Shown: in pieces, positions 1 through 64,000 of the stretch | How the letters are laid out: each line of letters begins with the position of its first letter | How positions within the stretch are numbered: the stretch's first letter is position 1 | Assembly: GCA_016182385.1 (NCBI GenBank) | Contig: JACPGV010000011.1 | Location: forward strand, 22,888-86,887 | DNA from: Candidatus Moraniibacteriota bacterium | GTDB lineage: Bacteria; Patescibacteriota; Minisyncoccia; Moranbacterales; UBA1568 | Direction of reading: 5' to 3' | Length of the DNA: 64,000 nt | Translations under genes and position numbers: made by a program | Notes under the pieces: model-generated | Database searches by the model: none | Seen by the model: only the letters and a program-made list of their open reading frames with translations | What the model was told of the DNA's origin: nothing

Positions 1-233
1 ACAAGTGAAAAGGATCCTGAACGATATTGCGCTTCCTCCAAGGCAAGCTTGATACCATTACTTATTCCCTGCCCCACTGTAATACCGCGCATGGGAAAAC
101 TCGTAACGATTTTTATTGTCTCGCCAGGTGCCACTCTCTTCTGTGAAAAATTTTCTTTGTTCATCCAAAAAATGGCCACAACAAAAAAAGTAACTACGGC
201 AAAACCGCCCAGTACCCATTTATGTGATTGCAT
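1..233 (-). CDS. ABC transporter substrate-binding protein (type I periplasmic binding protein, Leu/Ile/Val-binding-like), N-terminal ~77 aa only; gene runs off the window start
   Basis: Minus-strand ATG at 233, hydrophobic signal/anchor (LGGFAVVTFFVVAIFW), then IKIVTSFPMRGITVGQGISNGIKLALEE, which resembles the N-terminus of LivJ/LivK-type binding proteins; no stop before position 1. Confidence 0.45.
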   Translation of the reverse strand, partial: MQSHKWVLGGFAVVTFFVVAIFWMNKENFSQKRVAPGETIKIVTSFPMRGITVGQGISNGIKLALEEAQYRSGSFSL

Positions 234-323
234 AAGTGTAATGCCCCCTCCCAAACATTAAAAAAGACCTTGTTTGTTTTTTTTAAAAATACAAACGTTA
301 TCTTGAATATAGCACATTTTTTG

Positions 324-500
324 TTTTTACAACCTCTCTCCATTTTTTTGAGAGTGTAGTTTCGACTTTTCTAAAGATTCTTTGGTTCTTTTGGCACCTA
401 ATTGGATAATTCGAAAAATCCCAAAAGCTCCCACGATGGACGCAAAGAGCGTTTCTTTATTCCAAAAAACTTCTTCTATGGTAATAATATATTCATTCAT
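324..500 (-). CDS. small hypothetical membrane protein (~58 aa, 1 TM)
   Basis: Short minus ORF MNEYIITIEEVFWNKETLFASIVGAFGIFRIIQLGAKR..., below the ORF-track size cutoff; no recognisable family. Confidence 0.2.
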
Positions 501-556
501 ATGTTAACGACCCTTACAAATCCCTCAGGTATATTTTCAAGAGACCTGTTTTCTTG

Positions 557-1012
557 TTATAAGTGAAAAAGTTGATGGATGATAACTCCTTCTTTTTTGA
601 ATCGACCATTTTCTTGAAACGTATTGTAACACAATGGCCGTATCTTACGTAAGACATTTTTTTCGTCTATACTCTTTACTTGAATATCAAACATATCTTC
701 CGAAACAGTCCCTCTTTTTTTGAAAACGCTTCTGGCGGCCTCTCTATTCCCGTCAAACCAAACACAGGTAAAGCCGTTATCTTTCAAATAACGCGCTATT
801 TCCAAGGAAGATTCTTCTGGTGGAAATCCCCAAGTAATCACGATATTATTTGTATTTTTTACCAGTCGTTCAAAAAAAACAAGAGAGAGATTTTCAACTT
901 CACCAAAAAGCGGTCCCTCCAAATCAATATGAAGAAACCCATAATGTTTTTCTAGACTATTGCCGATGGTCGTTTTTCCGGTTCCCGGAATACCACAAAT
1001 GAATAATTTCAT
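557..1012 (-). CDS. P-loop NTPase, nucleoside/nucleotide kinase-like (AAA domain)
   Basis: Walker A GIPGTGKTT near the N-terminus; 151 aa; size and layout of adenylate/shikimate-kinase-like small kinases. Confidence 0.55.
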   Translation of the reverse strand: MKLFICGIPGTGKTTIGNSLEKHYGFLHIDLEGPLFGEVENLSLVFFERLVKNTNNIVITWGFPPEESSLEIARYLKDNGFTCVWFDGNREAARSVFKKRGTVSEDMFDIQVKSIDEKNVLRKIRPLCYNTFQENGRFKKEGVIIHQLFHL

Positions 1013-1052
1013 ATTGAAACGTCATAACAAATCCTCGGATTTTTTACAAAAG

Positions 1053-1124
1053 CTGGGGAGGTAGGAATCGAACCTACGCATACCAGGGCCAGAACCTGGT
1101 GCCTTACCGCTTGGCTACTCCCCA
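1053..1124 (-). tRNA. tRNA-Gln (anticodon CUG)
   Basis: Reverse complement reads UGGGGAGUAGCCAAGCGGUAAGGCACCAGG-UUCUGGC-CCUGG...GUAGGUUCGAUUCCUACCUCCCCAG. It has a 7-bp acceptor stem, D-arm, anticodon loop UUCUGGC (CUG), T-arm GUAGG/CCUAC and discriminator G; CCA is not encoded. The 5' end resembles bacterial tRNA-Gln. Confidence 0.8.
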
Positions 1125-1206
1125 ATATCTCAAAATTTTACTTCGTTATCGTAGCAGAAAGTTACTCTTGAATCAAGAAAAAACGCCGCGGCGGAAATAT
1201 ACTCCG

Positions 1207-1857
1207 TTACGGCGTCAGCATGAGGTACAAGCGCTCATCCGTCTCGAGCGTGCTTTGCCTGAGCTCTTCAAACAAAAAATCATGATGCTCGCTGAGCGGC
1301 AGAACATATTTTTTCGTTTCTTCATTTTTTCGTTGTTGTTGTTCTTTATCGCAGAAGCTAAGTGTCAATTGATTATGAAGACGATCGGCAATTTTAACTG
1401 CCGCAAAATCAAATTGATCTTTAATGCCACGAAAATAAAACTCTTTTCGTTCCGCTTCATAATCGTAGTAATACAAATTACGATCAACAGTGCACGCAGC
1501 GACGATATCGGCTGTTCGTACACTGCTCAAACGACAAACGCGTTCCCTATCCCATTTTTGAGGGAATTCCTCCATAATATCATGTAACAAGGTTGCCGCA
1601 AGTAATTCAGCATCCTCAACCATGTCACAATACACCACAAGAATTGCCATCGTAGCGTATAAGTGTGACACATACGGATCGCCGCTATATCTTTTAATTT
1701 TGACAAACTCTTTTCGTACAATGGCGTCGACGGATCGCAAAAAATTGATGTCTTTTTGACTCAATATTTTTTTATTCTCGATATACTGAAATAACAACTG
1801 ATTCCCGAAACAGCGGATAACTCGGCGCAGAAGCGCCAAACGCGGGTAGTGTCCCAT
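1207..1857 (-). CDS. HD-domain (p)ppGpp pyrophosphohydrolase-like protein (SpoT/RelA hydrolase-domain-only, small alarmone hydrolase-like)
   Basis: PYVSHLYATMAIL ... AATLLHDIMEE ... ADRLHN match the H..H / HD / D signature of the Rel/SpoT HD hydrolase domain; 216 aa with no synthetase domain. Confidence 0.6.
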   Translation of the reverse strand: MGHYPRLALLRRVIRCFGNQLLFQYIENKKILSQKDINFLRSVDAIVRKEFVKIKRYSGDPYVSHLYATMAILVVYCDMVEDAELLAATLLHDIMEEFPQKWDRERVCRLSSVRTADIVAACTVDRNLYYYDYEAERKEFYFRGIKDQFDFAAVKIADRLHNQLTLSFCDKEQQQRKNEETKKYVLPLSEHHDFLFEELRQSTLETDERLYLMLTP

Positions 1858-1935
1858 GGCGCATTCCTTTCAAGATTGGTAAGTAACCGGAAAGTGAATG
1901 TTATCAAGGAAAAAAGCTCCTGTCAAAGAAATGTT

Positions 1936-2850
1936 TTATATCTTGAGATAACGACGGATGGCAATCGCGCTCGAGAGAACGCCCAAAGAAATACCCAATA
2001 AAACAAGTCCGCCAAAAAGAACCCAGAAATAATCATAATACAAATGTAAGAAATTCCCCTGCGCTATTGCTCCTTCGGTAAGAGGAGCGATAAAACGAGC
2101 GGCAATAAAGAGGAAAAGCATCGTAACCACCGAAGCAACCAACCCATACAACGCGCCTTCAAAAACAAATGGCATACGCACATAGATATTGGAAGCACCG
2201 ACAAGACGCATAATTTCAAATTCTTGACGATGAGAGTAGATAGTAATGCGAATAGTATTAAACGTAATAAGAATAGCGATAAACACAAACAATGATCCGA
2301 GGAGTATTCCGGCCTTTCGAGTTGCCTGATTGATTCTATCCAATCGATCAAAAATCTTTTTATTCTTGGCATAATTGATGCGACTCACATCATTCTGAAA
2401 TGTCGATCCCTCAATTTGTTGCACGATAAGTGGATAGTCTTCCGGTCGCACTGCTTTGATGACGAGCGAAGCGAGAAGCGGATTCTCCCCAATTTCCTCG
2501 ATGGCTTGCGCAATGACGGGATCATTATTACTTTCAGCAAGAAATTGTTCAAGAGCCTGCTCACGTGATATATATTCCACAGAAACAATCTCTTTCTTAT
2601 AACGACTCAGCTCATTGCGTACCTCCAAAATTTTCTCTTCACTGACATCAGGATTGAAAGAGACGCTGATATTTACTTTTTCTCTCATGTTTTGTAGCAC
2701 CAACTTGGTGGTAACGCCAAGTAAGAAAGAAAGACTGACAATAAATAACGACAAGGTCAAAATACTGATAGTAGCAAACGTCAGCCAACCGTTACGACGG
2801 AAATTTTCCCTCCCCTCTTTAAAAGTGCGCCAAAGCTTGAGTGTTTTCAT
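1936..2850 (-). CDS. ftsX: cell division ABC transporter permease FtsX
   Basis: 304 aa; N-terminal TM, large periplasmic loop and three C-terminal TMs; immediately downstream of ftsE. Confidence 0.85.
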   Translation of the reverse strand: MKTLKLWRTFKEGRENFRRNGWLTFATISILTLSLFIVSLSFLLGVTTKLVLQNMREKVNISVSFNPDVSEEKILEVRNELSRYKKEIVSVEYISREQALEQFLAESNNDPVIAQAIEEIGENPLLASLVIKAVRPEDYPLIVQQIEGSTFQNDVSRINYAKNKKIFDRLDRINQATRKAGILLGSLFVFIAILITFNTIRITIYSHRQEFEIMRLVGASNIYVRMPFVFEGALYGLVASVVTMLFLFIAARFIAPLTEGAIAQGNFLHLYYDYFWVLFGGLVLLGISLGVLSSAIAIRRYLKI

Positions 2851-2863
2851 AAATAAAAAATAT

Positions 2864-3562
2864 CTAATTTAAAGCGTATTTTCCTTTCGTTTGATCGTGA
2901 ACAATTTTTTGATCATTTATAACGATGACGCGCTTGCCAATTTTATCGACGATTCCTTTATTATGAGTAGCCAAAAGCACCGTTGTGCCAAAAGAATTTA
3001 TTTCCAAAAGAAGCTGAATGATTTCATTGGCTGAGACAGGGTCGAGGTTGCCGGTCGGCTCATCGGCAATGATAACTTTTGGACGATGAATGAGCGCGCG
3101 AGCCAGCGAAACACGCTGTTGTTCTCCTCCGGAAAGTTGCCTGGGAAATTTATGCATCTTGTCACCCAGACCGACGATCTCAAGAATTTCCGGTACTTCT
3201 TGGTTGATTTCTTCCGTGCTTTTACCATCCACCTCCAGGGCGTACGCTACATTTTCAAATGCTGTTCGTTGTGGTAATAATTTGAAATCTTGAAAAACCG
3301 TGCCGATATTGCGTCGAAAAAAAGGAAGGTGCTTACGATTGATTTGTCCTATGGAGCGACCATTGAAATATACCTCTCCTGTTGTCGGAATTTCTTCGGC
3401 ATAAATGAGTTTGAGAAGTGTCGACTTGCCGGCGCCGCTTGGTCCGACGATACAAACAAACTCTCCCGGCATGATAGAAAGCGTCACATTTTCCAATACG
3501 GAAATATCCACTGGAAAAATTTTTGTTACGGCATCAAAATGAATAATGGGTGTCGCTGGCAT
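2864..3562 (-). CDS. ftsE: cell division ATP-binding protein FtsE
   Basis: Walker A GPSGAGKST, ABC signature LSGGEQQRVSLARAL, Walker B IIADEPT; 232 aa; forms the ftsEX pair. Confidence 0.9.
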   Translation of the reverse strand: MPATPIIHFDAVTKIFPVDISVLENVTLSIMPGEFVCIVGPSGAGKSTLLKLIYAEEIPTTGEVYFNGRSIGQINRKHLPFFRRNIGTVFQDFKLLPQRTAFENVAYALEVDGKSTEEINQEVPEILEIVGLGDKMHKFPRQLSGGEQQRVSLARALIHRPKVIIADEPTGNLDPVSANEIIQLLLEINSFGTTVLLATHNKGIVDKIGKRVIVINDQKIVHDQTKGKYALN

Positions 3563-3568
3563 AGTATT

Positions 3569-4661
3569 TTATTTTTTTTGCAAATATTTTAACGCGCTTT
3601 CTATAAATTCATCAAGTTGACCATCAAGAACTTTGGCCGTGTTGCTTGTTTCTGTTTCTGTCCGATGATCTTTTACAAGGGTATACGGGTGAAGAACATA
3701 CGAACGAATCTGATTTCCCCATTCCGCGCTCTTTTGCTCTCCGCGCAAAATTCGTTTTGCTTCCTCTTGTTCCTCCAATTGTTTCTTTATCAATTTTGAA
3801 CGGAGTATTTTCATGGCCTCTTCACGATTTTGCAACTGCGAACGCTCATTTTGCGAGGAGACAATAATTCCGGTCGGAAGATGCGTAATGCGAACAGCGC
3901 TTTCGGTTTTATTGACGTGTTGACCGCCAGCGCCCGATGCTCGATAGGTATCAATCCGCAAATTCTCAGGCTTTATTTCTATTGCCTTGACATCATCGAC
4001 AACCGGAAGCACTTCAACAGAAGCAAACGAGGTTTGCCGCAAGCTATTGGCATTAAACGGTGAGAGACGTACCAAACGATGAATACCGGCCTCGCTTCGC
4101 AAATAACCATAAGCGTACGCACCGGAAATTTCTATCGTGGCACTCTTGATGCCTGCTTCATTCCCTCGAGACTCTTCTATGCACCGCGCTTGCCAATCAT
4201 GTTGTTCAGCATAACGGAGATACATCCGAAGAAGCATTTCCGCCCAATCCTGAGCATCCACACCACCGGCACCACTCCGTATCGTCACAAGAGCATCACG
4301 CATATCATATTCTCCCCCGAGAAGCGTGCGAAATTCCCATTCATCAATGGTGTGTTTGGCTTTTTTGTACTCATGTTCAAGTTCTGCTACATCAGCCGCG
4401 TCAAGATTGGAAAATTCGGCAAGTGTCTCGAGATCGGAAAGCGTTTTTTCAAGTTTTTCAAAAGAATTTTTTTCACTTTGAAGCACCTCAAGCTCTCGCA
4501 TTATCCTCCCGGCCACCTGCGCATCATTCCAAAAATCAGGACGCGCGCTCATGTCACGCAACTCCTTCACCCGAGTCTCTTTCGTGGAGAAGTCAAAGAT
4601 AGTCCTGCAATTGCAGGAGTTTTTGTCGAAGAACAACGATATTTTCCTGTATCGTACTCAT
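3569..4661 (-). CDS. prfB: peptide chain release factor 2, with programmed +1 ribosomal frameshift
   Basis: GGQ motif SGAGGQHVNKTESAVRITHLPTGI. Upstream frame-0 ORF ATG(4661) encodes MSTIQENIVVLRQKLLQLQDYL, then an in-frame UGA at 4593-4595 inside the classic shifty sequence CUU UGA C. The +1 frame continues DFSTKETRVKELRD... to the stop at 3569. Confidence 0.9.
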
Positions 4662-4759
4662 ACGTTTGTCAGTATAACATATATTTTTAACAGAAAAAAG
4701 CCTCCTTGAAAAAAAACTTCTTCTCCTTTACAATGGGTGGAGTCAAAGAATGCCCCCGT

Positions 4760-4835
4760 GCCGATGTAGCTCAGTTGGTAGAGCGACGCACTCGTAACGC
4801 GTAGGTCACCAGTTCAATCCTGGTCATCGGCTCCA
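4760..4835 (+). tRNA. tRNA-Thr (anticodon CGU)
   Basis: GCCGAUGUAGCUCAGUUGGUAGAGC...CUCGUAA loop (CGU)...GGUCACCAGUUCAAUCCUGGUCAUCGGCUCCA; 7-bp acceptor stem with encoded CCA; resembles bacterial tRNA-Thr. Confidence 0.8.
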
Positions 4836-4843
4836 AAGAAAAA

Positions 4844-4870
4844 CAGCCTTTTCCAAGGCTGTTTTTTTTA
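4844..4870 (+). terminator. intrinsic terminator after tRNA-Thr
   Basis: Hairpin CAGCCUU-UUCC-AAGGCUG followed by a U8 run. Confidence 0.55.
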
Positions 4871-4890
4871 TTATTTTCCTTTTTTTGAGG

Positions 4891-5937
4891 TTATTTCGCC
4901 AGTTCATCCTCAACAGCTTTTTTCAGAGTTTCAAAACCTACCGCACCTGAAAGAAACGTGCCGTTAACAAAGGTTCCCGGTGTGCCACCAATGGAAAACT
5001 GCGCGGCCTCCAATTGATCGGCATTGACCTTATCAAGATATTTTTTTGTATCAAGACAAGTTGCAAATTGATTATTCTGCAAACCAAGACGCCAAGCATA
5101 ATTTTTAAATGCCTGCACCCCACTTGTTTTTGACCATTCTTCTTGTTTCGCAAAAAGCAAAGCGGCATATTGGCGAAACTTTCCTTGATCATGAGCGCAA
5201 AAGGCGGCGAGCGCGGCATTTTCGGCCTGATTATGGAAAGAAAGCGGGAGATGTTTGTAGACAAACGTTACCTTGCCTTCATATTCTTTCAACAATCGTT
5301 CGATATCAAGATGAAAAGCGCGACAGTAGGGACATTGAAAATCCGCGAATTCTACAATTTTTACGGGAGCATCTTTAACACCAAGGATTATGTCGGTATC
5401 ATCAATACGGGGTAATTGTAAATACTTGCCTACCGGCAAACCGATTTTCCCCATATCGAAAAAATATCGCTCATCTTGTTTTTCGAACAAACTGGATGCC
5501 TGAGCGAAAAAATCAGTTTCCTCAATATTTTCAGAAAAAATAAATGCCGGTAATGACTTTATCTGAAATCGCGCAACGAGCAATCTTCCTAATTCAGAAT
5601 CGCCATCTACTGGTGAAGCCTCAAGCGTAGGTATAACACGACGAAGCCACAAAAGCGCCTCGCTCGGATCACACGCGATACAATTTTCATCAGTAATCAC
5701 CTGCACTTCTACCTTTGGTTCATCATAAGACACCCATACCTTACCGGCGGTCTCCACGATAGCGTGGTCACGTAAAGCTCCACCGGAAAAACCTTGTCCG
5801 GTGAGCAATTGACCAAAATCAACAAATAAGCCTCCTACAAACAAACCGGCAAGTAAAACCGCCAAGGCAGCCAAGTTTCTTGCCTTTTGGCGATCGGTTT
5901 CCACGGCTTCAGTTTTTTCAGAAAAAAGTGTTTCCAT
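4891..5937 (-). CDS. DsbA-family thiol:disulfide oxidoreductase (membrane-anchored thioredoxin-fold protein)
   Basis: CPYC active site (FADFQCPYCRAFH); N-terminal TM (LAALAVLLAGLFVGGLF); a second degenerate thioredoxin-like segment upstream (ENCIACD). Start trimmed to METLFSEK (ATG at 5937); the ORF track extends to 5979. Confidence 0.7.
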   Translation of the reverse strand: METLFSEKTEAVETDRQKARNLAALAVLLAGLFVGGLFVDFGQLLTGQGFSGGALRDHAIVETAGKVWVSYDEPKVEVQVITDENCIACDPSEALLWLRRVIPTLEASPVDGDSELGRLLVARFQIKSLPAFIFSENIEETDFFAQASSLFEKQDERYFFDMGKIGLPVGKYLQLPRIDDTDIILGVKDAPVKIVEFADFQCPYCRAFHLDIERLLKEYEGKVTFVYKHLPLSFHNQAENAALAAFCAHDQGKFRQYAALLFAKQEEWSKTSGVQAFKNYAWRLGLQNNQFATCLDTKKYLDKVNADQLEAAQFSIGGTPGTFVNGTFLSGAVGFETLKKAVEDELAK

Positions 5938-5956
5938 AAAAAATATCTCTAAAAAA

Positions 5957-6415
5957 TTATTGGGAACAGGCTCCGCCAACCTCTTGTCTCGACGAAACAG
6001 AGGAGCCGCCAGAACGTATCAGAAAGTCTTCTAGCGCATCCAAATCATAAGTCTTTTCATTGGACGAAAGGAGATAATCATCAAAACCGATTGTCAAATA
6101 ATTTTCCGCTGACGTTTTGAAAAACGCACCCAAAAAAAGAGCCACGATAAAAATTACCAAAAGCCCTCGCAAGGAGTAATTCAAAGAAAAAAAACTACTA
6201 AAAATATCTTGTGATTTTTGAAGAGAAAAAGCCGTACTTTTTCTGACGGATTGGTATTTTTCACCAATATTTTTCATAAAATTCGAAACAGCTGACCGTT
6301 GGAACGTCTTTGCTTTCTCAAAAATTGTTTCGATTTTCTCCTGCCACTCTTGAAAACGCGCATTATCAAACATAGCGTTTTCCTCCCCCTCCGGAAGGCT
6401 ATTAGTAATTGACAT
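5957..6415 (-). CDS. hypothetical membrane protein
   Basis: 152 aa with one predicted TM (LLVIFIVALFLGAFF); no family recognised. Confidence 0.35.
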   Translation of the reverse strand: MSITNSLPEGEENAMFDNARFQEWQEKIETIFEKAKTFQRSAVSNFMKNIGEKYQSVRKSTAFSLQKSQDIFSSFFSLNYSLRGLLVIFIVALFLGAFFKTSAENYLTIGFDDYLLSSNEKTYDLDALEDFLIRSGGSSVSSRQEVGGACSQ

Positions 6416-6456
6416 ACCAATCTATCACAACCAAGACGGCCTTGTCAAAACAAGTT

Positions 6457-6795
6457 CTACAACTTGTCAATGGTATCGAGCATATCATCCAATTCATCTA
6501 TACTTTTTACGCCGAGACCGTCCGCTTTACATGATGGATCAGCCAACTCCTTGCGCACCTGTTCGACGGCAAGGAACGGCTTGACTCCTTTCACGATATT
6601 GTCATTAATAACGATGATTGGACCTTCGGCACAATAACCAAGACATCCGTTTATTGGTAAAACAATCGCCTCGTCTTTCTCCAATCCCTCTTTCAAATTG
6701 GTATATATTTTTTCTGCTTCTTTCAAACGACACTTTCCCCCAAGGCATACTTTAATCGTCGCGCGAACATCCTTTTTTTTGTCCAATATCTCCAT
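6457..6795 (-). CDS. thioredoxin-like [2Fe-2S] ferredoxin family protein
   Basis: Cys pattern C17-x4-C22 ... C51-x3-C55 (VCLGGKC ... NGCLGYCAEGP) is typical of NuoE-like thioredoxin-fold 2Fe-2S ferredoxins; 112 aa. Confidence 0.5.
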   Translation of the reverse strand: MEILDKKKDVRATIKVCLGGKCRLKEAEKIYTNLKEGLEKDEAIVLPINGCLGYCAEGPIIVINDNIVKGVKPFLAVEQVRKELADPSCKADGLGVKSIDELDDMLDTIDKL

Positions 6796-6818
6796 AGAAT
6801 CTCAAACGAAAACATTTT

Positions 6819-7394
6819 TTAATATTCTGGCCACAACGTATCCAAAAGATCGTTCCGTCCATCACCGGTTTTGGCGGAATAACGAATGACCGGGGCACCC
6901 GGAAACTCACTCTTGAACGCATAGATGTTCTTTGTCACATCATTTCGCTTGCCTTTATCAGATTTGTTGGCAAGAATAAGAACCTTGCGACCGTATTCTT
7001 TAAGAAGAGCAAATGTTTCTCTGTCGGAATTTTTGGCGCCTACCTCAGCATCAACGACAAGAACTGCCCACGTAAGATTTATCCGCATATCAGCGGCATA
7101 CCATGAAAGATATTTGCCAAGTTTGATGCGTAAGGTTTCCGGTAGTTTTGCATAACCGTACCCCGGTAAATCAGCTATATACCAGCTATCATTAACAAGA
7201 AAATAATTTATTTCTGTTGTTCGACCGGCACGGGAGTTGGAGTGCGCCAAATCTTTCCGTTGGACGATCGAATTAATAACGCTTGATTTTCCCACATTGG
7301 AACGCCCAAAAAAAGCCACTGTTGGACGAGATGGTTCCGGCAAGCCCTCAGATCCTATTACCCCTTTTATGAATTTGGCAGAATGTATCTTCAT
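6819..7394 (-). CDS. engB: ribosome biogenesis GTP-binding protein YsxC/EngB
   Basis: G1 FFGRSNVGKSS, G3 DLPGYG, G4 NKSDK; conserved EngB layout. Start trimmed to MKIHSAKFIKG; the ORF track extends to 7448. Confidence 0.85.
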   Translation of the reverse strand: MKIHSAKFIKGVIGSEGLPEPSRPTVAFFGRSNVGKSSVINSIVQRKDLAHSNSRAGRTTEINYFLVNDSWYIADLPGYGYAKLPETLRIKLGKYLSWYAADMRINLTWAVLVVDAEVGAKNSDRETFALLKEYGRKVLILANKSDKGKRNDVTKNIYAFKSEFPGAPVIRYSAKTGDGRNDLLDTLWPEY

Positions 7395-7463
7395 AGAAAA
7401 TAATTCTACCACATATAAAAGAAAAAGTCCATTGAAAACTTTTCTCACGCCACGGGCCTTTTT

Positions 7464-7955
7464 TTATCTTGTAAGTGAGAGATCGGCGGAATTGAAAAGA
7501 ACGGCAAAATCCTCGCACCACGTCAGCGCGTAGCGATATTTGGAGATATCAACGCCTTGTGGCACGGAATAATTGATATTCCCCTCCGTTCCCTTGATCG
7601 GTCCGAGATCGACGAAATCGCTCGCTTTGAGGTCATTGGCGAGATAGACGCGCACATCGGGACCATTGATCGTCTTGTATTCCTCGTAACGGACGATCGT
7701 CTCGTCGCCATTTTGTACGAGGCGTACGAATCCGCTCGCCGGATGGGTCGGCGTATCCACTACCGGCGCTCGTCTGACTTCTTGCGCTTCTTCTTCGAGC
7801 GGGACTACTGATTCGTCGCTCTTTGTCTTTTGATCAACCACAGTATTTTCCGGCAGAGCATCGTTCACCGTCTTGTTTTTCAAAAGCGGCGACAGACCGT
7901 ACCACGCTATTCCGACGACCACAATGCCGATAATGATAAAAATCGCCTTTTTCAT
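7464..7955 (-). CDS. hypothetical secreted/membrane-anchored protein
   Basis: N-terminal TM/signal (KKAIFIIIGIVVVGIAW) then a ~130 aa soluble domain with a conserved Trp/Cys (ALTWCEDF); no confident family. Confidence 0.4.
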   Translation of the reverse strand: MKKAIFIIIGIVVVGIAWYGLSPLLKNKTVNDALPENTVVDQKTKSDESVVPLEEEAQEVRRAPVVDTPTHPASGFVRLVQNGDETIVRYEEYKTINGPDVRVYLANDLKASDFVDLGPIKGTEGNINYSVPQGVDISKYRYALTWCEDFAVLFNSADLSLTR

Positions 7956-8222
7956 ACTCTGAGTTTTAATTTCCGGCGATGACACTCACATATTGGCCGA
8001 TGTAGTACGGCCACAGAACGATCGCGAGAACGCCCTTCCAAAACGACAGTTTGAGGAAGCCGATCGTAAAAAGCCACCCCGTGCACCACGAGAACCCCGT
8101 AAAACTATGATTTTCGATTTTCACCTTGTCCATAAAACGTTTCTTAAATAATTAATTATAAAAAATTATGTGGCGATCAAGCCGAGAATATTCTTGTGCT
8201 GATATGATACATACTTTGTTGA

Positions 8223-8723
8223 TTATCGTTTCAGAATGAGGCCCTCGAGCACATCCGAGGCGGTGGCGATGAGAGCGGAAACAAAGATGAGAAAAAGGCC
8301 GATAACAACACCACCCGCGATATCCTCCCTTGCTTCACGTTGAATTGTGAAAAAATAAACTTCCGCTCCTAGAATAAAAGCGACGAGTATCATCGCAGAG
8401 TATTTTATTGTCCGCACGGCTTTCGCCGACGCTTCTGAAAACGCTTCATCGTGTCGTATATATCCCAACAATTTGAATGCCTGATAGAGTGCTACGAAGA
8501 ACGCGACGGAAGCGGTATACACGTACCAAAGAAACGGATCGTGGAAATAAATCTGATAAAGCGTGGCGCCAACATTCCTCCCCTCAAGATGGGGCTCCCA
8601 CAATACGAAGACAAGTGTCCCGATACCGAGGGCCACAACGACCGCTTGAAGAAATATCGTCGAGCATCGTTTCATACCGCCAGTATAGCAGGTTTTCGGA
8701 AAAATACTGCAATAATAAGCCAA
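8223..8723 (-). CDS. hypothetical integral membrane protein
   Basis: 166 aa with 4 predicted TMs; no family recognised. Confidence 0.4.
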   Translation of the reverse strand: MAYYCSIFPKTCYTGGMKRCSTIFLQAVVVALGIGTLVFVLWEPHLEGRNVGATLYQIYFHDPFLWYVYTASVAFFVALYQAFKLLGYIRHDEAFSEASAKAVRTIKYSAMILVAFILGAEVYFFTIQREAREDIAGGVVIGLFLIFVSALIATASDVLEGLILKR

Positions 8724-8823
8724 GAAACTAAGGCGGACGTATTGACATCAACCGTAGATCTGCTATAATAGAAACATTCAGACGAAAAGGGATCCGAACG
8801 GCTAATTACCTAAGGAGCCCTTT

Positions 8824-9330
8824 TTATTTTGCCCCAATTTTCTCACGGACAAATTCAAGATAATCAAAATACTCGGAGCCTAGCTTCTTATAGAGCGACG
8901 AAGCATATTGTCTATTCGGGAAAAGCATCTTACCAAATTTCCTTTCTTCGATGAGAAAATCCACCAGCATCTTGTAATCCCCATCGCCGGATACGAGGAA
9001 TATTTTCCCGGGAACTTCCGCCTTACACATCCGCTTCATCGTCTGAAAGATGATATCCGAATCGACATTCCCTTTCTTCTTACCGAGCATCGCGGCATTG
9101 TGCTCGCGAAACATCAGCACGAAACCAGCTGCCTGTATTTCCTCATACAATTCCTCATTCGTTTCCTGGACATAGCCGAGGAAATAGTACGCCTTTGCGA
9201 TGCCATACTTTTGCTCTAGATACACGCGGAAACGCCGCAAGTCTATCCTCCACGGATCCCGCTCACGCTTGGCCGTACCCATATAGAGGTTTTGGCCATC
9301 AATGAATGCCAAGTTCTCTTTTTTTTCCAT
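8824..9330 (-). CDS. NYN-domain (LabA-like PIN-fold) putative RNase
   Basis: FIDGQNLY ... DSDI ... LVSGDGDY acidic-residue pattern characteristic of the NYN/LabA family; 168 aa. Confidence 0.7.
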   Translation of the reverse strand: MEKKENLAFIDGQNLYMGTAKRERDPWRIDLRRFRVYLEQKYGIAKAYYFLGYVQETNEELYEEIQAAGFVLMFREHNAAMLGKKKGNVDSDIIFQTMKRMCKAEVPGKIFLVSGDGDYKMLVDFLIEERKFGKMLFPNRQYASSLYKKLGSEYFDYLEFVREKIGAK

Positions 9331-9490
9331 AAGGTTTTTATTTCAATACCCTTATTCTCCCACGAAATTGATGGTTTTGAAAATATTACCCCAGCCGACG
9401 GTCATCATTTGGTGTAACAATTCGGTTTTTCTTTAAAAAAGGTACTTGACTCCATTTTTCTGCTCAGTTGAGGATCGACCTTAATTAGAT

Positions 9491-10267
9491 TTATTTAGAT
9501 TTTATAATGATTTCTGCCGCCTTTCCTACATTTTTTAATAATTCTTTTGAAAGAATCGGTTCTTTTATTTCGGGAATGCTTGGGGCACAAAAAACATCTG
9601 TTGCTTTCGACATGAACAGCCTTTTCGTCTCTTCGTTTATTTCCTTTTCAGAATCAGACGAGATATCAATAATACTTAAAAGAATATTTTGATATGTTTG
9701 CGCTAGCGTTTTCCTATTAGCAAAATCATTCCTAAGTTTAGAAAAATAGGAATATTGCGATGCTGTAAACCAAACTGCACTTATGATAATAAAATCTATC
9801 AAATAAAACTCAAAACGATCATACCAAGCCTTCCCGGAAGCAAAAATTACTGACCAAAAAGTAGACAAGGTGAGCGCGAGCGCACTCAATAAGAGATACT
9901 TACTCCATTCTTTAACATTATCCCCATATTCTTTTTCTTGAATCGCATAAGCAGAAGCCATTTTCTTTAACTCCATGCTATTTATTTGTTCTTGCTTATT
10001 CTTTATTTCTTTTTTTGCATCTGACAATGTAATCTCTAGTTGCTCTTTCTCGTTCTTTCGTTCTTCCTTTTCAGAAGCCAACCTAGCTTCATAATCAGAT
10101 TTACTAGACGACAAATCACTCTCTAACTTTACGAGTTTTTCGCTATCTTTTTCACTCAAAGATTCTAATTCGAGAATCCTTAAATTTGAAGTCTCAAGCT
10201 GCTTTTTTAAATCCTTATTCTCTACTATAACTCCATCATACTTTTCCTTCCATTTAGTTCTTGTCAT
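9491..10267 (-). CDS. hypothetical coiled-coil protein with two central TM helices
   Basis: N-terminal ~110 aa heptad-rich and charged (LKKQLETSNLRILELESL...), two TMs (YLLLSALALTLSTFWSVIFA; YLIDFIIISAVWFTASQY), and a C-terminal soluble tail. Confidence 0.45.
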   Translation of the reverse strand: MTRTKWKEKYDGVIVENKDLKKQLETSNLRILELESLSEKDSEKLVKLESDLSSSKSDYEARLASEKEERKNEKEQLEITLSDAKKEIKNKQEQINSMELKKMASAYAIQEKEYGDNVKEWSKYLLLSALALTLSTFWSVIFASGKAWYDRFEFYLIDFIIISAVWFTASQYSYFSKLRNDFANRKTLAQTYQNILLSIIDISSDSEKEINEETKRLFMSKATDVFCAPSIPEIKEPILSKELLKNVGKAAEIIIKSK

Positions 10268-10339
10268 AAAAAAAATTTAAAATATCATTTGTAGATTTTT
10301 TAAGAGCGAGGAAATGAATCCTCGCTCTTAGTATACTCC

Positions 10340-12247
10340 TTACTTTTTCTCATCGTCAGCTGGTTTGTCTTCAACCTCAGCGTCCTTTGGGGCTTCACCT
10401 GTCGGCTTGGCTTCCCCTGCTGGCTGCTGGGTGGCCTGCGCTTCTTGCGCGGCCTTGTAGAGTTTCTCACCGATCTTTTGCGCCGCTTGCGACAACGTTT
10501 CGGTCGCTTTCTTGATCGCTTCGAGATCGTCGCCATTTTTTACTTTGTTGAGTTCGGTGATCGCTTCTTCGACCGGTTTCTTCTCTTCGGCCGTGATCTT
10601 GTCGCCCGCGTCCTTCATCGCTTTTTCGGTCGTGTAGGAAAGCGTATCGGCCATATTGCGCGCCTCGATCAATTCTTTCTTGCGCTTGTCTTCCTCGGCG
10701 TGGAGTTCGGCGTCTTTTTTCATTCGTTCGATTTCATCCTTGGAAAGCCCTGTGGATGCCTCGATGCGGATATTCTGGCTCTTGCCACTCGCTTTGTCTT
10801 TGGCGGTCACGGTGAGAATACCAGAGGCGTCGATGTCAAAAGTTACTTCCACCTGCGGGATACCACGCGGTGCCGGCGGAATGCCATCCAAAATGAATTG
10901 ACCGAGTGATTTATTGTCGGATGCCATCTCACGTTCACCTTGCAAAACATGGATTTGTACGCTCGGCTGATTGTCTGCCGCCGTGGAAAAGACCTGGCTT
11001 CGTGATACCGGTACGGTCGTGTTACGGTCGATGAGCGGCGTACGCACACCGCCCAGAGTCTCGATACCGAATGTCAAAGGAGTGACATCAAGAAGGAGCA
11101 CGTCTTTTACGGAACCTTCGAGCACGCCGCCTTGGATGGCCGCGCCGGCCGCCACTACTTCATCTGGATTGACAGTGATATTCGGTTTCTTGCCGAAGAA
11201 TTTCTCGACAGACGAAAGCACGAGCGGCATTCTCGTCATACCACCGACCAAGACTACCTCATTGATATCGGAAACGGAAAGCTTGGCATCGGCGAGAGCC
11301 TTTTTGACCGGCTCAAACGACGCTTCGACAAGATCATGAACGAGCTCTTCAAGTTTGGCGCGAGACATCTTGAGAAGAAGATGTTTTGGTCCAGTGCTAT
11401 CTGCTGTAATGAATGGTTGATTGATTTCTGTTTCCTGCGCCGTAGAAAGTTCGATCTTCGCTTTTTCCGCTGATTCTTTGATGCGCTGGAGTGCGAGCGG
11501 ATCTTTGGAAAGATCAATACCTTCCTGTTTCTTGAATTCATCGAGAATGAAATGGATGATACGTTGATCGAAATCATCGCCACCCAAATGCGTGTCACCG
11601 TTCGTTGATTTTACTTCCACGGTGTCTTCGGCTACTTCGAGAATGGAAATATCAAACGTGCCACCACCCAAATCATACACGGCGATCTTCTCATCCTTCT
11701 TTTTATTGAAACCGTAAGCAAGTGCCGCGGCCGTCGGCTCATTGATGATGCGGCGCACGTTGAAACCGGCGATCGTACCCGCTTCCATCGTCGCTTTACG
11801 TTGTGAGTCATCAAAATACGCCGGTACGGTAATCACCGCATCCGTAATTTTCTCACCGAGTTTTTCTTCGGCGTCGGCCTTCAGTTTGGCAAGTACCATC
11901 GCCGAGATTTCCTGTGGCGTGTATTCTTTGCCTCCCATCACGATTTTGACGCCCTCTCCAGCCTGAATAATTTTGTACGGTAATGTTTTTTTGTCGCGTT
12001 GCACTTCTTCGTCATTGAAATGTCGCCCAATGAGTCGCTTCACGGAAAAAAGCGTATTCTCCGGATTGGTGACAGCCTGACGTTTGGCAAGAAGTCCCAC
12101 AAGGCGCTCGCCAGTTTTACTGATGGCAATCATCGACGGTGTCGTCCGATTACCTTCCTTGTTTTCCACAATTGATGGACTGCCGCCCTCTACGATAGCC
12201 ATCGCTGAATTGGTTGTACCGAGATCGATACCAAGTATTTTAGACAT
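10340..12247 (-). CDS. dnaK: molecular chaperone DnaK (Hsp70)
   Basis: [16 protein letters not shown] and [10 protein letters not shown] signatures with full-length Hsp70 architecture and a low-complexity acidic C-terminus. Start trimmed to [14 protein letters not shown] (ATG at 12247); the track's 12328 start would overlap grpE. Confidence 0.95.
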
Positions 12248-12287
12248 ATATTGTTGCTTAATTGTTTTAGTTATGGATAAAAATATT

Positions 12288-12839
12288 TTATTTGACGACG
12301 ACTTTTGCCGGACGGATGACTCGCTCACCGAAGCGATAGCCTTTCTGAATCACTTTCGCGATCATGTGTTGATCGTTTTCTTTTTGCTTGGCGTTTTCTG
12401 CTCCTTGCTCGCTATCCAGAGCCTCATGAATCTTCGGATCAAATACTTCCCCCTCCTGCACCTCTATCATCGAAACCCCATTGTCCGTGAGAACGGTCTC
12501 GAGCTGCTTCTCGATGTACTGGATACCGACGACCCATGGACTGTCTTTTTGCTCCGGTGGAACGTGAAGTGTCGCTTGACGGAAGTTGTCGAGAACCGGA
12601 ACGATATCGAGAACAAGTTTTTCTATAAGATACCCACCGAGTTCTTTCTGCTGAGCCGCCTGCCGTTTCTTGTAATTCTCGAACTCCGCCTGACAACGCC
12701 TGAGATCATTGAGATATTCCGTAGCGAGCGCTTCAGGAATCTTTTCTTGTGAGTCAGTCGTTGATTTCGCTATGGTTTCCTCTTTGTCTTCTATCACGTT
12801 TTTTTCTTCTTCCTGGATTTTTTTCTTTTTTTCCGTCAT
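12288..12839 (-). CDS. grpE: nucleotide exchange factor GrpE
   Basis: 183 aa; long N-terminal charged helix and C-terminal beta domain; lies between hrcA and dnaK as in the canonical operon. Confidence 0.85.
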
Positions 12840-12849
12840 AAAACGATAC

Positions 12850-13614
12850 TTAGTATAAAAAATAAATTATTTTTCCCGATAACACCACCAACGAAAGTGA
12901 TGACGAACTCTTGAGTAATTTTTTCATATATTCGATAAGGGATTTGTTCTTGGCATAATCCATTCGTTTGGGGCCGATGATGGCGAGCATTCCTTTTTCG
13001 CCCTCCTTGTTCTGATACGGCGCGACAATCATCGAACAATTATCGATACCAGAAATAGGATTTTCGTTCCCGATAAAAATACGTGTTTCGTCATCTTTCA
13101 GTTTTATCATAATATCGTCGAGCTTCTCGTCGAGTGAATCAAGCGTTTCCACCAATCGACAGAGTTCATCGATTTCTTGAAATTCCGGCTTCCCGATCAA
13201 TTCACGCATTCCGAAATCATAAAATTCTTCCTTATCGACAATACCGGAAACAGCGAGATTACCTGAAAGCGCGGAAAGGAGTTTGGCAGTCGTGCGACCG
13301 AGACGTTGATGCTTCGCTTTGAGCGTAAGAAGTTCTTTTTGCAGATGACGCTGATCCTCCCGAGAAAGATCTTCATCGCCCATCATTTCCTCGACATACG
13401 TACGATACCCGCTATCAGTTGGGATGCGACCGGCGCTCGTATGTGGCTGGTACAGATAACCCTCTTCTTCAAGTTTCACCATATCATTCCGTAATGTCGC
13501 CGAAGAAACAGGAAATTCAAAGTGTTCGAGAAGAACCTGCGACCCCACCGGAAGCGCGGTCTTGGTATAGAGCTCGACAATGGCCGAGAGCACTTGTTTT
13601 TGGCGTGAATTCAT
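12850..13614 (-). CDS. hrcA: heat-inducible transcription repressor HrcA
   Basis: N-terminal wHTH (RQKQVLSAIVELYTKTALPVGSQVL); ~255 aa; directly downstream of a CIRCE element. Start trimmed to MNSRQKQ (ATG at 13614) because the track's 13698 start would run through CIRCE. Confidence 0.85.
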   Translation of the reverse strand: MNSRQKQVLSAIVELYTKTALPVGSQVLLEHFEFPVSSATLRNDMVKLEEEGYLYQPHTSAGRIPTDSGYRTYVEEMMGDEDLSREDQRHLQKELLTLKAKHQRLGRTTAKLLSALSGNLAVSGIVDKEEFYDFGMRELIGKPEFQEIDELCRLVETLDSLDEKLDDIMIKLKDDETRIFIGNENPISGIDNCSMIVAPYQNKEGEKGMLAIIGPKRMDYAKNKSLIEYMKKLLKSSSSLSLVVLSGKIIYFLY

Positions 13615-13691
13615 AAAAATCTTTTCATTGTTCTCCTCTTTACTCCCTTTTTTATAAAAAATAGAGGTACAACTCCAGTATAAAATACTAT

Positions 13692-13718
13692 TTAGCACTC
13701 TGTCAAGTGGAGTGCTAA
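13692..13718. promoter_or_regulatory. CIRCE operator (HrcA binding site) of the hrcA-grpE-dnaK operon
   Basis: Perfect inverted repeat TTAGCACTC-N9-GAGTGCTAA (TTAGCACTCtgtcaagtgGAGTGCTAA), ~75 nt upstream of the hrcA start. Confidence 0.9.
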
Positions 13719-13807
13719 TAGCTTTAAAACCTTTTTATCGAGGCCTTATCTCCGCCAAATATCGATCGAGTTCAAAAATGCTCTTTCTTATTTTTATCAT
13801 CACTCCT

Positions 13808-13855
13808 TAAAGAAAAAAACAAAAAAGTCAGGCGTGATTTCACATCTGACTTTCA
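13808..13855 (-). terminator. intrinsic terminator (minus strand) separating the yidD unit from the hrcA promoter
   Basis: On the minus strand, hairpin GUCAG-AUGUGAAAUCACGC-CUGAC followed by UUUUUUGUUUUUUU. Confidence 0.45.
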
Positions 13856-13925
13856 TTTTTGCACAACACCCCTCCACCGCCCATATCATACGAAATGATT
13901 GAGCGATATTATAAATACCAGTCAC

Positions 13926-14120
13926 TTACATGGCAAAAAGATGTTCATGTAGTTTCTGGCATTCGCCGCGTTCTTCGCAGCAAAGACACAGCGGATTGCC
14001 ACAACAGTAGCTTTCCGCTACATCCGAGAGTAACACACAGTCACCCTCTTTTCGGCAAAAAACCCCCGATTCGTCAGAAACGGGCAAAAAAACAGGCGTT
14101 CTTTCGTTTATGTACATCAT
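13926..14120 (-). CDS. small Cys-rich hypothetical protein (~64 aa)
   Basis: Strong SD AAGGAGGGU immediately upstream of ATG(14120). Product MMYINERTPVFLPVSDESGVFCRKEGDCVLLSDVAESYCCGNPLCLCCEERGECQKLHEHLFAM has 8 Cys. The ORF track's longer GTG-initiated form (to 14234) lacks an RBS. Confidence 0.3.
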   Translation of the reverse strand: MMYINERTPVFLPVSDESGVFCRKEGDCVLLSDVAESYCCGNPLCLCCEERGECQKLHEHLFAM

Positions 14121-14127
14121 ACCCTCC

Positions 14128-14328
14128 TTAACGTTGAAGAATTTTTCTATGATACCGGCAGTACCGAGCATCATGACCGCGCTTCCTCCCGTAACAAACA
14201 TGGGGGGGTATTTTACCTGTTTCGAGACAGGCACCTGCTTGAATCCTCAGTAAGCTAACCGGGAGTGGTTGAGGGAACAACTCGACCCCAAAAACACTGA
14301 GGAAGACTAAAACCCCGTCTGAATTCAT
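14128..14328 (-). CDS. small hypothetical protein (66 aa)
   Basis: SD AAAGGAGCUCAA-AUG upstream; hydrophobic N-terminus and basic Cys/His-rich C-terminus; immediately downstream of yidD and upstream of the Cys-rich ORF (possible translational coupling). Confidence 0.3.
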   Translation of the reverse strand: MNSDGVLVFLSVFGVELFPQPLPVSLLRIQAGACLETGKIPPHVCYGRKRGHDARYCRYHRKILQR

Positions 14329-14355
14329 TTGAGCTCCTTTCTTTTGTTAAAAAAC

Positions 14356-14613
14356 TCACGCGACTGGATCGTTTCCTCCGTCGCTCCATGGGTGGCAACG
14401 CAAAACACGTTTCAGGCCTTTACCGCCACCGCGTATGACGCCATACTTCTCTATAGCTTCATACGTATAAGCGCTACAGGTGGGATGAAAACGACAAAAT
14501 CTCTCCCCGAAAACTTTCCCAATAATCCCATGATCAAACGAGAGTGTTTTCTGATACAAAGAAATAAGAAAAAGAATAAGTCGTTTCACAATCGATAGTG
14601 AGATCTGTTTCAC
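14356..14613 (-). CDS. yidD: membrane protein insertion efficiency factor YidD
   Basis: 85 aa; conserved [19 protein letters not shown] motif. Confidence 0.85.
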
Positions 14614-14695
14614 AGCATACGCCTCTTCTTTCTTTTGTCAATTGATTTTGATATACTGATACCATGTTTCATGCGAGTCGAGTCAAAATAAAAAA

Positions 14696-15604
14696 ATGAA
14701 AACCATCACACATAAAAAAATCACTTGGATTGATTTTGAAAGTCCTGAGGACGATGATATCACCTATCTTCAGGAAAACTTCAATATTCACCCCCTGGCG
14801 ATAGAGGAGCTTGTCACGCCCACCTACCAACCAAAAGTCGTCCAATACGAAAATTGCCTTTTTCTTTCAATTCATATTCCTCTTTTTGATGTCGAACATC
14901 GGACAACATACCCCGGTGAACTCGATATTATTCTGACAAGCGATCACCTCATCACCAGTCATAGTCAAAATATCTATCAAATCACGAAATTTTTTGAAAG
15001 CTTGGAAAAAAGCGAAGGAAAAAGACGATTAACCCTCGAAAAAACACCGTCTCATCTTCTTCATCATCTTTTGGAAATTCTTCTCAATTCCTGTTTTCCG
15101 CGTCTCAATCATATCAGTGAAAAACTTGATTTTATTGAAAACCAAGTTTTTGCCGAAAAAGAAAAGGAGATGGTGTTTGAAATTTCCGTACTCAAACGTG
15201 ATATCCTCAATTTCCGACGCACACTCAAACCGCAACGTTCGATTCTTGAATCAATCATCCAAAAAGATCATCCGTTTATTCCAATAGAAACCAAAATCTA
15301 TTTTCAGGATTTGATCGGTACCAATATTCGCCTTTGGAATATCCTCGAAAGTCAAAAAGAAACCATCGAAGCGCTAGAAGCGACCAATAACTCGCTTCTT
15401 TCCAACAAGCTTGATCTTACGATGAAAGTGCTCACAATTTTCTCCGCGGTCTTGTTGCCGATGACCGTCTACTCCAACATGCTTGCTATGAGCGCCCAAA
15501 TCCCATTCGGCAATAATCCGCATGCCTTTTGGATTCATTTCAGTTTGATGCTTCTTCTTTCGTTGGTTACTATTGCCATTTTCAGAACAAAAAAGTGGCT
15601 CTAG
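14696..15604 (+). CDS. CorA-family divalent cation transporter (non-canonical pore motif)
   Basis: ~300 aa; cytoplasmic N-domain plus two C-terminal TMs (LTIFSAVLLPMTVYSNMLAM / WIHFSLMLLLSLVTIAIF); the position equivalent to YGMN reads YSNM. Confidence 0.65.
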   Translation: MKTITHKKITWIDFESPEDDDITYLQENFNIHPLAIEELVTPTYQPKVVQYENCLFLSIHIPLFDVEHRTTYPGELDIILTSDHLITSHSQNIYQITKFFESLEKSEGKRRLTLEKTPSHLLHHLLEILLNSCFPRLNHISEKLDFIENQVFAEKEKEMVFEISVLKRDILNFRRTLKPQRSILESIIQKDHPFIPIETKIYFQDLIGTNIRLWNILESQKETIEALEATNNSLLSNKLDLTMKVLTIFSAVLLPMTVYSNMLAMSAQIPFGNNPHAFWIHFSLMLLLSLVTIAIFRTKKWL

Positions 15605-15640
15605 GGAGATCGTTCCATTGACTTCGCGCACCATACGAGT

Positions 15641-15664
15641 GAGGGGACAATCCCCTCTTTTTTG
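15641..15664 (+). terminator. intrinsic terminator after corA-like gene
   Basis: GAGGGGA-CAA-UCCCCUC followed by UUUUUU. Confidence 0.5.
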
Positions 15665-15710
15665 TGATATTATGACTTTATCCATTCGTAATCGTTGATT
15701 TTTTCCTGTT

Positions 15711-17114
15711 ATGCGTTTGTATAATACCCTCACCAAACAAAAAGAAAACTTCGAGCCTGTCCAAAAAGGAAAAGTCGGTATGTATACGTGCGGACCGACG
15801 GTGTATGGCTATATTCATATCGGCAATATTCGCACATATGTTTTTGCCGATACTCTGCGCCGTGTTCTCGAAGACCAAGGGTATGAGGTACGTATGATCA
15901 AAAATATCACCGATGTCGGTCACCTCACGGCTGACGATATCGCCCAAGGTGATAGCGGTGAAGATAAAATCGAAAAAAAAGCGCGTGCCGAAAAAAAGAC
16001 ACCGGAGGAAATTGTCGCTTTTTATGAAACGTATTTTCACGAGACAGAGTCGGCCATGAACATTTTACCGGCGCATTATTTTCCCCGCGCCACGGCGCAC
16101 GTCGCCCAAATGATCAAACTTATCCAAGCACTCATCGATCGAGGACACGCGTATGAAAAAAATGGGAACGTTTTTCTTGATGTGACGTCTTTTCCGACGT
16201 ACGGCGCTCTCTCCGGCAATACGCTTGACCATCTCAAAGTCGGCGCTCGTCTTGAAGAACACCCTGACAAGAAAAATCCTTGGGATTTCGCGCTCTGGCT
16301 CAAAGCGCCAAAAGATCATCTTATGCATTGGCCAAGTCCGTGGAGCGAAGGATACCCGGGCTGGCATATTGAATGTTCGGCAATGAGCATGGAGTATCTT
16401 GGTGATACACTCGATATTCATACTGGCGGCGAAGACAACATCTTTCCCCATCACGAAGCTGAGATCGTTCAATCTGAAGGTGTAACCGAAAAACCGTTTG
16501 TTCGTTATTGGCTTCATGGTCGTCATCTTCTTGTTGATGGAGAAAAAATGTCAAAATCCAAAGGAAATGTTTATACTTTGGAAGATATTATCGCCAAGGG
16601 ATATTCCCCCATGGATTTTCGTCTTCTTATCATCGGCGCGCACTATCGTGGTCAAATGAATTTTACTTGGGAAACACTCGAGCAAGCAAAACGAAACAAA
16701 GAAACGCTTTTTGGCACCGCAAAACGACTAAGCGCCCGAGCAGAAACAAATGATGGTTTTTCCGGTGAAGATTTTCTTGATCGTATCCGCAAGGCAATAC
16801 AAGATGATCTCAACACCCCCGAAGCACTTGCCCTAGCGCTTGAATTTTGCAAAAAAATAAATACCCTTCTTGATAAAAACGAACCCGTAGAGAGCGAATC
16901 GTTACGAACGATATTTGAAAAAATATTTTTCCTTTTCGGACTTATCATCGAAAAAGAAACTATCCCTGAAGAAATTGAAATCTTGGCAAGGCAACGAGAA
17001 GACGCTCGTCAAAAGAAAGATTTTGCCGAATCCGATCGTTTACGTGACGTTCTTGCCGCTCAAGGTTATCGAGTCGAAGACACCACCATTGGTTACCGTC
17101 TCAAAAAATCCTGA
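15711..17114 (+). CDS. cysS: cysteine--tRNA ligase
   Basis: HIGH motif ([11 protein letters not shown]), KMSKS (KMSKSKGN) and zinc-binding Cys (CGPTVYG...HIECS); 467 aa. Confidence 0.95.
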
Positions 17115-17159
17115 CAACCTATCAAAATACCTTATAAAAAGGCTCTCAGAAAGTTTAAA

Positions 17160-17192
17160 GCCGAGTCTGGTGTTCCAGCACTCGGCTTTTCT
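17160..17192 (+). terminator. intrinsic terminator after cysS
   Basis: GCCGAGU-cugguguuccagc-ACUCGGC followed by UUUU. Confidence 0.5.
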
Positions 17193-17526
17193 TGGCGGCA
17201 AAATTATTATTGTTCTTGCCACCATCCTCCCGGCATCTCCGAATAGAGCATTTGCTCCTCGGAGACGCGAATGTTGTCCCTTTTTACGGCGCTTTTTCTG
17301 TCGCGCACTTTTTTTTCTTGAAAAAAATCCTTGACCTTCGCCAAAATTTTTTTCATTTTTTTCTCCTTTTTTTGATTTCTCAATGTATCACCAACAAATC
17401 GTTCATAACTTGTTGGTAACACCCCGTTACAATCATGTATTATACTCTCATTTTGCCGTTTTGTCAAGATTACCTCTTTAACGGAAAATGGCTATAATAA
17501 GAAGGCTTTTTATCGTATTTTACCGT

Positions 17527-18882
17527 ATGTCGAAGACAACCGAACATCTCCGCGTCCCCCCACATAATCTCGAAGCCGAAACATCTGTTCTCGGCTCTTT
17601 GATGCTCGACAAAGACGCTATTATCAAAGTAGCGGATCTCCTCAAGGTTGGTGATTTTTATAAAGACGATCACAACTTGATCTACGAGACGATGCTTGCT
17701 CTCTACGAAGAACGTGAACCAATCGACGTACTCTCTCTCGCCAACAAACTTGAAGAAAAGAGTCAGCTAGAACGTGTCGGTGGATCGAGTTATCTTGCTT
17801 CTCTTGTCAATTCTGTTCCCTCGGCGACCAATGTCACGCACTACGCCAAAGTCGTTCAAAAGAAAGTTCTCTTGCGTCGTCTTATCGCCGCCGCGAGTGA
17901 CATCGTTGAAATGGGTTATGACGAGTCCGAAGACGTGCAGAAACTTCTCGACGAAGCGGAACAAAAAGTTTTTGCTGTTTCGCAAAAATATATCAAACAA
18001 GATTTCGTACCGATCAAGTCTATTCTCGAAGCCGCTTTCGATCGTATTGATGAACTTCACAAAAGCGATCATGCCTTTCGTGGTGTACAAACGCATTTTC
18101 CCGACCTTGATAATATTCTCGCCGGTCTACAAAAATCCGACCTGCTTATTCTCGCCGCCCGCCCTTCTGTCGGTAAAACGACTTTCGCCCTCGATATCGC
18201 CCGTCAAGTGGGCGTGCACGCCAAAGTCCCTGTCGGTATTTTTTCTTTGGAGATGTCTTCGGATCAATTGGTCGATCGTATGATCGCCGCTCAAGCCGGA
18301 GTTGATCTCTGGCGCTTGCGTACTGGCAAACTTTCAAGCGAAGGTCCCAATAATGATTTTGAACGCATCTCCGATGCCATGGGAGTTCTTTCTGAAGCGC
18401 CTATTTTCATTGATGACACTGGCTCACTCAATATTATGGAAATGCGTACCATGGCGCGTCGTCTCCAAGCCGAACACAATCTCGGGCTCATTATTGTCGA
18501 TTATCTCCAGCTTATGGAAGGTCGTAGTCGTCAGGGTGACAATCGCGTACAAGAAATATCGGAAATCTCCCGCGGTTTGAAACAGCTCGCTCGCGAACTC
18601 AATATTCCGCTCATCGCCCTTTCCCAATTGTCTCGTGCTGTCGAATCACGCCCCGATCAGATACCAAAACTCTCCGACCTCCGCGAATCCGGTTCGATCG
18701 AACAAGATGCCGACGTAGTAATGTTTCTTTATCGTGAAGATCGCGTCAAACCGGATACCCCCAACAAAAATATCGCTGATATCATCGTCGCCAAACACCG
18801 TAACGGCCCCGTGGGCAAGATCCAACTTTACTTCGAGGAAAATTCAACGACGTTCAAATCGCTCGAGAAAATACACGGGTAA
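17527..18882 (+). CDS. dnaB: replicative DNA helicase DnaB
   Basis: N-terminal PPHNLEAETSVLGSL, Walker A ARPSVGKTTFAL, Walker B IIVDYLQLM, arginine finger region. Start set at MSKTTEHL; the track's 17488 start adds an implausible hydrophobic 13 aa. Confidence 0.9.
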   Translation: MSKTTEHLRVPPHNLEAETSVLGSLMLDKDAIIKVADLLKVGDFYKDDHNLIYETMLALYEEREPIDVLSLANKLEEKSQLERVGGSSYLASLVNSVPSATNVTHYAKVVQKKVLLRRLIAAASDIVEMGYDESEDVQKLLDEAEQKVFAVSQKYIKQDFVPIKSILEAAFDRIDELHKSDHAFRGVQTHFPDLDNILAGLQKSDLLILAARPSVGKTTFALDIARQVGVHAKVPVGIFSLEMSSDQLVDRMIAAQAGVDLWRLRTGKLSSEGPNNDFERISDAMGVLSEAPIFIDDTGSLNIMEMRTMARRLQAEHNLGLIIVDYLQLMEGRSRQGDNRVQEISEISRGLKQLARELNIPLIALSQLSRAVESRPDQIPKLSDLRESGSIEQDADVVMFLYREDRVKPDTPNKNIADIIVAKHRNGPVGKIQLYFEENSTTFKSLEKIHG

Positions 18883-18943
18883 AACAAAATCGGAAATCTC
18901 CTTTCCGGGTTTCCCATCAACATAAAAAACGAAAAAACTCCGT

Positions 18944-19540
18944 ATGCAATATCCCAAAGTTTTTCAATCGCTTATCGCGCATTTTTCTTCCTTGCCATCG
19001 GTCGGTCCCAAAATGGCCGAGCGTATTGTCCTGTATCTTTTCAAACAAGATCAAGAAAAATTAAATGGTTTTGCCGAAAGTCTCGAAGCGCTTCACAGTC
19101 TCAAAAGCTGTACTCGTTGTTTTCACATCGCCGAAAGTGATCTGTGTACCATGTGCTCCGATAATGGGCGAGCAGTCAAGGTTATTTGCCTTGTCGAAGA
19201 ACCGCTCGATGTCATCGCCATCGAACGAACAGGGAGTTACCGTGGTCTTTATCATGTCTTGGGTGGGTTGATCGAGAGTGGCAAAAGCGACAACAGCGGT
19301 AATCTGCGCATCAAAGAACTCCTTCGTCGCGTGGAAAATGATGACGTGGAAGAAGTCATTCTTGCTACCAATCCGACCACCGAAGGCGATCTTACAGCGC
19401 TCTACATCAAAAAGAAACTCGAACCCTACAAGATCAAAGTCACCAGACTGGCTCGCGGCATGGCAACCGGTGGCGATATTGAATACGCCGATGAATTGAC
19501 ACTTACTGCCTCATTGACAAACAGAAAAGATTTGGTATAA
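18944..19540 (+). CDS. recR: recombination protein RecR
   Basis: N-terminal HhH (LPSVGPKMAERI), C4 zinc finger (CTRCFH...CTMCSD) and Toprim domain; 198 aa. Confidence 0.9.
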   Translation: MQYPKVFQSLIAHFSSLPSVGPKMAERIVLYLFKQDQEKLNGFAESLEALHSLKSCTRCFHIAESDLCTMCSDNGRAVKVICLVEEPLDVIAIERTGSYRGLYHVLGGLIESGKSDNSGNLRIKELLRRVENDDVEEVILATNPTTEGDLTALYIKKKLEPYKIKVTRLARGMATGGDIEYADELTLTASLTNRKDLV

Positions 19541-19568
19541 TAAAAAAATCTTTTTCAAGGAGGATAAG

Positions 19569-19742
19569 ATGGAAAAGAAGACTGTAGTTATTCCCGTCGT
19601 TCCTTTTATTCCGGGAATGGAGGGAAGATTTACCCCTTACGAGGCCCTTGAAGACAAGGACCTCCTCAGAAATCTTCTTGGCGAGGAGTCCCAAAGAAAT
19701 TCTTTGGGACCGGCCGGCGAAGGGGGATGTCGGGACTAATAG
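19569..19742 (+). CDS. small hypothetical protein (57 aa) with canonical SD
   Basis: AAGGAGGAUAAG-AUG. Product MEKKTVVIPVVPFIPGMEGRFTPYEALEDKDLLRNLLGEESQRNSLGPAGEGGCRD; followed by a hairpin/U-run terminator. Below the ORF-track size cutoff. The coding region also contains a perfect 10-bp hairpin (GUCCCAAAGAAauuCUUUGGGAC), so an RNA element is not excluded. Confidence 0.3.
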
Positions 19743-19760
19743 CTCCGACTCGTTTTTCAA

Positions 19761-19795
19761 AGCCCATTGGCAATGCCATGGGCTTTTTCATTTTT
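19761..19795 (+). terminator. intrinsic terminator after recR/small ORF
   Basis: Hairpin GCCCAUUGGCAAUGCCAUGGGC followed by UUUUUCAUUUUUU. Confidence 0.45.
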
Positions 19796-19808
19796 TATCA
19801 ATATCTCT

Positions 19809-19836
19809 ACAAAAAATCCCCGATATTCTCGGGGAT
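19809..19836 (-). terminator. intrinsic terminator after rplU (minus strand; potentially bidirectional)
   Basis: Minus strand reads AUCCCCGAGAAUAUCGGGGAU followed by UUUUUUU; lies 7 nt past the rplU stop. Confidence 0.55.
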
Positions 19837-19842
19837 TATTTT

Positions 19843-20151
19843 TTATGCGGAAATCTTACTAATTTCAATCTCCGTATACGCTTGACGATGGCCGTAGCGG
19901 GTCAACTCGCGTTTTTTTGCCTTATGCTTCACGCCTTTTACCTTTGAAGATCGTCCTTGAGAAAGCACTTTCCCCTCTACGACGGCGTCAGAAACGATAG
20001 GAGTGCCAATTTTCACGGTTTTTTCATCGCCAACAAAAAGAGTTTCAAACTTTACCGTTGCGCCGACTTCCTCTTTAAGTTTTTCAATCTTAATCTTTTC
20101 TCCCTCGGAAACTTTATATTGTTTTCCGCCAGTCTTGATAATAGCCAACAT
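19843..20151 (-). CDS. rplU: 50S ribosomal protein L21
   Basis: MLAIIKTGGKQYKVSEGEKIKIEKL... 103 aa with the classic L21 N-terminus. Trimmed from the track's 20352 start, which overlaps alaS. Confidence 0.9.
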   Translation of the reverse strand: MLAIIKTGGKQYKVSEGEKIKIEKLKEEVGATVKFETLFVGDEKTVKIGTPIVSDAVVEGKVLSQGRSSKVKGVKHKAKKRELTRYGHRQAYTEIEISKISA

Positions 20152-20234
20152 ACGCCAAAATAAATCATTTGATAACTTCCCCACTGTACCGCATTTCTCT
20201 TTGACTGTCAAACAAAAATAGCAGAAATAGATTT

Positions 20235-22007
20235 TTACTCCAAAAAAGCCTTGATTCGCCGCACACCGGCAGACGAAGCTTCTTCCTTTGCAATTTTCAG
20301 CCGTCCAAAGGCACCAATTTCCGCCGTGTTTTTGACGTGCGGGCCACCACACAACTCACGTGAGAATATTGTTTTTCCCGGACCCTCTACCGTATAGACG
20401 GTTACCTTTTCCGGATATTTTTCCCAAAAACTTCCTTCGATACCGGATGCCTTCGCTGTTTTTTTTTCCATTACCTCAGTGACGACATCTGCTTGAGCAT
20501 CGATAGCCGTATTGACATACCTCTCAACACGATCAAGAATATCTCGGGAAACTTTTTCCGGATACGTAAAATCAAAACGTGTTCGTTCTTCGGTAATATT
20601 AGATCCCGCTTGATGCACCGCGCTCCCTAATTCTTTGCGTAGTCCCGCGAGCATCAAATGTGTTGCTGTATGAAAGGCAGTCACCTTCGGACTATGATCC
20701 GCAAGGCCGCCCTTAAACTTTCCCGCGCTTGCCGTTCGTGAAAGATCTTGATGTTTTTTGAATTCTTCGCGAAAGAGAGCCTCCTCAACAGTTTTGCCCC
20801 GCTCATGAGCAAGCTCTTGTGTCATTTCAAGCGGAAACCCATAGGTCGCAAACAAATCAAAGGCATCTTTTCCGGAAAGCGTCCCTTGCTCCAAACGACG
20901 CTCAAATTCTTTCAATCCTTTCGAAAGCGTCGCGCGAAACTTTTCTTCCTCTCGAGAAAGCTCGCTTTTAATTTTTTCCGCGTGTTCACGAACAGATTCA
21001 TAAATATCGATAAATTTCCCTATGAAAAGGTGTCCCACTTCGGCTATCACCGGTTTTTCATAATTCATCTTGTAAAACTCTCGGATGGCACGACGAATAA
21101 GACGGCGTAAAATATATCCCTGATCGACATTTTTTGGCACGACGCCATCAGCAATCATATGTACCGCGGCCCGCGTATGATCCGCGATAATCCGCGCCGA
21201 TCGTTCGTTGTATTTTTCTGTTCCCACCAAAACGCGAATGGTCTCCAAAACATCAGCAAACGCATCCGTCTCATAGACGCTTTTCATTCCACCAAGAGTC
21301 ACGGCCGTTCGCTCAAGTCCCATTCCTGTGTCGACGCACGGCGCTGGAAGCTTTTCGAGTGTTGTTTCATCAACACGATTATACTGCATAAAAACATTAT
21401 TCCAAATCTCCATCCATTGTTTGGGATGAGTTCCCTTGTTTCCTTGCGGAGCACCTTCACCAACCCAATAAAAAATTTCCGTATCCGGTCCGCAGGGACC
21501 AGTTGGTCCCGCTGCCCACCAATTATCTTCGGCAGGAAGATACGCGATACGTTCTTTGGGCATACCCAATGATTCCCACAGAGCCGCCGACTCATCGTCG
21601 CGAGGAGCGTTTTCATCTCCTGAAAAAACCGTCACGGAAATCATAGCCGGATCGAGACCAAGCCATCGCGCGTCAGTCAGAAATTCCCATGACCACGCAA
21701 TAGATTCTTGTTTGAAATAATCTCCAAGCGACCAATTTCCCAACATTTCAAAAAAAGTAAGGTGGGTATCATCACCGACATCATCAATATCCCCCGTACG
21801 AACACATTTCTGCACGTCAACAAGACGCTTCCCCATGGGATGCGGTTTTCCCAAGAGATACGGAACGAGCGGCTGCATACCAGCCGTATTAAAGAGTACT
21901 GACGGATCGTTTTCCGGTACCAACGGCGCCGAAGGAATAACGGCGTGATTTTTACTTTGAAAAAACTCCAAATATTTTTTTCGAATCTCACTCGTGCGCA
22001 TAAACAA
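20235..22007 (-). CDS. alaS: alanine--tRNA ligase, short form lacking the C-terminal C-Ala domain
   Basis: Class II motifs (FFEMLGNWSLGDYFK; GMGLERT), tRNA-recognition and editing domains (HxxxH...CGGPHV); ends at 590 aa, whereas canonical bacterial AlaS is ~870 aa. Confidence 0.9.
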   Translation of the reverse strand: MFMRTSEIRKKYLEFFQSKNHAVIPSAPLVPENDPSVLFNTAGMQPLVPYLLGKPHPMGKRLVDVQKCVRTGDIDDVGDDTHLTFFEMLGNWSLGDYFKQESIAWSWEFLTDARWLGLDPAMISVTVFSGDENAPRDDESAALWESLGMPKERIAYLPAEDNWWAAGPTGPCGPDTEIFYWVGEGAPQGNKGTHPKQWMEIWNNVFMQYNRVDETTLEKLPAPCVDTGMGLERTAVTLGGMKSVYETDAFADVLETIRVLVGTEKYNERSARIIADHTRAAVHMIADGVVPKNVDQGYILRRLIRRAIREFYKMNYEKPVIAEVGHLFIGKFIDIYESVREHAEKIKSELSREEEKFRATLSKGLKEFERRLEQGTLSGKDAFDLFATYGFPLEMTQELAHERGKTVEEALFREEFKKHQDLSRTASAGKFKGGLADHSPKVTAFHTATHLMLAGLRKELGSAVHQAGSNITEERTRFDFTYPEKVSRDILDRVERYVNTAIDAQADVVTEVMEKKTAKASGIEGSFWEKYPEKVTVYTVEGPGKTIFSRELCGGPHVKNTAEIGAFGRLKIAKEEASSAGVRRIKAFLE

Positions 22008-22057
22008 TATTGATCAATACGGTATCTTTTCTCCCGTACGGAATATTTTTAGAAATA

Positions 22058-22339
22058 TTATAAGCTGTTCATTTGCTTCTTCAATCGGGAGAGCTCCTCA
22101 TCAATAAGTTCTACTTCTCGCGCCATAGAACGCTCCTCCGCTTGTTTTTTTTCCACATCAGCACGCAAATGACCGATTTCCAAATTCATTTTTTTCACAT
22201 CACCTTCTACAAGAACACGTTTCCTCTCAAGACGACTTCTGTCTGATTGGAGAGAAAACATCTGCGCCTGCAAACGACGCATACTGGTTTGTCGTCCCGC
22301 AGACTGATCTTTATCTTCTTCGCTATGCATATTCGTCAT
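22058..22339 (-). CDS. hypothetical coiled-coil protein (93 aa)
   Basis: Heptad-rich, highly charged (LERKRVLVEGDVKKMNLEIGHLRADVEKKQAEE...); no TM; located between alaS and the large membrane protein downstream of ftsA. Confidence 0.35.
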   Translation of the reverse strand: MTNMHSEEDKDQSAGRQTSMRRLQAQMFSLQSDRSRLERKRVLVEGDVKKMNLEIGHLRADVEKKQAEERSMAREVELIDEELSRLKKQMNSL

Positions 22340-22393
22340 ACTCTCTTATTCTAGGAAAAATTATAATACCAAAATAACGATTTTTATACAACT

Positions 22394-24328
22394 TTACTTT
22401 TCTTCTTCACCTTTTTCAACAATAAGCACGATACGTTTTTCGGCATCGGGAATACTTTGAACAAAGAGGTCCGGTCGAAAGATTACATTTATTTTCTTTA
22501 CGGATGGAAACTGAGACAAGACATTTTCTATATCACGAATACTTGCTCCCGCGAGTGCGCCTCGCAGGGCCTGCTCATCTATTTCCGATTCCAATGTGAG
22601 AAGCGCTCGGGCTCGTAGCCGTAATGTATTTTCTGAAAAATTAGGCACAGAATCACCATACGTAACCGCAGAAGAAACCACCTTGAAGGAAACGTTTTCG
22701 ATAGTTTTCTTCTGTTCCGTTTCTATTTTCTCTTGGAGAGCTTTCTCGGAAAAAACGAATGCTTTTACGCGAAACGTATTTCTGTATTCAAACGAGGAAG
22801 CTGCTGTTCCGATTTGTAAGGGCGAAACAAGCACAGTCGGAACAATTTCAATATGTTCATCAAGAATTTTTTCTCCCGGCAAAAGCTCGCCACGTATTTC
22901 TTCCAAAAAGGCGTTCCTCGCCGATTCTTTGGCATCACGTTCGGCGGTTTCAAGATCAACTTTAGCAATAACCGCCACGTCTGTTCCACCGCTGCCACCT
23001 CCAAGCATAGCCTTGGAAGATTTTGCTGAAAAAGCCTCATACTTCGGCCCTCCCTTGAATCCAGGAATAGTGAATGTCGAAGGAGTAATATTATATTCCT
23101 CTCCGGCTTGATCGGCAATAACTTCCGCCTCAATCATTCCAGCCTCTTTTTTTCCGTTGCTAGTAACCATGCCGGGAACAGTTACTCCCTTTACCAAACG
23201 ATAAATCTTCCCATCGCCGGTCTCCAAACGAGTTGTCGCCACGAGAGATTGCGGTTCGGCACTATAATTATTGGAAAGAATCACCGTACCAGAAGCTTTT
23301 TGATTATTTCCCCCGCTTTTTCCGGTCGTCGGAACAGTCAACGCGAGCTCTTTTTCTTTTTCAAAAACACGCGCCGGTATGACCTTTTCACCAGTTGTCA
23401 TATCAGTCCTTCCTTCAAACTCCATATCGACATTCTGCATAATACGATAGGGAGTAACGTGAATTTCCGCTTTGGGAAGAAAAAGATACACCAAAACGCC
23501 TATCGTCGAAAGAAGAGAAATACCTCCCAGAATAAAGAAAATATAATGAGCTTTCTTTCCGGCAAGAGAAGGAACTTGTTCTTCCGGCATCTTTGGTTGC
23601 TCTTTTTTCTTTTCCGGTGATGCCGGCTGATAGGTATTACTATAAAAATTTCTCAAACGTTCATCGCGGCTTATCGATGTCGAGGGAACACGTGTCGGCG
23701 ACGACTCCGTCAAAGCTTGAGCAGAAGGAAGTGGTTTTTCTACGACACGCGCTTGTCTCTTCACCTGGCTTCCCATCATATCGTCTACTCGTTGAGAGTT
23801 CAAACTGGTAAGTTTTTTTGGAGTAGCATCACGCACCCGCACTGTTTTTGGCGCTGTCATAGACAACGTCTCCACTCCTTTTTCTTCCGGTGCCTTTGTC
23901 ACTACTGTCTGAGTAGTCGTCGGACCATTATAAAAATCCGCACTTCCAATTCCCTCGGAACGCAATCCAATATTACCAGAGACCGTTTCTTCTTCACCGC
24001 TATCATGAGTGGAAGTTATTTCGGGTGATATATCCTTCGACGATAATTCGAGATGAGACGTTTTTTGAGCAAAATCTTCAGAATAATTTTCTGTTTCGAT
24101 ACCCGCCTTCTCAGCCAAAAGACGTCCGGCCTCATCTTGTGTCACCAGAATGATCTTTTTCCCCAACTTTTGAGCCTCGCGTTGTAGTAAACGTAAATTG
24201 ATAATACTTTGCAAAACCAAAGCACGCTTGGGAAAAACAAAAATATTTTCCTGCGATGATGATTTTCTCATCCGGCTAATAACCGAAATAATTTCCTCAT
24301 CGGCTTCAATATAAAAAGTTTGTTCCAT
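22394..24328 (-). CDS. hypothetical bitopic membrane protein: N-terminal cytoplasmic domain, S/T/P/E-rich disordered linker, one TM, large extracytoplasmic domain
   Basis: 644 aa. Structured N-terminal ~85 aa (FYIEADEEIISVISRMRKS...ILVTQDEAGRLLAEKAGI), ~170 aa low-complexity linker, TM AHYIFFILGGISLLSTIGVLVYLFL, then a ~360 aa beta-rich domain; immediately downstream of ftsA. Confidence 0.5.
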   Translation of the reverse strand: MEQTFYIEADEEIISVISRMRKSSSQENIFVFPKRALVLQSIINLRLLQREAQKLGKKIILVTQDEAGRLLAEKAGIETENYSEDFAQKTSHLELSSKDISPEITSTHDSGEEETVSGNIGLRSEGIGSADFYNGPTTTQTVVTKAPEEKGVETLSMTAPKTVRVRDATPKKLTSLNSQRVDDMMGSQVKRQARVVEKPLPSAQALTESSPTRVPSTSISRDERLRNFYSNTYQPASPEKKKEQPKMPEEQVPSLAGKKAHYIFFILGGISLLSTIGVLVYLFLPKAEIHVTPYRIMQNVDMEFEGRTDMTTGEKVIPARVFEKEKELALTVPTTGKSGGNNQKASGTVILSNNYSAEPQSLVATTRLETGDGKIYRLVKGVTVPGMVTSNGKKEAGMIEAEVIADQAGEEYNITPSTFTIPGFKGGPKYEAFSAKSSKAMLGGGSGGTDVAVIAKVDLETAERDAKESARNAFLEEIRGELLPGEKILDEHIEIVPTVLVSPLQIGTAASSFEYRNTFRVKAFVFSEKALQEKIETEQKKTIENVSFKVVSSAVTYGDSVPNFSENTLRLRARALLTLESEIDEQALRGALAGASIRDIENVLSQFPSVKKINVIFRPDLFVQSIPDAEKRIVLIVEKGEEEK

Positions 24329-24342
24329 AAACGTTCTTTTGG

Positions 24343-25611
24343 TTATTGTTTTTCTACCGTTTCCATACTGCGACGTAATATACTAGAAAGCATTTTTTCT
24401 TCCTCAAGAGAATCAAGAAGTGCCAAATGAGCTAGTCCGATAGGTGTAATATCCTGAGGATTGCCCAATTCTCCGGTAGTATCAATCATACGCGCCACAT
24501 CTTTCGGTTGAAGAAATCCCACCTGTGGTGCTTTGGCAAATGGAAGATTCTTCGTCCACTCTTTGGAAAGGAGTGCCTGCTTGATGCCCGGAAGCGCCGA
24601 TCCTCCACCACAAAGAAAAATTCGGGATGGCAAAAGATCAGTTTCTGCGAATTCAATAAGAGAAAGTTCTACGCCACCAAGCCAAATACGACAATCATCA
24701 GCGTATAAAGTAGCGATACGAGCATTGTCTTCATCGTGCAATCGACCATGGGCATAATCGATTTTCATTTGTTCAGCCACCTCAAAACTCAATCCAAACT
24801 CTTGCGCCAGACGTTTCGTAAAAGCGCGTCCACCAAGCGCAAACATTTTTGTTCCCTCAAGACCGCCATTACGCACGACGGCAATATCCGTTGTTCCTCC
24901 ACCGATATCGATAAAAATAGCACTGAAATCAAGCATGTCATCCACTTCGATAGAACGAGCAACCGCGTATGGTTCTGCCGCGATAGACAAGAGATCGAGA
25001 TCAAGCTCGTCAGCAATTTTTTGTAACGCCCCCAAATGAATCATCGGCGCATACGCGTTAAACACGCTCATGGAAACATCTCTCCCCTGAAAATTTACGG
25101 GATTCAGAACATGATACCCATCAATGCGAACATCAACAACAGCGGCATTGATCAATTTGACATCAATATCATCTTGTCCGGTCTCCCAGGCAAGTTGTCG
25201 TTTGATTCGCTGGTAAGCCTTCTCCTGAACTTTCTGAATAATCATCCGGAGTTCCGGAATAGCGATACGTATTTCCGAATTGACGCGCTCATAGTGTACC
25301 GTCGTCGTCGTTCCTTTCACCAACTCTCCCGCGATACCGATGATACTTTTTTGAACGCGCTTTACATGAGCTCTTTCTTTCGCCAATTGGATAGCTTCTC
25401 GTGCCGATTCTATAACTCCGCCGATGTCCGTTACGGCGCCGCTTTGCATATTCCCCGATTTCTGAGCGACACGCCCGACACCTATAATCATGCCTTTTTT
25501 CTGTTCATGATCAACACGAAACACCAGTGCCTTGACCACTTCCGTTCCGATATCCAAAGCGAGCATGAGATCGGTATCACGACCGAAACGCATCTTTGAA
25601 AAAAGTCCCAT
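24343..25611 (-). CDS. ftsA: cell division protein FtsA (actin-like ATPase)
   Basis: Phosphate-1 ALDIGTEVVKALVF, phosphate-2 FIDIGGGTTDIAV, adenosine motif LCGGGSALPG; 422 aa with an amphipathic C-terminal helix. The PilM alternative is less likely given the length and C-terminus. Confidence 0.7.
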   Translation of the reverse strand: MGLFSKMRFGRDTDLMLALDIGTEVVKALVFRVDHEQKKGMIIGVGRVAQKSGNMQSGAVTDIGGVIESAREAIQLAKERAHVKRVQKSIIGIAGELVKGTTTTVHYERVNSEIRIAIPELRMIIQKVQEKAYQRIKRQLAWETGQDDIDVKLINAAVVDVRIDGYHVLNPVNFQGRDVSMSVFNAYAPMIHLGALQKIADELDLDLLSIAAEPYAVARSIEVDDMLDFSAIFIDIGGGTTDIAVVRNGGLEGTKMFALGGRAFTKRLAQEFGLSFEVAEQMKIDYAHGRLHDEDNARIATLYADDCRIWLGGVELSLIEFAETDLLPSRIFLCGGGSALPGIKQALLSKEWTKNLPFAKAPQVGFLQPKDVARMIDTTGELGNPQDITPIGLAHLALLDSLEEEKMLSSILRRSMETVEKQ

Positions 25612-25661
25612 AAAAAATATTTTTGTTTCCTCTCTTTTTTAGTATACCACCCTCTCGTTTT

Positions 25662-26690
25662 TTAATTGAGTCTTTCCGGTGTAATCCGCGCGATAATCGT
25701 TTCCATTTTTTCCGTATGAAGCAACCCCTCAATGGCCCCGTACTCTCCCACGACACTTCCGCTATTTGCCATTCCATAACGAAGCGCTTCGTCCAGTGTT
25801 TTCCCTCGAAGGATTGCCGAAAAAAATCCTGAACCAAAAGCGTCTCCACAGCCGGTACTATCCACAACGCCATCAACGGTATAAATCGGACAATACCAGC
25901 ACTCTTTGCCATCATACGCCCAACTGCCGCGTTTCCCGTCAGTCATCCCCACCACTTTCGCTCCTACCCGTATCAAGGCCTGGACAAGAAAAATTTCATC
26001 ATCCAAACTTTCTTTGGGTACGCCCTCTTGCAAACGAGAAATAAGCTCGATAGCCTCATCCTTATTGAGTAATAAAATATCTGTTTTCGTTATAGCCTCC
26101 AAAACACGCTTGGGGTTGGTCTTTATATTATGTTGCCCGGGATTAAATGCCAAAGAAAATCCTCTCATCTCCTTTAAAGAAAGCAGTTTTCCCAAATTGT
26201 TTTCCCAATCACCGTTCAAAGCACTCACAAAAATCCATTGCGTTTGAGCAAAAGCGTCATCACGAATTTTCAATTTTTCATTGGCATCACGATTATGAAA
26301 AATCGTGCGTTCACCATTTTGTGTCATGACAACAATGGCAGACAGGTCAGTTTTTGCGCTTTCGTCACAAAAAAGAAGCTCTGTCCGCACTCTTTCATTT
26401 TTCAATACTTGTTTTGCCCATCGCCCAGTCTCATCATTACCAATATTACTATAACAAGCTCCCGTATGCCCCAAACGAGCAAGACCGACGGACACATTGG
26501 CGGCGACACCACCGACGGCCTCATAACGATTCTTACAAGCGATCTTTCCTCCCAATTCGAACGCCAATTTTTCTTTTGAAGTAATATCTTCCGGCGTACG
26601 CATAACGACTCCTTCTTCCGTTGGAAAAAAAATATCCTTCGATATCGAGCCGACGCAAATTACTTCGTATGATTTCTGGAAAAAAAACAT
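25662..26690 (-). CDS. PfkB-family carbohydrate kinase (ribokinase-like)
   Basis: N-terminal ICVGSI...D motif and C-terminal PfkB signature DSTGCGDAFGSGF. Confidence 0.75.
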   Translation of the reverse strand: MFFFQKSYEVICVGSISKDIFFPTEEGVVMRTPEDITSKEKLAFELGGKIACKNRYEAVGGVAANVSVGLARLGHTGACYSNIGNDETGRWAKQVLKNERVRTELLFCDESAKTDLSAIVVMTQNGERTIFHNRDANEKLKIRDDAFAQTQWIFVSALNGDWENNLGKLLSLKEMRGFSLAFNPGQHNIKTNPKRVLEAITKTDILLLNKDEAIELISRLQEGVPKESLDDEIFLVQALIRVGAKVVGMTDGKRGSWAYDGKECWYCPIYTVDGVVDSTGCGDAFGSGFFSAILRGKTLDEALRYGMANSGSVVGEYGAIEGLLHTEKMETIIARITPERLN

Positions 26691-26699
26691 AAAAAAATA

Positions 26700-27977
26700 T
26701 CAAATAATTTCTCTTTCTATGGCAAGAAGCCTATTATATTTGGCAATGCGTTCACCACGAGAAAGCGAACCGGTCTTCATAAACTCCGCTCCCACACCAA
26801 AAGCCAGATCAGCAATAAAATCATCAATAGTCTCTCCTGAACGATGAGAAATGACTCTTCGCATGTCATTTTTTTCCGCCAAACGTACGCAACGGAGTGT
26901 TTCGGTCACGGTGCCAATCTGATTGGGTTTAATAAGTACGGCATTACAAGCACCTTCCCGTATGGCCCTCTCCAATCGCTTGACATTGGTAACCAACAAG
27001 TCATCACCAATAAAAAGAAGTGGGTTTTTCCATGCTGTCGATTCCTTGGAAAGTTTTTCGCGCATGAGTGCCCACCCTTGCCAATCTTCTTCATGGAGAC
27101 CATCCTCAATGGAAACAACACAATATTTCTGTATCCATTCACGATACACGTTGATGAGACTTTCTCGAGACAGCGACACTCCTTCCGGTTTGAGCCCATA
27201 CTGATCTTCCGACGCTTCATAAAAAGAATTTGCCGCGACATCAAGTCCGATACAAACTTCTTCACCCGCTCGATACCCCGCTTCCGTGATGGCACGAAGA
27301 ATCATCTGAAGCGCCTGAGCGTGATTTTCAAGATGCGGTGCAAATCCACCCTCATCACCCACGCCAATCGAAAATCCATCCTGTGAAAGAAGTTTCTTTA
27401 ATGAATGAAAAATTTCGCTTCCAGCACGAAGCTGTTCTTTGTATCCACCAATCCCATACGGTATAATTTTGAATTCCTGTACCGAAAGACCAGAGTCGCT
27501 ATGTTTCCCGCCATTCAAAATATTAAACATCGGCACAACGAATTTTTTATTCTTTTTTTTGCCATAGAGAGTTTCTATATGACGATAGAGCGGTCGACCG
27601 GAAGAAATCGCGGCCGCTCGACATACGGCAAGCGAGATACCCAAAAGAGCGTTGGCTCCAAGGCGTTCTTTATTTTCCGTCCCATCAAGAGCGATCATTT
27701 TTTCATCAAGTGCCTCCTGTTCAAAAGCATCCATTCCTTTAACGGCTTCGGCGAGCTCTCCATTTACATGGGCTATCGCATTCTCCACACCCAAACCCCC
27801 GAAACGATTTGGGTCACCATCACGAAGCTCTACCGCTTCAAAAGCACCTGTTGACGCTCCTGATGGTACGCCCGCAGTTGCTGCTGTACCATCTTCCAAT
27901 ACAACCGTCACTTCAATCGTCGGATTGCCACGAGAATCAAGAATCTCTCGTCCTTGTACCTCAGTAATTTTTGCCAT
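26700..27977 (-). CDS. eno: enolase (phosphopyruvate hydratase)
   Basis: MAKITEVQGREILDSRGNPTIEV N-terminus; SHRSGETED-like catalytic motif (SHRSGETIDDFIADLA); 425 aa. Confidence 0.95.
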   Translation of the reverse strand: MAKITEVQGREILDSRGNPTIEVTVVLEDGTAATAGVPSGASTGAFEAVELRDGDPNRFGGLGVENAIAHVNGELAEAVKGMDAFEQEALDEKMIALDGTENKERLGANALLGISLAVCRAAAISSGRPLYRHIETLYGKKKNKKFVVPMFNILNGGKHSDSGLSVQEFKIIPYGIGGYKEQLRAGSEIFHSLKKLLSQDGFSIGVGDEGGFAPHLENHAQALQMILRAITEAGYRAGEEVCIGLDVAANSFYEASEDQYGLKPEGVSLSRESLINVYREWIQKYCVVSIEDGLHEEDWQGWALMREKLSKESTAWKNPLLFIGDDLLVTNVKRLERAIREGACNAVLIKPNQIGTVTETLRCVRLAEKNDMRRVISHRSGETIDDFIADLAFGVGAEFMKTGSLSRGERIAKYNRLLAIEREII

Positions 27978-28030
27978 ATTCAGAAATAATTAGTATGTTT
28001 CAAAAACACTCTTCTCTCACTCCTAGTATA

Positions 28031-29083
28031 TCATTTTGATTGCAAAGCCTCTATGCCGGGCAATTGTTTACCGCTTAAATATTCAAGCATCGCTCCACCG
28101 CCAGAAGAAACAAAACTTACTTTCGCCATAACACCGGCCTCTTCCAATACGGCGAGCGACTCACCGCCCCCAATCACCACAAAAGCACCACTCTCCAAAA
28201 TGGCATGCAAAATGGCGTCCGTCCCGATATCATACGGCTTTTCTTCGAACTTTCCCATCGGTCCGTTCCACACGATAGTTTTCGCCTGCTTGATAATCTG
28301 TGTGTAATAGGCGATGGTAGTTGGTCCGATATCCAACCGTTGCGGCGAATTAAAATCCTGCGGCAGAAGCACTTTGGAAGAAAATGCTATTTTTTGATCC
28401 AGTGCCTCATTGGCAATTTTTCCACCAACTAAAATACAATCATAATTTTCCTCCAACGATCGAATAAGTGGCAACTTTGTTTCTATTTTCGCCCCTCCAA
28501 TGATCGCGACCGCCGGACGTTCCGGTCGAAAACGAGCATTATCAAGCTCTCGCATTTCTTTTTGTAAACAAAAACCACCGGCGGCAGGCAAAAGTTTCGG
28601 CACACCAACTATGGAAGCGTGCGCCCGATGACTGACGCTAAACGCCTCATTCACATACACCGTAAAAGGTTCGGCCAATTGTTTGGCAAAAAGAAGATCG
28701 TTTTCTTCCTCTCCCGAATAAAAACGAACGTTCTCCAAAAGAAGTATCTCGTTTCCAGAAAGACGCTCCAAGGATTCCCCGACGGACGATCCGACGCAAT
28801 CGGACACAAACACCACTTTTCTTTCCAAAGCATTTTCTATTGATCGCATCAGGCGCTCCGTGGAAAATTGAAGATCTTTTTTCCCCTCCGGTCTTCCAAA
28901 ATGAGTAAGCAGAGCGATCTTTACACCAGAAAAACCGGCAATATATTCGATCGTCTCTTTAACGATCGAAAAACGAAAATGCTCCTGTACCGCATCAATG
29001 TTATTAAGCTCAACATTAAAGTCGACTCGCACCAGTACCCGTTGATTCTCAAAAGATATTTCTTCCACACCCTTGATAATCAT
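28031..29083 (-). CDS. pgk: phosphoglycerate kinase
   Basis: RVLVRVDFNV N-terminal motif, HFGRPEGKK, hinge and C-terminal GGGAMLEYLSGKQLPGIEAL. Start trimmed to MIIKGVEE (ATG at 29083); the track's 29197 start overlaps mraY. Confidence 0.9.
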   Translation of the reverse strand: MIIKGVEEISFENQRVLVRVDFNVELNNIDAVQEHFRFSIVKETIEYIAGFSGVKIALLTHFGRPEGKKDLQFSTERLMRSIENALERKVVFVSDCVGSSVGESLERLSGNEILLLENVRFYSGEEENDLLFAKQLAEPFTVYVNEAFSVSHRAHASIVGVPKLLPAAGGFCLQKEMRELDNARFRPERPAVAIIGGAKIETKLPLIRSLEENYDCILVGGKIANEALDQKIAFSSKVLLPQDFNSPQRLDIGPTTIAYYTQIIKQAKTIVWNGPMGKFEEKPYDIGTDAILHAILESGAFVVIGGGESLAVLEEAGVMAKVSFVSSGGGAMLEYLSGKQLPGIEALQSK

Positions 29084-29100
29084 AGTCGTAAAATAAATAT

Positions 29101-30210
29101 TTATTTTCCCATTCCCAAAATACCGATCATGACGCCGATAAGAGCGGTAAGAGACGTAAAAATCCATGCGCGCATGACAATTTTTGGTTCGGGCCATCCC
29201 TTTGCCTCAAAATGATGATGCAGCGGCGCCGCCAAGAAAATTTTTCTTCCAAAAAAACGCTTGCTCAAGAGTTGCAAAGCGGCACTTCCTGATTCCAAAA
29301 TATACACAAAAACAATAAGAAATAATACGAGCGCGGAGTTGGTCAGCATCGCCACGACACCAAGCGTGGTTCCAAGCGATATAGCTCCCGTATCACCCAT
29401 AAAAAATCGGGCCGGATAGATGTTAAACCACAAAAATGCCAACAGCGCTCCCGAGACCGCGGCACAAAACGATGCCAAGTCCATTCTATTCTGCACGAAA
29501 GCAATGAGCGCGAAAGAGCTGAAAGCGATAAGCAATACGCCACCGTTTAATCCATCGAGACCATCCGTCTCATTGGAAGAAATTGCGGCAAATAAAATGA
29601 CAAAAATAAAAAGCGGGATATACCACCAACCGATAGAAAAATCACCCACCGCCGGAATATGCATCTGATCCCAACCAAGCTTTTCATAGAACCACCATGC
29701 GCCGGCGCCGGCAATAACGAACAACCACCAAAAACGGAAAGCAAAACGCATCCCACCGCCCTTGTTGCTTCCACAACCGCGAACACTCATATAGTCATCG
29801 AGCATACCCAAGATACCGGCCATGACCAAAACAAAAAGTGGCAACCATACCTGCGAACGCTTGAAAAAATCCAAACGAGCGATAAAATTCGTATTGGTCC
29901 ATTCAGCGATAAACGGAAACACATAGTGGGAAAGCAGGACCAGTATGAGAACCGATGCCCAGACGATGACTCCACCCATCGTGGGCGTCCCGGCTTTACA
30001 CGCGTGCAATTTATTCACAAAAGTCAATTGTTGTCCGTTCACATCGTTCTTTTTTATCTTTATACCGAATCGATATTTATAGAGAATATGCGTCCAAAGC
30101 GGTGTCAAAAGAAACGCGAGCAAAAAAGAACACAATCCGGTAGCCAATACCTTGAGAATATTCATAATAAACGGTATGTGCTGAATCTGAGCGATCTGAA
30201 TATTTTCCAT
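29101..30210 (-). CDS. mraY: phospho-N-acetylmuramoyl-pentapeptide transferase MraY
   Basis: 10 predicted TMs; the LDDYMSVRG and NETDGLDGL motifs of the MraY/WecA (GT4 polyprenyl-phosphate sugar-phosphate transferase) family; 369 aa. Confidence 0.8.
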   Translation of the reverse strand: MENIQIAQIQHIPFIMNILKVLATGLCSFLLAFLLTPLWTHILYKYRFGIKIKKNDVNGQQLTFVNKLHACKAGTPTMGGVIVWASVLILVLLSHYVFPFIAEWTNTNFIARLDFFKRSQVWLPLFVLVMAGILGMLDDYMSVRGCGSNKGGGMRFAFRFWWLFVIAGAGAWWFYEKLGWDQMHIPAVGDFSIGWWYIPLFIFVILFAAISSNETDGLDGLNGGVLLIAFSSFALIAFVQNRMDLASFCAAVSGALLAFLWFNIYPARFFMGDTGAISLGTTLGVVAMLTNSALVLFLIVFVYILESGSAALQLLSKRFFGRKIFLAAPLHHHFEAKGWPEPKIVMRAWIFTSLTALIGVMIGILGMGK

Positions 30211-30230
30211 AAAAAAACAATTTCAATAAA

Positions 30231-31259
30231 TTATTTCCACTCTACCGCTTGAAAACTCCAATCAAACATAGAACGAATACTTTGCCAACGATACGGATCA
30301 TTGAGAAGCACGGCAATAACTTTGTGACTCTCATGACTATCAGAAGAAGCTACCGCCAACAAAGAGTATCCGGCGAGCGGTGTAAATCCCGTCTTGGTAC
30401 CAAGAAGATTCGGCCACTGTCCAAGCAGTTCATTGGTATTGAATATCTCGTGTTCATAAACATTATCCGCGGAAGAAATAAACATTTTTTCCATACGCAT
30501 AATATCCCACAAGACCGGATACTGAAGCGCGTGTGCCGTAAGAGTGGCAACATCACGCGCCGAAGAATAACACTCATGCTCCCGACCGTCTGGTTCCAAT
30601 CCGGAAGGCGTACAGAAATGCGTATTCTGTAGTCCCAGCTCTTTGGTTCGTTCGTTCATAATCTTCACGAAACCCTCTTCAGTCTTTCCTATATGCTTTC
30701 CTAGAGCCAGCGCCGCGTCATTGGCGCTATTCATAAGAGCCGCTTTCAAAAGATTTTTCACGCTTATTTTTTCTCCTATTTTCAAGCGTTCACTGTTACA
30801 AAAACCAGAGCGCGGGCAACCAATACGCGTACCTTCCGTGTAGATTGTCTCTTCATCAATCGTTACCAACTCATCAAGATTGTCCACTCTTTCCACGACG
30901 ATGGTCGCGGTAAATAATTTGGTAAGAGAGGCAATCTGTCTTTGTGTGTCAGCGTTCCGTTCATAGAGCACCTTCCCGGAGTCGGCATCAAGAATAATCG
31001 CGGCATGCGCTGTCGGGATACTTAGATGCGGTGCGTACGGTTTGAGCTCCGGCTGAAATCCCGTTGAAAATGTATGCTCATTGCTTACGTAGGGAACAAT
31101 TCTTGTTTGTGATTCAGTATCATCTTCAGAAAAACGCTTTATCTTATTATCAAAAAAACCAAAAACATCCTCGCCATGCGCCAAAAAAATATCGCTATTC
31201 CAAGAAAGAGCTCCTGCCACTACCCCAAGCAATATGATCCACAAAAAAAACTTTCGCAT
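30231..31259 (-). CDS. D-alanyl-D-alanine carboxypeptidase (peptidase S11, low-molecular-weight PBP)
   Basis: Signal/TM N-terminus, SxxK active site (ASLTKLFT) and an SxN-like motif; 342 aa. Confidence 0.8.
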   Translation of the reverse strand: MRKFFLWIILLGVVAGALSWNSDIFLAHGEDVFGFFDNKIKRFSEDDTESQTRIVPYVSNEHTFSTGFQPELKPYAPHLSIPTAHAAIILDADSGKVLYERNADTQRQIASLTKLFTATIVVERVDNLDELVTIDEETIYTEGTRIGCPRSGFCNSERLKIGEKISVKNLLKAALMNSANDAALALGKHIGKTEEGFVKIMNERTKELGLQNTHFCTPSGLEPDGREHECYSSARDVATLTAHALQYPVLWDIMRMEKMFISSADNVYEHEIFNTNELLGQWPNLLGTKTGFTPLAGYSLLAVASSDSHESHKVIAVLLNDPYRWQSIRSMFDWSFQAVEWK

Positions 31260-31262
31260 ACG

Positions 31263-31877
31263 TTATGATTGTTCTTTGACCGTCAAAGATTCTTGATTTC
31301 CCTCTTCTTTTTCGATATCTTCCTCATTTTTCAATATCATTTTCAATCGTTCATCGGAGGAAAGTGTTTCATATTCCGGTAATTCTTCCACCTTACCGAT
31401 ACCGAGAGATTGTAAAAAACGAAACGTCGGAGCATAGACATATCCGCGAGCATCAGCGGGATTACCACTTCGTTCGATAAGATCACGGAGCAAAAGATTC
31501 CGCAACGTAAAACTGCAATTTACTCCGCGTACCGCTTCAATTTCAGCACGAGTGATAGGTGCTCGATAGACGATAATGCTCAGCACCTCAAGCGCCGCTT
31601 TAGAAAGAGCATCAGTGAGCGTCGCTTTGGTGAGCGCCTCGACAAAGGCGGCATTTTCCGGCTTGGTACCCAGAGCAACTGCTTTTTCCTTCCGCACTAT
31701 CATGAGCCCACTCTCCTGATCGGCAATATATTTTTGGGAGAGTATCTCAATATTTTCAAGAATCGTTTTTTCATCAACGTGCATCGTTTTCATAAGATGC
31801 GCCACAGAAAGCGGCTCGCCACTTATGAAAAGAAGCGATTCCAAAATTGAAGCAATAGTATTCTGAGAAGAAGTCAT
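31263..31877 (-). CDS. scpB: segregation and condensation protein B
   Basis: Tandem winged-helix architecture (SILESLLFISGEPLSV...); directly downstream of scpA. Confidence 0.85.
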   Translation of the reverse strand: MTSSQNTIASILESLLFISGEPLSVAHLMKTMHVDEKTILENIEILSQKYIADQESGLMIVRKEKAVALGTKPENAAFVEALTKATLTDALSKAALEVLSIIVYRAPITRAEIEAVRGVNCSFTLRNLLLRDLIERSGNPADARGYVYAPTFRFLQSLGIGKVEELPEYETLSSDERLKMILKNEEDIEKEEGNQESLTVKEQS

Positions 31878-31882
31878 AGGTT

Positions 31883-32593
31883 TTATACAACAGGAAGACG
31901 TTTGATACGAATATCACTGAAAAATTTCTCTTGTTCCACAAAAATAACTCGTTGTTTTACCATCTCCAGCACCGCCAAAAACGATACGATGATTTCCACT
32001 CGATCAGCTGCCTGATGGGTCAATTCACTAAAAGAAGATTCTGCTCGCTCGAGCAGAGAATTCTTCAAATGCAATATCTTTTCTTCCAAAGTAATGATCG
32101 TACGCATTTCTTCTTCGGGCAACGCTTCAAACACCGGTATTTCCCCAAGTACATCAACAAAGTGTTTCCGTATATCGGCTACCGTCAAGTGACTCGGTGG
32201 ATAAAATACTGAACGCAAACCAAGAAAGCTCTCCCGAATATGGCTTCGACGTCCCTGAAAAAGCAACGTTCCAATCATCGATGCCGCTTCACGAAATCGT
32301 TTGTATACCTTCAGGCGATTTTCCAAATCATCCATTGACTCTTCTTCATCATTGCTAAACTGTAGTACCGGAAGAAGCGCGCGAGATTTTATCAGAAGCA
32401 GCCGCGCCGCGACAGAAAGAAAAGAGGACAAATTGGCAAGCGAAATAACCTCTTCCTGTTCAATATAACGCAGATACTGATCAGTTACCTTGGCAAGGCT
32501 CACTTGAGTGATATCGAGCTTTTCTTTTTCAATAAGCGAAAGCAAAAGATCAAGCGGACCCTCAAATTGTTCCAAGGTAATACGATAGGCCAT
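31883..32593 (-). CDS. scpA: segregation and condensation protein A
   Basis: N-terminal FEGPLDLLLSLIEKEKLDIT kleisin motif; ~236 aa. Confidence 0.85.
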   Translation of the reverse strand: MAYRITLEQFEGPLDLLLSLIEKEKLDITQVSLAKVTDQYLRYIEQEEVISLANLSSFLSVAARLLLIKSRALLPVLQFSNDEEESMDDLENRLKVYKRFREAASMIGTLLFQGRRSHIRESFLGLRSVFYPPSHLTVADIRKHFVDVLGEIPVFEALPEEEMRTIITLEEKILHLKNSLLERAESSFSELTHQAADRVEIIVSFLAVLEMVKQRVIFVEQEKFFSDIRIKRLPVV

Positions 32594-32697
32594 AAAAACA
32601 AACAAAGAAAACGTATTTTACGCGCACAACGAAAAGAGAAATGAACCATCATTTCTCCTATACAATAACACTTTTTTTACCTTTTTCCAAGAAAAAG

Positions 32698-33894
32698 TCA
32701 GGCTTTTTTGCCGCATTCTTCTTCCCCCTGAGTATCCTCGAGCAAAATAGCGGAAACGAGAGCAAAGATAAACACCAGAACAATAACAAAGAAAAGGCTC
32801 TTGATGGGGAAAAAGATTAGTATGAAAGCCGCAATCGCCGCGCCGACCACATTCGCCAAGGGACGCGCGGTACGAAAAAAAGAAATAATATCAGCATCGT
32901 CACCATCTATTTGTTTGTAAAAATACGCGTCACGCAAAACATCAATCATAGCCGCGCCGACACGCGTCAGAAAAAGCACACCACCCCACACGAGTAATCC
33001 ATACGACGAATCAAGAAATGGAAGAAGAGCTGTCGAAAACATGATGATCATAATACCGACCATAAGCATCTCCTTTTCCCCTAACCGTTTGTCAGCAAGA
33101 GCGCCGACCGGATACTGCAACAAAACAAACGGGAGGAGCATAATGGTAAAAATAATACCGATATCCTTCCAAGAAAAACCGAGATGAAGCAGATGGAGTG
33201 GCATATAAATGATCATGATGGAATAAAAAAACTCAATCGCCAACGCCACGCAGTAAATATGAAACAAATTCTTCTCACGTAACATTTTCCGAAGAGCTTG
33301 CCATGGCCTGAGTCCTTCATGTACGGAGGCGTTATCATGACGAAAAATAAGAAGTGACGCCAAAAAAACAATAATATAACCCAGTGTCATAACAAAAAAA
33401 ACACCTTCGTATTCGAAACGATCGAGCACTCTCGTCGCCAAAAACGGCGCAATCAAAAAACCGGTGTTCACTACCGTCAAATGAAGTCCTCGAACCCGTC
33501 CCGCCATTCCATCGGAAGAAAATCCCTCGAGTAAAATATCAAGCGCCACCCACGTCACGCTATTAACAACCAAAAAGAGGATAGCCACAACAAGAGAAAA
33601 TATTGTTGGCGGCATATTCGTAAGCAGAGCCGAGAGAAGCACCGCGAGACCAAGAGAAAAATAAAACATGCGCGCCTTACCAATTTTTCGGATAAGCGGT
33701 TGCAAATAAAAAAGAGAAAGCAAAACGCCAACAAAAGCCGTAATATAAAAAATACCGACATTGTCTGTCCCGGAAATCTTGGCAAGATAAGAAGAGAGAA
33801 TATAGACACAAAAAGCATCAAAAAATCCCAGTAAAAAAGAAACAGCGCTCACAATAAGCACTTTGTTGCGATTGAAATTATCTTTGTGTATCAT
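32698..33894 (-). CDS. MFS transporter
   Basis: 398 aa with 12 predicted TMs in a 6+6 arrangement and a central loop. Confidence 0.7.
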   Translation of the reverse strand: MIHKDNFNRNKVLIVSAVSFLLGFFDAFCVYILSSYLAKISGTDNVGIFYITAFVGVLLSLFYLQPLIRKIGKARMFYFSLGLAVLLSALLTNMPPTIFSLVVAILFLVVNSVTWVALDILLEGFSSDGMAGRVRGLHLTVVNTGFLIAPFLATRVLDRFEYEGVFFVMTLGYIIVFLASLLIFRHDNASVHEGLRPWQALRKMLREKNLFHIYCVALAIEFFYSIMIIYMPLHLLHLGFSWKDIGIIFTIMLLPFVLLQYPVGALADKRLGEKEMLMVGIMIIMFSTALLPFLDSSYGLLVWGGVLFLTRVGAAMIDVLRDAYFYKQIDGDDADIISFFRTARPLANVVGAAIAAFILIFFPIKSLFFVIVLVFIFALVSAILLEDTQGEEECGKKA

Positions 33895-33995
33895 ATTTTT
33901 TGTTTGTTTTTCTAGTATAACATGAAATGTTTTTTATGTCCGAACAAAACATCTGAAAAAAAGAGGTGTCCGCTTTGCCAAATCATCTGCTACCG

Positions 33996-34406
33996 TTATT
34001 TCATACACCCGGCGACATACCCTCGTTTTTTCGCTTCATCCTCCGAGGCAAAACATATCTTATTTTCAGGCTTAATTCTTTTGACAACCGCGCAGGTGAC
34101 CACATGATACTTATTCGAATTACGACTTCCGACCAGAGGACATGATCCGGAAGAAGGCACCGTGTTATTTATTATCGCACCCTCATTACTTTTTTCATCT
34201 TTTTTGCCAGTTTCTTCCTCATGCGTCAAAGGCTTCACCTCAGGAATACTAATAACAATCGGCGCAGGCGACAAACGAACGCCATAGAGAAATCCAGCTT
34301 CAAAAGCAAGCGCACTCGATAAAATAAGTCCAAAAAACACAAGAAGGCGATTCTCGTTGTTTCGCACCCATGAGAAAAATCTTTGCAAAAAAGAGAAAAA
34401 CGGCAT
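33996..34406 (-). CDS. hypothetical membrane-anchored protein with C-terminal Cys-containing domain
   Basis: N-terminal TM (LLVFFGLILSSALAFEAGFLYGV), then a ~90 aa domain with 4 Cys (CPLVGSRNSNKYHVVTCAVVKRIKPENKICFASEDEAKKRGYVAGC). Confidence 0.4.
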   Translation of the reverse strand: MPFFSFLQRFFSWVRNNENRLLVFFGLILSSALAFEAGFLYGVRLSPAPIVISIPEVKPLTHEEETGKKDEKSNEGAIINNTVPSSGSCPLVGSRNSNKYHVVTCAVVKRIKPENKICFASEDEAKKRGYVAGCMK

Positions 34407-34489
34407 ACGGGAAGATTGACAAAACGATAGAGCGTGCTATACTCATCCAGTATACAGAAAACATCGGTAATACGTAAATTTTTCGGTTT

Positions 34490-34774
34490 ATGGCAACTAG
34501 AAAAGCAGGTGGATCAACCGCCTTAGGTCGCGATTCCATTTCCAAACGTCTCGGTGTAAAAGCCTTCGGTGGCCAATCGGTGGCTATTGGAAATATCATC
34601 GTCCGTCAACGCGGTACGAAATTTCATCCCGGAAAAAATGTCAAACGTGGAGAAGACGACACTTTGTTCGCTCTTATCGCCGGCACGGTTTCCTTCCAAA
34701 CAAAAAAAGTGAAAAGTTTCACCGGAAAACTGACCGAGCGCATTTTTGTGAATGTTATTGCGGAAAAGAAGTAG
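34490..34774 (+). CDS. rpmA: 50S ribosomal protein L27
   Basis: [31 protein letters not shown]...[13 protein letters not shown]; canonical L27. Confidence 0.9.
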
Positions 34775-34788
34775 CTCCTTTTCGCTCA

Positions 34789-34825
34789 AAAAAACACCCT
34801 CGTATGCACGAAGGTGTTTTTTATT
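34789..34825. terminator. bidirectional intrinsic terminator between convergent rpmA and pyrG
   Basis: AACACCCUCGuaugcaCGAAGGUGUU hairpin flanked by A-run and U-run. Confidence 0.45.
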
Positions 34826-34832
34826 TTTCTCC

Positions 34833-36488
34833 TTACTTTCTCCCTTGGCAAGAACGGAGAAACGCAACAAAAAGCGGATGGGGGTGAAGTAAAGATGATT
34901 GGAATTCCGGATGAAACTGCGTAGCGAGGAAAAAGGGATGTTTTTTCTTCGGTAATTCAGCGATTTCCATCAAAATACCATCGGGCGAAGTGGCAGAAAA
35001 CAAAAGCCCCGCTTTTCTAAAATGCTCCACATACTCAGGATTGACCTCGTAACGATGACGATGGCGTTCGGAAATATTTTCTTGTCCGTAGGCCTGCGAG
35101 GCAATCGTCTTCAAAGTAATTCGTGCCGGGTAACAACCCAAACGCATCGTCGCGCCATACTTTTTCTTCAACACATTTTGTTTTTGCTCAGGCATAATAT
35201 CAACAACCGGATGCTTTGTTGTTTTGTCAACTTCGGTAGTGTGCGCGTCTTTCAATAAAAGAACGTGGCGCGCGTATTCAATAACCATAAGTTGCATACC
35301 GTAACAAAGACCAAAATACGGAATCCTGTTTTCACGACAATAACGGATCACGGCAATTTTCCCTTCAATACCACGACTGCCAAATCCACCAGGAATAAGG
35401 ATGCCATCATATTGTTTCAATGAGGAAAGCTTCTTCTGATCTTCTTCAAAATCGGTACTATCGATCCAATCAATTTCCGGTTTCCGACCAATTTCACACG
35501 CGGCGTGTTTGAGAGCCTCAAGTACGCTAATATACGCGTCCGAAAGAACATAGTCTCCTGTTTTGAAATATTTTCCCACCACTCCAATACGAACACTCTT
35601 TGAAGATTGATGGATGCGCTTCACGCGTTTGTGCCATTCCTCCAACTCACCTACTTTTCGACGCGAATGAAGGCCGAGTTTTTTGAGAATAATATCACTC
35701 AACGCATCTTTTTCAAAGTTAAGCGGTACATCATAAATACTTTCCACGTCTGGCGCGTTGATGACGTCTTCTTGGCGAACACTGCAAAAAACAGCAATCT
35801 TTTCCTTGCGCTTCTCATCAAGAGGCCGATCGGCCCGCGCAACGATAATATCCGGCTGAACACCGGTTCCATTGAGTGTTCGAACGGCATGTTGAGTCGG
35901 CTTGGTTTTCATCTCTCCTACCTTAGATGGCGTCGGGATATAACTTACCATGACCGTGATAACATCTTTCGAATGGGCGATTTTTAACATACGTACCGCC
36001 TCCAAAAAGAGAATATTTTCATACTCCCCGACCGTTCCACCAATTTCTATGATCGCTACGTCGGCAGATACCTTTTTGACGGCTTTTTTGATACGACTGA
36101 TCACTTCAAGCGGAATATGCGGTACCACTTGGACACATCTTCCCTGATATTCAAGATTGCGTTCTTTTTCAATGACGGACTTATACACGAGACCGGTCGT
36201 CATGTAATTGTCACGGTCAAGCTCAATATTGAGAAACCGTTCATAATTTCCCATATCCTGGTCCGTTTCGTGTCCATCTTTCAAAACAAACACTTCGCCG
36301 TGCTCCGTCGGATTCATCGTTCCGGCATCAACATTGATATAGGGATCGATTTTGAAGGCCGTGACGGAAAGACCGCGTGCCTGCAAAATCTTGCCAATCG
36401 ATGATGTCGTGATACCCTTACCGACACCACTCATCACGCCACCAACTACAAAAATATATTTCGGATTTCTTTTTTTTGTTTTCGCCAT
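34833..36488 (-). CDS. pyrG: CTP synthase
   Basis: N-terminal synthetase domain (YIFVVGGVMSGVGKGI) and C-terminal class I glutamine amidotransferase with catalytic Cys (GLCYGMQ); 551 aa. Confidence 0.95.
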   Translation of the reverse strand: MAKTKKRNPKYIFVVGGVMSGVGKGITTSSIGKILQARGLSVTAFKIDPYINVDAGTMNPTEHGEVFVLKDGHETDQDMGNYERFLNIELDRDNYMTTGLVYKSVIEKERNLEYQGRCVQVVPHIPLEVISRIKKAVKKVSADVAIIEIGGTVGEYENILFLEAVRMLKIAHSKDVITVMVSYIPTPSKVGEMKTKPTQHAVRTLNGTGVQPDIIVARADRPLDEKRKEKIAVFCSVRQEDVINAPDVESIYDVPLNFEKDALSDIILKKLGLHSRRKVGELEEWHKRVKRIHQSSKSVRIGVVGKYFKTGDYVLSDAYISVLEALKHAACEIGRKPEIDWIDSTDFEEDQKKLSSLKQYDGILIPGGFGSRGIEGKIAVIRYCRENRIPYFGLCYGMQLMVIEYARHVLLLKDAHTTEVDKTTKHPVVDIMPEQKQNVLKKKYGATMRLGCYPARITLKTIASQAYGQENISERHRHRYEVNPEYVEHFRKAGLLFSATSPDGILMEIAELPKKKHPFFLATQFHPEFQSSLLHPHPLFVAFLRSCQGRK

Positions 36489-36569
36489 AAAAATCTCTTA
36501 GAGAAAGAGCCGCTGTTCCGAATCGAGGGAAAAAAGCGGCTCTTGTAAAATTACTCTGAAACACTGATA

Positions 36570-37010
36570 CTAAGCGGTTTCCAAAGAAACCTCAAACCGC
36601 GCCGTTATATCATGTCCGAAATTTGCCTGTACGGGAAACACGCCTATTTTCTTGAGTGGGTGTTCCAAGACAATGTTTTTAGCCTCAATATCCACATTCA
36701 TCGACTGAAGAGCGGTGGCAATTTCTTCCGCGCCAATCGAACCAAACAACTTTCCATTTTCTGATTTCACAGAAAGAGAAACCGTACGCCCATCAACAGC
36801 CGTCGCACGCATTCGTAAATCGGCGACAAGCGACTCCGCTTCTTTGACGCGCTTGGCAATACGCTTTTGCGCTTCCTTGATAACCACAGGCGTCGCCAAA
36901 TCCGCCAAACCTTTTGGCAAGAGAAAATTCAGTCCGTATCCGTTTGGTACTTCCTTGATATCCCCCGCTTTACCGAGACCTTTCACTTCTTCCAAAAGAA
37001 TCACTTTCAT
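36570..37010 (-). CDS. rplI: 50S ribosomal protein L9
   Basis: MKVILLEEVKGLGKAGDIKEVPNGYGLNFLLPKGLA; canonical L9. Confidence 0.9.
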   Translation of the reverse strand: MKVILLEEVKGLGKAGDIKEVPNGYGLNFLLPKGLADLATPVVIKEAQKRIAKRVKEAESLVADLRMRATAVDGRTVSLSVKSENGKLFGSIGAEEIATALQSMNVDIEAKNIVLEHPLKKIGVFPVQANFGHDITARFEVSLETA

Positions 37011-37210
37011 AACTCAAACATAGTAGATTACCTGTACCATCTTAACGTAGGAAAATAATTTGCGCAACCCCGATATTTTCCAATACGCTTGTCAAAAAAC
37101 AAGAAAAGTGCTTACTTGAAAATAGACTTTTTGGTCGAGAAACGACGCAGGAACGTCAGTACCGCCAAAAGTTTTTGTTCTTTTACCACAAAATGATCAA
37201 AGGGTAGAAA

Positions 37211-37669
37211 ATGCCACCAATTCGAAAAATAACACCGTACACTGCTCACGCGACAGGGAAAGAAGTTCATGAACTCATCAAAAGCCTTGCTCCACATGGT
37301 GTCCAAAACGTTGAACAGGCAAAAGATGTCCTTCGTGAAGCCTTCAGTCGCGGATATCCTCTCGAATTCGCTTTGGGCATCGGCGATCAAGTCCTCCGTT
37401 ATTGCGTTCTGGCGTTTGCAAGGAGACATCACATCAGAACCAATGTGTTCCATGACGTGAATCCCCGCGTCATTTTACTGCTCTTTCTGCAGACGGCGCT
37501 CGCTGGCAAATACAAGCAACAGCTGGATGAATTACGAAGCCTGCGAAATTTTTTCACCGAAGAAAACATCGAGCAACTCGCTCGAGAGACAGGAAGATTC
37601 TCCGAAATACAACGAGCTCATTCTCTCCGTCGTCGTCAATCGACGGAAAGGAGTCTTGCCAGAGCATAA
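37211..37669 (+). CDS. hypothetical helical protein (152 aa)
   Basis: ORF with SD-like AAGGGU upstream, ending just before a strong plus-strand intrinsic terminator; preferred over the overlapping 113-aa minus-strand ORF. Confidence 0.35.
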   Translation: MPPIRKITPYTAHATGKEVHELIKSLAPHGVQNVEQAKDVLREAFSRGYPLEFALGIGDQVLRYCVLAFARRHHIRTNVFHDVNPRVILLLFLQTALAGKYKQQLDELRSLRNFFTEENIEQLARETGRFSEIQRAHSLRRRQSTERSLARA

Positions 37670-37677
37670 TATGCACA

Positions 37678-37714
37678 GACCTCGGTCGCAGAACGATCGA
37701 GGTCTCTTTTTTTA
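37678..37714 (+). terminator. intrinsic terminator
   Basis: AGACCUCG-gucgcagaacgau-CGAGGUCU followed by CUUUUUUU. Confidence 0.5.
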
Positions 37715-38818
37715 TACAATCAGCATGCTATCACCGAAAGAATAAAAAGAAAAATTATTTTTGATAGCAAGAGCATATAACTCAACAATCCCTCTCTTGG
37801 CGTTTTTATTCTGCAAAAAAGCGTCAACCAAAAGCATAAGCGACGTCTTGGGAAGATGAAAATTCGTCAGCAAATGATCCACCATTTGAAACTGATAGGG
37901 CGGATAAATAAAAATATCTGTCTTGCCACTATACGTCACACTGTTTCCACACATTTCATCTCTCCATTTTTTAGTCTTACTATTTTCGCGATCGCGAAAA
38001 TAGTAAGACTTAGATACGAATGATTCCAACGTGCGCGTGACCGTTGTCCCTACGGCAATGATCGGTTGTTTTGTTTTTTTGGCGTGACAGAGTGCCTGTA
38101 TCGTTTCTTTAGGAATATTCACAAACTCCGTATGTAATTTTCCTGTCAAAAAATGTTCATCTTGAAGCGGGGCAAATGTTCCCAAACCAACATCAAGCGT
38201 AATATTTTTTGTCACAATATTTTTTTTCTTCAAAGAAGAAAATACTCGATCGGTAAAATGAAGTGATGCGGTCGGTGCCGCGACAGAGGCTCCCTTTTCG
38301 GCAAAAATGGTCTGATACCGCTTCCGAAGTTTCTCTTCCTCCATTGATGCCCCTAAAAGATAATGAGGGAGTGGCGTTTTGCCGTATTGTTCCAGTAGAG
38401 TCTCCAACGAAAACACGCTCTCCAACCGCAGAAAAAAAATTTTTTCATTCTGTCCGATTACCTCAAAAAAACTCCCGTCAGAAAAGAAAAGTTTTTGTCC
38501 GATGGCGATTTTCCTATCGACAAGCGCCGGAATCCGTTGCGGATCTTCTCTCTCATTGGCAAGCACGAATACTTCGATCTTCCCACCTGTTTCCTTGCGA
38601 AGCCATAAACGCGCCGGCAATACCACGGTATTATTGAGAACCATAAGCGATTGCGCCGGAAGATAGCGTGTCAGATTTTTGAAAATATCAAATGTCACCG
38701 TGTCCGTCGTTGTATCATACACAAAGAGCCGCGCGCTATCCCGCGGTTCTACTCCCTCTTTCCGAATGAGCGCTTCGGGCAAGGTGTAATCATATTTTTC
38801 CCTATCAATAATCTGCAT
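37712..38818 (-). CDS. queA: S-adenosylmethionine:tRNA ribosyltransferase-isomerase
   Basis: YDYTLPEALIRKEGVEPRDSARL N-terminus and conserved QueA core; start trimmed to MQIIDREKYDY (ATG at 38818). Confidence 0.9.
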   Translation of the reverse strand: MQIIDREKYDYTLPEALIRKEGVEPRDSARLFVYDTTTDTVTFDIFKNLTRYLPAQSLMVLNNTVVLPARLWLRKETGGKIEVFVLANEREDPQRIPALVDRKIAIGQKLFFSDGSFFEVIGQNEKIFFLRLESVFSLETLLEQYGKTPLPHYLLGASMEEEKLRKRYQTIFAEKGASVAAPTASLHFTDRVFSSLKKKNIVTKNITLDVGLGTFAPLQDEHFLTGKLHTEFVNIPKETIQALCHAKKTKQPIIAVGTTVTRTLESFVSKSYYFRDRENSKTKKWRDEMCGNSVTYSGKTDIFIYPPYQFQMVDHLLTNFHLPKTSLMLLVDAFLQNKNAKRGIVELYALAIKNNFSFYSFGDSMLIV

Positions 38819-38893
38819 AGAAACACTGTAGCAAATATACAAAAAAACAAAAACCCTTGGTCACTACGCGGTAGTTTCCAAGGGTTTGCGAAA

Positions 38894-39235
38894 TCACTTC
38901 TTCTCCTCCTCTATCCGCCGCGCGCAAGCCGCTGCAATCTCTCGGATCATGAAGTTGAGCCGAGCGATTCGAGCCTCACTTTCATGATAGAGCTCTCTCC
39001 GTTTCTTTTTGTAATCATTTTGGACGGAAGGAGTAATAAGCTTGGTTCCCGATTCCACAGATAACTCCAGAATTTCAATATAAGAATCCTGAAGACTATC
39101 CATCATCTCGGAATACCCCGCTTGCTCCGCTTCAATACTTCTTTGAAGCAGTATAATGCTTACTTCGGCTACGGTTACAAAGTTCTCCGAAGTTCGCACC
39201 GTCTCAAGCGTCCTTTCAATAATTTCCTTATCCAT
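38894..39235 (-). CDS. hypothetical small helical protein (weak Rx4H motif, possibly HEPN-like)
   Basis: 113 aa, all-helical; contains KRRELYHESE (an R-x4-H spacing). It directly flanks the AbiE toxin-antitoxin pair; no confident family assignment. Confidence 0.35.
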   Translation of the reverse strand: MDKEIIERTLETVRTSENFVTVAEVSIILLQRSIEAEQAGYSEMMDSLQDSYIEILELSVESGTKLITPSVQNDYKKKRRELYHESEARIARLNFMIREIAAACARRIEEEKK

Positions 39236-39361
39236 CTTGCGCTCCTTTCTGAAAAAACTTTTCCCTTGAACGCCGGGAAATGTAGCGTTCGTAAATTTGC
39301 ATACGAAGTTTAATTATACACCTTTTTAGGCGTTGTGTCAAGGTTTTTGCCTTAGGCAATT

Positions 39362-40159
39362 TTACTTTTCAAAACTCTGTAAATATTCTGGAAGTTTCAA
39401 AATCCATTTCGCTTGTTCCGGATAAAATAAAAACCTCTCGACATCTTTTGCTGCCTGTTCCAGATTGCTCTTTCTCGCCTGCTGTGTCAAAAATTCTACC
39501 AACATATGACGATTCGTAATATCAAGCTTCTTTTCTTTAAAAAGAGCATAGTTCGGCTCCAAATCCTTTTGACTCAAGAACCATACCAAATCATAAAAAT
39601 CGCGTCCTTTTTGATATGGACGAAAAATAATAGCAACGACTTTTTGAGCGAAAAGTGTTTCCAGAGAATTGACCAACAAAGGAAAACGCTCATTAAAACT
39701 ATCAGAGAATTTCGTTTCCGTGCGCGCTTTCTTGAACGGATTGAAATCAATTTCAAATTTGATAAGCATCTTTTCATTTTCTTGAACATTCAGACCGAAT
39801 TCCCATAAAACATCCTTGAATCTGAAATAAATAGTATGGATATTTTCAGTCGTTTTCGTACGCGCATCGACTTGAAATCCCTGCATATCCAACTTGTTTC
39901 TGATATCAGCCATCAATTCCTCGATATGAAATCCTTCTTTTTTTACCAGATCAAAATACAAATCTTCCGAAAAACGGTTGATTCCATATGCAAAACGAAG
40001 ACACGCACCACCCATGAATGAAATGCTGTCATTGAACTTGCTCAAAGAAAGTGCTTTGAGAATCTGCGTCTGCAAATATTCGAGTAAAATATTGCGATCC
40101 TGCCACGGAATATTTCTCTCTTCTGCGTATTTTTTAAAAAAGTCTTTACTCGGTAGCAT
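39362..40159 (-). CDS. AbiEii/AbiGii-family nucleotidyltransferase toxin (type IV TA toxin, DUF1814)
   Basis: GGACLRFAYGINRFSEDLYFD... matches the nucleotidyltransferase-fold core of AbiEii. Start set at MLPSKDFF (ATG at 40159), 8 nt after the AbiEi stop; the track's 40258 start overlaps AbiEi. Confidence 0.75.
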   Translation of the reverse strand: MLPSKDFFKKYAEERNIPWQDRNILLEYLQTQILKALSLSKFNDSISFMGGACLRFAYGINRFSEDLYFDLVKKEGFHIEELMADIRNKLDMQGFQVDARTKTTENIHTIYFRFKDVLWEFGLNVQENEKMLIKFEIDFNPFKKARTETKFSDSFNERFPLLVNSLETLFAQKVVAIIFRPYQKGRDFYDLVWFLSQKDLEPNYALFKEKKLDITNRHMLVEFLTQQARKSNLEQAAKDVERFLFYPEQAKWILKLPEYLQSFEK

Positions 40160-40769
40160 AATATTTGATAAAACTTTTAGTAAGAAGCGAAACCTTTTTA
40201 TTTTGAAAGGCCTCGGCAAATCCCAGTAATTTTTTCGTATCAAAAACAAAGTCCTCATTGAAACGATATCCTCGGAATTGTTCCGAATCTCCGTTTAAAA
40301 TATTGCGTTTCAAATAAAAAAAATCCACCAGTGCCTTTTCTGGCAATGCCATATTAAAGGAAATTTTCCCGTCCTTTTTCGTTTCATATCCGCCAAATGC
40401 GCTCTTTTTGATTTTCTGATAACTGAAACGTCCCAATTTCGTATCAAACTCTTTCGTTTTCCTTGTCGTCACCGAAGTCACCGTAAACACAGCCTCCGGA
40501 ATAATTCCATAAAAACTCAACGCCTTTTCCATGCTCACATAGGATGGTTGATACATTTTTGTCGCAAACCACACAGGATCCGCATTTTTTGCCTCCTCAG
40601 CGACAACATACATACCTCTTCTCAACATAATAAGATGACCCTTGTTAACCCAATTTTTCAGATTAACAAGCATGGTACTTGTGAACGCACCACCCAGAAC
40701 AAGCCTCAGTTCTTTCGTTTCAAAAAGCGGCAATTCTTCAACTTTTTTTCTAAATTCAAAATAATTCAT
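40146..40769 (-). CDS. AbiEi-family antitoxin/transcriptional regulator (type IV TA antitoxin)
   Basis: N-terminal wHTH-like region and the conserved PSYVSMEKALSFYGIIPE motif of AbiEi antitoxins; 207 aa; immediately upstream of AbiEii. Confidence 0.75.
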   Translation of the reverse strand: MNYFEFRKKVEELPLFETKELRLVLGGAFTSTMLVNLKNWVNKGHLIMLRRGMYVVAEEAKNADPVWFATKMYQPSYVSMEKALSFYGIIPEAVFTVTSVTTRKTKEFDTKLGRFSYQKIKKSAFGGYETKKDGKISFNMALPEKALVDFFYLKRNILNGDSEQFRGYRFNEDFVFDTKKLLGFAEAFQNKKVSLLTKSFIKYYATE

Positions 40770-40783
40770 TTCTTTTACTAATA

Positions 40784-40812
40784 GAATTATATCAATAAAA
40801 GAATTATATCAA
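40784..40812. promoter_or_regulatory. tandem direct repeats with embedded -10 boxes in the AbiEi promoter region (candidate autoregulatory operator)
   Basis: Two 13-nt direct repeats, AGAATTATATCAA on the plus strand and TTGATATAATTCT on the coding strand, at 40784-40796 and 40800-40812 (16-bp period), each containing TATAAT, within 45 nt upstream of the abiEi start in a >80% AT region. Confidence 0.4.
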
Positions 40813-40912
40813 AAATATTTTATATTGTCAATATACTAATTTTATTGCTTAATATAAGAATTTTTCTCTTTTTTATAAAGATATCCGACTATTCTATCTA
40901 AACCCCCGCAAA

Positions 40913-41275
40913 TCAATGTTTTTCTTTGACTGGAGGATCATTTTTCCCCTCACCTCGAATCTCAATAATCCCCCGAATCACCGCCATAACAATAAAGTAG
41001 TACGCATACACAGCAAATTCTTCTGCACGTTCTGGCCTCTTCAAAAGATGAAGGATTGGAGTAAATAGAAGAAACAAAAGCGCTGCTCCCGCCAGTAGTC
41101 TACTTGGAATAGGCCCAATAAGTGACCAGATAAAAATCAAAAAGATGATAATTTCTACCATGGTCCAATCAAAATAGACTCCCAAGACTGCTCCTAGCAC
41201 CGGAAGTACAATATCTACTTTTCTAGAGATAACAAAATGCCGTACCCGTCCTTCAAGTTTCTCTTCTGATCCCAT
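40913..41275 (-). CDS. small 4-TM membrane protein (GtrA-like size and topology)
   Basis: ~120 aa from MGSEEKLEG with four predicted TMs; the stop of the upstream YfhO-like gene lies 5 nt before it. The track's longer form (to 41431) overlaps that gene. Confidence 0.35.
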   Translation of the reverse strand: MGSEEKLEGRVRHFVISRKVDIVLPVLGAVLGVYFDWTMVEIIIFLIFIWSLIGPIPSRLLAGAALLFLLFTPILHLLKRPERAEEFAVYAYYFIVMAVIRGIIEIRGEGKNDPPVKEKH

Positions 41276-41279
41276 ACGA

Positions 41280-43460
41280 TTACCGGTTAGATTTATATTG
41301 CCACCTCTTTCTCCACTCACTGGCAAGCAAAATAGAAAGAACAAAAAGACTGACTCCGGTAATCCACATACCGACATATAAGAGACGTGCCGGCAGGTAG
41401 TACAGGGAAACGTTTCCTCCCTTTCGATCACGATCTAATCTCCAGGCATTGGCATGCTGAATGCTGTTGTCCCGAGTCAATGAGACTTTGTTTCCAGCTA
41501 GATCAACATATTCCGCTCTCCAGAGAGAATCGTAGCGCTCATTCAAGAAAATAGTGGCGTCCTGCTTCATATCCACCACCGGTACCATAATTTCTCGTGG
41601 ATTTTTTCTCTGGTATGCCAGTTCTTCTATATTTTCACGTAGCGCCTGTACAGACTGCGAAAGTCCTTCTATTTTCATCGGAACAAATGGGGCATTGATC
41701 CCTACAAATACGTATGGAAACACCCGCTTCTCTTCCAAAGTATAGAGAGTAAAAAAATCATTCTCTTTTACTTTCTGCAACGCTCCAGTTCTTTCAAGGT
41801 ATTCCTTAGCTCCTTCAAATTCTTCTTGATTCTCCTTACGAGTATCCTTATGAAAAAACACATACTCAACCCCTAGAAGACCGTAGAGATCAGTTATCCA
41901 CTGCGGGTCATGCTGACTCTCAAACTCCGTAGCAAACATCCAATGAGGAATGTAGTAGTCATACAGCTCTACGTATTTTTTACTATACAAACGATACGCG
42001 ATATCGGGACCATTGACCTTCCAAGTAGGAAAATTCACTCTCCCGACGCTCGAACCAGGAGCGTACGGCAACATTGCAATCTTACTGTCCTTTTTACTTG
42101 ACTCAATGACTGAAGCGACATCATAATATGCCTGAGGAACCTCTACGAGAGCACTATACTTAGCCTTGGTATAGTCCTTGGCTTTCTGACCAGAAAGAGC
42201 AAAGCTCAATTTTGTCTGAAGGCCGCCTACGTAAAAAGGAAGCGCCAGAATAATCGTCATGAGAAGAAATGAGAGCATAAGGAAACGAGCATACTTCTTT
42301 CCTTCAAATGATTGAAGGAAAAGTAGAAGAAGTCCTGAAAGAAGAAATGGAGTTATCGTAGCCAGCTTATCCCAGCCACGCAAAGTATTGAATCCTGGCA
42401 GAGTGAATAGAAATTCGTTCATAGACTCAAATGGGAAACGCACTCGTGCCACCAGAGCCATGAAAATAAATGTGAGCATGAAAAAGGCACCGAATATCTT
42501 TTGGTCCCTCGAACTCCTTTTCCGAAAGAATCCATACAACGCCAAGAAAAAAGGAATGAAAGCTATGAAGGCTATCACTCTCTTTGCTTGAGAAAAATCT
42601 GGGTATGGAAAATTCATTGGATAATAGCGTTCCTGCTCACTCGTAGGAAGTAATCGAATCGTATCCGAAAAAGCATTCGACGTCTCCCTTAATCGCTCTG
42701 AAAGATCAACAAATTCTGAAGTATAAACTGCTTGTACGCCACCTCGTAGCTGAGGTATCTGTGGCAACAACCAGTAGGTGTTCATGAGAGCCGCTCCAAA
42801 AACAAGCATCCCTATTTTAAGCAAAGTCTGACGATCAAAAGGGATGGAACGGAAAAGAAACAGTGCGAGCGTAAGAAAAAAGAATAAGATACCAAGAGAC
42901 AGAGCAAAAGCCGGATTTCCAAAACTCGTCGAAGCAAGAAAAGCAACCCCCACAAAACCGTAGCTAAAAATTCTCTGAGATGATTCGAGAGCTTTGATAT
43001 ACATCCCTACCAGAAGAGGAATGAATATGTACAAGACCTGATACGAACTATACCCCCAAGCAGCAGTGAAGACATAGAGTGTATAGAGATTCGTAGCGTA
43101 AAAAAGTGCGGAAAGTGACCGTGTCAGTCCAGATGACCTCGAGAACACCAATGCACAAAATGACAGAAACGAAAAAAATGAACCAAGAAGGAATATTCCG
43201 ACATACCAAGAAAGTTGAGCCGTATCACTAATACCTAGTTGGTCAATAATGTAAAAGACGCCATAAAATAATGAAGCGCTGCCGAAAGCATCGTAATGAA
43301 AACGAACAAAATTTTCGGTCATGTTAATAGCCTGAATAACATCCCCGCCAAGCAAAATATGTCTCGCAGGAAAGATATTCATGAGAGTACATAAAACAAG
43401 AAGAAATACTCCTATTGTTTCCCATCGGTACCGAAGTAGAATGTGTCGTACTCTCTCCAT
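41280..43460 (-). CDS. YfhO-like GT-C-fold membrane glycosyltransferase (paralog 1)
   Basis: 726 aa. ~13 N-terminal TMs with an acidic GGDV motif in the first extracytoplasmic loop, a ~300 aa extracytoplasmic domain and a single C-terminal TM (LLYVGMWITGVSLFVLSILL); this is the topology of YfhO/ArnT-type GT-C enzymes. Confidence 0.5.
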   Translation of the reverse strand: MERVRHILLRYRWETIGVFLLVLCTLMNIFPARHILLGGDVIQAINMTENFVRFHYDAFGSASLFYGVFYIIDQLGISDTAQLSWYVGIFLLGSFFSFLSFCALVFSRSSGLTRSLSALFYATNLYTLYVFTAAWGYSSYQVLYIFIPLLVGMYIKALESSQRIFSYGFVGVAFLASTSFGNPAFALSLGILFFFLTLALFLFRSIPFDRQTLLKIGMLVFGAALMNTYWLLPQIPQLRGGVQAVYTSEFVDLSERLRETSNAFSDTIRLLPTSEQERYYPMNFPYPDFSQAKRVIAFIAFIPFFLALYGFFRKRSSRDQKIFGAFFMLTFIFMALVARVRFPFESMNEFLFTLPGFNTLRGWDKLATITPFLLSGLLLLFLQSFEGKKYARFLMLSFLLMTIILALPFYVGGLQTKLSFALSGQKAKDYTKAKYSALVEVPQAYYDVASVIESSKKDSKIAMLPYAPGSSVGRVNFPTWKVNGPDIAYRLYSKKYVELYDYYIPHWMFATEFESQHDPQWITDLYGLLGVEYVFFHKDTRKENQEEFEGAKEYLERTGALQKVKENDFFTLYTLEEKRVFPYVFVGINAPFVPMKIEGLSQSVQALRENIEELAYQRKNPREIMVPVVDMKQDATIFLNERYDSLWRAEYVDLAGNKVSLTRDNSIQHANAWRLDRDRKGGNVSLYYLPARLLYVGMWITGVSLFVLSILLASEWRKRWQYKSNR

Positions 43461-43468
43461 AACATTAC

Positions 43469-44998
43469 TTATCGTAATTTTGAAACACTGGCATGAACAG
43501 AAAACTCATTGAACCCGAAAAACCCTGATGATTTCTCCTCACCTACGTAAGTTGCTTTGACGTAGACTGTTTTCGCTACTCTGTTCCCTGGTAACGTCAA
43601 CAAAAACCGTACCCGCCCAGATGATTCCTCTACAAATGGAATTTCCTGCCAATGTTCCTTATCCAGAGAATACTCCAATTGAATTTCTGACAAATCATCG
43701 CCGTCCTGTTGTGCATCCAAAGCAAAAAATTCGAAGGGACGCCCTGTTTCAAATCGATACATGAGATACTCCCCTGTCTTCTGACTTCCTGTGATAATCT
43801 TCCTCTCCCTGTCGAAGATGATACTTTGACTCGCCTCGTAGAGATTATCATAATCAACTGGGTCGTGTCTCAATTGGAAAGCATAGAGAAGCTTCTTCCC
43901 TAAATCCTCCAACTTCGCTCCATCAGGAAAGCTATCCGCCCCATTCAACCGTGCCCGTTGGCCAATATGCACAAAAAGATCTCCCTTTTCCTTAAATTCT
44001 TTCGGGTCAACCGTCTTCTCCAATTCGCCTAAAGAAAAGAAGTTTTCTGGGTCTTTATCCTTTGGGCCAACAAAATTAAGAGCATACCAGCCGCCCTGTT
44101 TCAAAGGAAAAGAGAAAGGGAGTAGGAAATTACCAGAAAAAATTCTCATACCATTCAAAGCGTCCAATACGAAGGGTATCCTTTGAAGAGGAGCTGATTC
44201 TTTTTCTTTCGTTACACTATTGTAACGAAAGAGTTCAAAAGCATATTCTTGTCTCCCGCCACCATCTATTTTTCCTGAAAATTCGAGCGACCGAATAAAA
44301 TCACCGTCAGCCTGAAAAAGCCATTCTTTTTTCTGAGAGCTTTTATCTATATTATTTACTGAAAAAAGCTCTCGATGACTAGTCTCCGAGATACCATAAA
44401 AAGTAGGCATGAGACTGACTGCTTCAAAGCGAGTCTGCACTTCAAGCGGCGTGATATCAAAAGATTTTATGAAAACTTCTGGATCATACCATTCCATTTC
44501 TGAAACCTCAGAATTCTTTTTCAATCGAATAATAAGGTCCTGATACCTCCCAGGCGTGGAAAAGACTACTTCACGATATTGACCCTTTTCATCTGGTTCA
44601 AAAGTCCATGAGCTGATGGGCAGTATTTCATTTAGGGAAGATCGAGCCAATACCTCGACCTGTTCTTTATCCTTCGTACTCACATGAATGCCCAGGCGAA
44701 AAAAATCATTCGTTCGAGATTCGAAAAAATTCTCATAGATTTTCTCTGGGATTTTTTTAGTAAGATCGGGTCGAAAAACAAAGGCTGATTTTTCCTTCTT
44801 TGATTCAGGCTTCTTCACTACCTGATCAGGTGCTACAGCCTGATGCCAGAGGTAGGCGGTAAGAAAAATAAAAAGAATGAAGAAATAGCGAAAGTATCTC
44901 CCCAAAAAGACTCCCATTTTCCTAATCACTCCGTGAATTTCTTTCATGTTCTTCATTTTGGATATTTTATCAGTTCTGAGATGATTTGTCATGGTCAC
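43469..44998 (-). CDS. hypothetical membrane-anchored extracytoplasmic protein (509 aa)
   Basis: Single N-terminal TM (YFFILFIFLTAYLW), then a ~450 aa soluble domain; sandwiched between, and overlapping, the two YfhO-like paralogs. Confidence 0.45.
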   Translation of the reverse strand: MTMTNHLRTDKISKMKNMKEIHGVIRKMGVFLGRYFRYFFILFIFLTAYLWHQAVAPDQVVKKPESKKEKSAFVFRPDLTKKIPEKIYENFFESRTNDFFRLGIHVSTKDKEQVEVLARSSLNEILPISSWTFEPDEKGQYREVVFSTPGRYQDLIIRLKKNSEVSEMEWYDPEVFIKSFDITPLEVQTRFEAVSLMPTFYGISETSHRELFSVNNIDKSSQKKEWLFQADGDFIRSLEFSGKIDGGGRQEYAFELFRYNSVTKEKESAPLQRIPFVLDALNGMRIFSGNFLLPFSFPLKQGGWYALNFVGPKDKDPENFFSLGELEKTVDPKEFKEKGDLFVHIGQRARLNGADSFPDGAKLEDLGKKLLYAFQLRHDPVDYDNLYEASQSIIFDRERKIITGSQKTGEYLMYRFETGRPFEFFALDAQQDGDDLSEIQLEYSLDKEHWQEIPFVEESSGRVRFLLTLPGNRVAKTVYVKATYVGEEKSSGFFGFNEFSVHASVSKLR

Positions 44999-47471
44999 TT
45001 TTTTGCCTTTTTTCCTTTTTTAGAGCTCTTTTTACCAAAAGCAGCGAGTACCAAAGGAGACCGAGACCGGAAATAATTATCCCAATATATGAGACCCTCT
45101 GAGGCCAAAATTCTATAATCACTTCGACATCCTGAGTTTCATCTTTATTCTTCAGACAACTCTCAGACTGTTCCTGGCATATAGCATCTATATCAAGAAC
45201 CCAGGCGTTGGCGTAACCATTGACCACAAGTTGTCTATTCTTAGTATCGAGAGGTTCTTGAAACCACGTTTCAGAAAAGCGAGCCTCTACGAGATTATCA
45301 TTTTGAACGGTGTTAAAGAACTTTTTTGAGACAAAATCGATAGAAAATTTCTCGATAAAATCAATCTTCCCTCGATAGTCATCCCATTTTTTGTGAACAA
45401 TACTTTTTTCTTTTCCGTCTCCCAGCTCCGTGACACTCCCCTCGTTTACGAGCCTCACAAGTTCATCGCTATCAGCCTGAAAATATTTATTCTTTTCCAA
45501 TATCTTGTATTCCTTCAGTCGAGAGAGGAGTGACCCACGATCCTGATAAGAACTCTTTTTTTCCGCCAAGTATATGTTCCAATCTTTATGATACTGTTCG
45601 CTCAAAACCAGCACGACGTTCCCCTGTGCACCGTGCAAACGTACTCGATACTGCGTCGGATTGATTTTCTTGTACTCAACACTCGCCCCGGAGAAAATTC
45701 CTCCTCTGTCTATATCAGCATTTATCTCATTATCCTGAAACGAAACTTTCCGCTCAGCATGACGAATAGGCGAGTTATCAAGAAGTATTTGCGTTAATGG
45801 TGCGTCATCAAAGGTACCAATACTTTCGGCCGTATACAACTGTGGTAAAAATTCGTTTCGATCGACATACTGAATAGAGAGAAAACCCTCTTGAAAAGCC
45901 GGTACTGTATTCTTCACATAATAAACAATTTTGTTCATCAAGGAAGCGTCTTCGAATATGAAACCAACTGCATGATTCGAGAGACTCCCGAGAACCTTGT
46001 CATACCCCAAGTTATAGTTTGTGTACAAGAAGTTGTAGATAATTGGCCCAAAGAATCCCCACTGGGTATTGAGGTACGTCAGATCACTGTTGGGATAGAA
46101 CGTCCGGACGTTCATTTTTTGGTAATCAATAAACTCGCGCACCTTGTAATACTCATTTGGGATATGAAAACCACGTTGCTGAATGTTCGTATATTGGTTG
46201 ATCCCGTTGAAATTTTTATAGTACTCCCCGTTCCAGTATGGGTATCCGACATAGATCGTCACAACAAGTATAAGAGAGCTAAAAAAGAACCGTTTTCTTG
46301 GAATTTGTTCGACAAAGAAAAACAAAAGGAGCGCATAAAATACCGAGAGGAAAAAAACTGCTCCCGCTGTCGTTCGCAAAAAGGCTAACAAAGGCACACT
46401 CGCAACAAAGTGCTCATACATCTGCCCAAAAGGCTTATTTGGTCCCGCAGCAAAAAAGAGATAGATGACAAGAAGAAGCCAAACGATGATCTCGTCTCTC
46501 TTATCTACATTGTGTTCGGAGTGAATAATAAGCAGTCGTGCAAAGATGATAAAGACAAAGAAATAGCTCAGGATCAAAATGAGAGCACTCGAATTATAGG
46601 AAAGAACATCCAGATGATTCAGAAAGATAGAATCTTGATGAAGCTTCAATATCTTATCCATGGTATCCACGCCGAAATTCATCATCTTGCCAATATCCTT
46701 GTACCCCGACTTCACTTTTACCCCATAGTCGATGGGATCATAGTTTAAGGTGAAATTTGCTAAAGGCAAAAATAAATAGGCCGAAAGAACAAAGGCGAGT
46801 GAAAATTTTATGAACACCTTTCGCAGCTCTACACCAGTAATTTTTTGAAGACTCCAATTAGCAAAGAAAATAATTGCTGAGATGAGAAAAAGATGAAAAA
46901 GGTACTTCGGGTTCGGTAGATCTAGAGAGCAAAAAGCCAGTATCACATTTAACCAAAGTGCCGTTCCGATGGTGACGTCTTTCTCCTTGACGATCCTAAA
47001 AATGAAATAGATGAACCAAGGAGTAAAAGCGTACACAAATATGTAATGGTAGGCATTGAGAAGAGCTGGGGAGAGGAGATAGAACACGATCGGCACCAAG
47101 AGTTCTAGTCGTTGCGCCTTTGGGGAAAAAAGCTGAGCCAGTTTGTAAATACCAAATCCCGCAATCAACGTTAGAAAAAATAATAAGACTGCAGAAATAA
47201 AAAGGATATTACCCGTAAAAAGCTCGGCCACCCAGTACATGATGTAAAAAACATAGTAGTTCACGGCGAAGTATTGGCCATTTTTCATCTCTATCCACTG
47301 ATAGAGATATTTTTCCAGCCCCTCACTGTTGAATGGTATGAGTACATCGCCCCCGATAGAAAGACGCCCCCAAGTATAAAAAGCTGGTAACAGTGCTAAC
47401 CCAAAAATAACCAGTTCGGGAGAGTACCGAACGAGCAACCTCAAAAATGTCTTCCAAATCTCTCGGTTCAT
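44970..47471 (-). CDS. YfhO-like GT-C-fold membrane glycosyltransferase (paralog 2)
   Basis: 833 aa; same architecture as 41280..43460. The N-termini are alignable (LLVRYSPELVIFGLALLPAFYTWGRLSIGGDV vs ILLRYRWETIGVFLLVLCTLMNIFPARHILLGGDV); C-terminal TM IGIIISGLGLLWYSLLLV. Confidence 0.5.
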   Translation of the reverse strand: MNREIWKTFLRLLVRYSPELVIFGLALLPAFYTWGRLSIGGDVLIPFNSEGLEKYLYQWIEMKNGQYFAVNYYVFYIMYWVAELFTGNILFISAVLLFFLTLIAGFGIYKLAQLFSPKAQRLELLVPIVFYLLSPALLNAYHYIFVYAFTPWFIYFIFRIVKEKDVTIGTALWLNVILAFCSLDLPNPKYLFHLFLISAIIFFANWSLQKITGVELRKVFIKFSLAFVLSAYLFLPLANFTLNYDPIDYGVKVKSGYKDIGKMMNFGVDTMDKILKLHQDSIFLNHLDVLSYNSSALILILSYFFVFIIFARLLIIHSEHNVDKRDEIIVWLLLVIYLFFAAGPNKPFGQMYEHFVASVPLLAFLRTTAGAVFFLSVFYALLLFFFVEQIPRKRFFFSSLILVVTIYVGYPYWNGEYYKNFNGINQYTNIQQRGFHIPNEYYKVREFIDYQKMNVRTFYPNSDLTYLNTQWGFFGPIIYNFLYTNYNLGYDKVLGSLSNHAVGFIFEDASLMNKIVYYVKNTVPAFQEGFLSIQYVDRNEFLPQLYTAESIGTFDDAPLTQILLDNSPIRHAERKVSFQDNEINADIDRGGIFSGASVEYKKINPTQYRVRLHGAQGNVVLVLSEQYHKDWNIYLAEKKSSYQDRGSLLSRLKEYKILEKNKYFQADSDELVRLVNEGSVTELGDGKEKSIVHKKWDDYRGKIDFIEKFSIDFVSKKFFNTVQNDNLVEARFSETWFQEPLDTKNRQLVVNGYANAWVLDIDAICQEQSESCLKNKDETQDVEVIIEFWPQRVSYIGIIISGLGLLWYSLLLVKRALKKEKRQKSDHDKSSQN

Positions 47472-48325
47472 GCTTTTTTATAGAGGGCGTAAAAAGTAGG
47501 ACTCAGGAAGTCTAGTATCTTAAGAGCGACTAAAGAGAAGGAAACAATGAGTGGAATATTCTGGAGTTTCCCCAATTGGTTCCGCACCAACGTCTCTTTG
47601 TTAAGCGTCGGATATTTAAACAACACTTCTTCAAATCCATTCTTGCGCATCAATCGCCTGAGCCGATACGGGTTCGTCAGATTAACGTGCAGGCTCCGAT
47701 CGTGCTGATTCGCCTCACGCACTGCTTTCCAAGTACGAATGCCAAATATAATATGAATGAAATCAAAAACTGGACGGATAGTATTTAGGTAGAATGTATT
47801 ATCTGTGTGCACCACAATAGAGACGTCACTCCCCCACCCTCTAATCTGGGAAAGTACCAATTCAATTTCCGGATCATACATATGCTCTACGACATCTGCT
47901 AAATACACGGCTTTGATGTTCGAAAAGTCATGTTGGTAGTCATTGTTTGTATTGATAAAACGCATTTTTCCCGTATACTGAGGAATCATTTGCAGCTTTT
48001 CCTGGCAGATATCAATAGCACTCTTAGAGTAGTCTATTCCTGTACAATCACAGCCGTATCGAGAAACAAGAAAAAAAGCCAAGTCTCCATTGCCGCATCC
48101 ATAGTCCACAATCCTATCAGTTGGCTGAAGTTTGAGAAGATTTGCCATCTCGGAAAATATCGTAAGATGCCCAGTTTTGAAATACGTCCCATCTTCAGAA
48201 AGTATTGACCGCCCATAGGCATTCTGATAATACGCTTTGCTATAGAGATTGGAATCGACTTGTTCCATAGATTTTCTTTTTATGAATTCAATGCTTCGTA
48301 TTCCTTGGTCACAACCACATCCCAA
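47468..48325 (-). CDS. class I SAM-dependent methyltransferase
   Basis: Motif I VDYGCGNGDLA, acidic motif II and motif III (AVYLADVVEHM) in a Rossmann-fold MTase; 4-nt overlap with the downstream YfhO-like gene. Confidence 0.75.
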   Translation of the reverse strand: MGCGCDQGIRSIEFIKRKSMEQVDSNLYSKAYYQNAYGRSILSEDGTYFKTGHLTIFSEMANLLKLQPTDRIVDYGCGNGDLAFFLVSRYGCDCTGIDYSKSAIDICQEKLQMIPQYTGKMRFINTNNDYQHDFSNIKAVYLADVVEHMYDPEIELVLSQIRGWGSDVSIVVHTDNTFYLNTIRPVFDFIHIIFGIRTWKAVREANQHDRSLHVNLTNPYRLRRLMRKNGFEEVLFKYPTLNKETLVRNQLGKLQNIPLIVSFSLVALKILDFLSPTFYALYKKA

Positions 48326-49425
48326 CTAAACGCGTCTAGTAGTTTTTCTCCAGCTTCGTTTTTGAGTTCGTCACTCCTGAGAAGTTCGAGGGTTTTACTT
48401 GCTATACCGGCATAATCTTGCCACGGTATAATAATCACTTCATTATGCCGATAGAGATGTCGGAATGGTGGGAGGTTATATACCAAAGCTTGTTTCCCAG
48501 AACAGACCACTTCCAAAAGCGCTACTCCAAAACTTTCATCATAGCTAAAAAACCAAAACAATTTTGAGGATTTTATTACATTAAACTTCTCGGTGCCAAC
48601 CTTATACCCCAGGAAAAAGATGTTCTGCTCCAGGTTCATTTTCTGAATGCGTTCTTGATAAGCTTTGACGGTTGGCTCGTCTCCTCCGCCCATGATACCC
48701 AACCGAAAATTTGGCTGTTCCTTCACTACCAAAGCAAGGCTCTCGAGCATATCATAGATTCCCTTTTTCTCATTGATTCTCCCCATGAATAAGGCGTCGA
48801 AAGTATATCGCTCATCAAGCACTGCCTCCCGAATTCTCTGACCCTCCACCGCACATCCGGTCAGTACAATCTGATTTCGTTTAAATCTATGTTCCAGGAG
48901 ATAAGTTTCTAGATCTGGCGTAATGACATAAATTTTATCTGCCCTTCGGAGCAAGTGTAGACTCATATGAAAAAATACCCACGCCAAGAAACGTATACCT
49001 TTATTACCAGGTCCTTGGAGTGGCACTGTATTGTCGAACACTGTAATCCACTTCGTTTCCGGATGAAAAAGCCGGTAAAAGAAAGGAAAGAGAGTAAACT
49101 CGAGAACGGAGGTTAATGTGTAGAGCACATCATAGTTACCAGTCTTCACTTTGCCATACTGTCGAAATACCAAAAGGTTTCTACGCAGCGCGTACCAAAT
49201 GTACCGAAGCTTTGTGAAGCGTTCCTCTGGAATATTTCTAAGCTCATCCATCTCCGCATTAAAGGCATAGACATCTTTTCCTTTAAGGTTAATCCGCTCG
49301 ATGAAAACGCCCGTCTGAATATATATTTCATACCCAAGTTCTTCCCATTTTTTCATCTTGATAAGCCAGATAATCTGAATCCCCTCACGATTCAGATTGA
49401 CGATATTGACAAGCATTTTTTTCAT
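48280..49425 (-). CDS. glycosyltransferase family 4 (GT-B, glycosyl transferase group 1)
   Basis: C-terminal retaining GT-B signature E-x7-E region (SYDESFGVALLEVVCSGKQALV); 381 aa. Confidence 0.75.
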   Translation of the reverse strand: MKKMLVNIVNLNREGIQIIWLIKMKKWEELGYEIYIQTGVFIERINLKGKDVYAFNAEMDELRNIPEERFTKLRYIWYALRRNLLVFRQYGKVKTGNYDVLYTLTSVLEFTLFPFFYRLFHPETKWITVFDNTVPLQGPGNKGIRFLAWVFFHMSLHLLRRADKIYVITPDLETYLLEHRFKRNQIVLTGCAVEGQRIREAVLDERYTFDALFMGRINEKKGIYDMLESLALVVKEQPNFRLGIMGGGDEPTVKAYQERIQKMNLEQNIFFLGYKVGTEKFNVIKSSKLFWFFSYDESFGVALLEVVCSGKQALVYNLPPFRHLYRHNEVIIIPWQDYAGIASKTLELLRSDELKNEAGEKLLDAFSWDVVVTKEYEALNS

Positions 49426-49439
49426 ATTCTCTCGACTAT

Positions 49440-50075
49440 TTATTTGCTATATATCGCCACAATCTGACCACCAAACAATATTCTTCTCGTTAAGAAATTC
49501 ATCTTGAAATGAAAGATGTACGGAGTAAACATTTCCTTCTTAGAAAGACCTACTCTTCTCAAGAAAAAATCCATCGTGTAGGGAGTAAACAGCATACGAT
49601 GTGTCGGATCTACTTCGCCGGTAAAGTTCTTGCTGCCCAAAAAACGGGTTAAGCTATTGGCATTAGGTGTGGTCACAATAAGCAAGCCACCCTTTTTCAG
49701 ATGTTTTTGAAGTATTTGTTCCAGTGGAACAAAATTCGTTAAATGCTCTACAACATCAAACATCGTGATGACATCGAAAGACTCTTCCAAAGGAAATATT
49801 CCTTGATTCAAATCCATTTGGAAAAATCGATCTTTGATATGGGGAAACTTTTCCTGACACTGCTTTACGGCATACTCAGAATAATCACAGCCATAGCACG
49901 TGCTGGTTCGCTCAATATTCCCTATAAACTCACCAGTGGCACAGCCAACGTCCAATACTTTCTTCTCTTTCAACGAGACTCCCAGAGTAGCTAAAAAAGA
50001 AAGATAAGCCGGGAACACTTCACCGCTTTTGGTCGTCTCTCTAGTAAAATATTCTTGGCTATACATAGTGTTCAT
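49440..50075 (-). CDS. class I SAM-dependent methyltransferase
   Basis: Motif I VLDVGCATGEF and post-I/II motifs (DVITMFDVVEHL); 211 aa. Confidence 0.75.
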   Translation of the reverse strand: MNTMYSQEYFTRETTKSGEVFPAYLSFLATLGVSLKEKKVLDVGCATGEFIGNIERTSTCYGCDYSEYAVKQCQEKFPHIKDRFFQMDLNQGIFPLEESFDVITMFDVVEHLTNFVPLEQILQKHLKKGGLLIVTTPNANSLTRFLGSKNFTGEVDPTHRMLFTPYTMDFFLRRVGLSKKEMFTPYIFHFKMNFLTRRILFGGQIVAIYSK

Positions 50076-51159
50076 CTTTCAATGATTCAAAGACTTCTAT
50101 CATCTTTTGTGCAGATGATTCCCAGGTAAACTGACTCGCAAACTCCAAGTTCGTTTCAATCAACTGTTGACGTTTCTCTGACGAAAGCGCGACCAATCGC
50201 TCCATAACTTGAGTTATTTCTGGAACGTTCTTAGCATCAAACATCCATTCTCTATGGGGATTCACTTCTGGAAGAGAGCTATTATCCGCCGACAATACCG
50301 GGCAGTGCTGCGCCATAGACTCAATAACCGGCAAACCGAAACCCTCATAGAAAGATGGGTAAATAAAGAATGCCGCATGTCGATAGAGATTCTTCAGCTG
50401 TTCTTCTGAAACAAAGCCCAGCAATTTCACCCGTTCGGATATGTGGAGCGCCTCAGCCAGTGACCGAAGCTCTTTCTGATGACCCTCACTCATCAAGCCA
50501 GCAATGACATATGTATAGTTTCTAAGTTGATCACTCCCTGCCATGGCACGAAGCACGCTAAAGATATTTTTTCGACTCGGATGGGTAGTCACAGAAAAAA
50601 AATAAGGCTCTTGTACAATTGGTTGTTCGTTTTCTGGTTCCGTCCAGAAAATATCATTAATCCCTGGATAGATAACACTTATTTTCTTTTCAGAAGTTCC
50701 AAAAAAGTGAACCACATCACGCTTCGTGCTTTCAGAAATACACACGATATGATCCGCTTTCTTCAGTGACCGCCCAATAGAATACGTATGGTAAACCTTG
50801 TAAAGAGCGGAGTAAAGTTTCGGAAAATGAAGGAATGCAAGGTCATAGACTGTCATGGTGTATTTCACGCCTCTCTTTTTCCCAACAGGCAAAAGTACTG
50901 AGGCTCCATGGACCACATCAACTTTATTTCGCCGGATGAGCGAGTGAATAAGAAAAGTGTCGAAAAGCACCGCCCCCCACAAAGTATCGGGCAATTTGAA
51001 CTGCTCTGTCTTACCAATCGTCTTATTGAGTTGTGTCTGAAAAAAAAGATAGTCATTCTTTTTGTCAAGCTCAAGAATTTTAGAGAACAACAAATAAACA
51101 TAGTAGGGCACCCCACTGTTTTTGTTCTGATAAATCCTCGAATTAATGCCTATTCTCAT
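50059..51159 (-). CDS. glycosyltransferase family 4 (GT-B)
   Basis: PSFYEGFGLPVIESMAQHCPVLSADNSSLPEV, the classic GT4 EX7E motif; 366 aa. Confidence 0.8.
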   Translation of the reverse strand: MRIGINSRIYQNKNSGVPYYVYLLFSKILELDKKNDYLFFQTQLNKTIGKTEQFKLPDTLWGAVLFDTFLIHSLIRRNKVDVVHGASVLLPVGKKRGVKYTMTVYDLAFLHFPKLYSALYKVYHTYSIGRSLKKADHIVCISESTKRDVVHFFGTSEKKISVIYPGINDIFWTEPENEQPIVQEPYFFSVTTHPSRKNIFSVLRAMAGSDQLRNYTYVIAGLMSEGHQKELRSLAEALHISERVKLLGFVSEEQLKNLYRHAAFFIYPSFYEGFGLPVIESMAQHCPVLSADNSSLPEVNPHREWMFDAKNVPEITQVMERLVALSSEKRQQLIETNLEFASQFTWESSAQKMIEVFESLKDEHYV

Positions 51160-51182
51160 CTACGTATGCCCTTTCGTTGTAA

Positions 51183-51923
51183 TTAGCCTCTTTTCTGCGC
51201 CTTCAGATAGAATCTTGTCGGTACCAGCGATCCCTTCAGGCCTTTCAATATCCGCTCTCGCATTTTCTGACTGGTCGTATAAGAAGTGCGGAAAATATGT
51301 TTGCAGATGTAAAAGTAAAGCATGTCTAGATCCCAATACAGGTTACCAATCTCTTGATTTTCCGTCACTCCAAAGCCAGCACCAGAGAGAATACTCTCGA
51401 GCTTCTTTTTAGAGTAATGCCGATGCCCGAGCATCCATGCTGGATCAATCGGATTAAGAATATGACTACGCATCGTACTCACAATGAGCACTCCATCTGG
51501 TTTAAGAAGCTTGTGAAAAAACTGCAGCGCTACCCCCTCCTTGCCTTTTGGAACATGCTCAATGACATCAAGGAAGATCACCGTATCGAATGTTCCTCCG
51601 TGCTTAGCAATAAATCCTTCATTCCCACTCATAAGTTGGCACTGTTCAAAGGAAAAATGTGGGAAATTCCTCCGAGCTACTGAGAGGGCATCATCATTTT
51701 CATCGATACCCGTCAGGTCAGTCTGGATATTCTTCTTGGTGATAGTCTTTTCAAGTGGTCCCGTCCAACAACCCGCATCAAGTACTTTCTTCCCTTCAAT
51801 ATGTGGACGATAGTAGTCAACTACAAATTCATGTTGATAATTATCGACAATATCCTGATCATTGAGCTCTACATATTCCATGCTACCATTATACGAAAGC
51901 ATCCTCTTGAGAAAATTTGCCAT
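51183..51923 (-). CDS. class I SAM-dependent methyltransferase
   Basis: Motif I VLDAGCWTGPL and VIFLDVIEHV; 246 aa. Confidence 0.75.
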   Translation of the reverse strand: MANFLKRMLSYNGSMEYVELNDQDIVDNYQHEFVVDYYRPHIEGKKVLDAGCWTGPLEKTITKKNIQTDLTGIDENDDALSVARRNFPHFSFEQCQLMSGNEGFIAKHGGTFDTVIFLDVIEHVPKGKEGVALQFFHKLLKPDGVLIVSTMRSHILNPIDPAWMLGHRHYSKKKLESILSGAGFGVTENQEIGNLYWDLDMLYFYICKHIFRTSYTTSQKMRERILKGLKGSLVPTRFYLKAQKRG

Positions 51924-51934
51924 AATATTATTAC

Positions 51935-52915
51935 TTATTTATTTTTAGAAAGTCTCTCTACGTCAGCGTCTACCATCATTTTAACTAGCTCTTCAAATCC
52001 TACCTCCGACTCCCAGCCCAACACCTTTTTAGCTTTGTCGTTCTTCCCATGAAGTGCATAGAGCTCGACTGGCCGATTGAACTGGGGATCGATTTTCACG
52101 TACCGCTCCCAATCATTGATACCGACATGTTCGAATGCTACATTCAAAAAATCACGAATTGAGTGTGTTACCCCGGTCGAAAGAATATAGTTATCTGGCT
52201 TTTCCTGTTGAAGCATAAGCCACATAGCCTTCACGTAATCACCAGCAAATCCCCAATCGCGCTTACTATCCAAATTACCAAGCCTAATCTCTTCAGCTAA
52301 ACCAAGCTTAATACGAGCCACTCCATCACTAATCTTTCGTGTCACAAAGCGTAGCCCTCGAATTGGTGATTCGTGATTAAAAAGAATACCATTGGCACAA
52401 AACATACCGTAGCTCTCACGGAAATTGACCGTCATCCAGTAGGCATAGAGTTTTGAGATAGCATAGGGACTCTTAGGATGAAAAGGAGTTTCTTCGGTTT
52501 GCAGTCCTTCCGTATGACTGTCTCCAAACATTTCACTGGTCGAAGCCTGGTAAAATTTCGTCTTTGGTGAGAAATCTTTAATTGCTGTTAGGAGATAAAG
52601 CACTCCCAATGAATTGACCTCTGTAGTGAGCTTTGCCTGTTCCCAGGATGCCCCTACAAATGACTGGGCAGCCAAATTGTATACTTCATCAGGCTGGTGT
52701 TCGGCGATGATCTTTCGAAGCGACTCCTCATCGGCCATGTCACCGTTCACAAAAGTGATCTTCTCTCGCACATTGAGGAAGTCAAGATTTTCAAAATTAA
52801 CCGCTGTAAGATCACGAGCTAACCCAAGCACTTCATAGCCCTTTGCAAGCAAAAACTTCGACAGATAGGCTCCATCTTGCCCTGCTACTCCAGTAATGAG
52901 TGCCTTTTTTTTCAT
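51935..52915 (-). CDS. gmd: GDP-mannose 4,6-dehydratase (copy 2)
   Basis: ALITGVAGQDGAYLSKFLLAKGYEVLG (GxxGxxG Rossmann), catalytic triad region SPYAISKLYA and NHESPIRG, all characteristic of Gmd. Start trimmed to MKKKALITG (ATG at 52915). Confidence 0.85.
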   Translation of the reverse strand: MKKKALITGVAGQDGAYLSKFLLAKGYEVLGLARDLTAVNFENLDFLNVREKITFVNGDMADEESLRKIIAEHQPDEVYNLAAQSFVGASWEQAKLTTEVNSLGVLYLLTAIKDFSPKTKFYQASTSEMFGDSHTEGLQTEETPFHPKSPYAISKLYAYWMTVNFRESYGMFCANGILFNHESPIRGLRFVTRKISDGVARIKLGLAEEIRLGNLDSKRDWGFAGDYVKAMWLMLQQEKPDNYILSTGVTHSIRDFLNVAFEHVGINDWERYVKIDPQFNRPVELYALHGKNDKAKKVLGWESEVGFEELVKMMVDADVERLSKNK

Positions 52916-52916
52916 A

Positions 52917-54056
52917 CTACCTTGTATACAACGCCAGTGTCTTACGAGCTGTTTCGAAAGGGGTACGTGAACGCGCTTTCGTCTCAACATTTTTCTCAAT
53001 TTCTACTATTTTTTCTGGATGCTCAGCGGCAAACTTAAATGCTTCATGGAAGCGGTCGTTATCGGTCAAAATCCCCGTCTTGCCATCCTCAATATCCTCG
53101 AGAAAATGCCCTATCTTCGAACAAATCACCGCCTTCCCATAGCTGACTGAGTGAAACAGCGGACCGCTCGATCCCATAGAAACCACCGCTGGAATCACGA
53201 CTGCATATGCCTTCTCATACAAGTCATCCTGTTCTTCTTGTTCGATAAAACCTCTGACGATCACTTTTTCTTCGAGATGATTATCCTTGATAATCTGCAT
53301 AATCTCGTCGTAGGCTTTTTCCTGGCCCTTGATGACTCCGCCGGCCAAAATAAACTTGTAGTCACTCCCTGGATTTTCTTCGATATACCGTCGGAAACCT
53401 TCCAGTGCGAAACCAAGCCCCTTCCGTCGTACCATGTACCCAAAGTAAAAAAAGTATTTCTCTTTTCGTGAGTTATTGATTTCTCTCTGGGGAATCGCGA
53501 TCGGAATCACATTCACCTTTTTTGGATCAACACCATAGTCCGTCACCAGAATCTCTTTGGTCAGATGTGTATGCACAGTAAGCGCATGAGAAAAGAGTGA
53601 GATCATTTTATAAACGTAGTGAAAAAAGAACGTCAACATAAATGGTCGAAGGAGCGGTGAATCCTGATGAAAAAGCTTCATAAAGGCATCATCTACCTGT
53701 CGTCTGAAAACCGCGGCGTGTACAGTTGTCACCACTCGGATCCCCTGCAACCGGAGAGCTACTACCAACAAAGGAAAGAAGCTGGCCGTCAAAATACCAC
53801 CATACATGTTGAGCTCATGTTGTAAATGAACAACATCCGGCTTATCCTTTTTGATCTCACTCAAAATTTCTGGAATATACCGGAGAGATTTTGACCAAAC
53901 CATTTTTATAGTCCCACAATTCTGTATTTCTACATTCTTCGGATTCTTATCAGCGTATACCAAAAGCTCGACATTCTGATGCTCGTTTAATCCCCTCGTA
54001 ATGTATTGAGAATAGTGCCCCGATGGCAACATTCCAGAAATGAAAACTATCTTCAT
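52917..54056 (-). CDS. glycosyltransferase, GT-B fold (GT4-like, divergent)
   Basis: 379 aa; N-terminal MKIVFISGMLPSGHY (GT-B N-domain) and a C-terminal nucleotide-sugar-binding domain with a degenerate EX7E region. Confidence 0.6.
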   Translation of the reverse strand: MKIVFISGMLPSGHYSQYITRGLNEHQNVELLVYADKNPKNVEIQNCGTIKMVWSKSLRYIPEILSEIKKDKPDVVHLQHELNMYGGILTASFFPLLVVALRLQGIRVVTTVHAAVFRRQVDDAFMKLFHQDSPLLRPFMLTFFFHYVYKMISLFSHALTVHTHLTKEILVTDYGVDPKKVNVIPIAIPQREINNSRKEKYFFYFGYMVRRKGLGFALEGFRRYIEENPGSDYKFILAGGVIKGQEKAYDEIMQIIKDNHLEEKVIVRGFIEQEEQDDLYEKAYAVVIPAVVSMGSSGPLFHSVSYGKAVICSKIGHFLEDIEDGKTGILTDNDRFHEAFKFAAEHPEKIVEIEKNVETKARSRTPFETARKTLALYTR

Positions 54057-54060
54057 ATAA

Positions 54061-55002
54061 TCATGCTTGCATTTTGAAATCCACCATTTTCTGAATCATT
54101 TCTTCAAAACCAACTCTTGGTTGCCACCCCGTTGTTCGTTTTAATTTCTCGGCATTTCCCACCATCGGCAAGCGCTTCCTCGTCAGAATGGCTTTATTCT
54201 CACGAACATACTGCCGCCAATCGAGACCAACGTGCTCGAAGGCTATCGACACTAAATCTTGAATGGCATGCTTCTGTCCAGTAGCGATGATAAACTCGTC
54301 CGGTTTCTCTAACTGCAATATTCGGTAGGCAGCCTCTACATAGTCAGGGGCATAGCCCCAGTCTACCTCGACTGATAAATCCCCTACCGTAAGCTCAGTT
54401 TCCGTACCCTTTTTGATATTGACCGCCCCCACTACTACTTTCATAGAGACAAACTTCTCAGCGCGATATTCTGACTCATGGTTATAAAAAATACCAACCG
54501 CAGCAAAAAGACCGTACTTCTCTCGATACAAACGACTGATCAAAAGACCATCAAGTTTAGTGATACCGTAGGGATTATTCGGCTGAAACGGTGTCGTCTC
54601 ATCCTGCGCTTCAGTATTTACCTCGCCAAAGATAAGTGAAGAAGCAGCGTAAAATATTCTTGTCTTGGGAGAATACAGCCGCGCGCCCTCGAGAAAGTTA
54701 AGGTAAGAGAAGACGTGCACCGTATAACTTTTTTCGAAGAGTTCCACTTCATCGATTTGCGCATCTTGGGAAGAATGATGGAAAGCGGCCAGATAGTAGA
54801 CCTCATCTGGTTGAACCGCCTGAAGAAAAGAGGCGACCTGCTCTCGATCTGTGATATCTACCCGCTTCTGCCAATCGTTCCCGTCACTTCGTACAACACC
54901 TCGGTCGAGTCCGATGACACTGTATCCCTTCTTAACAAGTAGCTCAAAAAGGAACCGTCCGTCCTGGCCCTGTGATCCGACAATGACCGCTATCTTACTC
55001 AT
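54061..55002 (-). CDS. Gmd/Rmd-family short-chain dehydrogenase: probable GDP-4-keto-6-deoxyhexose reductase (Rmd-like)
   Basis: 313 aa; VGSQGQDGRFLFELLVKKGYSVIGLDR Rossmann motif and YxxxK (NPYGITKLDG). Gmd-like but shorter, and it lacks the Gmd-specific insert, as in GDP-6-deoxy-4-keto-mannose reductases. Confidence 0.65.
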   Translation of the reverse strand: MSKIAVIVGSQGQDGRFLFELLVKKGYSVIGLDRGVVRSDGNDWQKRVDITDREQVASFLQAVQPDEVYYLAAFHHSSQDAQIDEVELFEKSYTVHVFSYLNFLEGARLYSPKTRIFYAASSLIFGEVNTEAQDETTPFQPNNPYGITKLDGLLISRLYREKYGLFAAVGIFYNHESEYRAEKFVSMKVVVGAVNIKKGTETELTVGDLSVEVDWGYAPDYVEAAYRILQLEKPDEFIIATGQKHAIQDLVSIAFEHVGLDWRQYVRENKAILTRKRLPMVGNAEKLKRTTGWQPRVGFEEMIQKMVDFKMQA

Positions 55003-56249
55003 ACCACTTCTATCTTAGGCAGAGGAAACATAAGATGACCACCATCTTCAAGGTATTCCGTTTCCCGCTCGATAATACCCTTCTTGAAGTGCCACGGCAG
55101 CACCATAAAGTAGTCAGGCTTCATAGCCTTGGCTTCCTTTTCAGAAATGATCGGGATAAGCGTGCCCGGTGTCAATCTGCCAAACTTATAGTCATTCACT
55201 TCCGCTATATACGGCATTTCTTTTGGAGTAATGCCACAGTATTGGAGGATGACATTTCCCTTCGTTGAAGCGCCGTAGCCAAAAATCTTTTTTCCATCAG
55301 CTGCTGCCTTCTGGAAGAACTCCATCAAGTCCTTTCGGTGTTGTTCGGTGTTTTTCCGAAAATCCTCATAAATCTTGAGATCGTCGAAACCGCGCGCCAC
55401 CTCTTCGGCCAGCACCTCCTTCACCTGATCAACCATTTCCTCATGCTGCGAATCTTTTTTGGCAAAGGTCACAGCAAAACTAGCGCCATTCGTGTCATTG
55501 AACTCGAGGTCAATCACCTTAAGATTTGCTCGCTCAGCCATCCAAACAAACTGTTTGAGTGCATAGTACTCTAGGTGTTCATGGCAAATAGTGTCGTAGG
55601 AAACATTATCAATCATGGCCGGCATATAACTCTGCTCTACCACCCAAATACCATCGTCAGTAAGGACACTTTCGATGTCTTGCATAATCTGGAGTGGTTC
55701 TGGGAGATCATAAAACATCGCAATAGATGTCACGACTCGTGCTTTCTTTTCGCCACGTTCTTTTTTCACAGCAGCAGCAGTAAAAAAACTTGGGACATGA
55801 GCGATATATGGAGGGTAGTATTCCTGGAACTTATCCGAGGTCGGGTCAACACCTAAGAGATCAAGCTTTGTATTTTTGTACGAAGAAAGAAGCGTCCCAT
55901 CATTACTCGCAATATCGATGACAAGATCCCCATCCTTCAAATCCATCCTCTGTTCGATTTTCTCCACAATCCCCTCCAAGTGCTTCACCATTGACTTATT
56001 CAACGCAGAACGGTACCCATAATTGTCTCCGTACAATTTCTCCATTTCGTAGTCATGTCGGAGCTGTACGAGTCCACAGACGTCTTCGCCTAACGAGCTG
56101 AAACACTTCACCATTTCCAACGGCCCCTCTTCAACCACCTCGCCCGGGAGAGGAAAAACCCCTGTCAGTGCCTGACTCCCCAGATCAACTACGGAAACCA
56201 GATTCGTATTTCCACAAATTCGACAGTGCTTGATTTCTTGATACAACAT
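54999..56249 (-). CDS. NDP-hexose C-methyltransferase (TylCIII/NovU family: N-terminal zinc ribbon + class I MTase + C-methyltransferase C-terminal domain)
   Basis: HCRICGNTNLVSVVDLGSQAL zinc-ribbon start, CHEHLEYY, GYGASTKGNVILQ and GGHLMFPLP align with TylCIII-type sugar 3-C/5-C-methyltransferases; 416 aa; 4-nt overlap with the reductase gene. Confidence 0.7.
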   Translation of the reverse strand: MLYQEIKHCRICGNTNLVSVVDLGSQALTGVFPLPGEVVEEGPLEMVKCFSSLGEDVCGLVQLRHDYEMEKLYGDNYGYRSALNKSMVKHLEGIVEKIEQRMDLKDGDLVIDIASNDGTLLSSYKNTKLDLLGVDPTSDKFQEYYPPYIAHVPSFFTAAAVKKERGEKKARVVTSIAMFYDLPEPLQIMQDIESVLTDDGIWVVEQSYMPAMIDNVSYDTICHEHLEYYALKQFVWMAERANLKVIDLEFNDTNGASFAVTFAKKDSQHEEMVDQVKEVLAEEVARGFDDLKIYEDFRKNTEQHRKDLMEFFQKAAADGKKIFGYGASTKGNVILQYCGITPKEMPYIAEVNDYKFGRLTPGTLIPIISEKEAKAMKPDYFMVLPWHFKKGIIERETEYLEDGGHLMFPLPKIEVV

Positions 56250-56276
56250 ATTTTTGAGCGCTCCTTAATTACAAAA

Positions 56277-57320
56277 TTAGTAATGGTAATCCGTTTCGCC
56301 CTTGAGATCATACTTCATCATCAACTTCACAAGTTCCTCAAAACCCATTTTCGGTCTCCAGCTAAGTTTCCTCTGGGCCTTGGAATTATCTCCGATCAAG
56401 AGATCTACTTCTGCCGGTCGAAAATACATTGGGTCAATTTCCACCAACACTTTGCCCGTAGTTTTGTCCTTACCCTTCTCATTAATCCCTTCACCCTCCC
56501 ATACCAAATCATAACCTGCCTCTTTGAAGGCAAGCTCACAAAACTCCCGTACTGTATGGGTCTCACCAGTTGAAATCACAAAATCTTCTGGCTTCTCCTG
56601 CTGAAGCATCAGCCACATCGCCTCTACATAGTCTTTAGCATAACCCCAATCACGCTTGGCATCGAGATTCCCCAGATAAATTCTCTCTTGTGTTCCATTT
56701 TTAATACCAGCAACACCAGTGGTAATTTTTCTCGTTACAAAAATTTTTCCTCGACGTGGCGACTCATGATTAAATAAAATACCATTACAAGCAAAAAGAT
56801 TATATGCCTCACGATAATTCACCACAATCCAATAAGCATAAAGCTTGGCGACCCCATAGGGAGAGCGTGGGTAAAATGGAGTAGTCTCCTTCTGGGGTGT
56901 TTCCTGGACCTTGCCGAACAATTCCGAAGTCGAAGCCTGATAGAACTTCGTTTTGATGCCAGTCTCTTTGATAGCATCTAGGAAACGAAGCGTGCCCAGG
57001 GCATCAACTTCAGCAGTATATTCTGGAACCTGAAAAGAAATATGCACATGTGACTGCGCGGCAAGATTATATATTTCATCAGGCTTGATCATCTCAAGCA
57101 AACGGTTCAAGTTGCTTGAATCCGTCAAATCACCGTAGTGGAGATGAATCCTCGACTTTTCCGAATGTGACCCTGAAAACATATGGTCAATCCGTTCGGT
57201 ATTGAAGATCGAAGCCGCTCGACGTAAACCGTGCACTTCATAACCTTTTTCCAAAAGAAGTTCTGCCAAATAAGACCCGTCCTGACCTGTAATTCCAGTA
57301 ATAAGTGCTTTTTTTATCAT
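56277..57320 (-). CDS. gmd: GDP-mannose 4,6-dehydratase (copy 1, canonical)
   Basis: [31 protein letters not shown] ... [12 protein letters not shown] ... NHESPRRG ... C-terminal tail; full-length 347 aa, closely alignable with canonical bacterial Gmd. Confidence 0.9.
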
Positions 57321-57826
57321 AAATTTTTTAAGATATTTTTTACTTGGCTGTATCTTAGAACGTGATCCGCATAATGTTCCCGCGTTACAAGTTCTTTTAT
57401 CTCAAACTTCTTCCAATATCGATAGAAAAATGAGTACGCTTTAAAACTCATACCTGGATTGATATAACAATCGGTTACAAGATGAAAAAAAGCCCCGATA
57501 GTTACCCCCCACATCAAAGCTCGTGACTCCCCCGAGACCTCAATACTCACTATAACGATTATCAATAGTATAACGTATTCCCACCCGTGAAACAACACGT
57601 AAATCTTGTCATTTTTAAAAAATTGATACCCTTTTAGAAAATGGGTGAGTCGGAAATTTCTTCCAAAAGCGATAAAATAATCAATAAAATGATCCACATC
57701 AATCAAAACGCCGCCAAAAAACGCCGCCAAAAAAGAAATGGGCTGATAACCAAAGAAAAACCACGTAATAACTCCGGCTAAAAGAGAAAGAAAGAAATGA
57801 AGAAACAGATGAAACATTAAACTCAT
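57317..57826 (-). CDS. hypothetical polytopic membrane protein (possible membrane-bound metal-dependent hydrolase, YdjM-like)
   Basis: 169 aa with ~5 TMs and conserved His/Asp (LHFFLS...[11 protein letters not shown]...FHGWEY...FHLVTDCY). Confidence 0.35.
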
Positions 57827-57862
57827 AACACCCTAAACAAAGCTTCTTTTTCCACAATAAAC

Positions 57863-59572
57863 CTATCGATTGACCGCGCTATCCTCAAGACGCACGGCAT
57901 CCTTTTCCTTGTCTACAGAGGTTTTTGATTTGAAAAAATGACCAGTAAGTTTGCCAAAAACATTCTTCCAAAATTTCTTTGAAGTAAAGCTCACATTTGT
58001 TTTTGTTTGATTTGGATCAAAGTCAAGCAAATGCCCTATAAGTCTCTTTCCTGCTGAATAAAAAAACTTCAAATCATCAATGCTACGAATACTTATAATT
58101 TTTCGAAAAATGAATCGTGGAGAGAAAAAGGCCGAATAAAGATCCTGGGTCAAACTCAAAAGCTGTTCCTGAGTCAAGGGAATCTTCATAACTGATCCAC
58201 GCATATCATAATCATCATAATCTTCCGTTACCAAGAGTCCTTTTTCCTTACACTCTTTCCACAGAGGGGTTCCCGGATACGGAACAACGATCGTCGCCTG
58301 CATGGTGGCAAAATATCCCTTCTTAAAACAGTATTTAGCTACGGCAATGGTCCGTTTCGAATCTTCATAATCTTCCCACGGATATCCAAGCATAATGGTA
58401 GCATGCGGCTCAAGACCAGCCTTTGAAGCCATGCGAGCGCCATTAATAGTGTCAGCTTCTTTTGTTCCTTTATCAAGCTTATCAAGTGTTTTTTGGTTTC
58501 CCGACTCCATTCCATACAAAATAAAACGAAACCCTGCCTTCGCCATGAGATTATAATATTCTTGATTCAAAGCATTAAACCGCATATTACAACCATAAAT
58601 AACCTTTTTGTTGTAACCACTCTCAATCAACAGCTCACAAAATTTCTTGAGTTTTGGACCAATAAAAAGTGTGCCGGCATCATCAAAAATTTCCCGAATA
58701 CCATATTTATCCACTACATGTTTCACCTCTGCAAACAAGCGTTCGGGAGAAAAGCTCCGATACGTACCAAGAGGATTGATCGTATGATCCCATACACAGA
58801 ACGTGCAACGATTCCACCAACAATCACGGCCACTGTACATATACGTTCCTGGTGTATATTTGTAATTTCCGTTTTCATAGGCGTACAATTCCCAACGAGT
58901 CAAATCCCGATCAATAAAAGGCAAAGCATCGAGAGCATGTCGCACCCAATCCGGACCAGAACTATAAATTTTTTCACCTGATGGCAAAGTTGTGGTTTCT
59001 TTTGGAGTGACTTTTATCTCAGTATTTCCTTCACGCCAATATACTCCCCCCTCAAGTTCTTCTCCTCGATAAATATGATTCAAGAGATTTACAATCAAAA
59101 AATCATAATCACCGCCTCGTAAAATATAGTCTATCTTGCTATTTTCAAATTGCTCAAGCGGCATGAAAGTAACATGATCTCCCACCCAAATAAGTTTGAG
59201 GTGCGGCAATTTTTCTTTCAAATCATTAATTTGCTTCCAATGTCTTTTAATAACCGGTGATTTTGATTCTACAAGTAAATACTCGGCCCCCGTGGCGCGA
59301 AGCTCATCAACCCACTGATCATATTCTTTATGCTCAGAAATACCATCCATCCAATAAACTTTATACCCTTGATCCTGAAGATACGAGGCGGCATAAGCAG
59401 GCACCATCGGATAAATGTATGTGGGGGCATTGAAATATTGAAACTGCCGGTTCTGACTCAGAAGTGCTACTCCTTTCTCTGATTTTATAGGCGGATATCC
59501 CACCGCCACCACTATTTCTTTTGGAAGAGGTATCAGATTTTTCTTTTCTTCTTTTGTCTCGCCAGTGTTCAT
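57863..59572 (-). CDS. B12-binding domain radical SAM protein (class B radical SAM, putative methyltransferase)
   Basis: N-terminal Rossmann-like cobalamin-binding region, Cys cluster SGRDCWWNRCTFCVWD, and a downstream radical-SAM TIM-barrel (GYPWE... glycine-rich SAM motifs); ~570 aa from MNTGETKEE (ATG at 59572). The track's 59692 start overlaps the ferredoxin gene. Confidence 0.7.
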   Translation of the reverse strand: MNTGETKEEKKNLIPLPKEIVVAVGYPPIKSEKGVALLSQNRQFQYFNAPTYIYPMVPAYAASYLQDQGYKVYWMDGISEHKEYDQWVDELRATGAEYLLVESKSPVIKRHWKQINDLKEKLPHLKLIWVGDHVTFMPLEQFENSKIDYILRGGDYDFLIVNLLNHIYRGEELEGGVYWREGNTEIKVTPKETTTLPSGEKIYSSGPDWVRHALDALPFIDRDLTRWELYAYENGNYKYTPGTYMYSGRDCWWNRCTFCVWDHTINPLGTYRSFSPERLFAEVKHVVDKYGIREIFDDAGTLFIGPKLKKFCELLIESGYNKKVIYGCNMRFNALNQEYYNLMAKAGFRFILYGMESGNQKTLDKLDKGTKEADTINGARMASKAGLEPHATIMLGYPWEDYEDSKRTIAVAKYCFKKGYFATMQATIVVPYPGTPLWKECKEKGLLVTEDYDDYDMRGSVMKIPLTQEQLLSLTQDLYSAFFSPRFIFRKIISIRSIDDLKFFYSAGKRLIGHLLDFDPNQTKTNVSFTSKKFWKNVFGKLTGHFFKSKTSVDKEKDAVRLEDSAVNR

Positions 59573-59585
59573 ATTGAATTTGATG

Positions 59586-59846
59586 TTATTTTTTTGGATA
59601 AATTTTTTCACCGCCCTGATATACTTCGATCGCCAACACCGAACAAGATTGAGCCGCTTCAATAATTTTTTCAAGACTATCCCAGTCGCCATCTTTTATA
59701 ATGGCAATATTTTTTTCATCAAGATCAAAAGTTGACGGACTATACACGACACACGTAGCGGCACCGACACACTTTTCTCTCAAAATACGAATTTCAATAT
59801 CGCCTTTTTTTACTATCTGGAGAGCCTCATCTTGTTGCATAAACAA
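59586..59846 (-). CDS. ferredoxin (single-cluster Fe-S, Fer4-like)
   Basis: 86 aa; CVGAATCVVYSPSTFDL ... AAQSCSVLAIEV, the C-x5-C...C-(P) pattern of mono-cluster [3Fe-4S]/[4Fe-4S] ferredoxins; 13 nt upstream of the radical SAM gene. Confidence 0.55.
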   Translation of the reverse strand: MFMQQDEALQIVKKGDIEIRILREKCVGAATCVVYSPSTFDLDEKNIAIIKDGDWDSLEKIIEAAQSCSVLAIEVYQGGEKIYPKK

Positions 59847-59931
59847 ACATCACCCGAAACATCGAGACGTCATCAAGAATTACCAAGATACAATACCACA
59901 AAAACTCAATCTTTACTAGAAAACAAGAATC

Positions 59932-60909
59932 CTAACGAAGCTTGCTTTTTAAGTTTCGCACCAACAAAAATCCAATAAGAAAATAAAAGCCGTAAACCAA
60001 ATGAGTGAAGAATATATAGTAAAGAGCATTGAAAAGAATGAAAGTATTTTTCTCAAACCGATACATATCCAGAAAAGATAGGAAAAGAGCTCCCCCGTAT
60101 AAAAACCACCCTATTTCATACCAAAAAAGAAAATGCGGGAAAAGAAAAATCGATCCAGTCCCTACTGTCACAAAAAGAAAAAAGAATGAGGGAATAAAAT
60201 ATTTGATACGCAATGACGTTTCCGGAAATTTTTTCGCGAAAAAACCTCGGTGCAGTCCATACCCATGCACTTGTTTCATATGTCGAAAAAATCCCTCTCG
60301 TCGATGATGATAAACATGAAGCGAAGGATCATACAGGATCTTTCCTTTTAATTTTTTTATAATATTCAAACACAGTTTCGTATCCTCTCCAGGCCAAAAT
60401 CCACAATCAAATCCATCAACATCAGCAAACGCCTGCTTTCGAATAGAAAGATTGACGCTCGGCCAATCGTCAACTAATCGTTTCTTTCCAACAGGCACAT
60501 AACGTTCTGGGGAACCACCGGAGAGAGAACTTAAAAAAACCGCCCCAGACACTTTCTGCCAAAAACTATCATGGGAAGGAGTAATAGCCGGTCCTCCAAC
60601 AGCGATAATAGAAGGATCGGAAAAATCATGATCCAAAATATCCAAAAAATTTTTTTCTGGATAAGCATCGTCATCGACAAAAATAAGTATTTCGCCCACC
60701 GCATCACGTATGGCGAGTGTTCGCTTCTCAGCCGGTCCGCAATGCCCGGTAGCTATTTGTCTTGTTTTTTGCCATGTTTCAGAAGTCGCCTTATCGGGAT
60801 AAATGATAATTTCATAATCATCACGAGATATCTCGAGTGTTTTTGGTACAGCCTCACGAATATAATCATTTATCTCCTTTACTGGAATAATAAAACTGTA
60901 TCGTATCAT
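59932..60909 (-). CDS. glycosyltransferase family 2 (GT-A) with C-terminal TMs
   Basis: FIIPVKEINDYIREAV, the FVDDDAYP D-x-D region and four C-terminal TMs; 325 aa. Confidence 0.75.
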   Translation of the reverse strand: MIRYSFIIPVKEINDYIREAVPKTLEISRDDYEIIIYPDKATSETWQKTRQIATGHCGPAEKRTLAIRDAVGEILIFVDDDAYPEKNFLDILDHDFSDPSIIAVGGPAITPSHDSFWQKVSGAVFLSSLSGGSPERYVPVGKKRLVDDWPSVNLSIRKQAFADVDGFDCGFWPGEDTKLCLNIIKKLKGKILYDPSLHVYHHRREGFFRHMKQVHGYGLHRGFFAKKFPETSLRIKYFIPSFFFLFVTVGTGSIFLFPHFLFWYEIGWFLYGGALFLSFLDMYRFEKNTFILFNALYYIFFTHLVYGFYFLIGFLLVRNLKSKLR

Positions 60910-60911
60910 AG

Positions 60912-61868
60912 CTACACAATGGCAAGTTTATGACGAAAATAATCAACTGTTTTTTGAAGCCCTTCATCAAGTTGCACTTTCGGCTCCCACCCATCAAGCT
61001 TTTCTTTCGCAAGAGCAATATCCGGATTTCGTTGTTTCGGATCGTCGGGCGGAAGATCTTTGTATACAATTCTGCTTTTACTTTCCGGAATAAAATGAAG
61101 GATTTTCTCAGCTAACTCTTTTATGGTGAATTCATTCGGATTGCCGATATTTACAGGACCGACAAATCCATCTTGATTCATCATTCTCATCATACCCTCA
61201 ATCAAATCATCTACATACTGAAAACTTCTTGTTTGAGATCCATCACCATAAATGGTAATATCTTCATTTTTTAAAGCCTGAACAATAAAATTTGACACTA
61301 CCCGACCATCATAAGGATGCATATTTGGTCCATACGTATTAAAAATACGAATAACACGAATATCTACTTTATTTTGACGATAGTAATCAAAAAAAAGCGT
61401 TTCCGCGCAACGTTTTCCTTCATCATAACAGGAACGGAAACCGACGGGATTAACATGTCCCCAATACGATTCTTTCTGCGGTGTGATTTCAGGATCGCCA
61501 TACACTTCCGAAGTAGAGGCTTGAAGAATACGTGCTTTGGTACGTTTTGCCAAACCAAGCATATTAATCGCTCCATGAACAGATGTTTTCGTAGTTTGCA
61601 CCGGATCAAATTGATAGTGAATAGGTGAGGCAGGACAAGCAAGGTTATAAATTTGATCCACTTCTACATACAGAGGAAAAGTAACGTCATGACGCATCAA
61701 ATCAAAACGCGGACAAGTCAAAATATCTAAAATATTATTCTTGCTTCCAGTAAAAAAATTATCAACACACAATACATCGTGTCCCTCTTTCAAAAGACGA
61801 CGACACAAATGAGAGCCTAAAAACCCCGCTCCACCTGTAACCAAAATTTTTTTTTCCGTCATATACAA
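60912..61868 (-). CDS. UDP-glucuronate decarboxylase (UDP-xylose synthase)
   Basis: [40 protein letters not shown] and the YDEGKR catalytic region, alignable end-to-end with UXS/ArnA-decarboxylase-type SDRs; 318 aa. Confidence 0.85.
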
Positions 61869-61907
61869 AACCTTTTCTTTTTAACGAAAATTAATCTTTT
61901 CTCGAAC

Positions 61908-61980
61908 AATGTACAACGGGCGATTAATGACTTCGTTGTGAATACGAGCGATTGCGTCATGACCTTATTATAGTTCATTT
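61908..61980 (-). pseudogene. remnant 3' end of a GtrB-like GT2 gene (duplicated fragment)
   Basis: Minus-strand reading gives ...GHDAIARIHNEVINRPLYIVREKINFR*, a near copy of the C-terminus (IARIHNEVINRPLYIVREEINGIEQ) of the GT2 gene at 63633. 41/45 nt are identical to 63666..63710. Confidence 0.5.
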
Positions 61981-61997
61981 TCTGATGAGATTCCAAT

Positions 61998-62264
61998 TTA
62001 TACCATATCTGAGCCTATATCTATACTTTTGACACTTTCTTTTCTCTGCCTTATACCACACTTGAAGTATTTGAGAGAGGCCGTCGACCGTTCAGAGGAT
62101 AGCCCTCTTTCTTTTTTCCTGTTTTTACTGTCTTTATCTACGAAGATATTGAATGACTGGTTCCGAAAACCTTCACAAAAACTTTTTACTCCGATCTGCT
62201 GTTTGAAAAAATCGACCAACTCTTTTTTATATTTTGAAGGAGTTTCTACCAATCCGTATTCCAT
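61998..62264 (-). CDS. hypothetical protein (88 aa), possibly a gene fragment
   Basis: ORF with a protein-like N-terminus (MEYGLVETPSKYKKELVDFFKQQIG) and a low-complexity C-terminus; lies inside the repeat-flanked insert. Confidence 0.2.
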   Translation of the reverse strand: MEYGLVETPSKYKKELVDFFKQQIGVKSFCEGFRNQSFNIFVDKDSKNRKKERGLSSERSTASLKYFKCGIRQRKESVKSIDIGSDMV

Positions 62265-62353
62265 TTTGAGATCATAATAAGTATCTCATTTAAGGAAAAG
62301 CTGCCTTCATCCGTTCTCCTCCACATACTTCTTACAATTTTTTCCTAATCATT

Positions 62354-63523
62354 TCAGTAAAAATTATCCACCGTCAATAATTTGACTTTCGCTTCGGAAT
62401 ATCTGTTCTTGAAAGCCTTGTTGATAGCTTTTCGCTTGTATTTAATCTCTACTCCGATAATTTCGCTACCTTTTTCCAGTACAACATCTATCTCGGAACC
62501 CTGCTTCGTTCTCCAATAATAAAATTTAAAGCCTCTATCAGAATAGCTGTCCTGTTTTATCAATTCACTGATTATGAAATTTTCAAACAAAGATCCTTTA
62601 TCCACTCTCGAATTCAAATCGGAAAAATCCTCAATCAAGGCATTTCTCACGCCAGTATCGTAGAAAAATATCTTTGCTGATTTCGATATTTCATCTCTTT
62701 TCCTTTTTGAATACGGATATAATCGAAACAAAATGAAGCTCTGCTCAAAAATCTCAATATACCTTTTGACAGTCCGCTGGTCAGTTTTCAAACTACTGGC
62801 CAATTCAGAATAATTTATAAGATTGCCAATCTGGAAAGCCAGAAGTTTCAATAAATTCTTAGCAAGCTTCTTATCCTCAATCAAATGTAATTCGAGAATG
62901 TCCTTGAAAATCAGACTATCCACAAAATTCAACAAGTATTTCTCATCATTCGGATATTTGATAAAATGAGGATACTGTCCATACACCAGAACACTATCCA
63001 GTATGTTCTTTATATCAAACGCATAGAATTGCTCTTTTGGGTTATCTTTTTCATCATCAATAATTTTTTCAAGAATGTTAAAATTCAAACTCTTCTCAAT
63101 ACCCTTCTGGTTCAGATATTCAGAAAAAGTAAGCGGGTAAATATTATAATCGATTTTTCTCCCCGCGAGACTCTCACCCGTCTTGTTTTTTATATGAAAA
63201 GAAGATGATCCGGTGATAATAATCCTCAGATTATTCATCTGATCATACAATATCTTTATAGCTCTTCCGGGATTGTCAAGCAGATGAATCTCATCGATGA
63301 TAATCTCTTTTGCCTTCTTATTTATAATTGTTTTATATGTCTCTATATCATATGTCTCCAATATCTTCTTGATCGGCTCATTATCCACAAGAAAATACTC
63401 CGCGTTCGGAAATATCTTTTTGACTATAGTTGTCTTTCCAGCCTGTCTCGATCCAAGCAAAATAAGTACTTGTTCGTACTTTTTAAAGTGTTCACTCATT
63501 TGGAAATCAAGATGTCTTTTCAT
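62354..63523 (-). CDS. AAA-family ATPase with C-terminal DUF4143 domain
   Basis: Walker A LLGSRQAGKTT, Walker B IIIDEIH; C-terminal region typical of the widespread archaeal/bacterial DUF4143 ATPases; 389 aa. Confidence 0.8.
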   Translation of the reverse strand: MKRHLDFQMSEHFKKYEQVLILLGSRQAGKTTIVKKIFPNAEYFLVDNEPIKKILETYDIETYKTIINKKAKEIIIDEIHLLDNPGRAIKILYDQMNNLRIIITGSSSFHIKNKTGESLAGRKIDYNIYPLTFSEYLNQKGIEKSLNFNILEKIIDDEKDNPKEQFYAFDIKNILDSVLVYGQYPHFIKYPNDEKYLLNFVDSLIFKDILELHLIEDKKLAKNLLKLLAFQIGNLINYSELASSLKTDQRTVKRYIEIFEQSFILFRLYPYSKRKRDEISKSAKIFFYDTGVRNALIEDFSDLNSRVDKGSLFENFIISELIKQDSYSDRGFKFYYWRTKQGSEIDVVLEKGSEIIGVEIKYKRKAINKAFKNRYSEAKVKLLTVDNFY

Positions 63524-63632
63524 AAAAAATATGTCTTTTCGTGTATTATATGTATAAAAAGATATATCTAATTATACATAATAAGGAATATTTGTCAAAT
63601 TCAAACAATACGACAGTCCGTCACTAACGATC

Positions 63633-64000
63633 CTATTGTTCAATACCATTTATCTCCTCCCGCACGATGTAGAGCGGGCGATTGATGACTTCGTTGTGAA
63701 TACGAGCGATATAAAGAGTAATAAAACCAAGAGAAATGAGAACGATGCCGATCAGAAACATATTACTGACACCAAGGATGGCAATGGGCGTAAACATGCC
63801 AGGTGCAAAAAACCAATCCGCAACAAGCATCATCGCAAGCAAGAGTCCGCTTATGAGCGTAATACAAATACCCAAATATCCGGCTAAACGAAGAGGGAGA
63901 AGTGAAAACGATGTAAGACTATTTATCGCCAAACGAACAAGCTTTACATAAGAATATCCAGCATTGCCGTAGAGACGCTCTGGAGCCACGAATTCTATCT
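63633..64000 (-). CDS. glycosyltransferase family 2, GtrB/CsbB/DPM1-like polyprenyl-phosphate sugar transferase; C-terminal ~120 aa only (gene continues beyond window end)
   Basis: Two C-terminal TMs (LLPLRLAGYLGICITLISGLLLAMMLV; ILGVSNMFLIGIVLISLGFITLY) followed by IARIHNEVINRPLYIV, the C-terminal layout of GtrB-type GT2 enzymes. The reading frame is open to the window edge. Confidence 0.55.
   Translation of the reverse strand, partial: IEFVAPERLYGNAGYSYVKLVRLAINSLTSFSLLPLRLAGYLGICITLISGLLLAMMLVADWFFAPGMFTPIAILGVSNMFLIGIVLISLGFITLYIARIHNEVINRPLYIVREEINGIEQ

Follow-up and report, generated by a model that had tools for sequence, protein, structure and literature searches.

In the window, meaning here the whole 64,000-nucleotide stretch of DNA that was analysed, a real and intact gene is predicted to encode a radical SAM (rSAM) enzyme, and the protein is classified by its sequence as a member of an uncharacterised and unusually conserved class-B-type subfamily common to CPR bacteria and some archaea. 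The gene is best read as supplying a radical tailoring step within a lipid-linked glycan cassette, with a small ferredoxin as redox partner, a reading to which a probability of about 0.55 is assigned. The enzyme probably tailors a membrane-linked sugar and not a product of the adjoining GDP-sugar pathway, as suggested by its gene context. No published work on this rSAM family was found in the literature on CPR/Patescibacteria, radical SAM enzymes, B12, ferredoxins, and archaeal N-glycosylation. The host had been described in the first-pass annotation as a CPR-like organism, and a neighbouring protein is indeed 100% identical to a protein from a Candidatus Moranbacteria MAG.

The radical SAM gene and its relatives

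The gene and the parts of its product are located as follows.

57863..59572, minus strand: rSAM gene, 569 aa plus stop, class-B-type architecture (ORF, profiles, homologues, AF2 model)
59063..59515, minus strand: N-terminal Rossmann-like domain of the cobalamin-binding type, approximately residues 20-170 (model, sub-threshold Pfam match, motifs)
58796..58822, minus strand: codons of the predicted [4Fe-4S] cluster motif C251-WWNR-C256-TF-C259, Cx4Cx2C (read from the sequence)
58178..58846, minus strand: radical SAM barrel core, approximately residues 243-465 (Pfam, alignments to MgmA 9ccb and AprD4 6fd2, Foldseek)
57866..58177, minus strand: C-terminal helical extension, approximately residues 466-569 (helices in the model, lower pLDDT)

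The mechanical open reading frame extends over 57863..59692, and the start was set at the ATG at 59572 from homologue alignment and independent gene calls. More than 6200 homologues exist, the best 120 of them at 70-89% identity, and since homologues span 93-100% of the 569-aa protein, no frameshift is present. The Cys motif had been annotated with Cx4Cx2C spacing in place of Cx3Cx2C, and inspection of the translation confirms this; the motif reads CWWNRCTFC in 119 of the 120 closest homologues and CWLNRCTFC in the other, so that the spacing, kept in all 120, characterises the family and does not stem from a sequencing error. The three Cys residues (C251, C256, and C259) are invariant in a 44-sequence alignment, and the Cx4Cx2C motif is also that of OxsB (PMC9204698), whose CDYSRCTFC aligns with the motif of the window protein without a gap. 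That the gene is a pseudogene or an assembly artefact, with the extra residue of the motif as an error, is suggested by the non-canonical spacing alone, and this explanation can be dismissed with near certainty on account of the full-length frame, the identical protein encoded on contigs from two further sequencing runs, the invariant residues, the motif of the homologues, and the matching spacing in a solved enzyme.

The assignment to the class B type of radical SAM enzymes, with an N-terminal Rossmann-like domain and an rSAM barrel, is borne out by profiles and fold, although the two profiles that were expected differ in outcome. Pfam Radical_SAM (PF04055) matches residues 250-409 with 54.1 bits against a cut-off of 29.5, whereas Pfam B12-binding (PF02310) matches residues 53-154 with 24.9 bits (E 1.9e-5), below its cut-off of 32.1; the fold agrees, and the label "B12-binding" is therefore founded on a sub-threshold profile match together with the fold, not on a match at the curated threshold. 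In the AF2 model (pLDDT 77.5, pTM 0.82; below 50 in the cluster loop), the core is a beta-alpha barrel matched by rSAM structures in Foldseek. Each of the top 16 Foldseek matches in the PDB is either a class B rSAM enzyme or AprD4 (E 5e-15 to 3e-10), the best being MgmA, AprD4, TsrM, OxsB, CysS, and TokK. The C-terminal 50-80 residues are absent from archaeal-type homologues, the alignment to the 487-aa Methanoperedens protein stopping at residue 518, and no hydrophobic transmembrane segment was found in the C-terminal extension. No additional invariant Cys set indicative of an auxiliary cluster (SPASM or twitch) was found in the protein; among the CPR-branch proteins C441 is the only other invariant Cys, with C312 and C328 almost invariant, and none of the three is kept in the wider clade.

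The N-terminal domain is modelled as five beta-alpha units, and its beta1-alpha1 loop carries an LLSQNRQFQ sequence that is invariant and specific to this family. Class B enzymes are characterised by a Gly-Gly pocket on strand 4 and a Gly-Glu motif at the start of helix 5, both associated with cobalamin (PMC9204698). In the window protein both are altered to G-D: strand 4 reads V-G131-D132-H133, with a single Gly left as in the V-G-T-H of HpnJ-like proteins, and helix 5 starts with G153-G154-D155-Y-D-F (GGDYDF, with Asp for Glu; GEYDF in HpnJ-like proteins). The cobalamin-domain motifs are preserved roughly as well as in HpnJ-like proteins, with strand-3 T-P, strand-4 G-x-H, and helix-5 G-[DE]-Y-D aligned with those of class B proteins, HpnJ-like ones included, and many homologues exceed the Pfam B12-binding threshold in precomputed annotation. 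In the proposed mechanism the domain would probably hold cobalamin, although AprD4, which works without it, is of the same fold class and is an equally good match. A DxHxxG-like motif had been expected as a check on cobalamin binding; because solved class B enzymes bind cobalamin in the His-off state (PMC9204698), the motif is not a valid test and was set aside as uninformative. No genes for cobalamin uptake, remodelling, or transport were found among the ORFs scanned in the window, whose 64 kb is a small part of the genome.

Among NCBIfam families, HpnJ is the best match at 142.7 bits (cut-off 577.6), followed by BchE at 93.7 bits; HpnJ is also the top match for nine of ten graded relatives tested, with scores of up to 470 bits, the tenth being a near-tie with BchE. 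The rSAM protein is not HpnJ, because its score lies far below the HpnJ cut-off, and membership in HpnJ or BchE is ruled out by score and gene context. The hopanoid genes shc, hpnH, hpnG, hpnI, and hpnK were searched for with Pfam and NCBIfam, and none was found in the scanned window ORFs or the looked-up loci. The likeness to HpnJ (TIGR03471) extends over query residues 52-494 and profile positions 31-445 of 472, covering a two-domain architecture common to both, and the gene adjoins a membrane GT2 as HpnI adjoins HpnJ. The differences are considerable, in that identity to HpnJ-like representatives is about 30% and the score amounts to a quarter of that required by the HpnJ family; HpnJ-like proteins carry Cx3Cx2C and are without the QNRQFQ loop, and the hosts of the present family are CPR bacteria and archaea, among which no hopanoid producers are known. 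HpnJ is proposed to contract the ring of a lipid-bound hexosamine, not to methylate it (PMC13459092, PMC9204698). The reaction of HpnJ has itself been deduced from genetics only.

OxsB (PDB 5UL2, 5UL3, and 5UL4; Foldseek E 4e-12) is the sole solved class B enzyme with Cx4Cx2C spacing, and it contracts a sugar ring in a cobalamin-dependent, non-methylating reaction. Its sequence match to the window protein is marginal (E 0.014, rSAM core only); it is 744 aa long, with an rSAM motif that begins about 60 residues further in, and it acts on a soluble nucleotide with the phosphohydrolase OxsA as partner and in another genomic context. The best sequence matches in the PDB are MgmA (9CCB, E 1.6e-11) and AprD4 (6FD2, E 6.9e-6), which are also the best fold matches, at E 5.5e-15 for MgmA and 1.4e-14 for AprD4 and with a TM-score of about 0.65 on target length; identity over the structural alignment is 14-17%. 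MgmA is an MCR glutamine C-methyltransferase that methylates a protein and AprD4 dehydrates a soluble aminoglycoside, and both are without the Cx4 spacing, the QNRQFQ loop, and a ferredoxin partner. Cds, the calditol synthase of Sulfolobus, is an archaeal parallel at the level of reaction logic: this radical SAM enzyme forms a carbocycle from the hexose head group of a lipid (PMC13459092), and its homologues are reported chiefly from acidophiles. The present clade is placed between the HpnJ-like enzymes and the remaining class B enzymes.

The ferredoxin and the conserved gene cassette

The neighbouring features in the window are listed below.

59586..59840, minus strand: mono-cluster ferredoxin, 84 aa from an ATG, or 86 aa from the in-frame TTG at 59846 (Fer4_15/Fer4_13, Cys pattern)
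59932..60909, minus strand: GT2 glycosyltransferase, here GT2b, 325 aa, with a C-terminal membrane segment (Pfam Glycos_transf_2, Glyco_trans_2_3)
60912..61868, minus strand: UXS-like short-chain dehydrogenase of 318 aa in the ORF and 316 aa in the gene call (Pfam GDP_Man_Dehyd, Epimerase)
61967..61996, minus strand: promoter-like site TTGGAA-18-TATAAT, lying upstream of UXS at roughly 100 nt from its start (consensus scan, 10/12 matches)
63633..64000, minus strand: C-terminal end of a PgfS/ArnC-like polyprenyl-phosphate GT2, here GT2a, whose gene runs off the window
57317..57826, minus strand: 169-aa helical membrane protein, a facultative cassette member
56277..57320: Gmd (TIGR01472, 583 bits)

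The ferredoxin gene ends with a TAA stop at 59588-59586 and is followed by exactly 13 nt (CATCAAATTCAAT) before the ATG of the rSAM gene, just as the first-pass annotation had described. Pfam matches are obtained to Fer4_15 (31.3 bits, cut-off 22.4) and Fer4_13 (30.2 bits, cut-off 24.5). The predicted ligands are arranged as Cys24-x2-Ala27-x2-Cys30 ... Cys66-Ser, and this set of three Cys only, the pattern of a [3Fe-4S] cluster, suggests that the ferredoxin is of the [3Fe-4S] type. In alignments with D. africanus Fd I, R. palustris 4id8, and D. gigas Fd II, Ala stands where the second Cys would be, and CxxAxxC…C recurs in 54 of 55 syntenic ferredoxins, 49 of which have exactly three Cys. Like D. 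gigas Fd II and P450-linked ferredoxins (R. palustris 4ID8), the protein combines Fer4_15/Fer4_13 with CxxXxxC…C(P) and a non-Cys second position; unlike P450-linked ferredoxins, it is partnered with a radical SAM enzyme, and unlike known [3Fe-4S] ferredoxins, the syntenic set shares a conserved C-terminal G-x-K-x-Y/W-P tail, the window protein having Ser, not Pro, after the last ligand. The description of the ferredoxin as a dedicated partner holds up across genomes, since it is conserved in 50/70 related loci and lies within 300 nt of the rSAM gene in 41/70. It is absent from 20/70 loci and from all four archaeal-type loci examined, and is therefore not obligatory for the rSAM family. The potentials of [3Fe-4S] ferredoxins are usually high for reducing an rSAM cluster, and it is for this reason uncertain whether it serves as electron donor.

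Of all neighbours, GT2b accompanies the rSAM gene most constantly, lying upstream on the same strand in 64/70 related loci. Often the locus also carries a Wzx-type flippase, a second GT2, and a PMT_2 GT-C transferase, in the recurrent order PMT_2 – Polysacc_synt – GT2 – GT2 – Fd – rSAM. Matches found anywhere in the locus by tblastn were counted over 85 related loci, and they are sporadic for Gmd (19), UXS (28), the C-methyltransferase (8), and GT4 (7), so that none of the first three counts as a conserved partner of the rSAM gene. Identity to the rSAM protein is 57-88% across 80 related genomes, and that to GT2b is mostly 31-44% in the same loci. A Methanoperedens homologue, 53% identical, stands in a flippase–GT2–GT2–rSAM cassette, an order that is also found in two further loci (L089 and L090). 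Because GT2b is nearly constant and the cassette recurs in archaea, the constant context of the gene is a membrane-associated glycosyltransferase cassette. Three-component glycosylation systems of the Gtr/Arn/Pgf type encode a polyprenyl-phosphate GT2, a flippase, and a GT-C transferase together; in the present loci, the genes that recur ahead of Fd–rSAM are a PMT_2 GT-C, a Polysacc_synt flippase, and two GT2, but the flippase is of the Wzx type and not of the GtrA type. No GT-C gene with a Pfam match lies inside the window.

In the window itself, the rSAM gene had been placed between GT2/UXS and Gmd; this position is correct, with the addition of a gene, not mentioned before, for a 169-aa membrane protein that separates rSAM from Gmd and whose stop overlaps the Gmd start by 4 nt. 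The invariant residues of this protein are H10, D43, D45, H46, D49, H80, E83, H115, and D119. The best NCBIfam matches of GT2b are MftF, EpsD, and AglG, all below cut-off; it has hydrophobic segments at residues 237 and 298, and among solved structures only its generic GT-A N-terminus is matched (TarS), which is uninformative on the acceptor. GT2a scores 240.6 bits for PgfS and 173.1 bits for ArnC in NCBIfam, both below cut-off, and its fragment matches a related locus (L001) where the complete gene, at 4990-5940, is preceded by a Polysacc_synt flippase gene. Between GT2a and GT2b, the window carries an inserted AAA_14/DUF4143 gene, an 88-aa ORF, and UXS, a close homologue of which occurs at the same position in only one related locus (L006, 84%). 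The site at 61967..61996 is a possible start of a UXS–GT2b–Fd–rSAM transcription unit, and it is weak evidence because the counts of the promoter and terminator scan are not above those in shuffled sequence.

Predicted reaction and competing explanations

We infer the substrate, electron path, cobalamin use, and chemistry of the tailoring step as follows. The cassette would consist of a Wzx-type flippase, the two glycosyltransferases GT2a and GT2b, in the CPR branch a [3Fe-4S]-type ferredoxin, and rSAM, often with a PMT_2 GT-C and sometimes with the small metal-site membrane protein. At the cytoplasmic face, GT2a and GT2b would assemble a sugar on a lipid or a lipid carrier of the membrane, and one electron would pass from the ferredoxin to the Cx4Cx2C [4Fe-4S] cluster. 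The cluster would then cleave SAM to give a 5'-deoxyadenosyl radical that abstracts hydrogen from the lipid-linked sugar, and the fate of the substrate radical would be controlled by the N-terminal Rossmann-like domain, probably with cobalamin, after which the modified unit could be flipped and transferred outside the cell. A precedent for a GT2 and a class-B-type rSAM enzyme acting on a lipid-bound sugar is provided by HpnI/HpnJ, and Cds is a further rSAM enzyme acting on lipid-bound sugar (PMC13459092). As regards the chemistry, the leading guess is a non-methylating carbon-skeleton change of the HpnJ/Cds/OxsB kind, namely ring contraction or carbocycle formation, with C-methylation as a close second. 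Substrate and chemistry are tentatively assigned from the neighbouring genes and from distant homology, the family being uncharacterised.

The first-pass annotation had described class B enzymes as methylating unactivated carbons, which cannot be taken as the default for the present enzyme, because its nearest curated relatives, HpnJ and BchE, and OxsB with the same motif do not methylate. In a methylating version, which we regard as a tentative possibility, the enzyme would be a cobalamin-dependent radical C-methyltransferase acting on an unactivated carbon of the lipid-linked sugar, in parallel with MoeK5 (moenomycin) and with GenK and Fom3, which act on sugar-like substrates; methylcobalamin would be regenerated from SAM, and the ferredoxin would supply electrons for both cluster and cobalamin. 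Most characterised class B enzymes are methylases, the methylases MgmA, TsrM, CysS, and TokK are among the Foldseek matches, the methylase families of NCBIfam match the protein at E 1e-12 to 1e-18, and the cobalamin-domain motifs are retained in part. HpnJ, Fom3, and MoeK5 are also grouped together in a sequence network (PMC9204698), and likeness to HpnJ therefore does not exclude methylation. Against it stand, besides the non-methylating relatives, the altered Gly-Glu motif, which contacts the cobalamin tail, and the fact that the operon already has a TylC3-type sugar C-methyltransferase and several class I methyltransferases, which are not conserved partners.

The same alterations of the cobalamin motifs bear on an explanation that we consider unlikely, in which the enzyme, like AprD4, would be independent of cobalamin and would dehydrate, epimerise, or oxidise the sugar, its degenerate B12-like domain binding the substrate, lipid carrier, or a partner protein instead. 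AprD4 functions without cobalamin and ranks second among the matches, in sequence as well as in structure; the B12-binding profile is below threshold, the G-G and G-E motifs have become G-D, and the invariant family-specific loop suggests a new binding function. A [3Fe-4S] ferredoxin would also seem likelier to shuttle or accept electrons in a reaction that is redox-neutral or oxidative, and independence from cobalamin would suit organisms that cannot make B12, cobalamin synthesis being generally absent from CPR bacteria. However, the T-P, G-x-H, and G-[DE]-Y-D motifs have stayed in register with class B proteins, many homologues pass the Pfam threshold, and Methanoperedens-type hosts are able to make cobamides. 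Still less probable is an action of rSAM on the GDP- or UDP-sugar from the neighbouring Gmd or UXS, by methylation or epimerisation before transfer, which corresponds to the second step on the glycan suggested at first, read as one on the GDP-sugar or UXS branch. In its favour, the gene lies between UXS/GT2 on one side and Gmd, the C-methyltransferase, and a reductase-like SDR on the other, on one strand and with tiny gaps, and Gmd-like genes occur within a few kb in four related loci (L067, L051, L079, and L082). This reading is not supported, in view of the sporadic occurrence of Gmd, UXS, and the C-methyltransferase as compared with GT2b, the varying distance and mostly low identity of such genes, and the archaeal flippase–GT2–GT2–rSAM cassette, which has different sugar-nucleotide genes.

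Implications for CPR bacteria and radical SAM enzymology

CPR bacteria have tiny genomes, are reliant on other cells, and possess envelopes about which little is known. The rSAM gene occurs in at least 507 species-level CPR genomes, and its conservation (57-88%), as against the drift of GT2b to about 35%, together with its recurrence in the cassette and the 53% identity of the archaeal copy, suggests that it serves in surface modification, at a step that is under strong constraint and probably important. Beyond the tailoring reading as such, it is tentatively suggested that a hitherto unrecognised surface-glycan or glycolipid pathway exists in much of the CPR and in several archaeal lineages, in which the rSAM enzyme would use scavenged cobalamin to convert a lipid-linked hexose into an unusual sugar. 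The product might be ring-contracted, carbocyclic, or C-branched, and in CPR bacteria the enzyme would be fed by its own [3Fe-4S] ferredoxin.

If such a pathway exists, both its enzyme reaction and its envelope component would be new, and these host-dependent organisms would have a concrete B12 dependency. The finding also offers a testable link between CPR physiology and the external supply of cobalamin. The cassette comprises four to six defined genes that could be co-expressed to find the product, and it offers a natural redox partner for an rSAM enzyme, of a kind that in-vitro work often lacks. For rSAM enzymology, a large clade is gained in which the first loop of the cluster motif ranges from Cx4 to Cx17 and the cobalamin-domain motifs are altered.

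Radical SAM gene, cysteine motif and adjoining ferredoxin

All genes in the region of the radical SAM gene (rSAM) are placed on the minus strand by the ORF listing. The mechanical ORF of rSAM (57863..59692) runs into the ferredoxin gene; the homologue alignment, together with two gene calls made independently on contigs of the same organism, sets the start at ATG 59572, giving a protein of 569 aa.

57863..59572, minus strand: radical SAM gene
58796..58822, minus strand: its cluster motif C251-WWNR-C256-TF-C259 (Cx4Cx2C), read from the sequence
59586..59840, minus strand: ferredoxin, 84 aa, or two residues more if started from the in-frame TTG at 59846

The Cx4Cx2C spacing reported in the first-pass annotation was confirmed, and that observation proved correct in each checkable detail. 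Contigs assembled from two additional sequencing runs encode exactly the same protein. Its 120 nearest clusters in the database align over 93-100% of its length at 70-89% identity, 119 with CWWNRCTFC and one with CWLNRCTFC. In HMMER alignments, the motif aligns gap-free with CDYSRCTFC of OxsB, for which a review of cobalamin-dependent (class B) enzymes describes CX4CX2C in place of CX3CX2C (PMC9204698). Given the identical copies, the full-length homologues, the retained motif and the OxsB spacing, a sequencing error or pseudogene is ruled out. Across the wider clade, the first Cys loop ranges from 3 to 17 residues, with the CxxC portion and its flanks constant.

Two full-length relatives with 33-35% identity, P0140 and P0149, lack all three cluster Cys (e.g., RGSLYNSYNS) and are thus probably catalytically dead paralogues. 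The usual targets of inteins are the best-conserved sites of important proteins; P0122, P0123, P0124, P0126, P0127 and P0360 (665-972 aa) contain a large insertion beside the third cluster Cys (CTF-C…intein…HN-C), with Pfam LAGLIDADG and intein-splicing domains in P0360.

The TAA stop of the ferredoxin (59588-59586) is separated by exactly 13 nt from the rSAM ATG. The ferredoxin exceeds the thresholds of Pfam Fer4_15 and Fer4_13, and its alignment with D. africanus Fd I, D. gigas Fd II and a P450-type ferredoxin reveals Ala27 in place of the second cluster Cys, the protein having three Cys in all (C24, C30 and C66). CxxAxxC recurs in 54 of 55 syntenic orthologues, 49 of these with exactly three Cys, and a G-x-K-x-Y/W-P tail is conserved among them. 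This ligand pattern is that of [3Fe-4S] ferredoxins and suggests the same cluster type here. Such centres are usually not very reducing, and the ferredoxin may serve as donor, acceptor or shuttle.

Enzyme class and compatibility with cobalamin

The enzyme class proposed from the sequence is borne out by the Pfam Radical_SAM profile (54.1 bits, cut-off 29.5), by the AlphaFold2 fold and by Foldseek. The model, based on a 44-sequence alignment (pLDDT 77.5, pTM 0.82), comprises a Rossmann-like N-domain with five strands, a barrel core and a C-terminal region made up of helices; its cluster loop is poorly defined. The top matches in the PDB are MgmA, AprD4, TsrM, OxsB, CysS and TokK (E 5e-15 to 3e-10); AprD4 shares its fold class with the other five, which all belong to class B. 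The gene is intact and encodes a soluble protein of class B architecture without transmembrane segments; alignments of the family and the wider clade contain no additional conserved Cys set for an auxiliary cluster.

Among NCBIfam models, the best match is HpnJ (142.7 bits over nearly the full length), followed by BchE (93.7), with lower scores for class B methylases and AprD4; every score is far under its family cut-off, which rules out assignment as HpnJ itself. For ten graded relatives drawn from a library of 50%-identity representatives, HpnJ is likewise the top family, in one case tied with BchE, with scores of up to 470 bits. Being closest to HpnJ at scores below the cut-off, the clade branches beside HpnJ-like proteins, yet is not HpnJ.

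The Pfam B12-binding profile yields 24.9 bits (E 1.9e-5), under its cut-off of 32.1. In solved class B enzymes, the cobalamin motifs are Gly residues of strand 4 and a Gly-Glu at the start of helix 5, DxHxxG being unnecessary (PMC9204698). When the protein is aligned with representatives of HpnJ-like and other class B enzymes, x-T/S-P is retained in strand 3, strand 4 reads V-G-D-H versus V-G-T-H or G-G-P-H, and helix 5 begins with GGDYDF versus GEYDF or GEGE. With these motifs retained, the N-domain stays in register, and Asp takes the place of Gly or Glu at two positions facing the cobalamin; LLSQNRQFQ forms an invariant, family-specific loop at the position of the "His loop" of other enzymes. 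The sequence and the model are compatible with cobalamin binding without proving it, and the first-pass statements on B12 and methylation go beyond this evidence.

Conserved membrane glycosyltransferase and flippase context

In a scan of one genome per species, at least 507 genomes carried the rSAM gene. The 80 loci fetched were titled WWE3, Roizmanbacteria, Microgenomates, Gottesmanbacteria, Collierbacteria, Saccharibacteria or "Patescibacteria group"; the other names carried by many third-party assemblies were not trusted because these loci are syntenic with those of the candidate phyla radiation (CPR) and 58-88% identical to the query. Of 70 distinct loci that include 1.5 kb or more of sequence upstream of rSAM, 64 have a homologue of the adjacent glycosyltransferase GT2b upstream on the same strand, and 50 have a ferredoxin, located within 300 nt in 41, which upholds the proposed pairing with a conserved three-Cys ferredoxin partner. 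Clustering of all neighbours yielded a recurrent order: a PMT_2/PMT GT-C protein (~540 aa), a Polysacc_synt (Wzx-type) flippase (~425 aa), a GT2 of ~270 aa, a GT2 of ~340 aa with membrane segments, ferredoxin and rSAM. Conservation differs along the cassette, with identities to the query, in the same loci, of 57-88% for rSAM, 34-77% for the ferredoxin and mostly 31-44% for GT2b.

Features of the window around this cassette and at greater distances are as follows.

29101..30210, minus strand: Glycos_transf_4 gene (MraY/WecA-type polyprenyl-phosphate sugar-phosphate transferase), among housekeeping genes ~28 kb from the cassette
39362..40258, minus strand: AbiEii-type nucleotidyltransferase toxin (type IV toxin-antitoxin), just past the glycan operon
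41280..43460, minus strand: 726-aa ORF, far end of the glycan operon, no Pfam match
43469..44998, minus strand: 509-aa ORF, likewise
44970..47471, minus strand: 833-aa ORF, likewise
54999..56249, minus strand: TylC3-type sugar (NDP-hexose) C-methyltransferase with Methyltransf_13, _23 and _14 domains
56277..57320, minus strand: Gmd (TIGR01472, 583 bits)
57317..57826, minus strand: 169-aa membrane protein downstream of rSAM, its stop overlapping the Gmd start
59932..60909, minus strand: GT2b, upstream of ferredoxin-rSAM
60912..61868, minus strand: UXS-like dehydrogenase, upstream of GT2b
61998..62264, minus strand: 88-aa ORF, inserted between GT2a and UXS-GT2b
62354..63523, minus strand: AAA_14/DUF4143 ATPase gene, inserted likewise
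63633..63989, minus strand: GT2a, only its last 118 codons in the window (comparison with locus L001)

The GT2a-GT2b part is contiguous in most other genomes and split in this one, L001 reading Polysacc_synt, a PgfS/ArnC-like GT2a, AAA_14/DUF4143 gene, 88-aa ORF, UXS and GT2b-ferredoxin-rSAM. A promoter-like site (63598..63571, a perfect 12/12) precedes the ATPase gene.

The pathway partnership with Gmd and UXS proposed in the first-pass annotation did not hold: their homologues occur in only 19 and 28 of 85 loci, those of the C-methyltransferase and GT4 in 8 and 7, at variable distances. A Gmd-like reductase and a GT4 lie beyond the C-methyltransferase, and the TylC3-type gene beside Gmd and this reductase points to a 6-deoxyhexose with a C-methyl branch, formed through ordinary SAM chemistry without involvement of rSAM.

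The 169-aa protein matches one from a Candidatus Moranbacteria MAG at 100% identity, which places the window in a CPR bacterium. Its family follows rSAM in 17 loci, about a fifth. The protein is confidently modelled as an all-helical membrane protein (pLDDT 95.1) with invariant H10, D43, D45, H46, D49, H80, E83, H115 and D119; structure comparison found no solved structure resembling it. Matches to YdjM (PF04307) are weak (E 0.06-0.11), and PF04307 is annotated on two homologues. It may reasonably be guessed to be a metal-dependent hydrolase embedded in the membrane, which could trim the lipid-linked intermediate.

The 726- and 833-aa products, with 9-10 hydrophobic segments, are consistent with unannotated GT-C-like transferases or polymerases. 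A 207-aa ORF (40146..40769) without a Pfam match overlaps the AbiEii-type gene and could be its antitoxin. In some CPR genomes, a DIT1_PvcA-family gene (L004:5597-6961) or, in L043, L045, L047, L051, L053 and L056 (family 16), a ~310-aa protein with a faint Glyco_hydro_42-like match lies between ferredoxin and rSAM; these may be lineage-specific accessory steps.

Candidate reaction and distribution of the cassette

The Glycos_transf_4 gene shows that the organism makes polyprenyl-phosphate-linked sugars. GT2a of this genome resembles polyprenyl-phosphate glycosyltransferases, and the best, weak matches of GT2b are MftF, EpsD and the dolichyl-phosphate-glucose glucuronosyltransferase AglG. In the proposed pathway, GT2a and GT2b would build up a sugar on a lipid at the inner membrane face; the soluble rSAM would take an electron from the ferredoxin, cleave SAM and abstract a hydrogen from the lipid-linked sugar; and the modified product would be flipped and transferred by a GT-C enzyme.

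For the reaction itself, a non-methylating skeletal change ranks first, with an estimated share of about 0.35-0.4, because OxsB, which has the same Cx4Cx2C motif, contracts a ring without methylating, and ring contraction has been proposed for both of the nearest precedents, HpnI/HpnJ, a GT2 and class-B-type rSAM pair acting on a lipid-bound sugar, and calditol synthase, an rSAM acting on a lipid-bound hexose (PMC13459092, PMC9204698). C-methylation, ranked second and rather unlikely, has a precedent on a lipid-linked sugar in MoeK5, which clusters with HpnJ (PMC9204698). Least probable of the three, and doubtful, is a cobalamin-free reaction like that of AprD4, which is not known to use cobalamin.

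About 5900 proteins, each roughly 485 aa long, were recovered with a profile of the more distant relatives. Of 120 such relatives, 119 carry the QNR loop, the GDHVT and TGGDYD motifs also being present, and the first Cys spacing is Cx4 in 60, Cx7 in 56 and Cx3 in 4. The order Polysacc_synt - GT2 - GT2 - rSAM recurs in a Shapirobacteria contig, interrupted by a TPR gene and an MFS gene on the opposite strand, and in another long contig; a fourth locus combines rSAM with Glycos_transf_4 (polyprenyl-phosphate sugar-phosphate transferase), another GT2 and a PMT_2 protein. In Thermofilum, a GT2 is followed by a free-standing LAGLIDADG/NUMOD3 endonuclease ORF (L088:3991-5175) immediately upstream of rSAM. 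Over 497 residues, P0405 of Candidatus Methanoperedens shares 53% identity with the window protein. Its locus (L086) reads Polysacc_synt - GT2 - GT2 - rSAM - GT2 and lacks a ferredoxin; 3.4 kb downstream there is another B12-binding rSAM gene.

By comparison of CPR and archaeal loci, the constant core is GT2b and rSAM, usually with the flippase and GT2a; the CPR branch has added the ferredoxin and 50-80 residues at the C-terminus of the enzyme. A literature search found no publication on this clade. This clade, which spans CPR bacteria and archaea, is large, strongly conserved and undescribed, and the identity and shared gene order in Methanoperedens imply transfer of the whole cassette between domains.

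Follow-up and report, generated by a model that had tools for sequence, protein, structure and literature searches.

How did the end of one glycosyltransferase gene come to be present twice in a sugar-synthesis operon, once where it serves the gene and once next to the following gene, with other genes between the two copies? The operon belongs to an uncultured Moranbacteria (CPR) bacterium, and the 64-kb stretch of its DNA that was analysed is hereafter called the window. In our view, several recombination scars probably lie on top of one another in this locus, at a hotspot of insertion immediately behind the glycosyltransferase (GT2) gene; namely, a Campbell-type integration would have been followed by an ATPase-bearing insertion-deletion, with foreign accessory genes recombined at least two times into the operon. 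The features concerned are as follows.

63633–64000, minus strand: 3′ part of the functional GT2 gene (codons 196–316, with the stop codon at 63633–63635; the gene leaves the window)
63648–63710, minus strand: repeat copy 1, the tail in use by GT2, translated as IARIHNEVINRPLYIVREEIN and then GIEQ and the stop
63603–63632, minus strand: spacer of 30 nt from the GT2 stop to the ATPase unit, with no similarity to relatives
63571–63598, minus strand: consensus sigma-70-type promoter of the ATPase (TTGACA-16-TATAAT, 12/12 match)
62354–63523, minus strand: DUF4143 ATPase of 389 aa, with AAA_14 and a DUF4143 PD-(D/E)XK-like domain
62277–62353, minus strand: gap of 77 nt from the ATPase stop to the DUF3800 remnant, with an illegitimate joint at ~62277
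62094–62276, minus strand: 3′ remnant of a DUF3800 gene, corresponding to residues 196–263 of the 263-aa gene in the relative L007 (84% identity)
61967–61996, minus strand: promoter-like site (TTGGAA-18-TATAAT, 10/12; a consensus match only)
61881–61952, minus strand: repeat copy 2, the displaced GT2 tail remnant, translated as IARIHNEVINRPLYIVREKINFR and a stop
60912–61862, minus strand: UXS-like SDR (UDP-glucuronate decarboxylase family), the native downstream neighbour of GT2

The two tails form a direct repeat: in the repeat search, 61890–61952 matched 63648–63710 over 63 nt, 54 of which are identical (86%), with a spacing of 1758 nt and a perfect run of 27 nt inside (ATCGCTCGTATTCACAACGAAGTCAT, minus strand). 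The shorter match that a sequence-only reading of this DNA had reported, 61908–61952 against 63666–63710 with 41/45 identical, was reproduced upon recomputation. When the whole window was scanned for repeats (seed 12, at least 30 nt), the GT2-tail pair was the top family and the sole one of such quality, and the remaining three families were low-complexity matches at 71–75%. By our own order-of-magnitude estimate, 64 kb would contain an exact repeat of 27 nt by chance ~1e-7 times. As the source is a short-read metagenome and a contig breaks within the ATPase in one sample, two contigs might have been merged by collapse or chimeric joining at the 45–63 nt that they have in common, a misassembly of the kind that the sequence-only reading had named as a concern. 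Collapse is, nonetheless, unlikely as the source of the repeat, because the same arrangement is present at 100% identity in the Logan assemblies of two different runs, one spanning the entire locus (SRR12113421) and the other reaching from within the ATPase across the remnant and UXS (SRR12113422). These are independent assemblies with an identical structure; furthermore, 9 of the 63 positions differ between the copies, so that no collapse is expected, and unrelated MAGs (L005, L007, and L015) show homologous structures. We thus regard an assembly artefact as extremely improbable.

The full GT2 gene, which lies at 5879–6829 of a longer contig (L001), encodes 316 aa and is a polyprenyl-phosphate glycosyltransferase of the GtrB/PgfS/ArnC-like type (Pfam Glycos_transf_2, 4.6e-30 for the full protein; matches to the NCBIfam models PgfS and ArnC-like are below cut-off). 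When this protein was used as the tblastn query, its residues 292–312 matched 61952–61890 with 95% identity, and the frame of the displaced copy runs on as FR to a stop at 61883–61881. The copy corresponds to the last ~24 codons of the gene, and its description as a gene-end remnant of GT2 is borne out. From the remnant stop to the ATG of UXS (61862) there are 18 nt, which keeps the native GT2–UXS spacing, and the remnant with UXS is colinear with the empty sites of relatives; the proposal that a displaced paralogous GT2 had left it is not sustained, and the remnant is rather an orthologous, native-looking tail joined to UXS. Just upstream of the remnant and directed at UXS is the promoter-like site, the TATAAT of which recurs at the same place in L007. 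Translation of the remnant was rejected for the window and for L007, where it has no start codon and is preceded by in-frame stops. The corresponding remnant in L015 is in the frame of the ATPase, behind the ATPase stop, which we take as a coincidence.

In five relatives (L009, L031, L084, L085, and L088), GT2 is followed directly by UXS with no insert, which confirms that the insert interrupts an otherwise adjacent pair. The order in L007 is GT2, an intact 263-aa DUF3800 gene, a GT2-tail remnant, and UXS; farther on, this intact UXS is followed by AbiEi/AbiEii and then by a second UXS with an internal deletion. From the 3′ part of the DUF3800 gene onward, the window is colinear with L007 (L001 8186–9526 against L007 7555–8912, 72% at the nucleotide level). 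The tail duplication in L007 flanks DUF3800 alone, and therefore the ATPase need not have made the repeat. Also, the insert in the window had been taken for one cargo cassette but turned out to be composite: the 88-aa ORF (61998–62264) corresponds to the last 68 codons of the DUF3800 gene that is intact in L007, extended through a lost stop codon, and the DUF4143 ATPase stands at the position expected for DUF3800 codons 1 to ~195. This ORF gave no Pfam match and is a fragment from downstream of the DUF3800 domain, without a complete domain, because it aligns only to residues 196–263 of the L007 protein, the domain match of which covers residues 21–196.

Pfam domains in the insert are limited to the two in the ATPase (1.5e-43 for the better match and 1.1e-28 for the other), namely AAA_14 (100.2 bits against a cut-off of 27) and DUF4143 (148.7 bits against a cut-off of 28.1), with no recombinase domain; by our reading of the translation, the ATPase has a Walker A (GSRQAGKTT), a Walker B (IIIDEIH), and a D...ExK motif (EIDVV...VEIKY). 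No cargo gene matched NCBIfam, the ATPase had no match in a sequence search of the PDB, and no Rfam family was found in 61500–64000 at E ≤ 1. Three types of cargo, including the Bro-N gene described below, match phage-defence-candidate families of PADLOC (PDC-S01, PDC-M04A, and PDC-S13): the ATPase (PDC-S01, 4e-108, residues 2–388), DUF3800 (1.9e-15), and the Bro-N protein (3.6e-117). The cargo genes are accordingly candidate anti-phage genes, and the site would behave as a miniature defence-gene hotspot.

Duplicated gene ends are also present in other relatives. A duplication of the GT2 end flanks a Bro-N gene in L005 (57 nt at 88%) and, in L015, a DUF4143 ATPase that is 35% identical to the one in the window (110 nt at 88%); in L185, it is the 5′ head of a GT4 gene that is duplicated, over 87 nt, around a 2.2-kb insert. 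These three cases are independent recurrences, with a different boundary each time. L184 and L185 possess a GT2–ATPase pair in which the same ATPase is flanked by a 9-nt repeat only, GAGCATCAA, and the inserts of L091 and L095 are at the same site with no remnant. The first GT2 codon retained is ~280 in L015, 292 in the window, 296 in L005, 298 in L007, and ~313 in L184; the four long remnants thus all fall within the last ~110 nt of the 950-nt gene, and none of the four (0/4) keeps a 5′ piece.

When the copies were compared in four repeat pairs, 23 of the 28 differing codons were synonymous, and third codon positions held 24 of the 33 nucleotide differences between the copies. A neutral simulation matched this synonymous and third-position bias in 0 of 20000 runs, and the synonymous excess has P ~6e-6 under a neutral-remnant model. 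The two tail copies would hence be alleles of different lineages that diverged while coding, as so many of the differing codons are synonymous, and not products of copying on the spot. Tail identity is 85–86% within a genome versus 86.5–86.8% across genomes; concerted evolution of the two tails, for which identity within a genome should be the higher, has no support. Among 13 relatives, no part of GT2 is as conserved as its tail (mean pairwise identity, 0.79–0.83), and of the 56 pairwise exact runs of 20 nt or more, 17 lie in the tail.

These observations bear directly on whether the ATPase was inserted in a transposon-like manner or at a staggered break, with duplication of the target site and subsequent drift. 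To our knowledge, target-site duplications are all far shorter than the 63–110 nt seen here. The insert is indeed flanked by direct repeats, homologues of the ATPase are found on many gene-sized contigs as repeated elements would be, and the protein has a PD-(D/E)XK-like domain (PMC3424549); nonetheless, the overwhelmingly synonymous differences, the duplication without the ATPase in L007, and an ATPase unit that lacks terminal inverted repeats and is conserved no farther than its promoter and stop codon render such an origin very unlikely. A fresh target-site duplication, against which the mismatches had already been held, is excluded by the synonymous bias in the four repeat pairs. The copies have not drifted neutrally, and no transposase, conserved ends, or terminal inverted repeats, as a transposable element would have, are present. 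Homing of the ATPase to GT2 as a transposon-like element was also rejected: homologues at 83–87% identity occur in unrelated contexts (with Fic, holin, and zeta toxin; between dapB and dapA; after DUF354), and the unit common to them extends from the −35 box to the stop codon. This lineage comprises more than 120 clusters at 79–87% identity, spread over many bacterial groups according to the database labels; Fic, zeta toxin, AbiE, and RhuM are among the genes beside the homologues, and the phage and plasmid carriers found had only distant relatives of the ATPase (at most 37% identity).

Some integrative elements target the 3′ end of a tRNA or protein-coding gene and restore the gene, and cis-mobilisable elements keep their att sites with the integrase absent. 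The GT2 tail might, in the same way, serve as attB to small cassettes, integrative or cis-mobilisable, with an attP that imitates the end of the gene and an integrase encoded elsewhere; the same gene end is hit by insertions in at least four lineages, the look-alike tail restores the gene, and the pair in the window has a 27-nt perfect core. Against this are the absence of recombinase domains from all of the inserts (those of the window, L005, L007, L015, and L185) and from ~7 kb around in L001, the repeat boundary that each genome has of its own, with no identical core common to all pairs, the same phenomenon at the GT4 head and at UXS, and the inserts at the site without repeats. No tRNA or tmRNA att site was found near the locus and no convincing inverted repeat at the insert ends, the best inverted pair at a junction (61953–61967 with 61682–61696, 15 nt) consisting of two short palindromes within chance. 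Site-specific recombination, which the sequence-only reading had suggested, is thus quite unlikely, with no integrase, tRNA, or terminal inverted repeat and with remnant boundaries that vary by genome. Another possibility is that a donor GT2, whole or in its 3′ part, was anchored together with the cargo upstream by homology and was joined illegitimately at its far end in or before the recipient GT2, by homology-facilitated illegitimate recombination (HFIR) with xenologous displacement in situ; deletions would then have whittled the earlier copy of GT2 to its last 20–37 codons. Several features are in accord with this: the second UXS in L007 is a full copy reduced by internal deletion to head and tail, and where the ATPase meets DUF3800 in the window, an insertion is accompanied by a deletion, as is classical for HFIR, with ~1.35 kb (L001 6830–8185) adjoining GT2 instead of ~0.6 kb (L007 6958–7554). 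Moreover, the joint in L184 has the 9-nt repeat only (for an illegitimate joint of HFIR, a microhomology of 3–10 nt would be expected); a similar model has been put forward for effector displacement in the Vibrio cholerae T6SS, where 3′ effector ends are left (PMC5361080). HFIR as described, however, yields deletions, with insertions coupled to them, and not duplications (PMC3240628), and the four long remnants all lie at the gene end with no 5′ piece; we hence consider this origin conceivable but rather doubtful.

In the Campbell-type integration that we favor, foreign DNA of a related bacterium, with an accessory DUF3800 gene beside the donor's own GT2 tail, would have been integrated by RecA-type homologous recombination via the tail, the most nucleotide-conserved stretch, at the very end of the gene. 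With a fragment that was circular or had been circularised, one crossover would duplicate the homology, leaving an intact GT2 with its tail, the cargo, and a 5′-truncated tail joined to UXS. A promoter-plus-ORF unit of the DUF4143 ATPase would subsequently have been joined by insertion-deletion, with loss of the first ~195 DUF3800 codons and the 88-aa ORF left behind; alternatively, an L007-like block may have been joined downstream of a pre-existing GT2–ATPase pair, as exists in L184/L185. No element-encoded recombinase would be involved, and the 63-nt repeats could permit a rare loop-out of the insert. Indeed, one complete and one truncated copy of GT2 flank the insert as a direct duplication, of which the duplicated gene head in L185 is the mirror image, and uninterrupted identity for RecA-type pairing is offered by the 27-nt perfect run in a tail where exact runs of 20 nt or more between relatives are concentrated. 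RecA needs a certain length of identity for pairing, and the homology of 46–110 nt at 82–90% identity is short for it; also unfavorable are the 9-nt repeat in L184/L185, which resembles a microhomology joint and not homologous recombination, the inserts of L091 and L095 without a remnant, and the expectation that unbiased integration gives longer remnants as well. We argue that such long remnants are missing because long repeats may have been lost by loop-out. The donor genome was not seen, and the circular donor is putative.

The locus is an instructive recombination scar and no new kind of mobile element. It is a dated, layered record of how accessory and probably anti-phage genes entered and replaced one another, with no recognisable mobile-element machinery, in a seemingly essential operon of an uncultured and streamlined CPR bacterium. 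Short gene-end duplications with mostly synonymous differences are easily computed and tell recombination with a foreign allele from transposition, so that this signature could map hotspots of gene flow across CPR genomes; this lineage of DUF4143 ATPase would, furthermore, be well worth testing for a function in defence. A bolder reading, which we think improbable, is that short, conserved gene ends of CPR glycan operons (the GT2 tail, the GT4 head, and UXS) are landing pads for an integrase-free exchange of cassettes. Single-gene, promoter-bearing defence-candidate cassettes (DUF4143 ATPase, DUF3800, Bro-N, AbiE, NYN, and IVP) would carry a hitch-hiked piece of 50–110 nt from a conserved neighbour gene, loop out as circles between the flanking repeats, and re-integrate in other lineages via host RecA. 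If true, this exchange would be a functional analogue of integron cassettes without integrase or attC, and it would explain why the divergence of the remnants looks "fresh" and coding-like even with an old cassette (the window versus L007). As for integron features at the locus, there is no recombinase nearby and there are no notable inverted repeats at the insert ends.

Among known systems, integrative elements that target gene 3′ ends likewise have direct repeats of the gene end flanking the insert and leave the target gene intact, but the present locus has no integrase, no fixed core, and variable boundaries, and a 5′ gene head is also affected. In the orphan tips of Rhs and CDI and in the T6SS arrays of V. 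cholerae, displaced 3′ remnants are stacked behind a conserved 5′ anchor, with HFIR as the proposed route (PMC5361080). A homologous anchor and older 3′ ends pushed downstream are common to those arrays and our locus; GT2 is, however, no polymorphic toxin but a housekeeping-type glycosyltransferase, the tail displaced from it constitutes no functional variable domain, and the cargo consists of unrelated stand-alone ATPase, DUF3800, and Bro-N genes instead of toxin tips with immunity genes. The locus is also reminiscent of defence islands and hotspots in that all three cargo types match candidate defence families, although it holds one or two genes inside a CPR glycan biosynthesis operon and no large island. 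In E. coli, a single crossover of a circular molecule with a partial gene end duplicates that end (109–950 bp, lacZ), and HFIR gives insertions coupled with deletions instead (PMC3240628). While a plasmid was used there, and the present case, with its putative circle, involves 46–110 nt at 82–90% identity in natural DNA of another lineage, Campbell integration and our locus share an intact gene, an insert, and a truncated direct duplicate, with recombination by the host and no element-encoded recombinase.

The two 45-nt stretches on which the sequence-only reading had based its direct repeat were 41/45 identical upon recomputation, as claimed, and ungapped extension lengthened the pair to 63 nt (61890-61952 versus 63648-63710; 86% identity, spacing of 1758 nt) with a 27-nt perfect run inside; a scan of the whole 64-kb window found no other direct repeat of such length and quality. 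The complete GtrB-like glycosyltransferase (GT2), of which the window holds the 3' part, is a protein of 316 aa encoded at 5879-6829 of L001/L002, a Logan contig of the same locus that is identical to the window and reaches past its end. In tblastn against the window, the full GT2 hit its true 3' end and also residues 292-312 at 61952-61890, the latter with 95% identity. This second copy reads IARIHNEVINRPLYIVREKINFR followed by the stop, has no start codon and has in-frame stops upstream, and its end lies 18 nt from the ATG of the UDP-glucuronate decarboxylase-like gene (UXS). Misassembly, about which a check had been called for, can be ruled out as the source of this structure, because L003, assembled from a second run, is 100% identical from inside the ATPase gene through the remnant and UXS to 10 kb further. 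The locus is arranged as follows.

Features of the locus in gene order
Minus strand: GT2 (Glycos_transf_2), first in the order, followed by a 30-nt spacer
63598-63571, minus strand: promoter of the ATPase gene, TTGACA-16-TATAAT, perfect consensus
62354-63523, minus strand: AAA_14 and DUF4143 ATPase, 389 aa, followed by 77 nt
Minus strand, after the 77-nt stretch: 88-aa ORF
61996-61967, minus strand: spacer with promoter-like TTGGAA-18-TATAAT, between the 88-aa ORF and the remnant
Minus strand: GT2-tail remnant, then UXS
Minus strand, downstream of UXS: second GT2-family gene, ferredoxin, B12/radical-SAM gene and further sugar genes

The insert has a G+C content of 0.31-0.35 against 0.38-0.43 in the flanks, and no tRNA, Rfam family or recombinase domain was found in or near it. 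The genes at 57317-60909 form a conserved block of four: the second GT2-family gene, a gene for a small 4Fe-4S ferredoxin, one for a B12-binding radical-SAM enzyme and one for a membrane protein of 169 aa without a Pfam match. Many CPR genomes have this block in their glycan loci (also L010, L014, L019, L024 and L089), and it may point to a sugar or lipid modification of an unusual kind.

When GTDB genomes and JGI metagenomes were scanned with GT2, 160 loci were returned, and the organism was placed in Candidatus Moranbacteria (CPR). In five relatives (L009, L031, L084, L085 and L088), GT2 directly adjoins UXS, which bears out the proposal that the insert breaks a contiguous GT2-UXS arrangement. 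The window's remnant and UXS head are colinear with the GT2 tail and UXS head of these empty sites, the homology of the remnant beginning abruptly at codon 292. In other close relatives, the native neighbour right after GT2 is another gene: a 274-aa GT2-family gene (L004, L087), a GT4 gene (L006, L086) or GT2b (L010, L089, L090). Three relatives have occupied sites with a tail repeat.

Occupied sites with a tail repeat
L007: 46-nt repeat, 85% identity, around an intact 263-aa DUF3800 gene, then UXS
L005: 57-nt repeat, 88% identity, around a 281-aa Bro-N gene, which starts 2 nt past the GT2 stop
L015: 110-nt repeat, 88% identity, around a DUF4143 ATPase only 35% identical to that of the window

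Inserts without a remnant also occur: L095 carries an orthologue of the L015 ATPase, and L091 has an NYN-domain gene split into two ORFs (1281-1852) between GT2 and UXS, so that insertion at this site need not leave a duplication. Intergenic short tandem repeats lie around the inserts of L015 (8311-8345 and 8694-8794) and L095 (8242-8310), either as AGTAGAA heptamers right behind the stop of the remnant or as 8-9-mers similar to AACTTGATAA on the upstream side of the GT4 gene.

We then compared the tail copies codon by codon in the four long pairs (the window, L005, L007 and L015). Synonymous codons made up 23 of the 28 that differ, and 24 of the 33 nucleotide differences fall at third positions and only one at a second position. 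Random neutral substitution would give 23% synonymous codons, and none of 20000 simulations reached the observed 82%; with the functional copy under selection and the remnant neutral, approximately 40% would be expected (P = 6e-6). The earlier view that the mismatches speak against a very recent target-site duplication is thereby strengthened. A hand count from the alignment further found the differences between the window and L007 remnants to be mostly synonymous, and the spacer next to them has diverged almost to randomness. The copies are therefore alleles not made in situ: each remnant went through most of its divergence within a working GT2 gene, and its displacement is recent, which excludes target-site duplication as well as simple decay since one ancient event.

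The insert itself is composite. L001 (8186-9526) and L007 (7555-8912) are colinear with 72% nucleotide identity, sharing the last 68 DUF3800 codons, a conserved post-stop segment, a diverged spacer with a common TATAAT, the remnant and UXS. The 88-aa ORF therefore matches the DUF3800 protein over residues 196-263 with 84% identity, and is longer than that part because the original stop codon is lost. In place of the first ~195 codons of DUF3800 and of the spacer between them and GT2, the window has the ATPase gene with its promoter and flanks. The tail duplication thus goes with the DUF3800 gene and the ATPase junction arose separately, and the single cargo cassette of the sequence-only reading is not sustained. 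Possibly the ATPase was inserted into an L007-like locus, or an L007-like right-hand block was joined to a GT2-ATPase locus. In another Moranbacteria-like MAG (L184/L185), GT2 (79% aa identity) is followed by the same ATPase (86%), but the junction downstream is unlike that of the window: nine nucleotides of the GT2 end are repeated (GAGCATCAA), 30 codons from the 5' end of GT4, the native neighbour, come next, and a second DUF4143 ATPase follows. The promoter-like site (61967-61996; L007:7862-7889), with TATAAT common to both, is located where the DUF3800 cassette ends on the right, and is directed into the remnant and UXS; it could re-establish expression of the downstream operon after insertion.

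As for the cargo, the Walker A, Walker B and D...ExK motifs of the ATPase appear intact by eye in the translation, and DUF4143 has been placed in the PD-(D/E)XK superfamily (PMC3424549). PADLOC matched the ATPase to PDC-S01 (4e-108), the DUF3800 protein to PDC-M04A and the Bro-N protein to PDC-S13. The ATPase lineage comprises >120 clusters (90% identity) at 79-87% aa identity, nearly all of exactly 389 aa, with source labels from very different groups (Kuenenbacteria and Pacebacteria to Aminicenantes) and often on gene-sized contigs of 1.3-1.6 kb, a pattern suggesting that a unit of promoter plus ORF has spread horizontally, widely and very recently. Such a unit, at 62354-63602 and in L164-L185, has no recognisable element ends. 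Homologues sit in unrelated loci among Fic, zeta-toxin, AbiE and RhuM genes, nucleotide similarity is limited to the stretch from the -35 box through the stop codon, and sequenced plasmids and phages gave only distant relatives; these observations together point to a widely exchanged accessory gene and candidate defence gene. One homologue lies within a variable block between dapB and dapA (L174:3180-8800) with tandemly duplicated modules of a 159-aa ORF and fragmented RhuM genes (5205-5415 versus 6979-7201, 88-91% identity).

The phenomenon is not bound to one site or one gene end. Remnants start at about codon 280, at 292, 296 and 298, and at about 313. In L185, an 87-nt duplication of the GT4 5' head (3908-3994 versus 6233-6319; 87% identity, with codon differences that are synonymous in 7 cases and non-synonymous in 3) encloses a 2.2-kb insert. 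This insert carries the second DUF4143 ATPase, an ORF of 102 aa and an NYN gene that is split, and the whole arrangement mirrors that at the GT2 tail. In L007 (8984-10576), an AbiEi/AbiEii toxin-antitoxin pair comes after the intact UXS, and behind the pair stands a second UXS of which only the first 42 nt and the last 78 nt are left, joined to each other (81% and 78% identity, respectively, with the intact gene); this is a whole-gene duplicate in decay through internal deletion. Among 13 relatives, no segment of GT2 is better conserved in nucleotides than the tail, in which 17 of the 56 exact pairwise matches of 20 nt or more are located; homologous pairing would thus naturally find its last hold here, ahead of the variable zone.

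When a circular molecule that contains part of a gene end enters a chromosome by a single crossover, a direct gene-end duplication around an insert is the experimentally documented product; homology-facilitated illegitimate recombination, by contrast, typically couples insertion with deletion, and its joints show 0-10 nt of homology (PMC3240628). Given these documented products, we favour Campbell-type integration as the origin of the duplicated tails and heads and an insertion-deletion of the latter kind for the ATPase/DUF3800 junction and the 9-nt case of L184; the variable remnant boundary would then mark where a random donor fragment was closed into a circle. The surviving repeats may be short because inserts between long ones were lost. 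Displacement through a homologous anchor plus an illegitimate joint, followed by deletional decay, is a serious rival to these favoured routes. Integrase-mediated integration and transposition are both poorly supported, and so is the site-specific recombination proposed earlier, with no recombinase domain in or near the insert and with varying remnant boundaries. An integrase-free, RecA-driven cassette exchange strikes us as unlikely.

Overall, the repeat stands as the sequence-only reading observed it, while its interpretation is borne out only in part, the insert being composite. With its candidate defence genes, the CPR glycan operon behaves like a mini defence-gene hotspot. The scar works as a Campbell duplication does and is also akin to the arrays of displaced tips at Rhs, CDI and T6SS loci (PMC5361080), but it belongs to none of these toxin systems, nor is it an integrase-borne island, a transposon or an integron. 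The kind of event is already known; its setting, a CPR glycan operon, is unusual.
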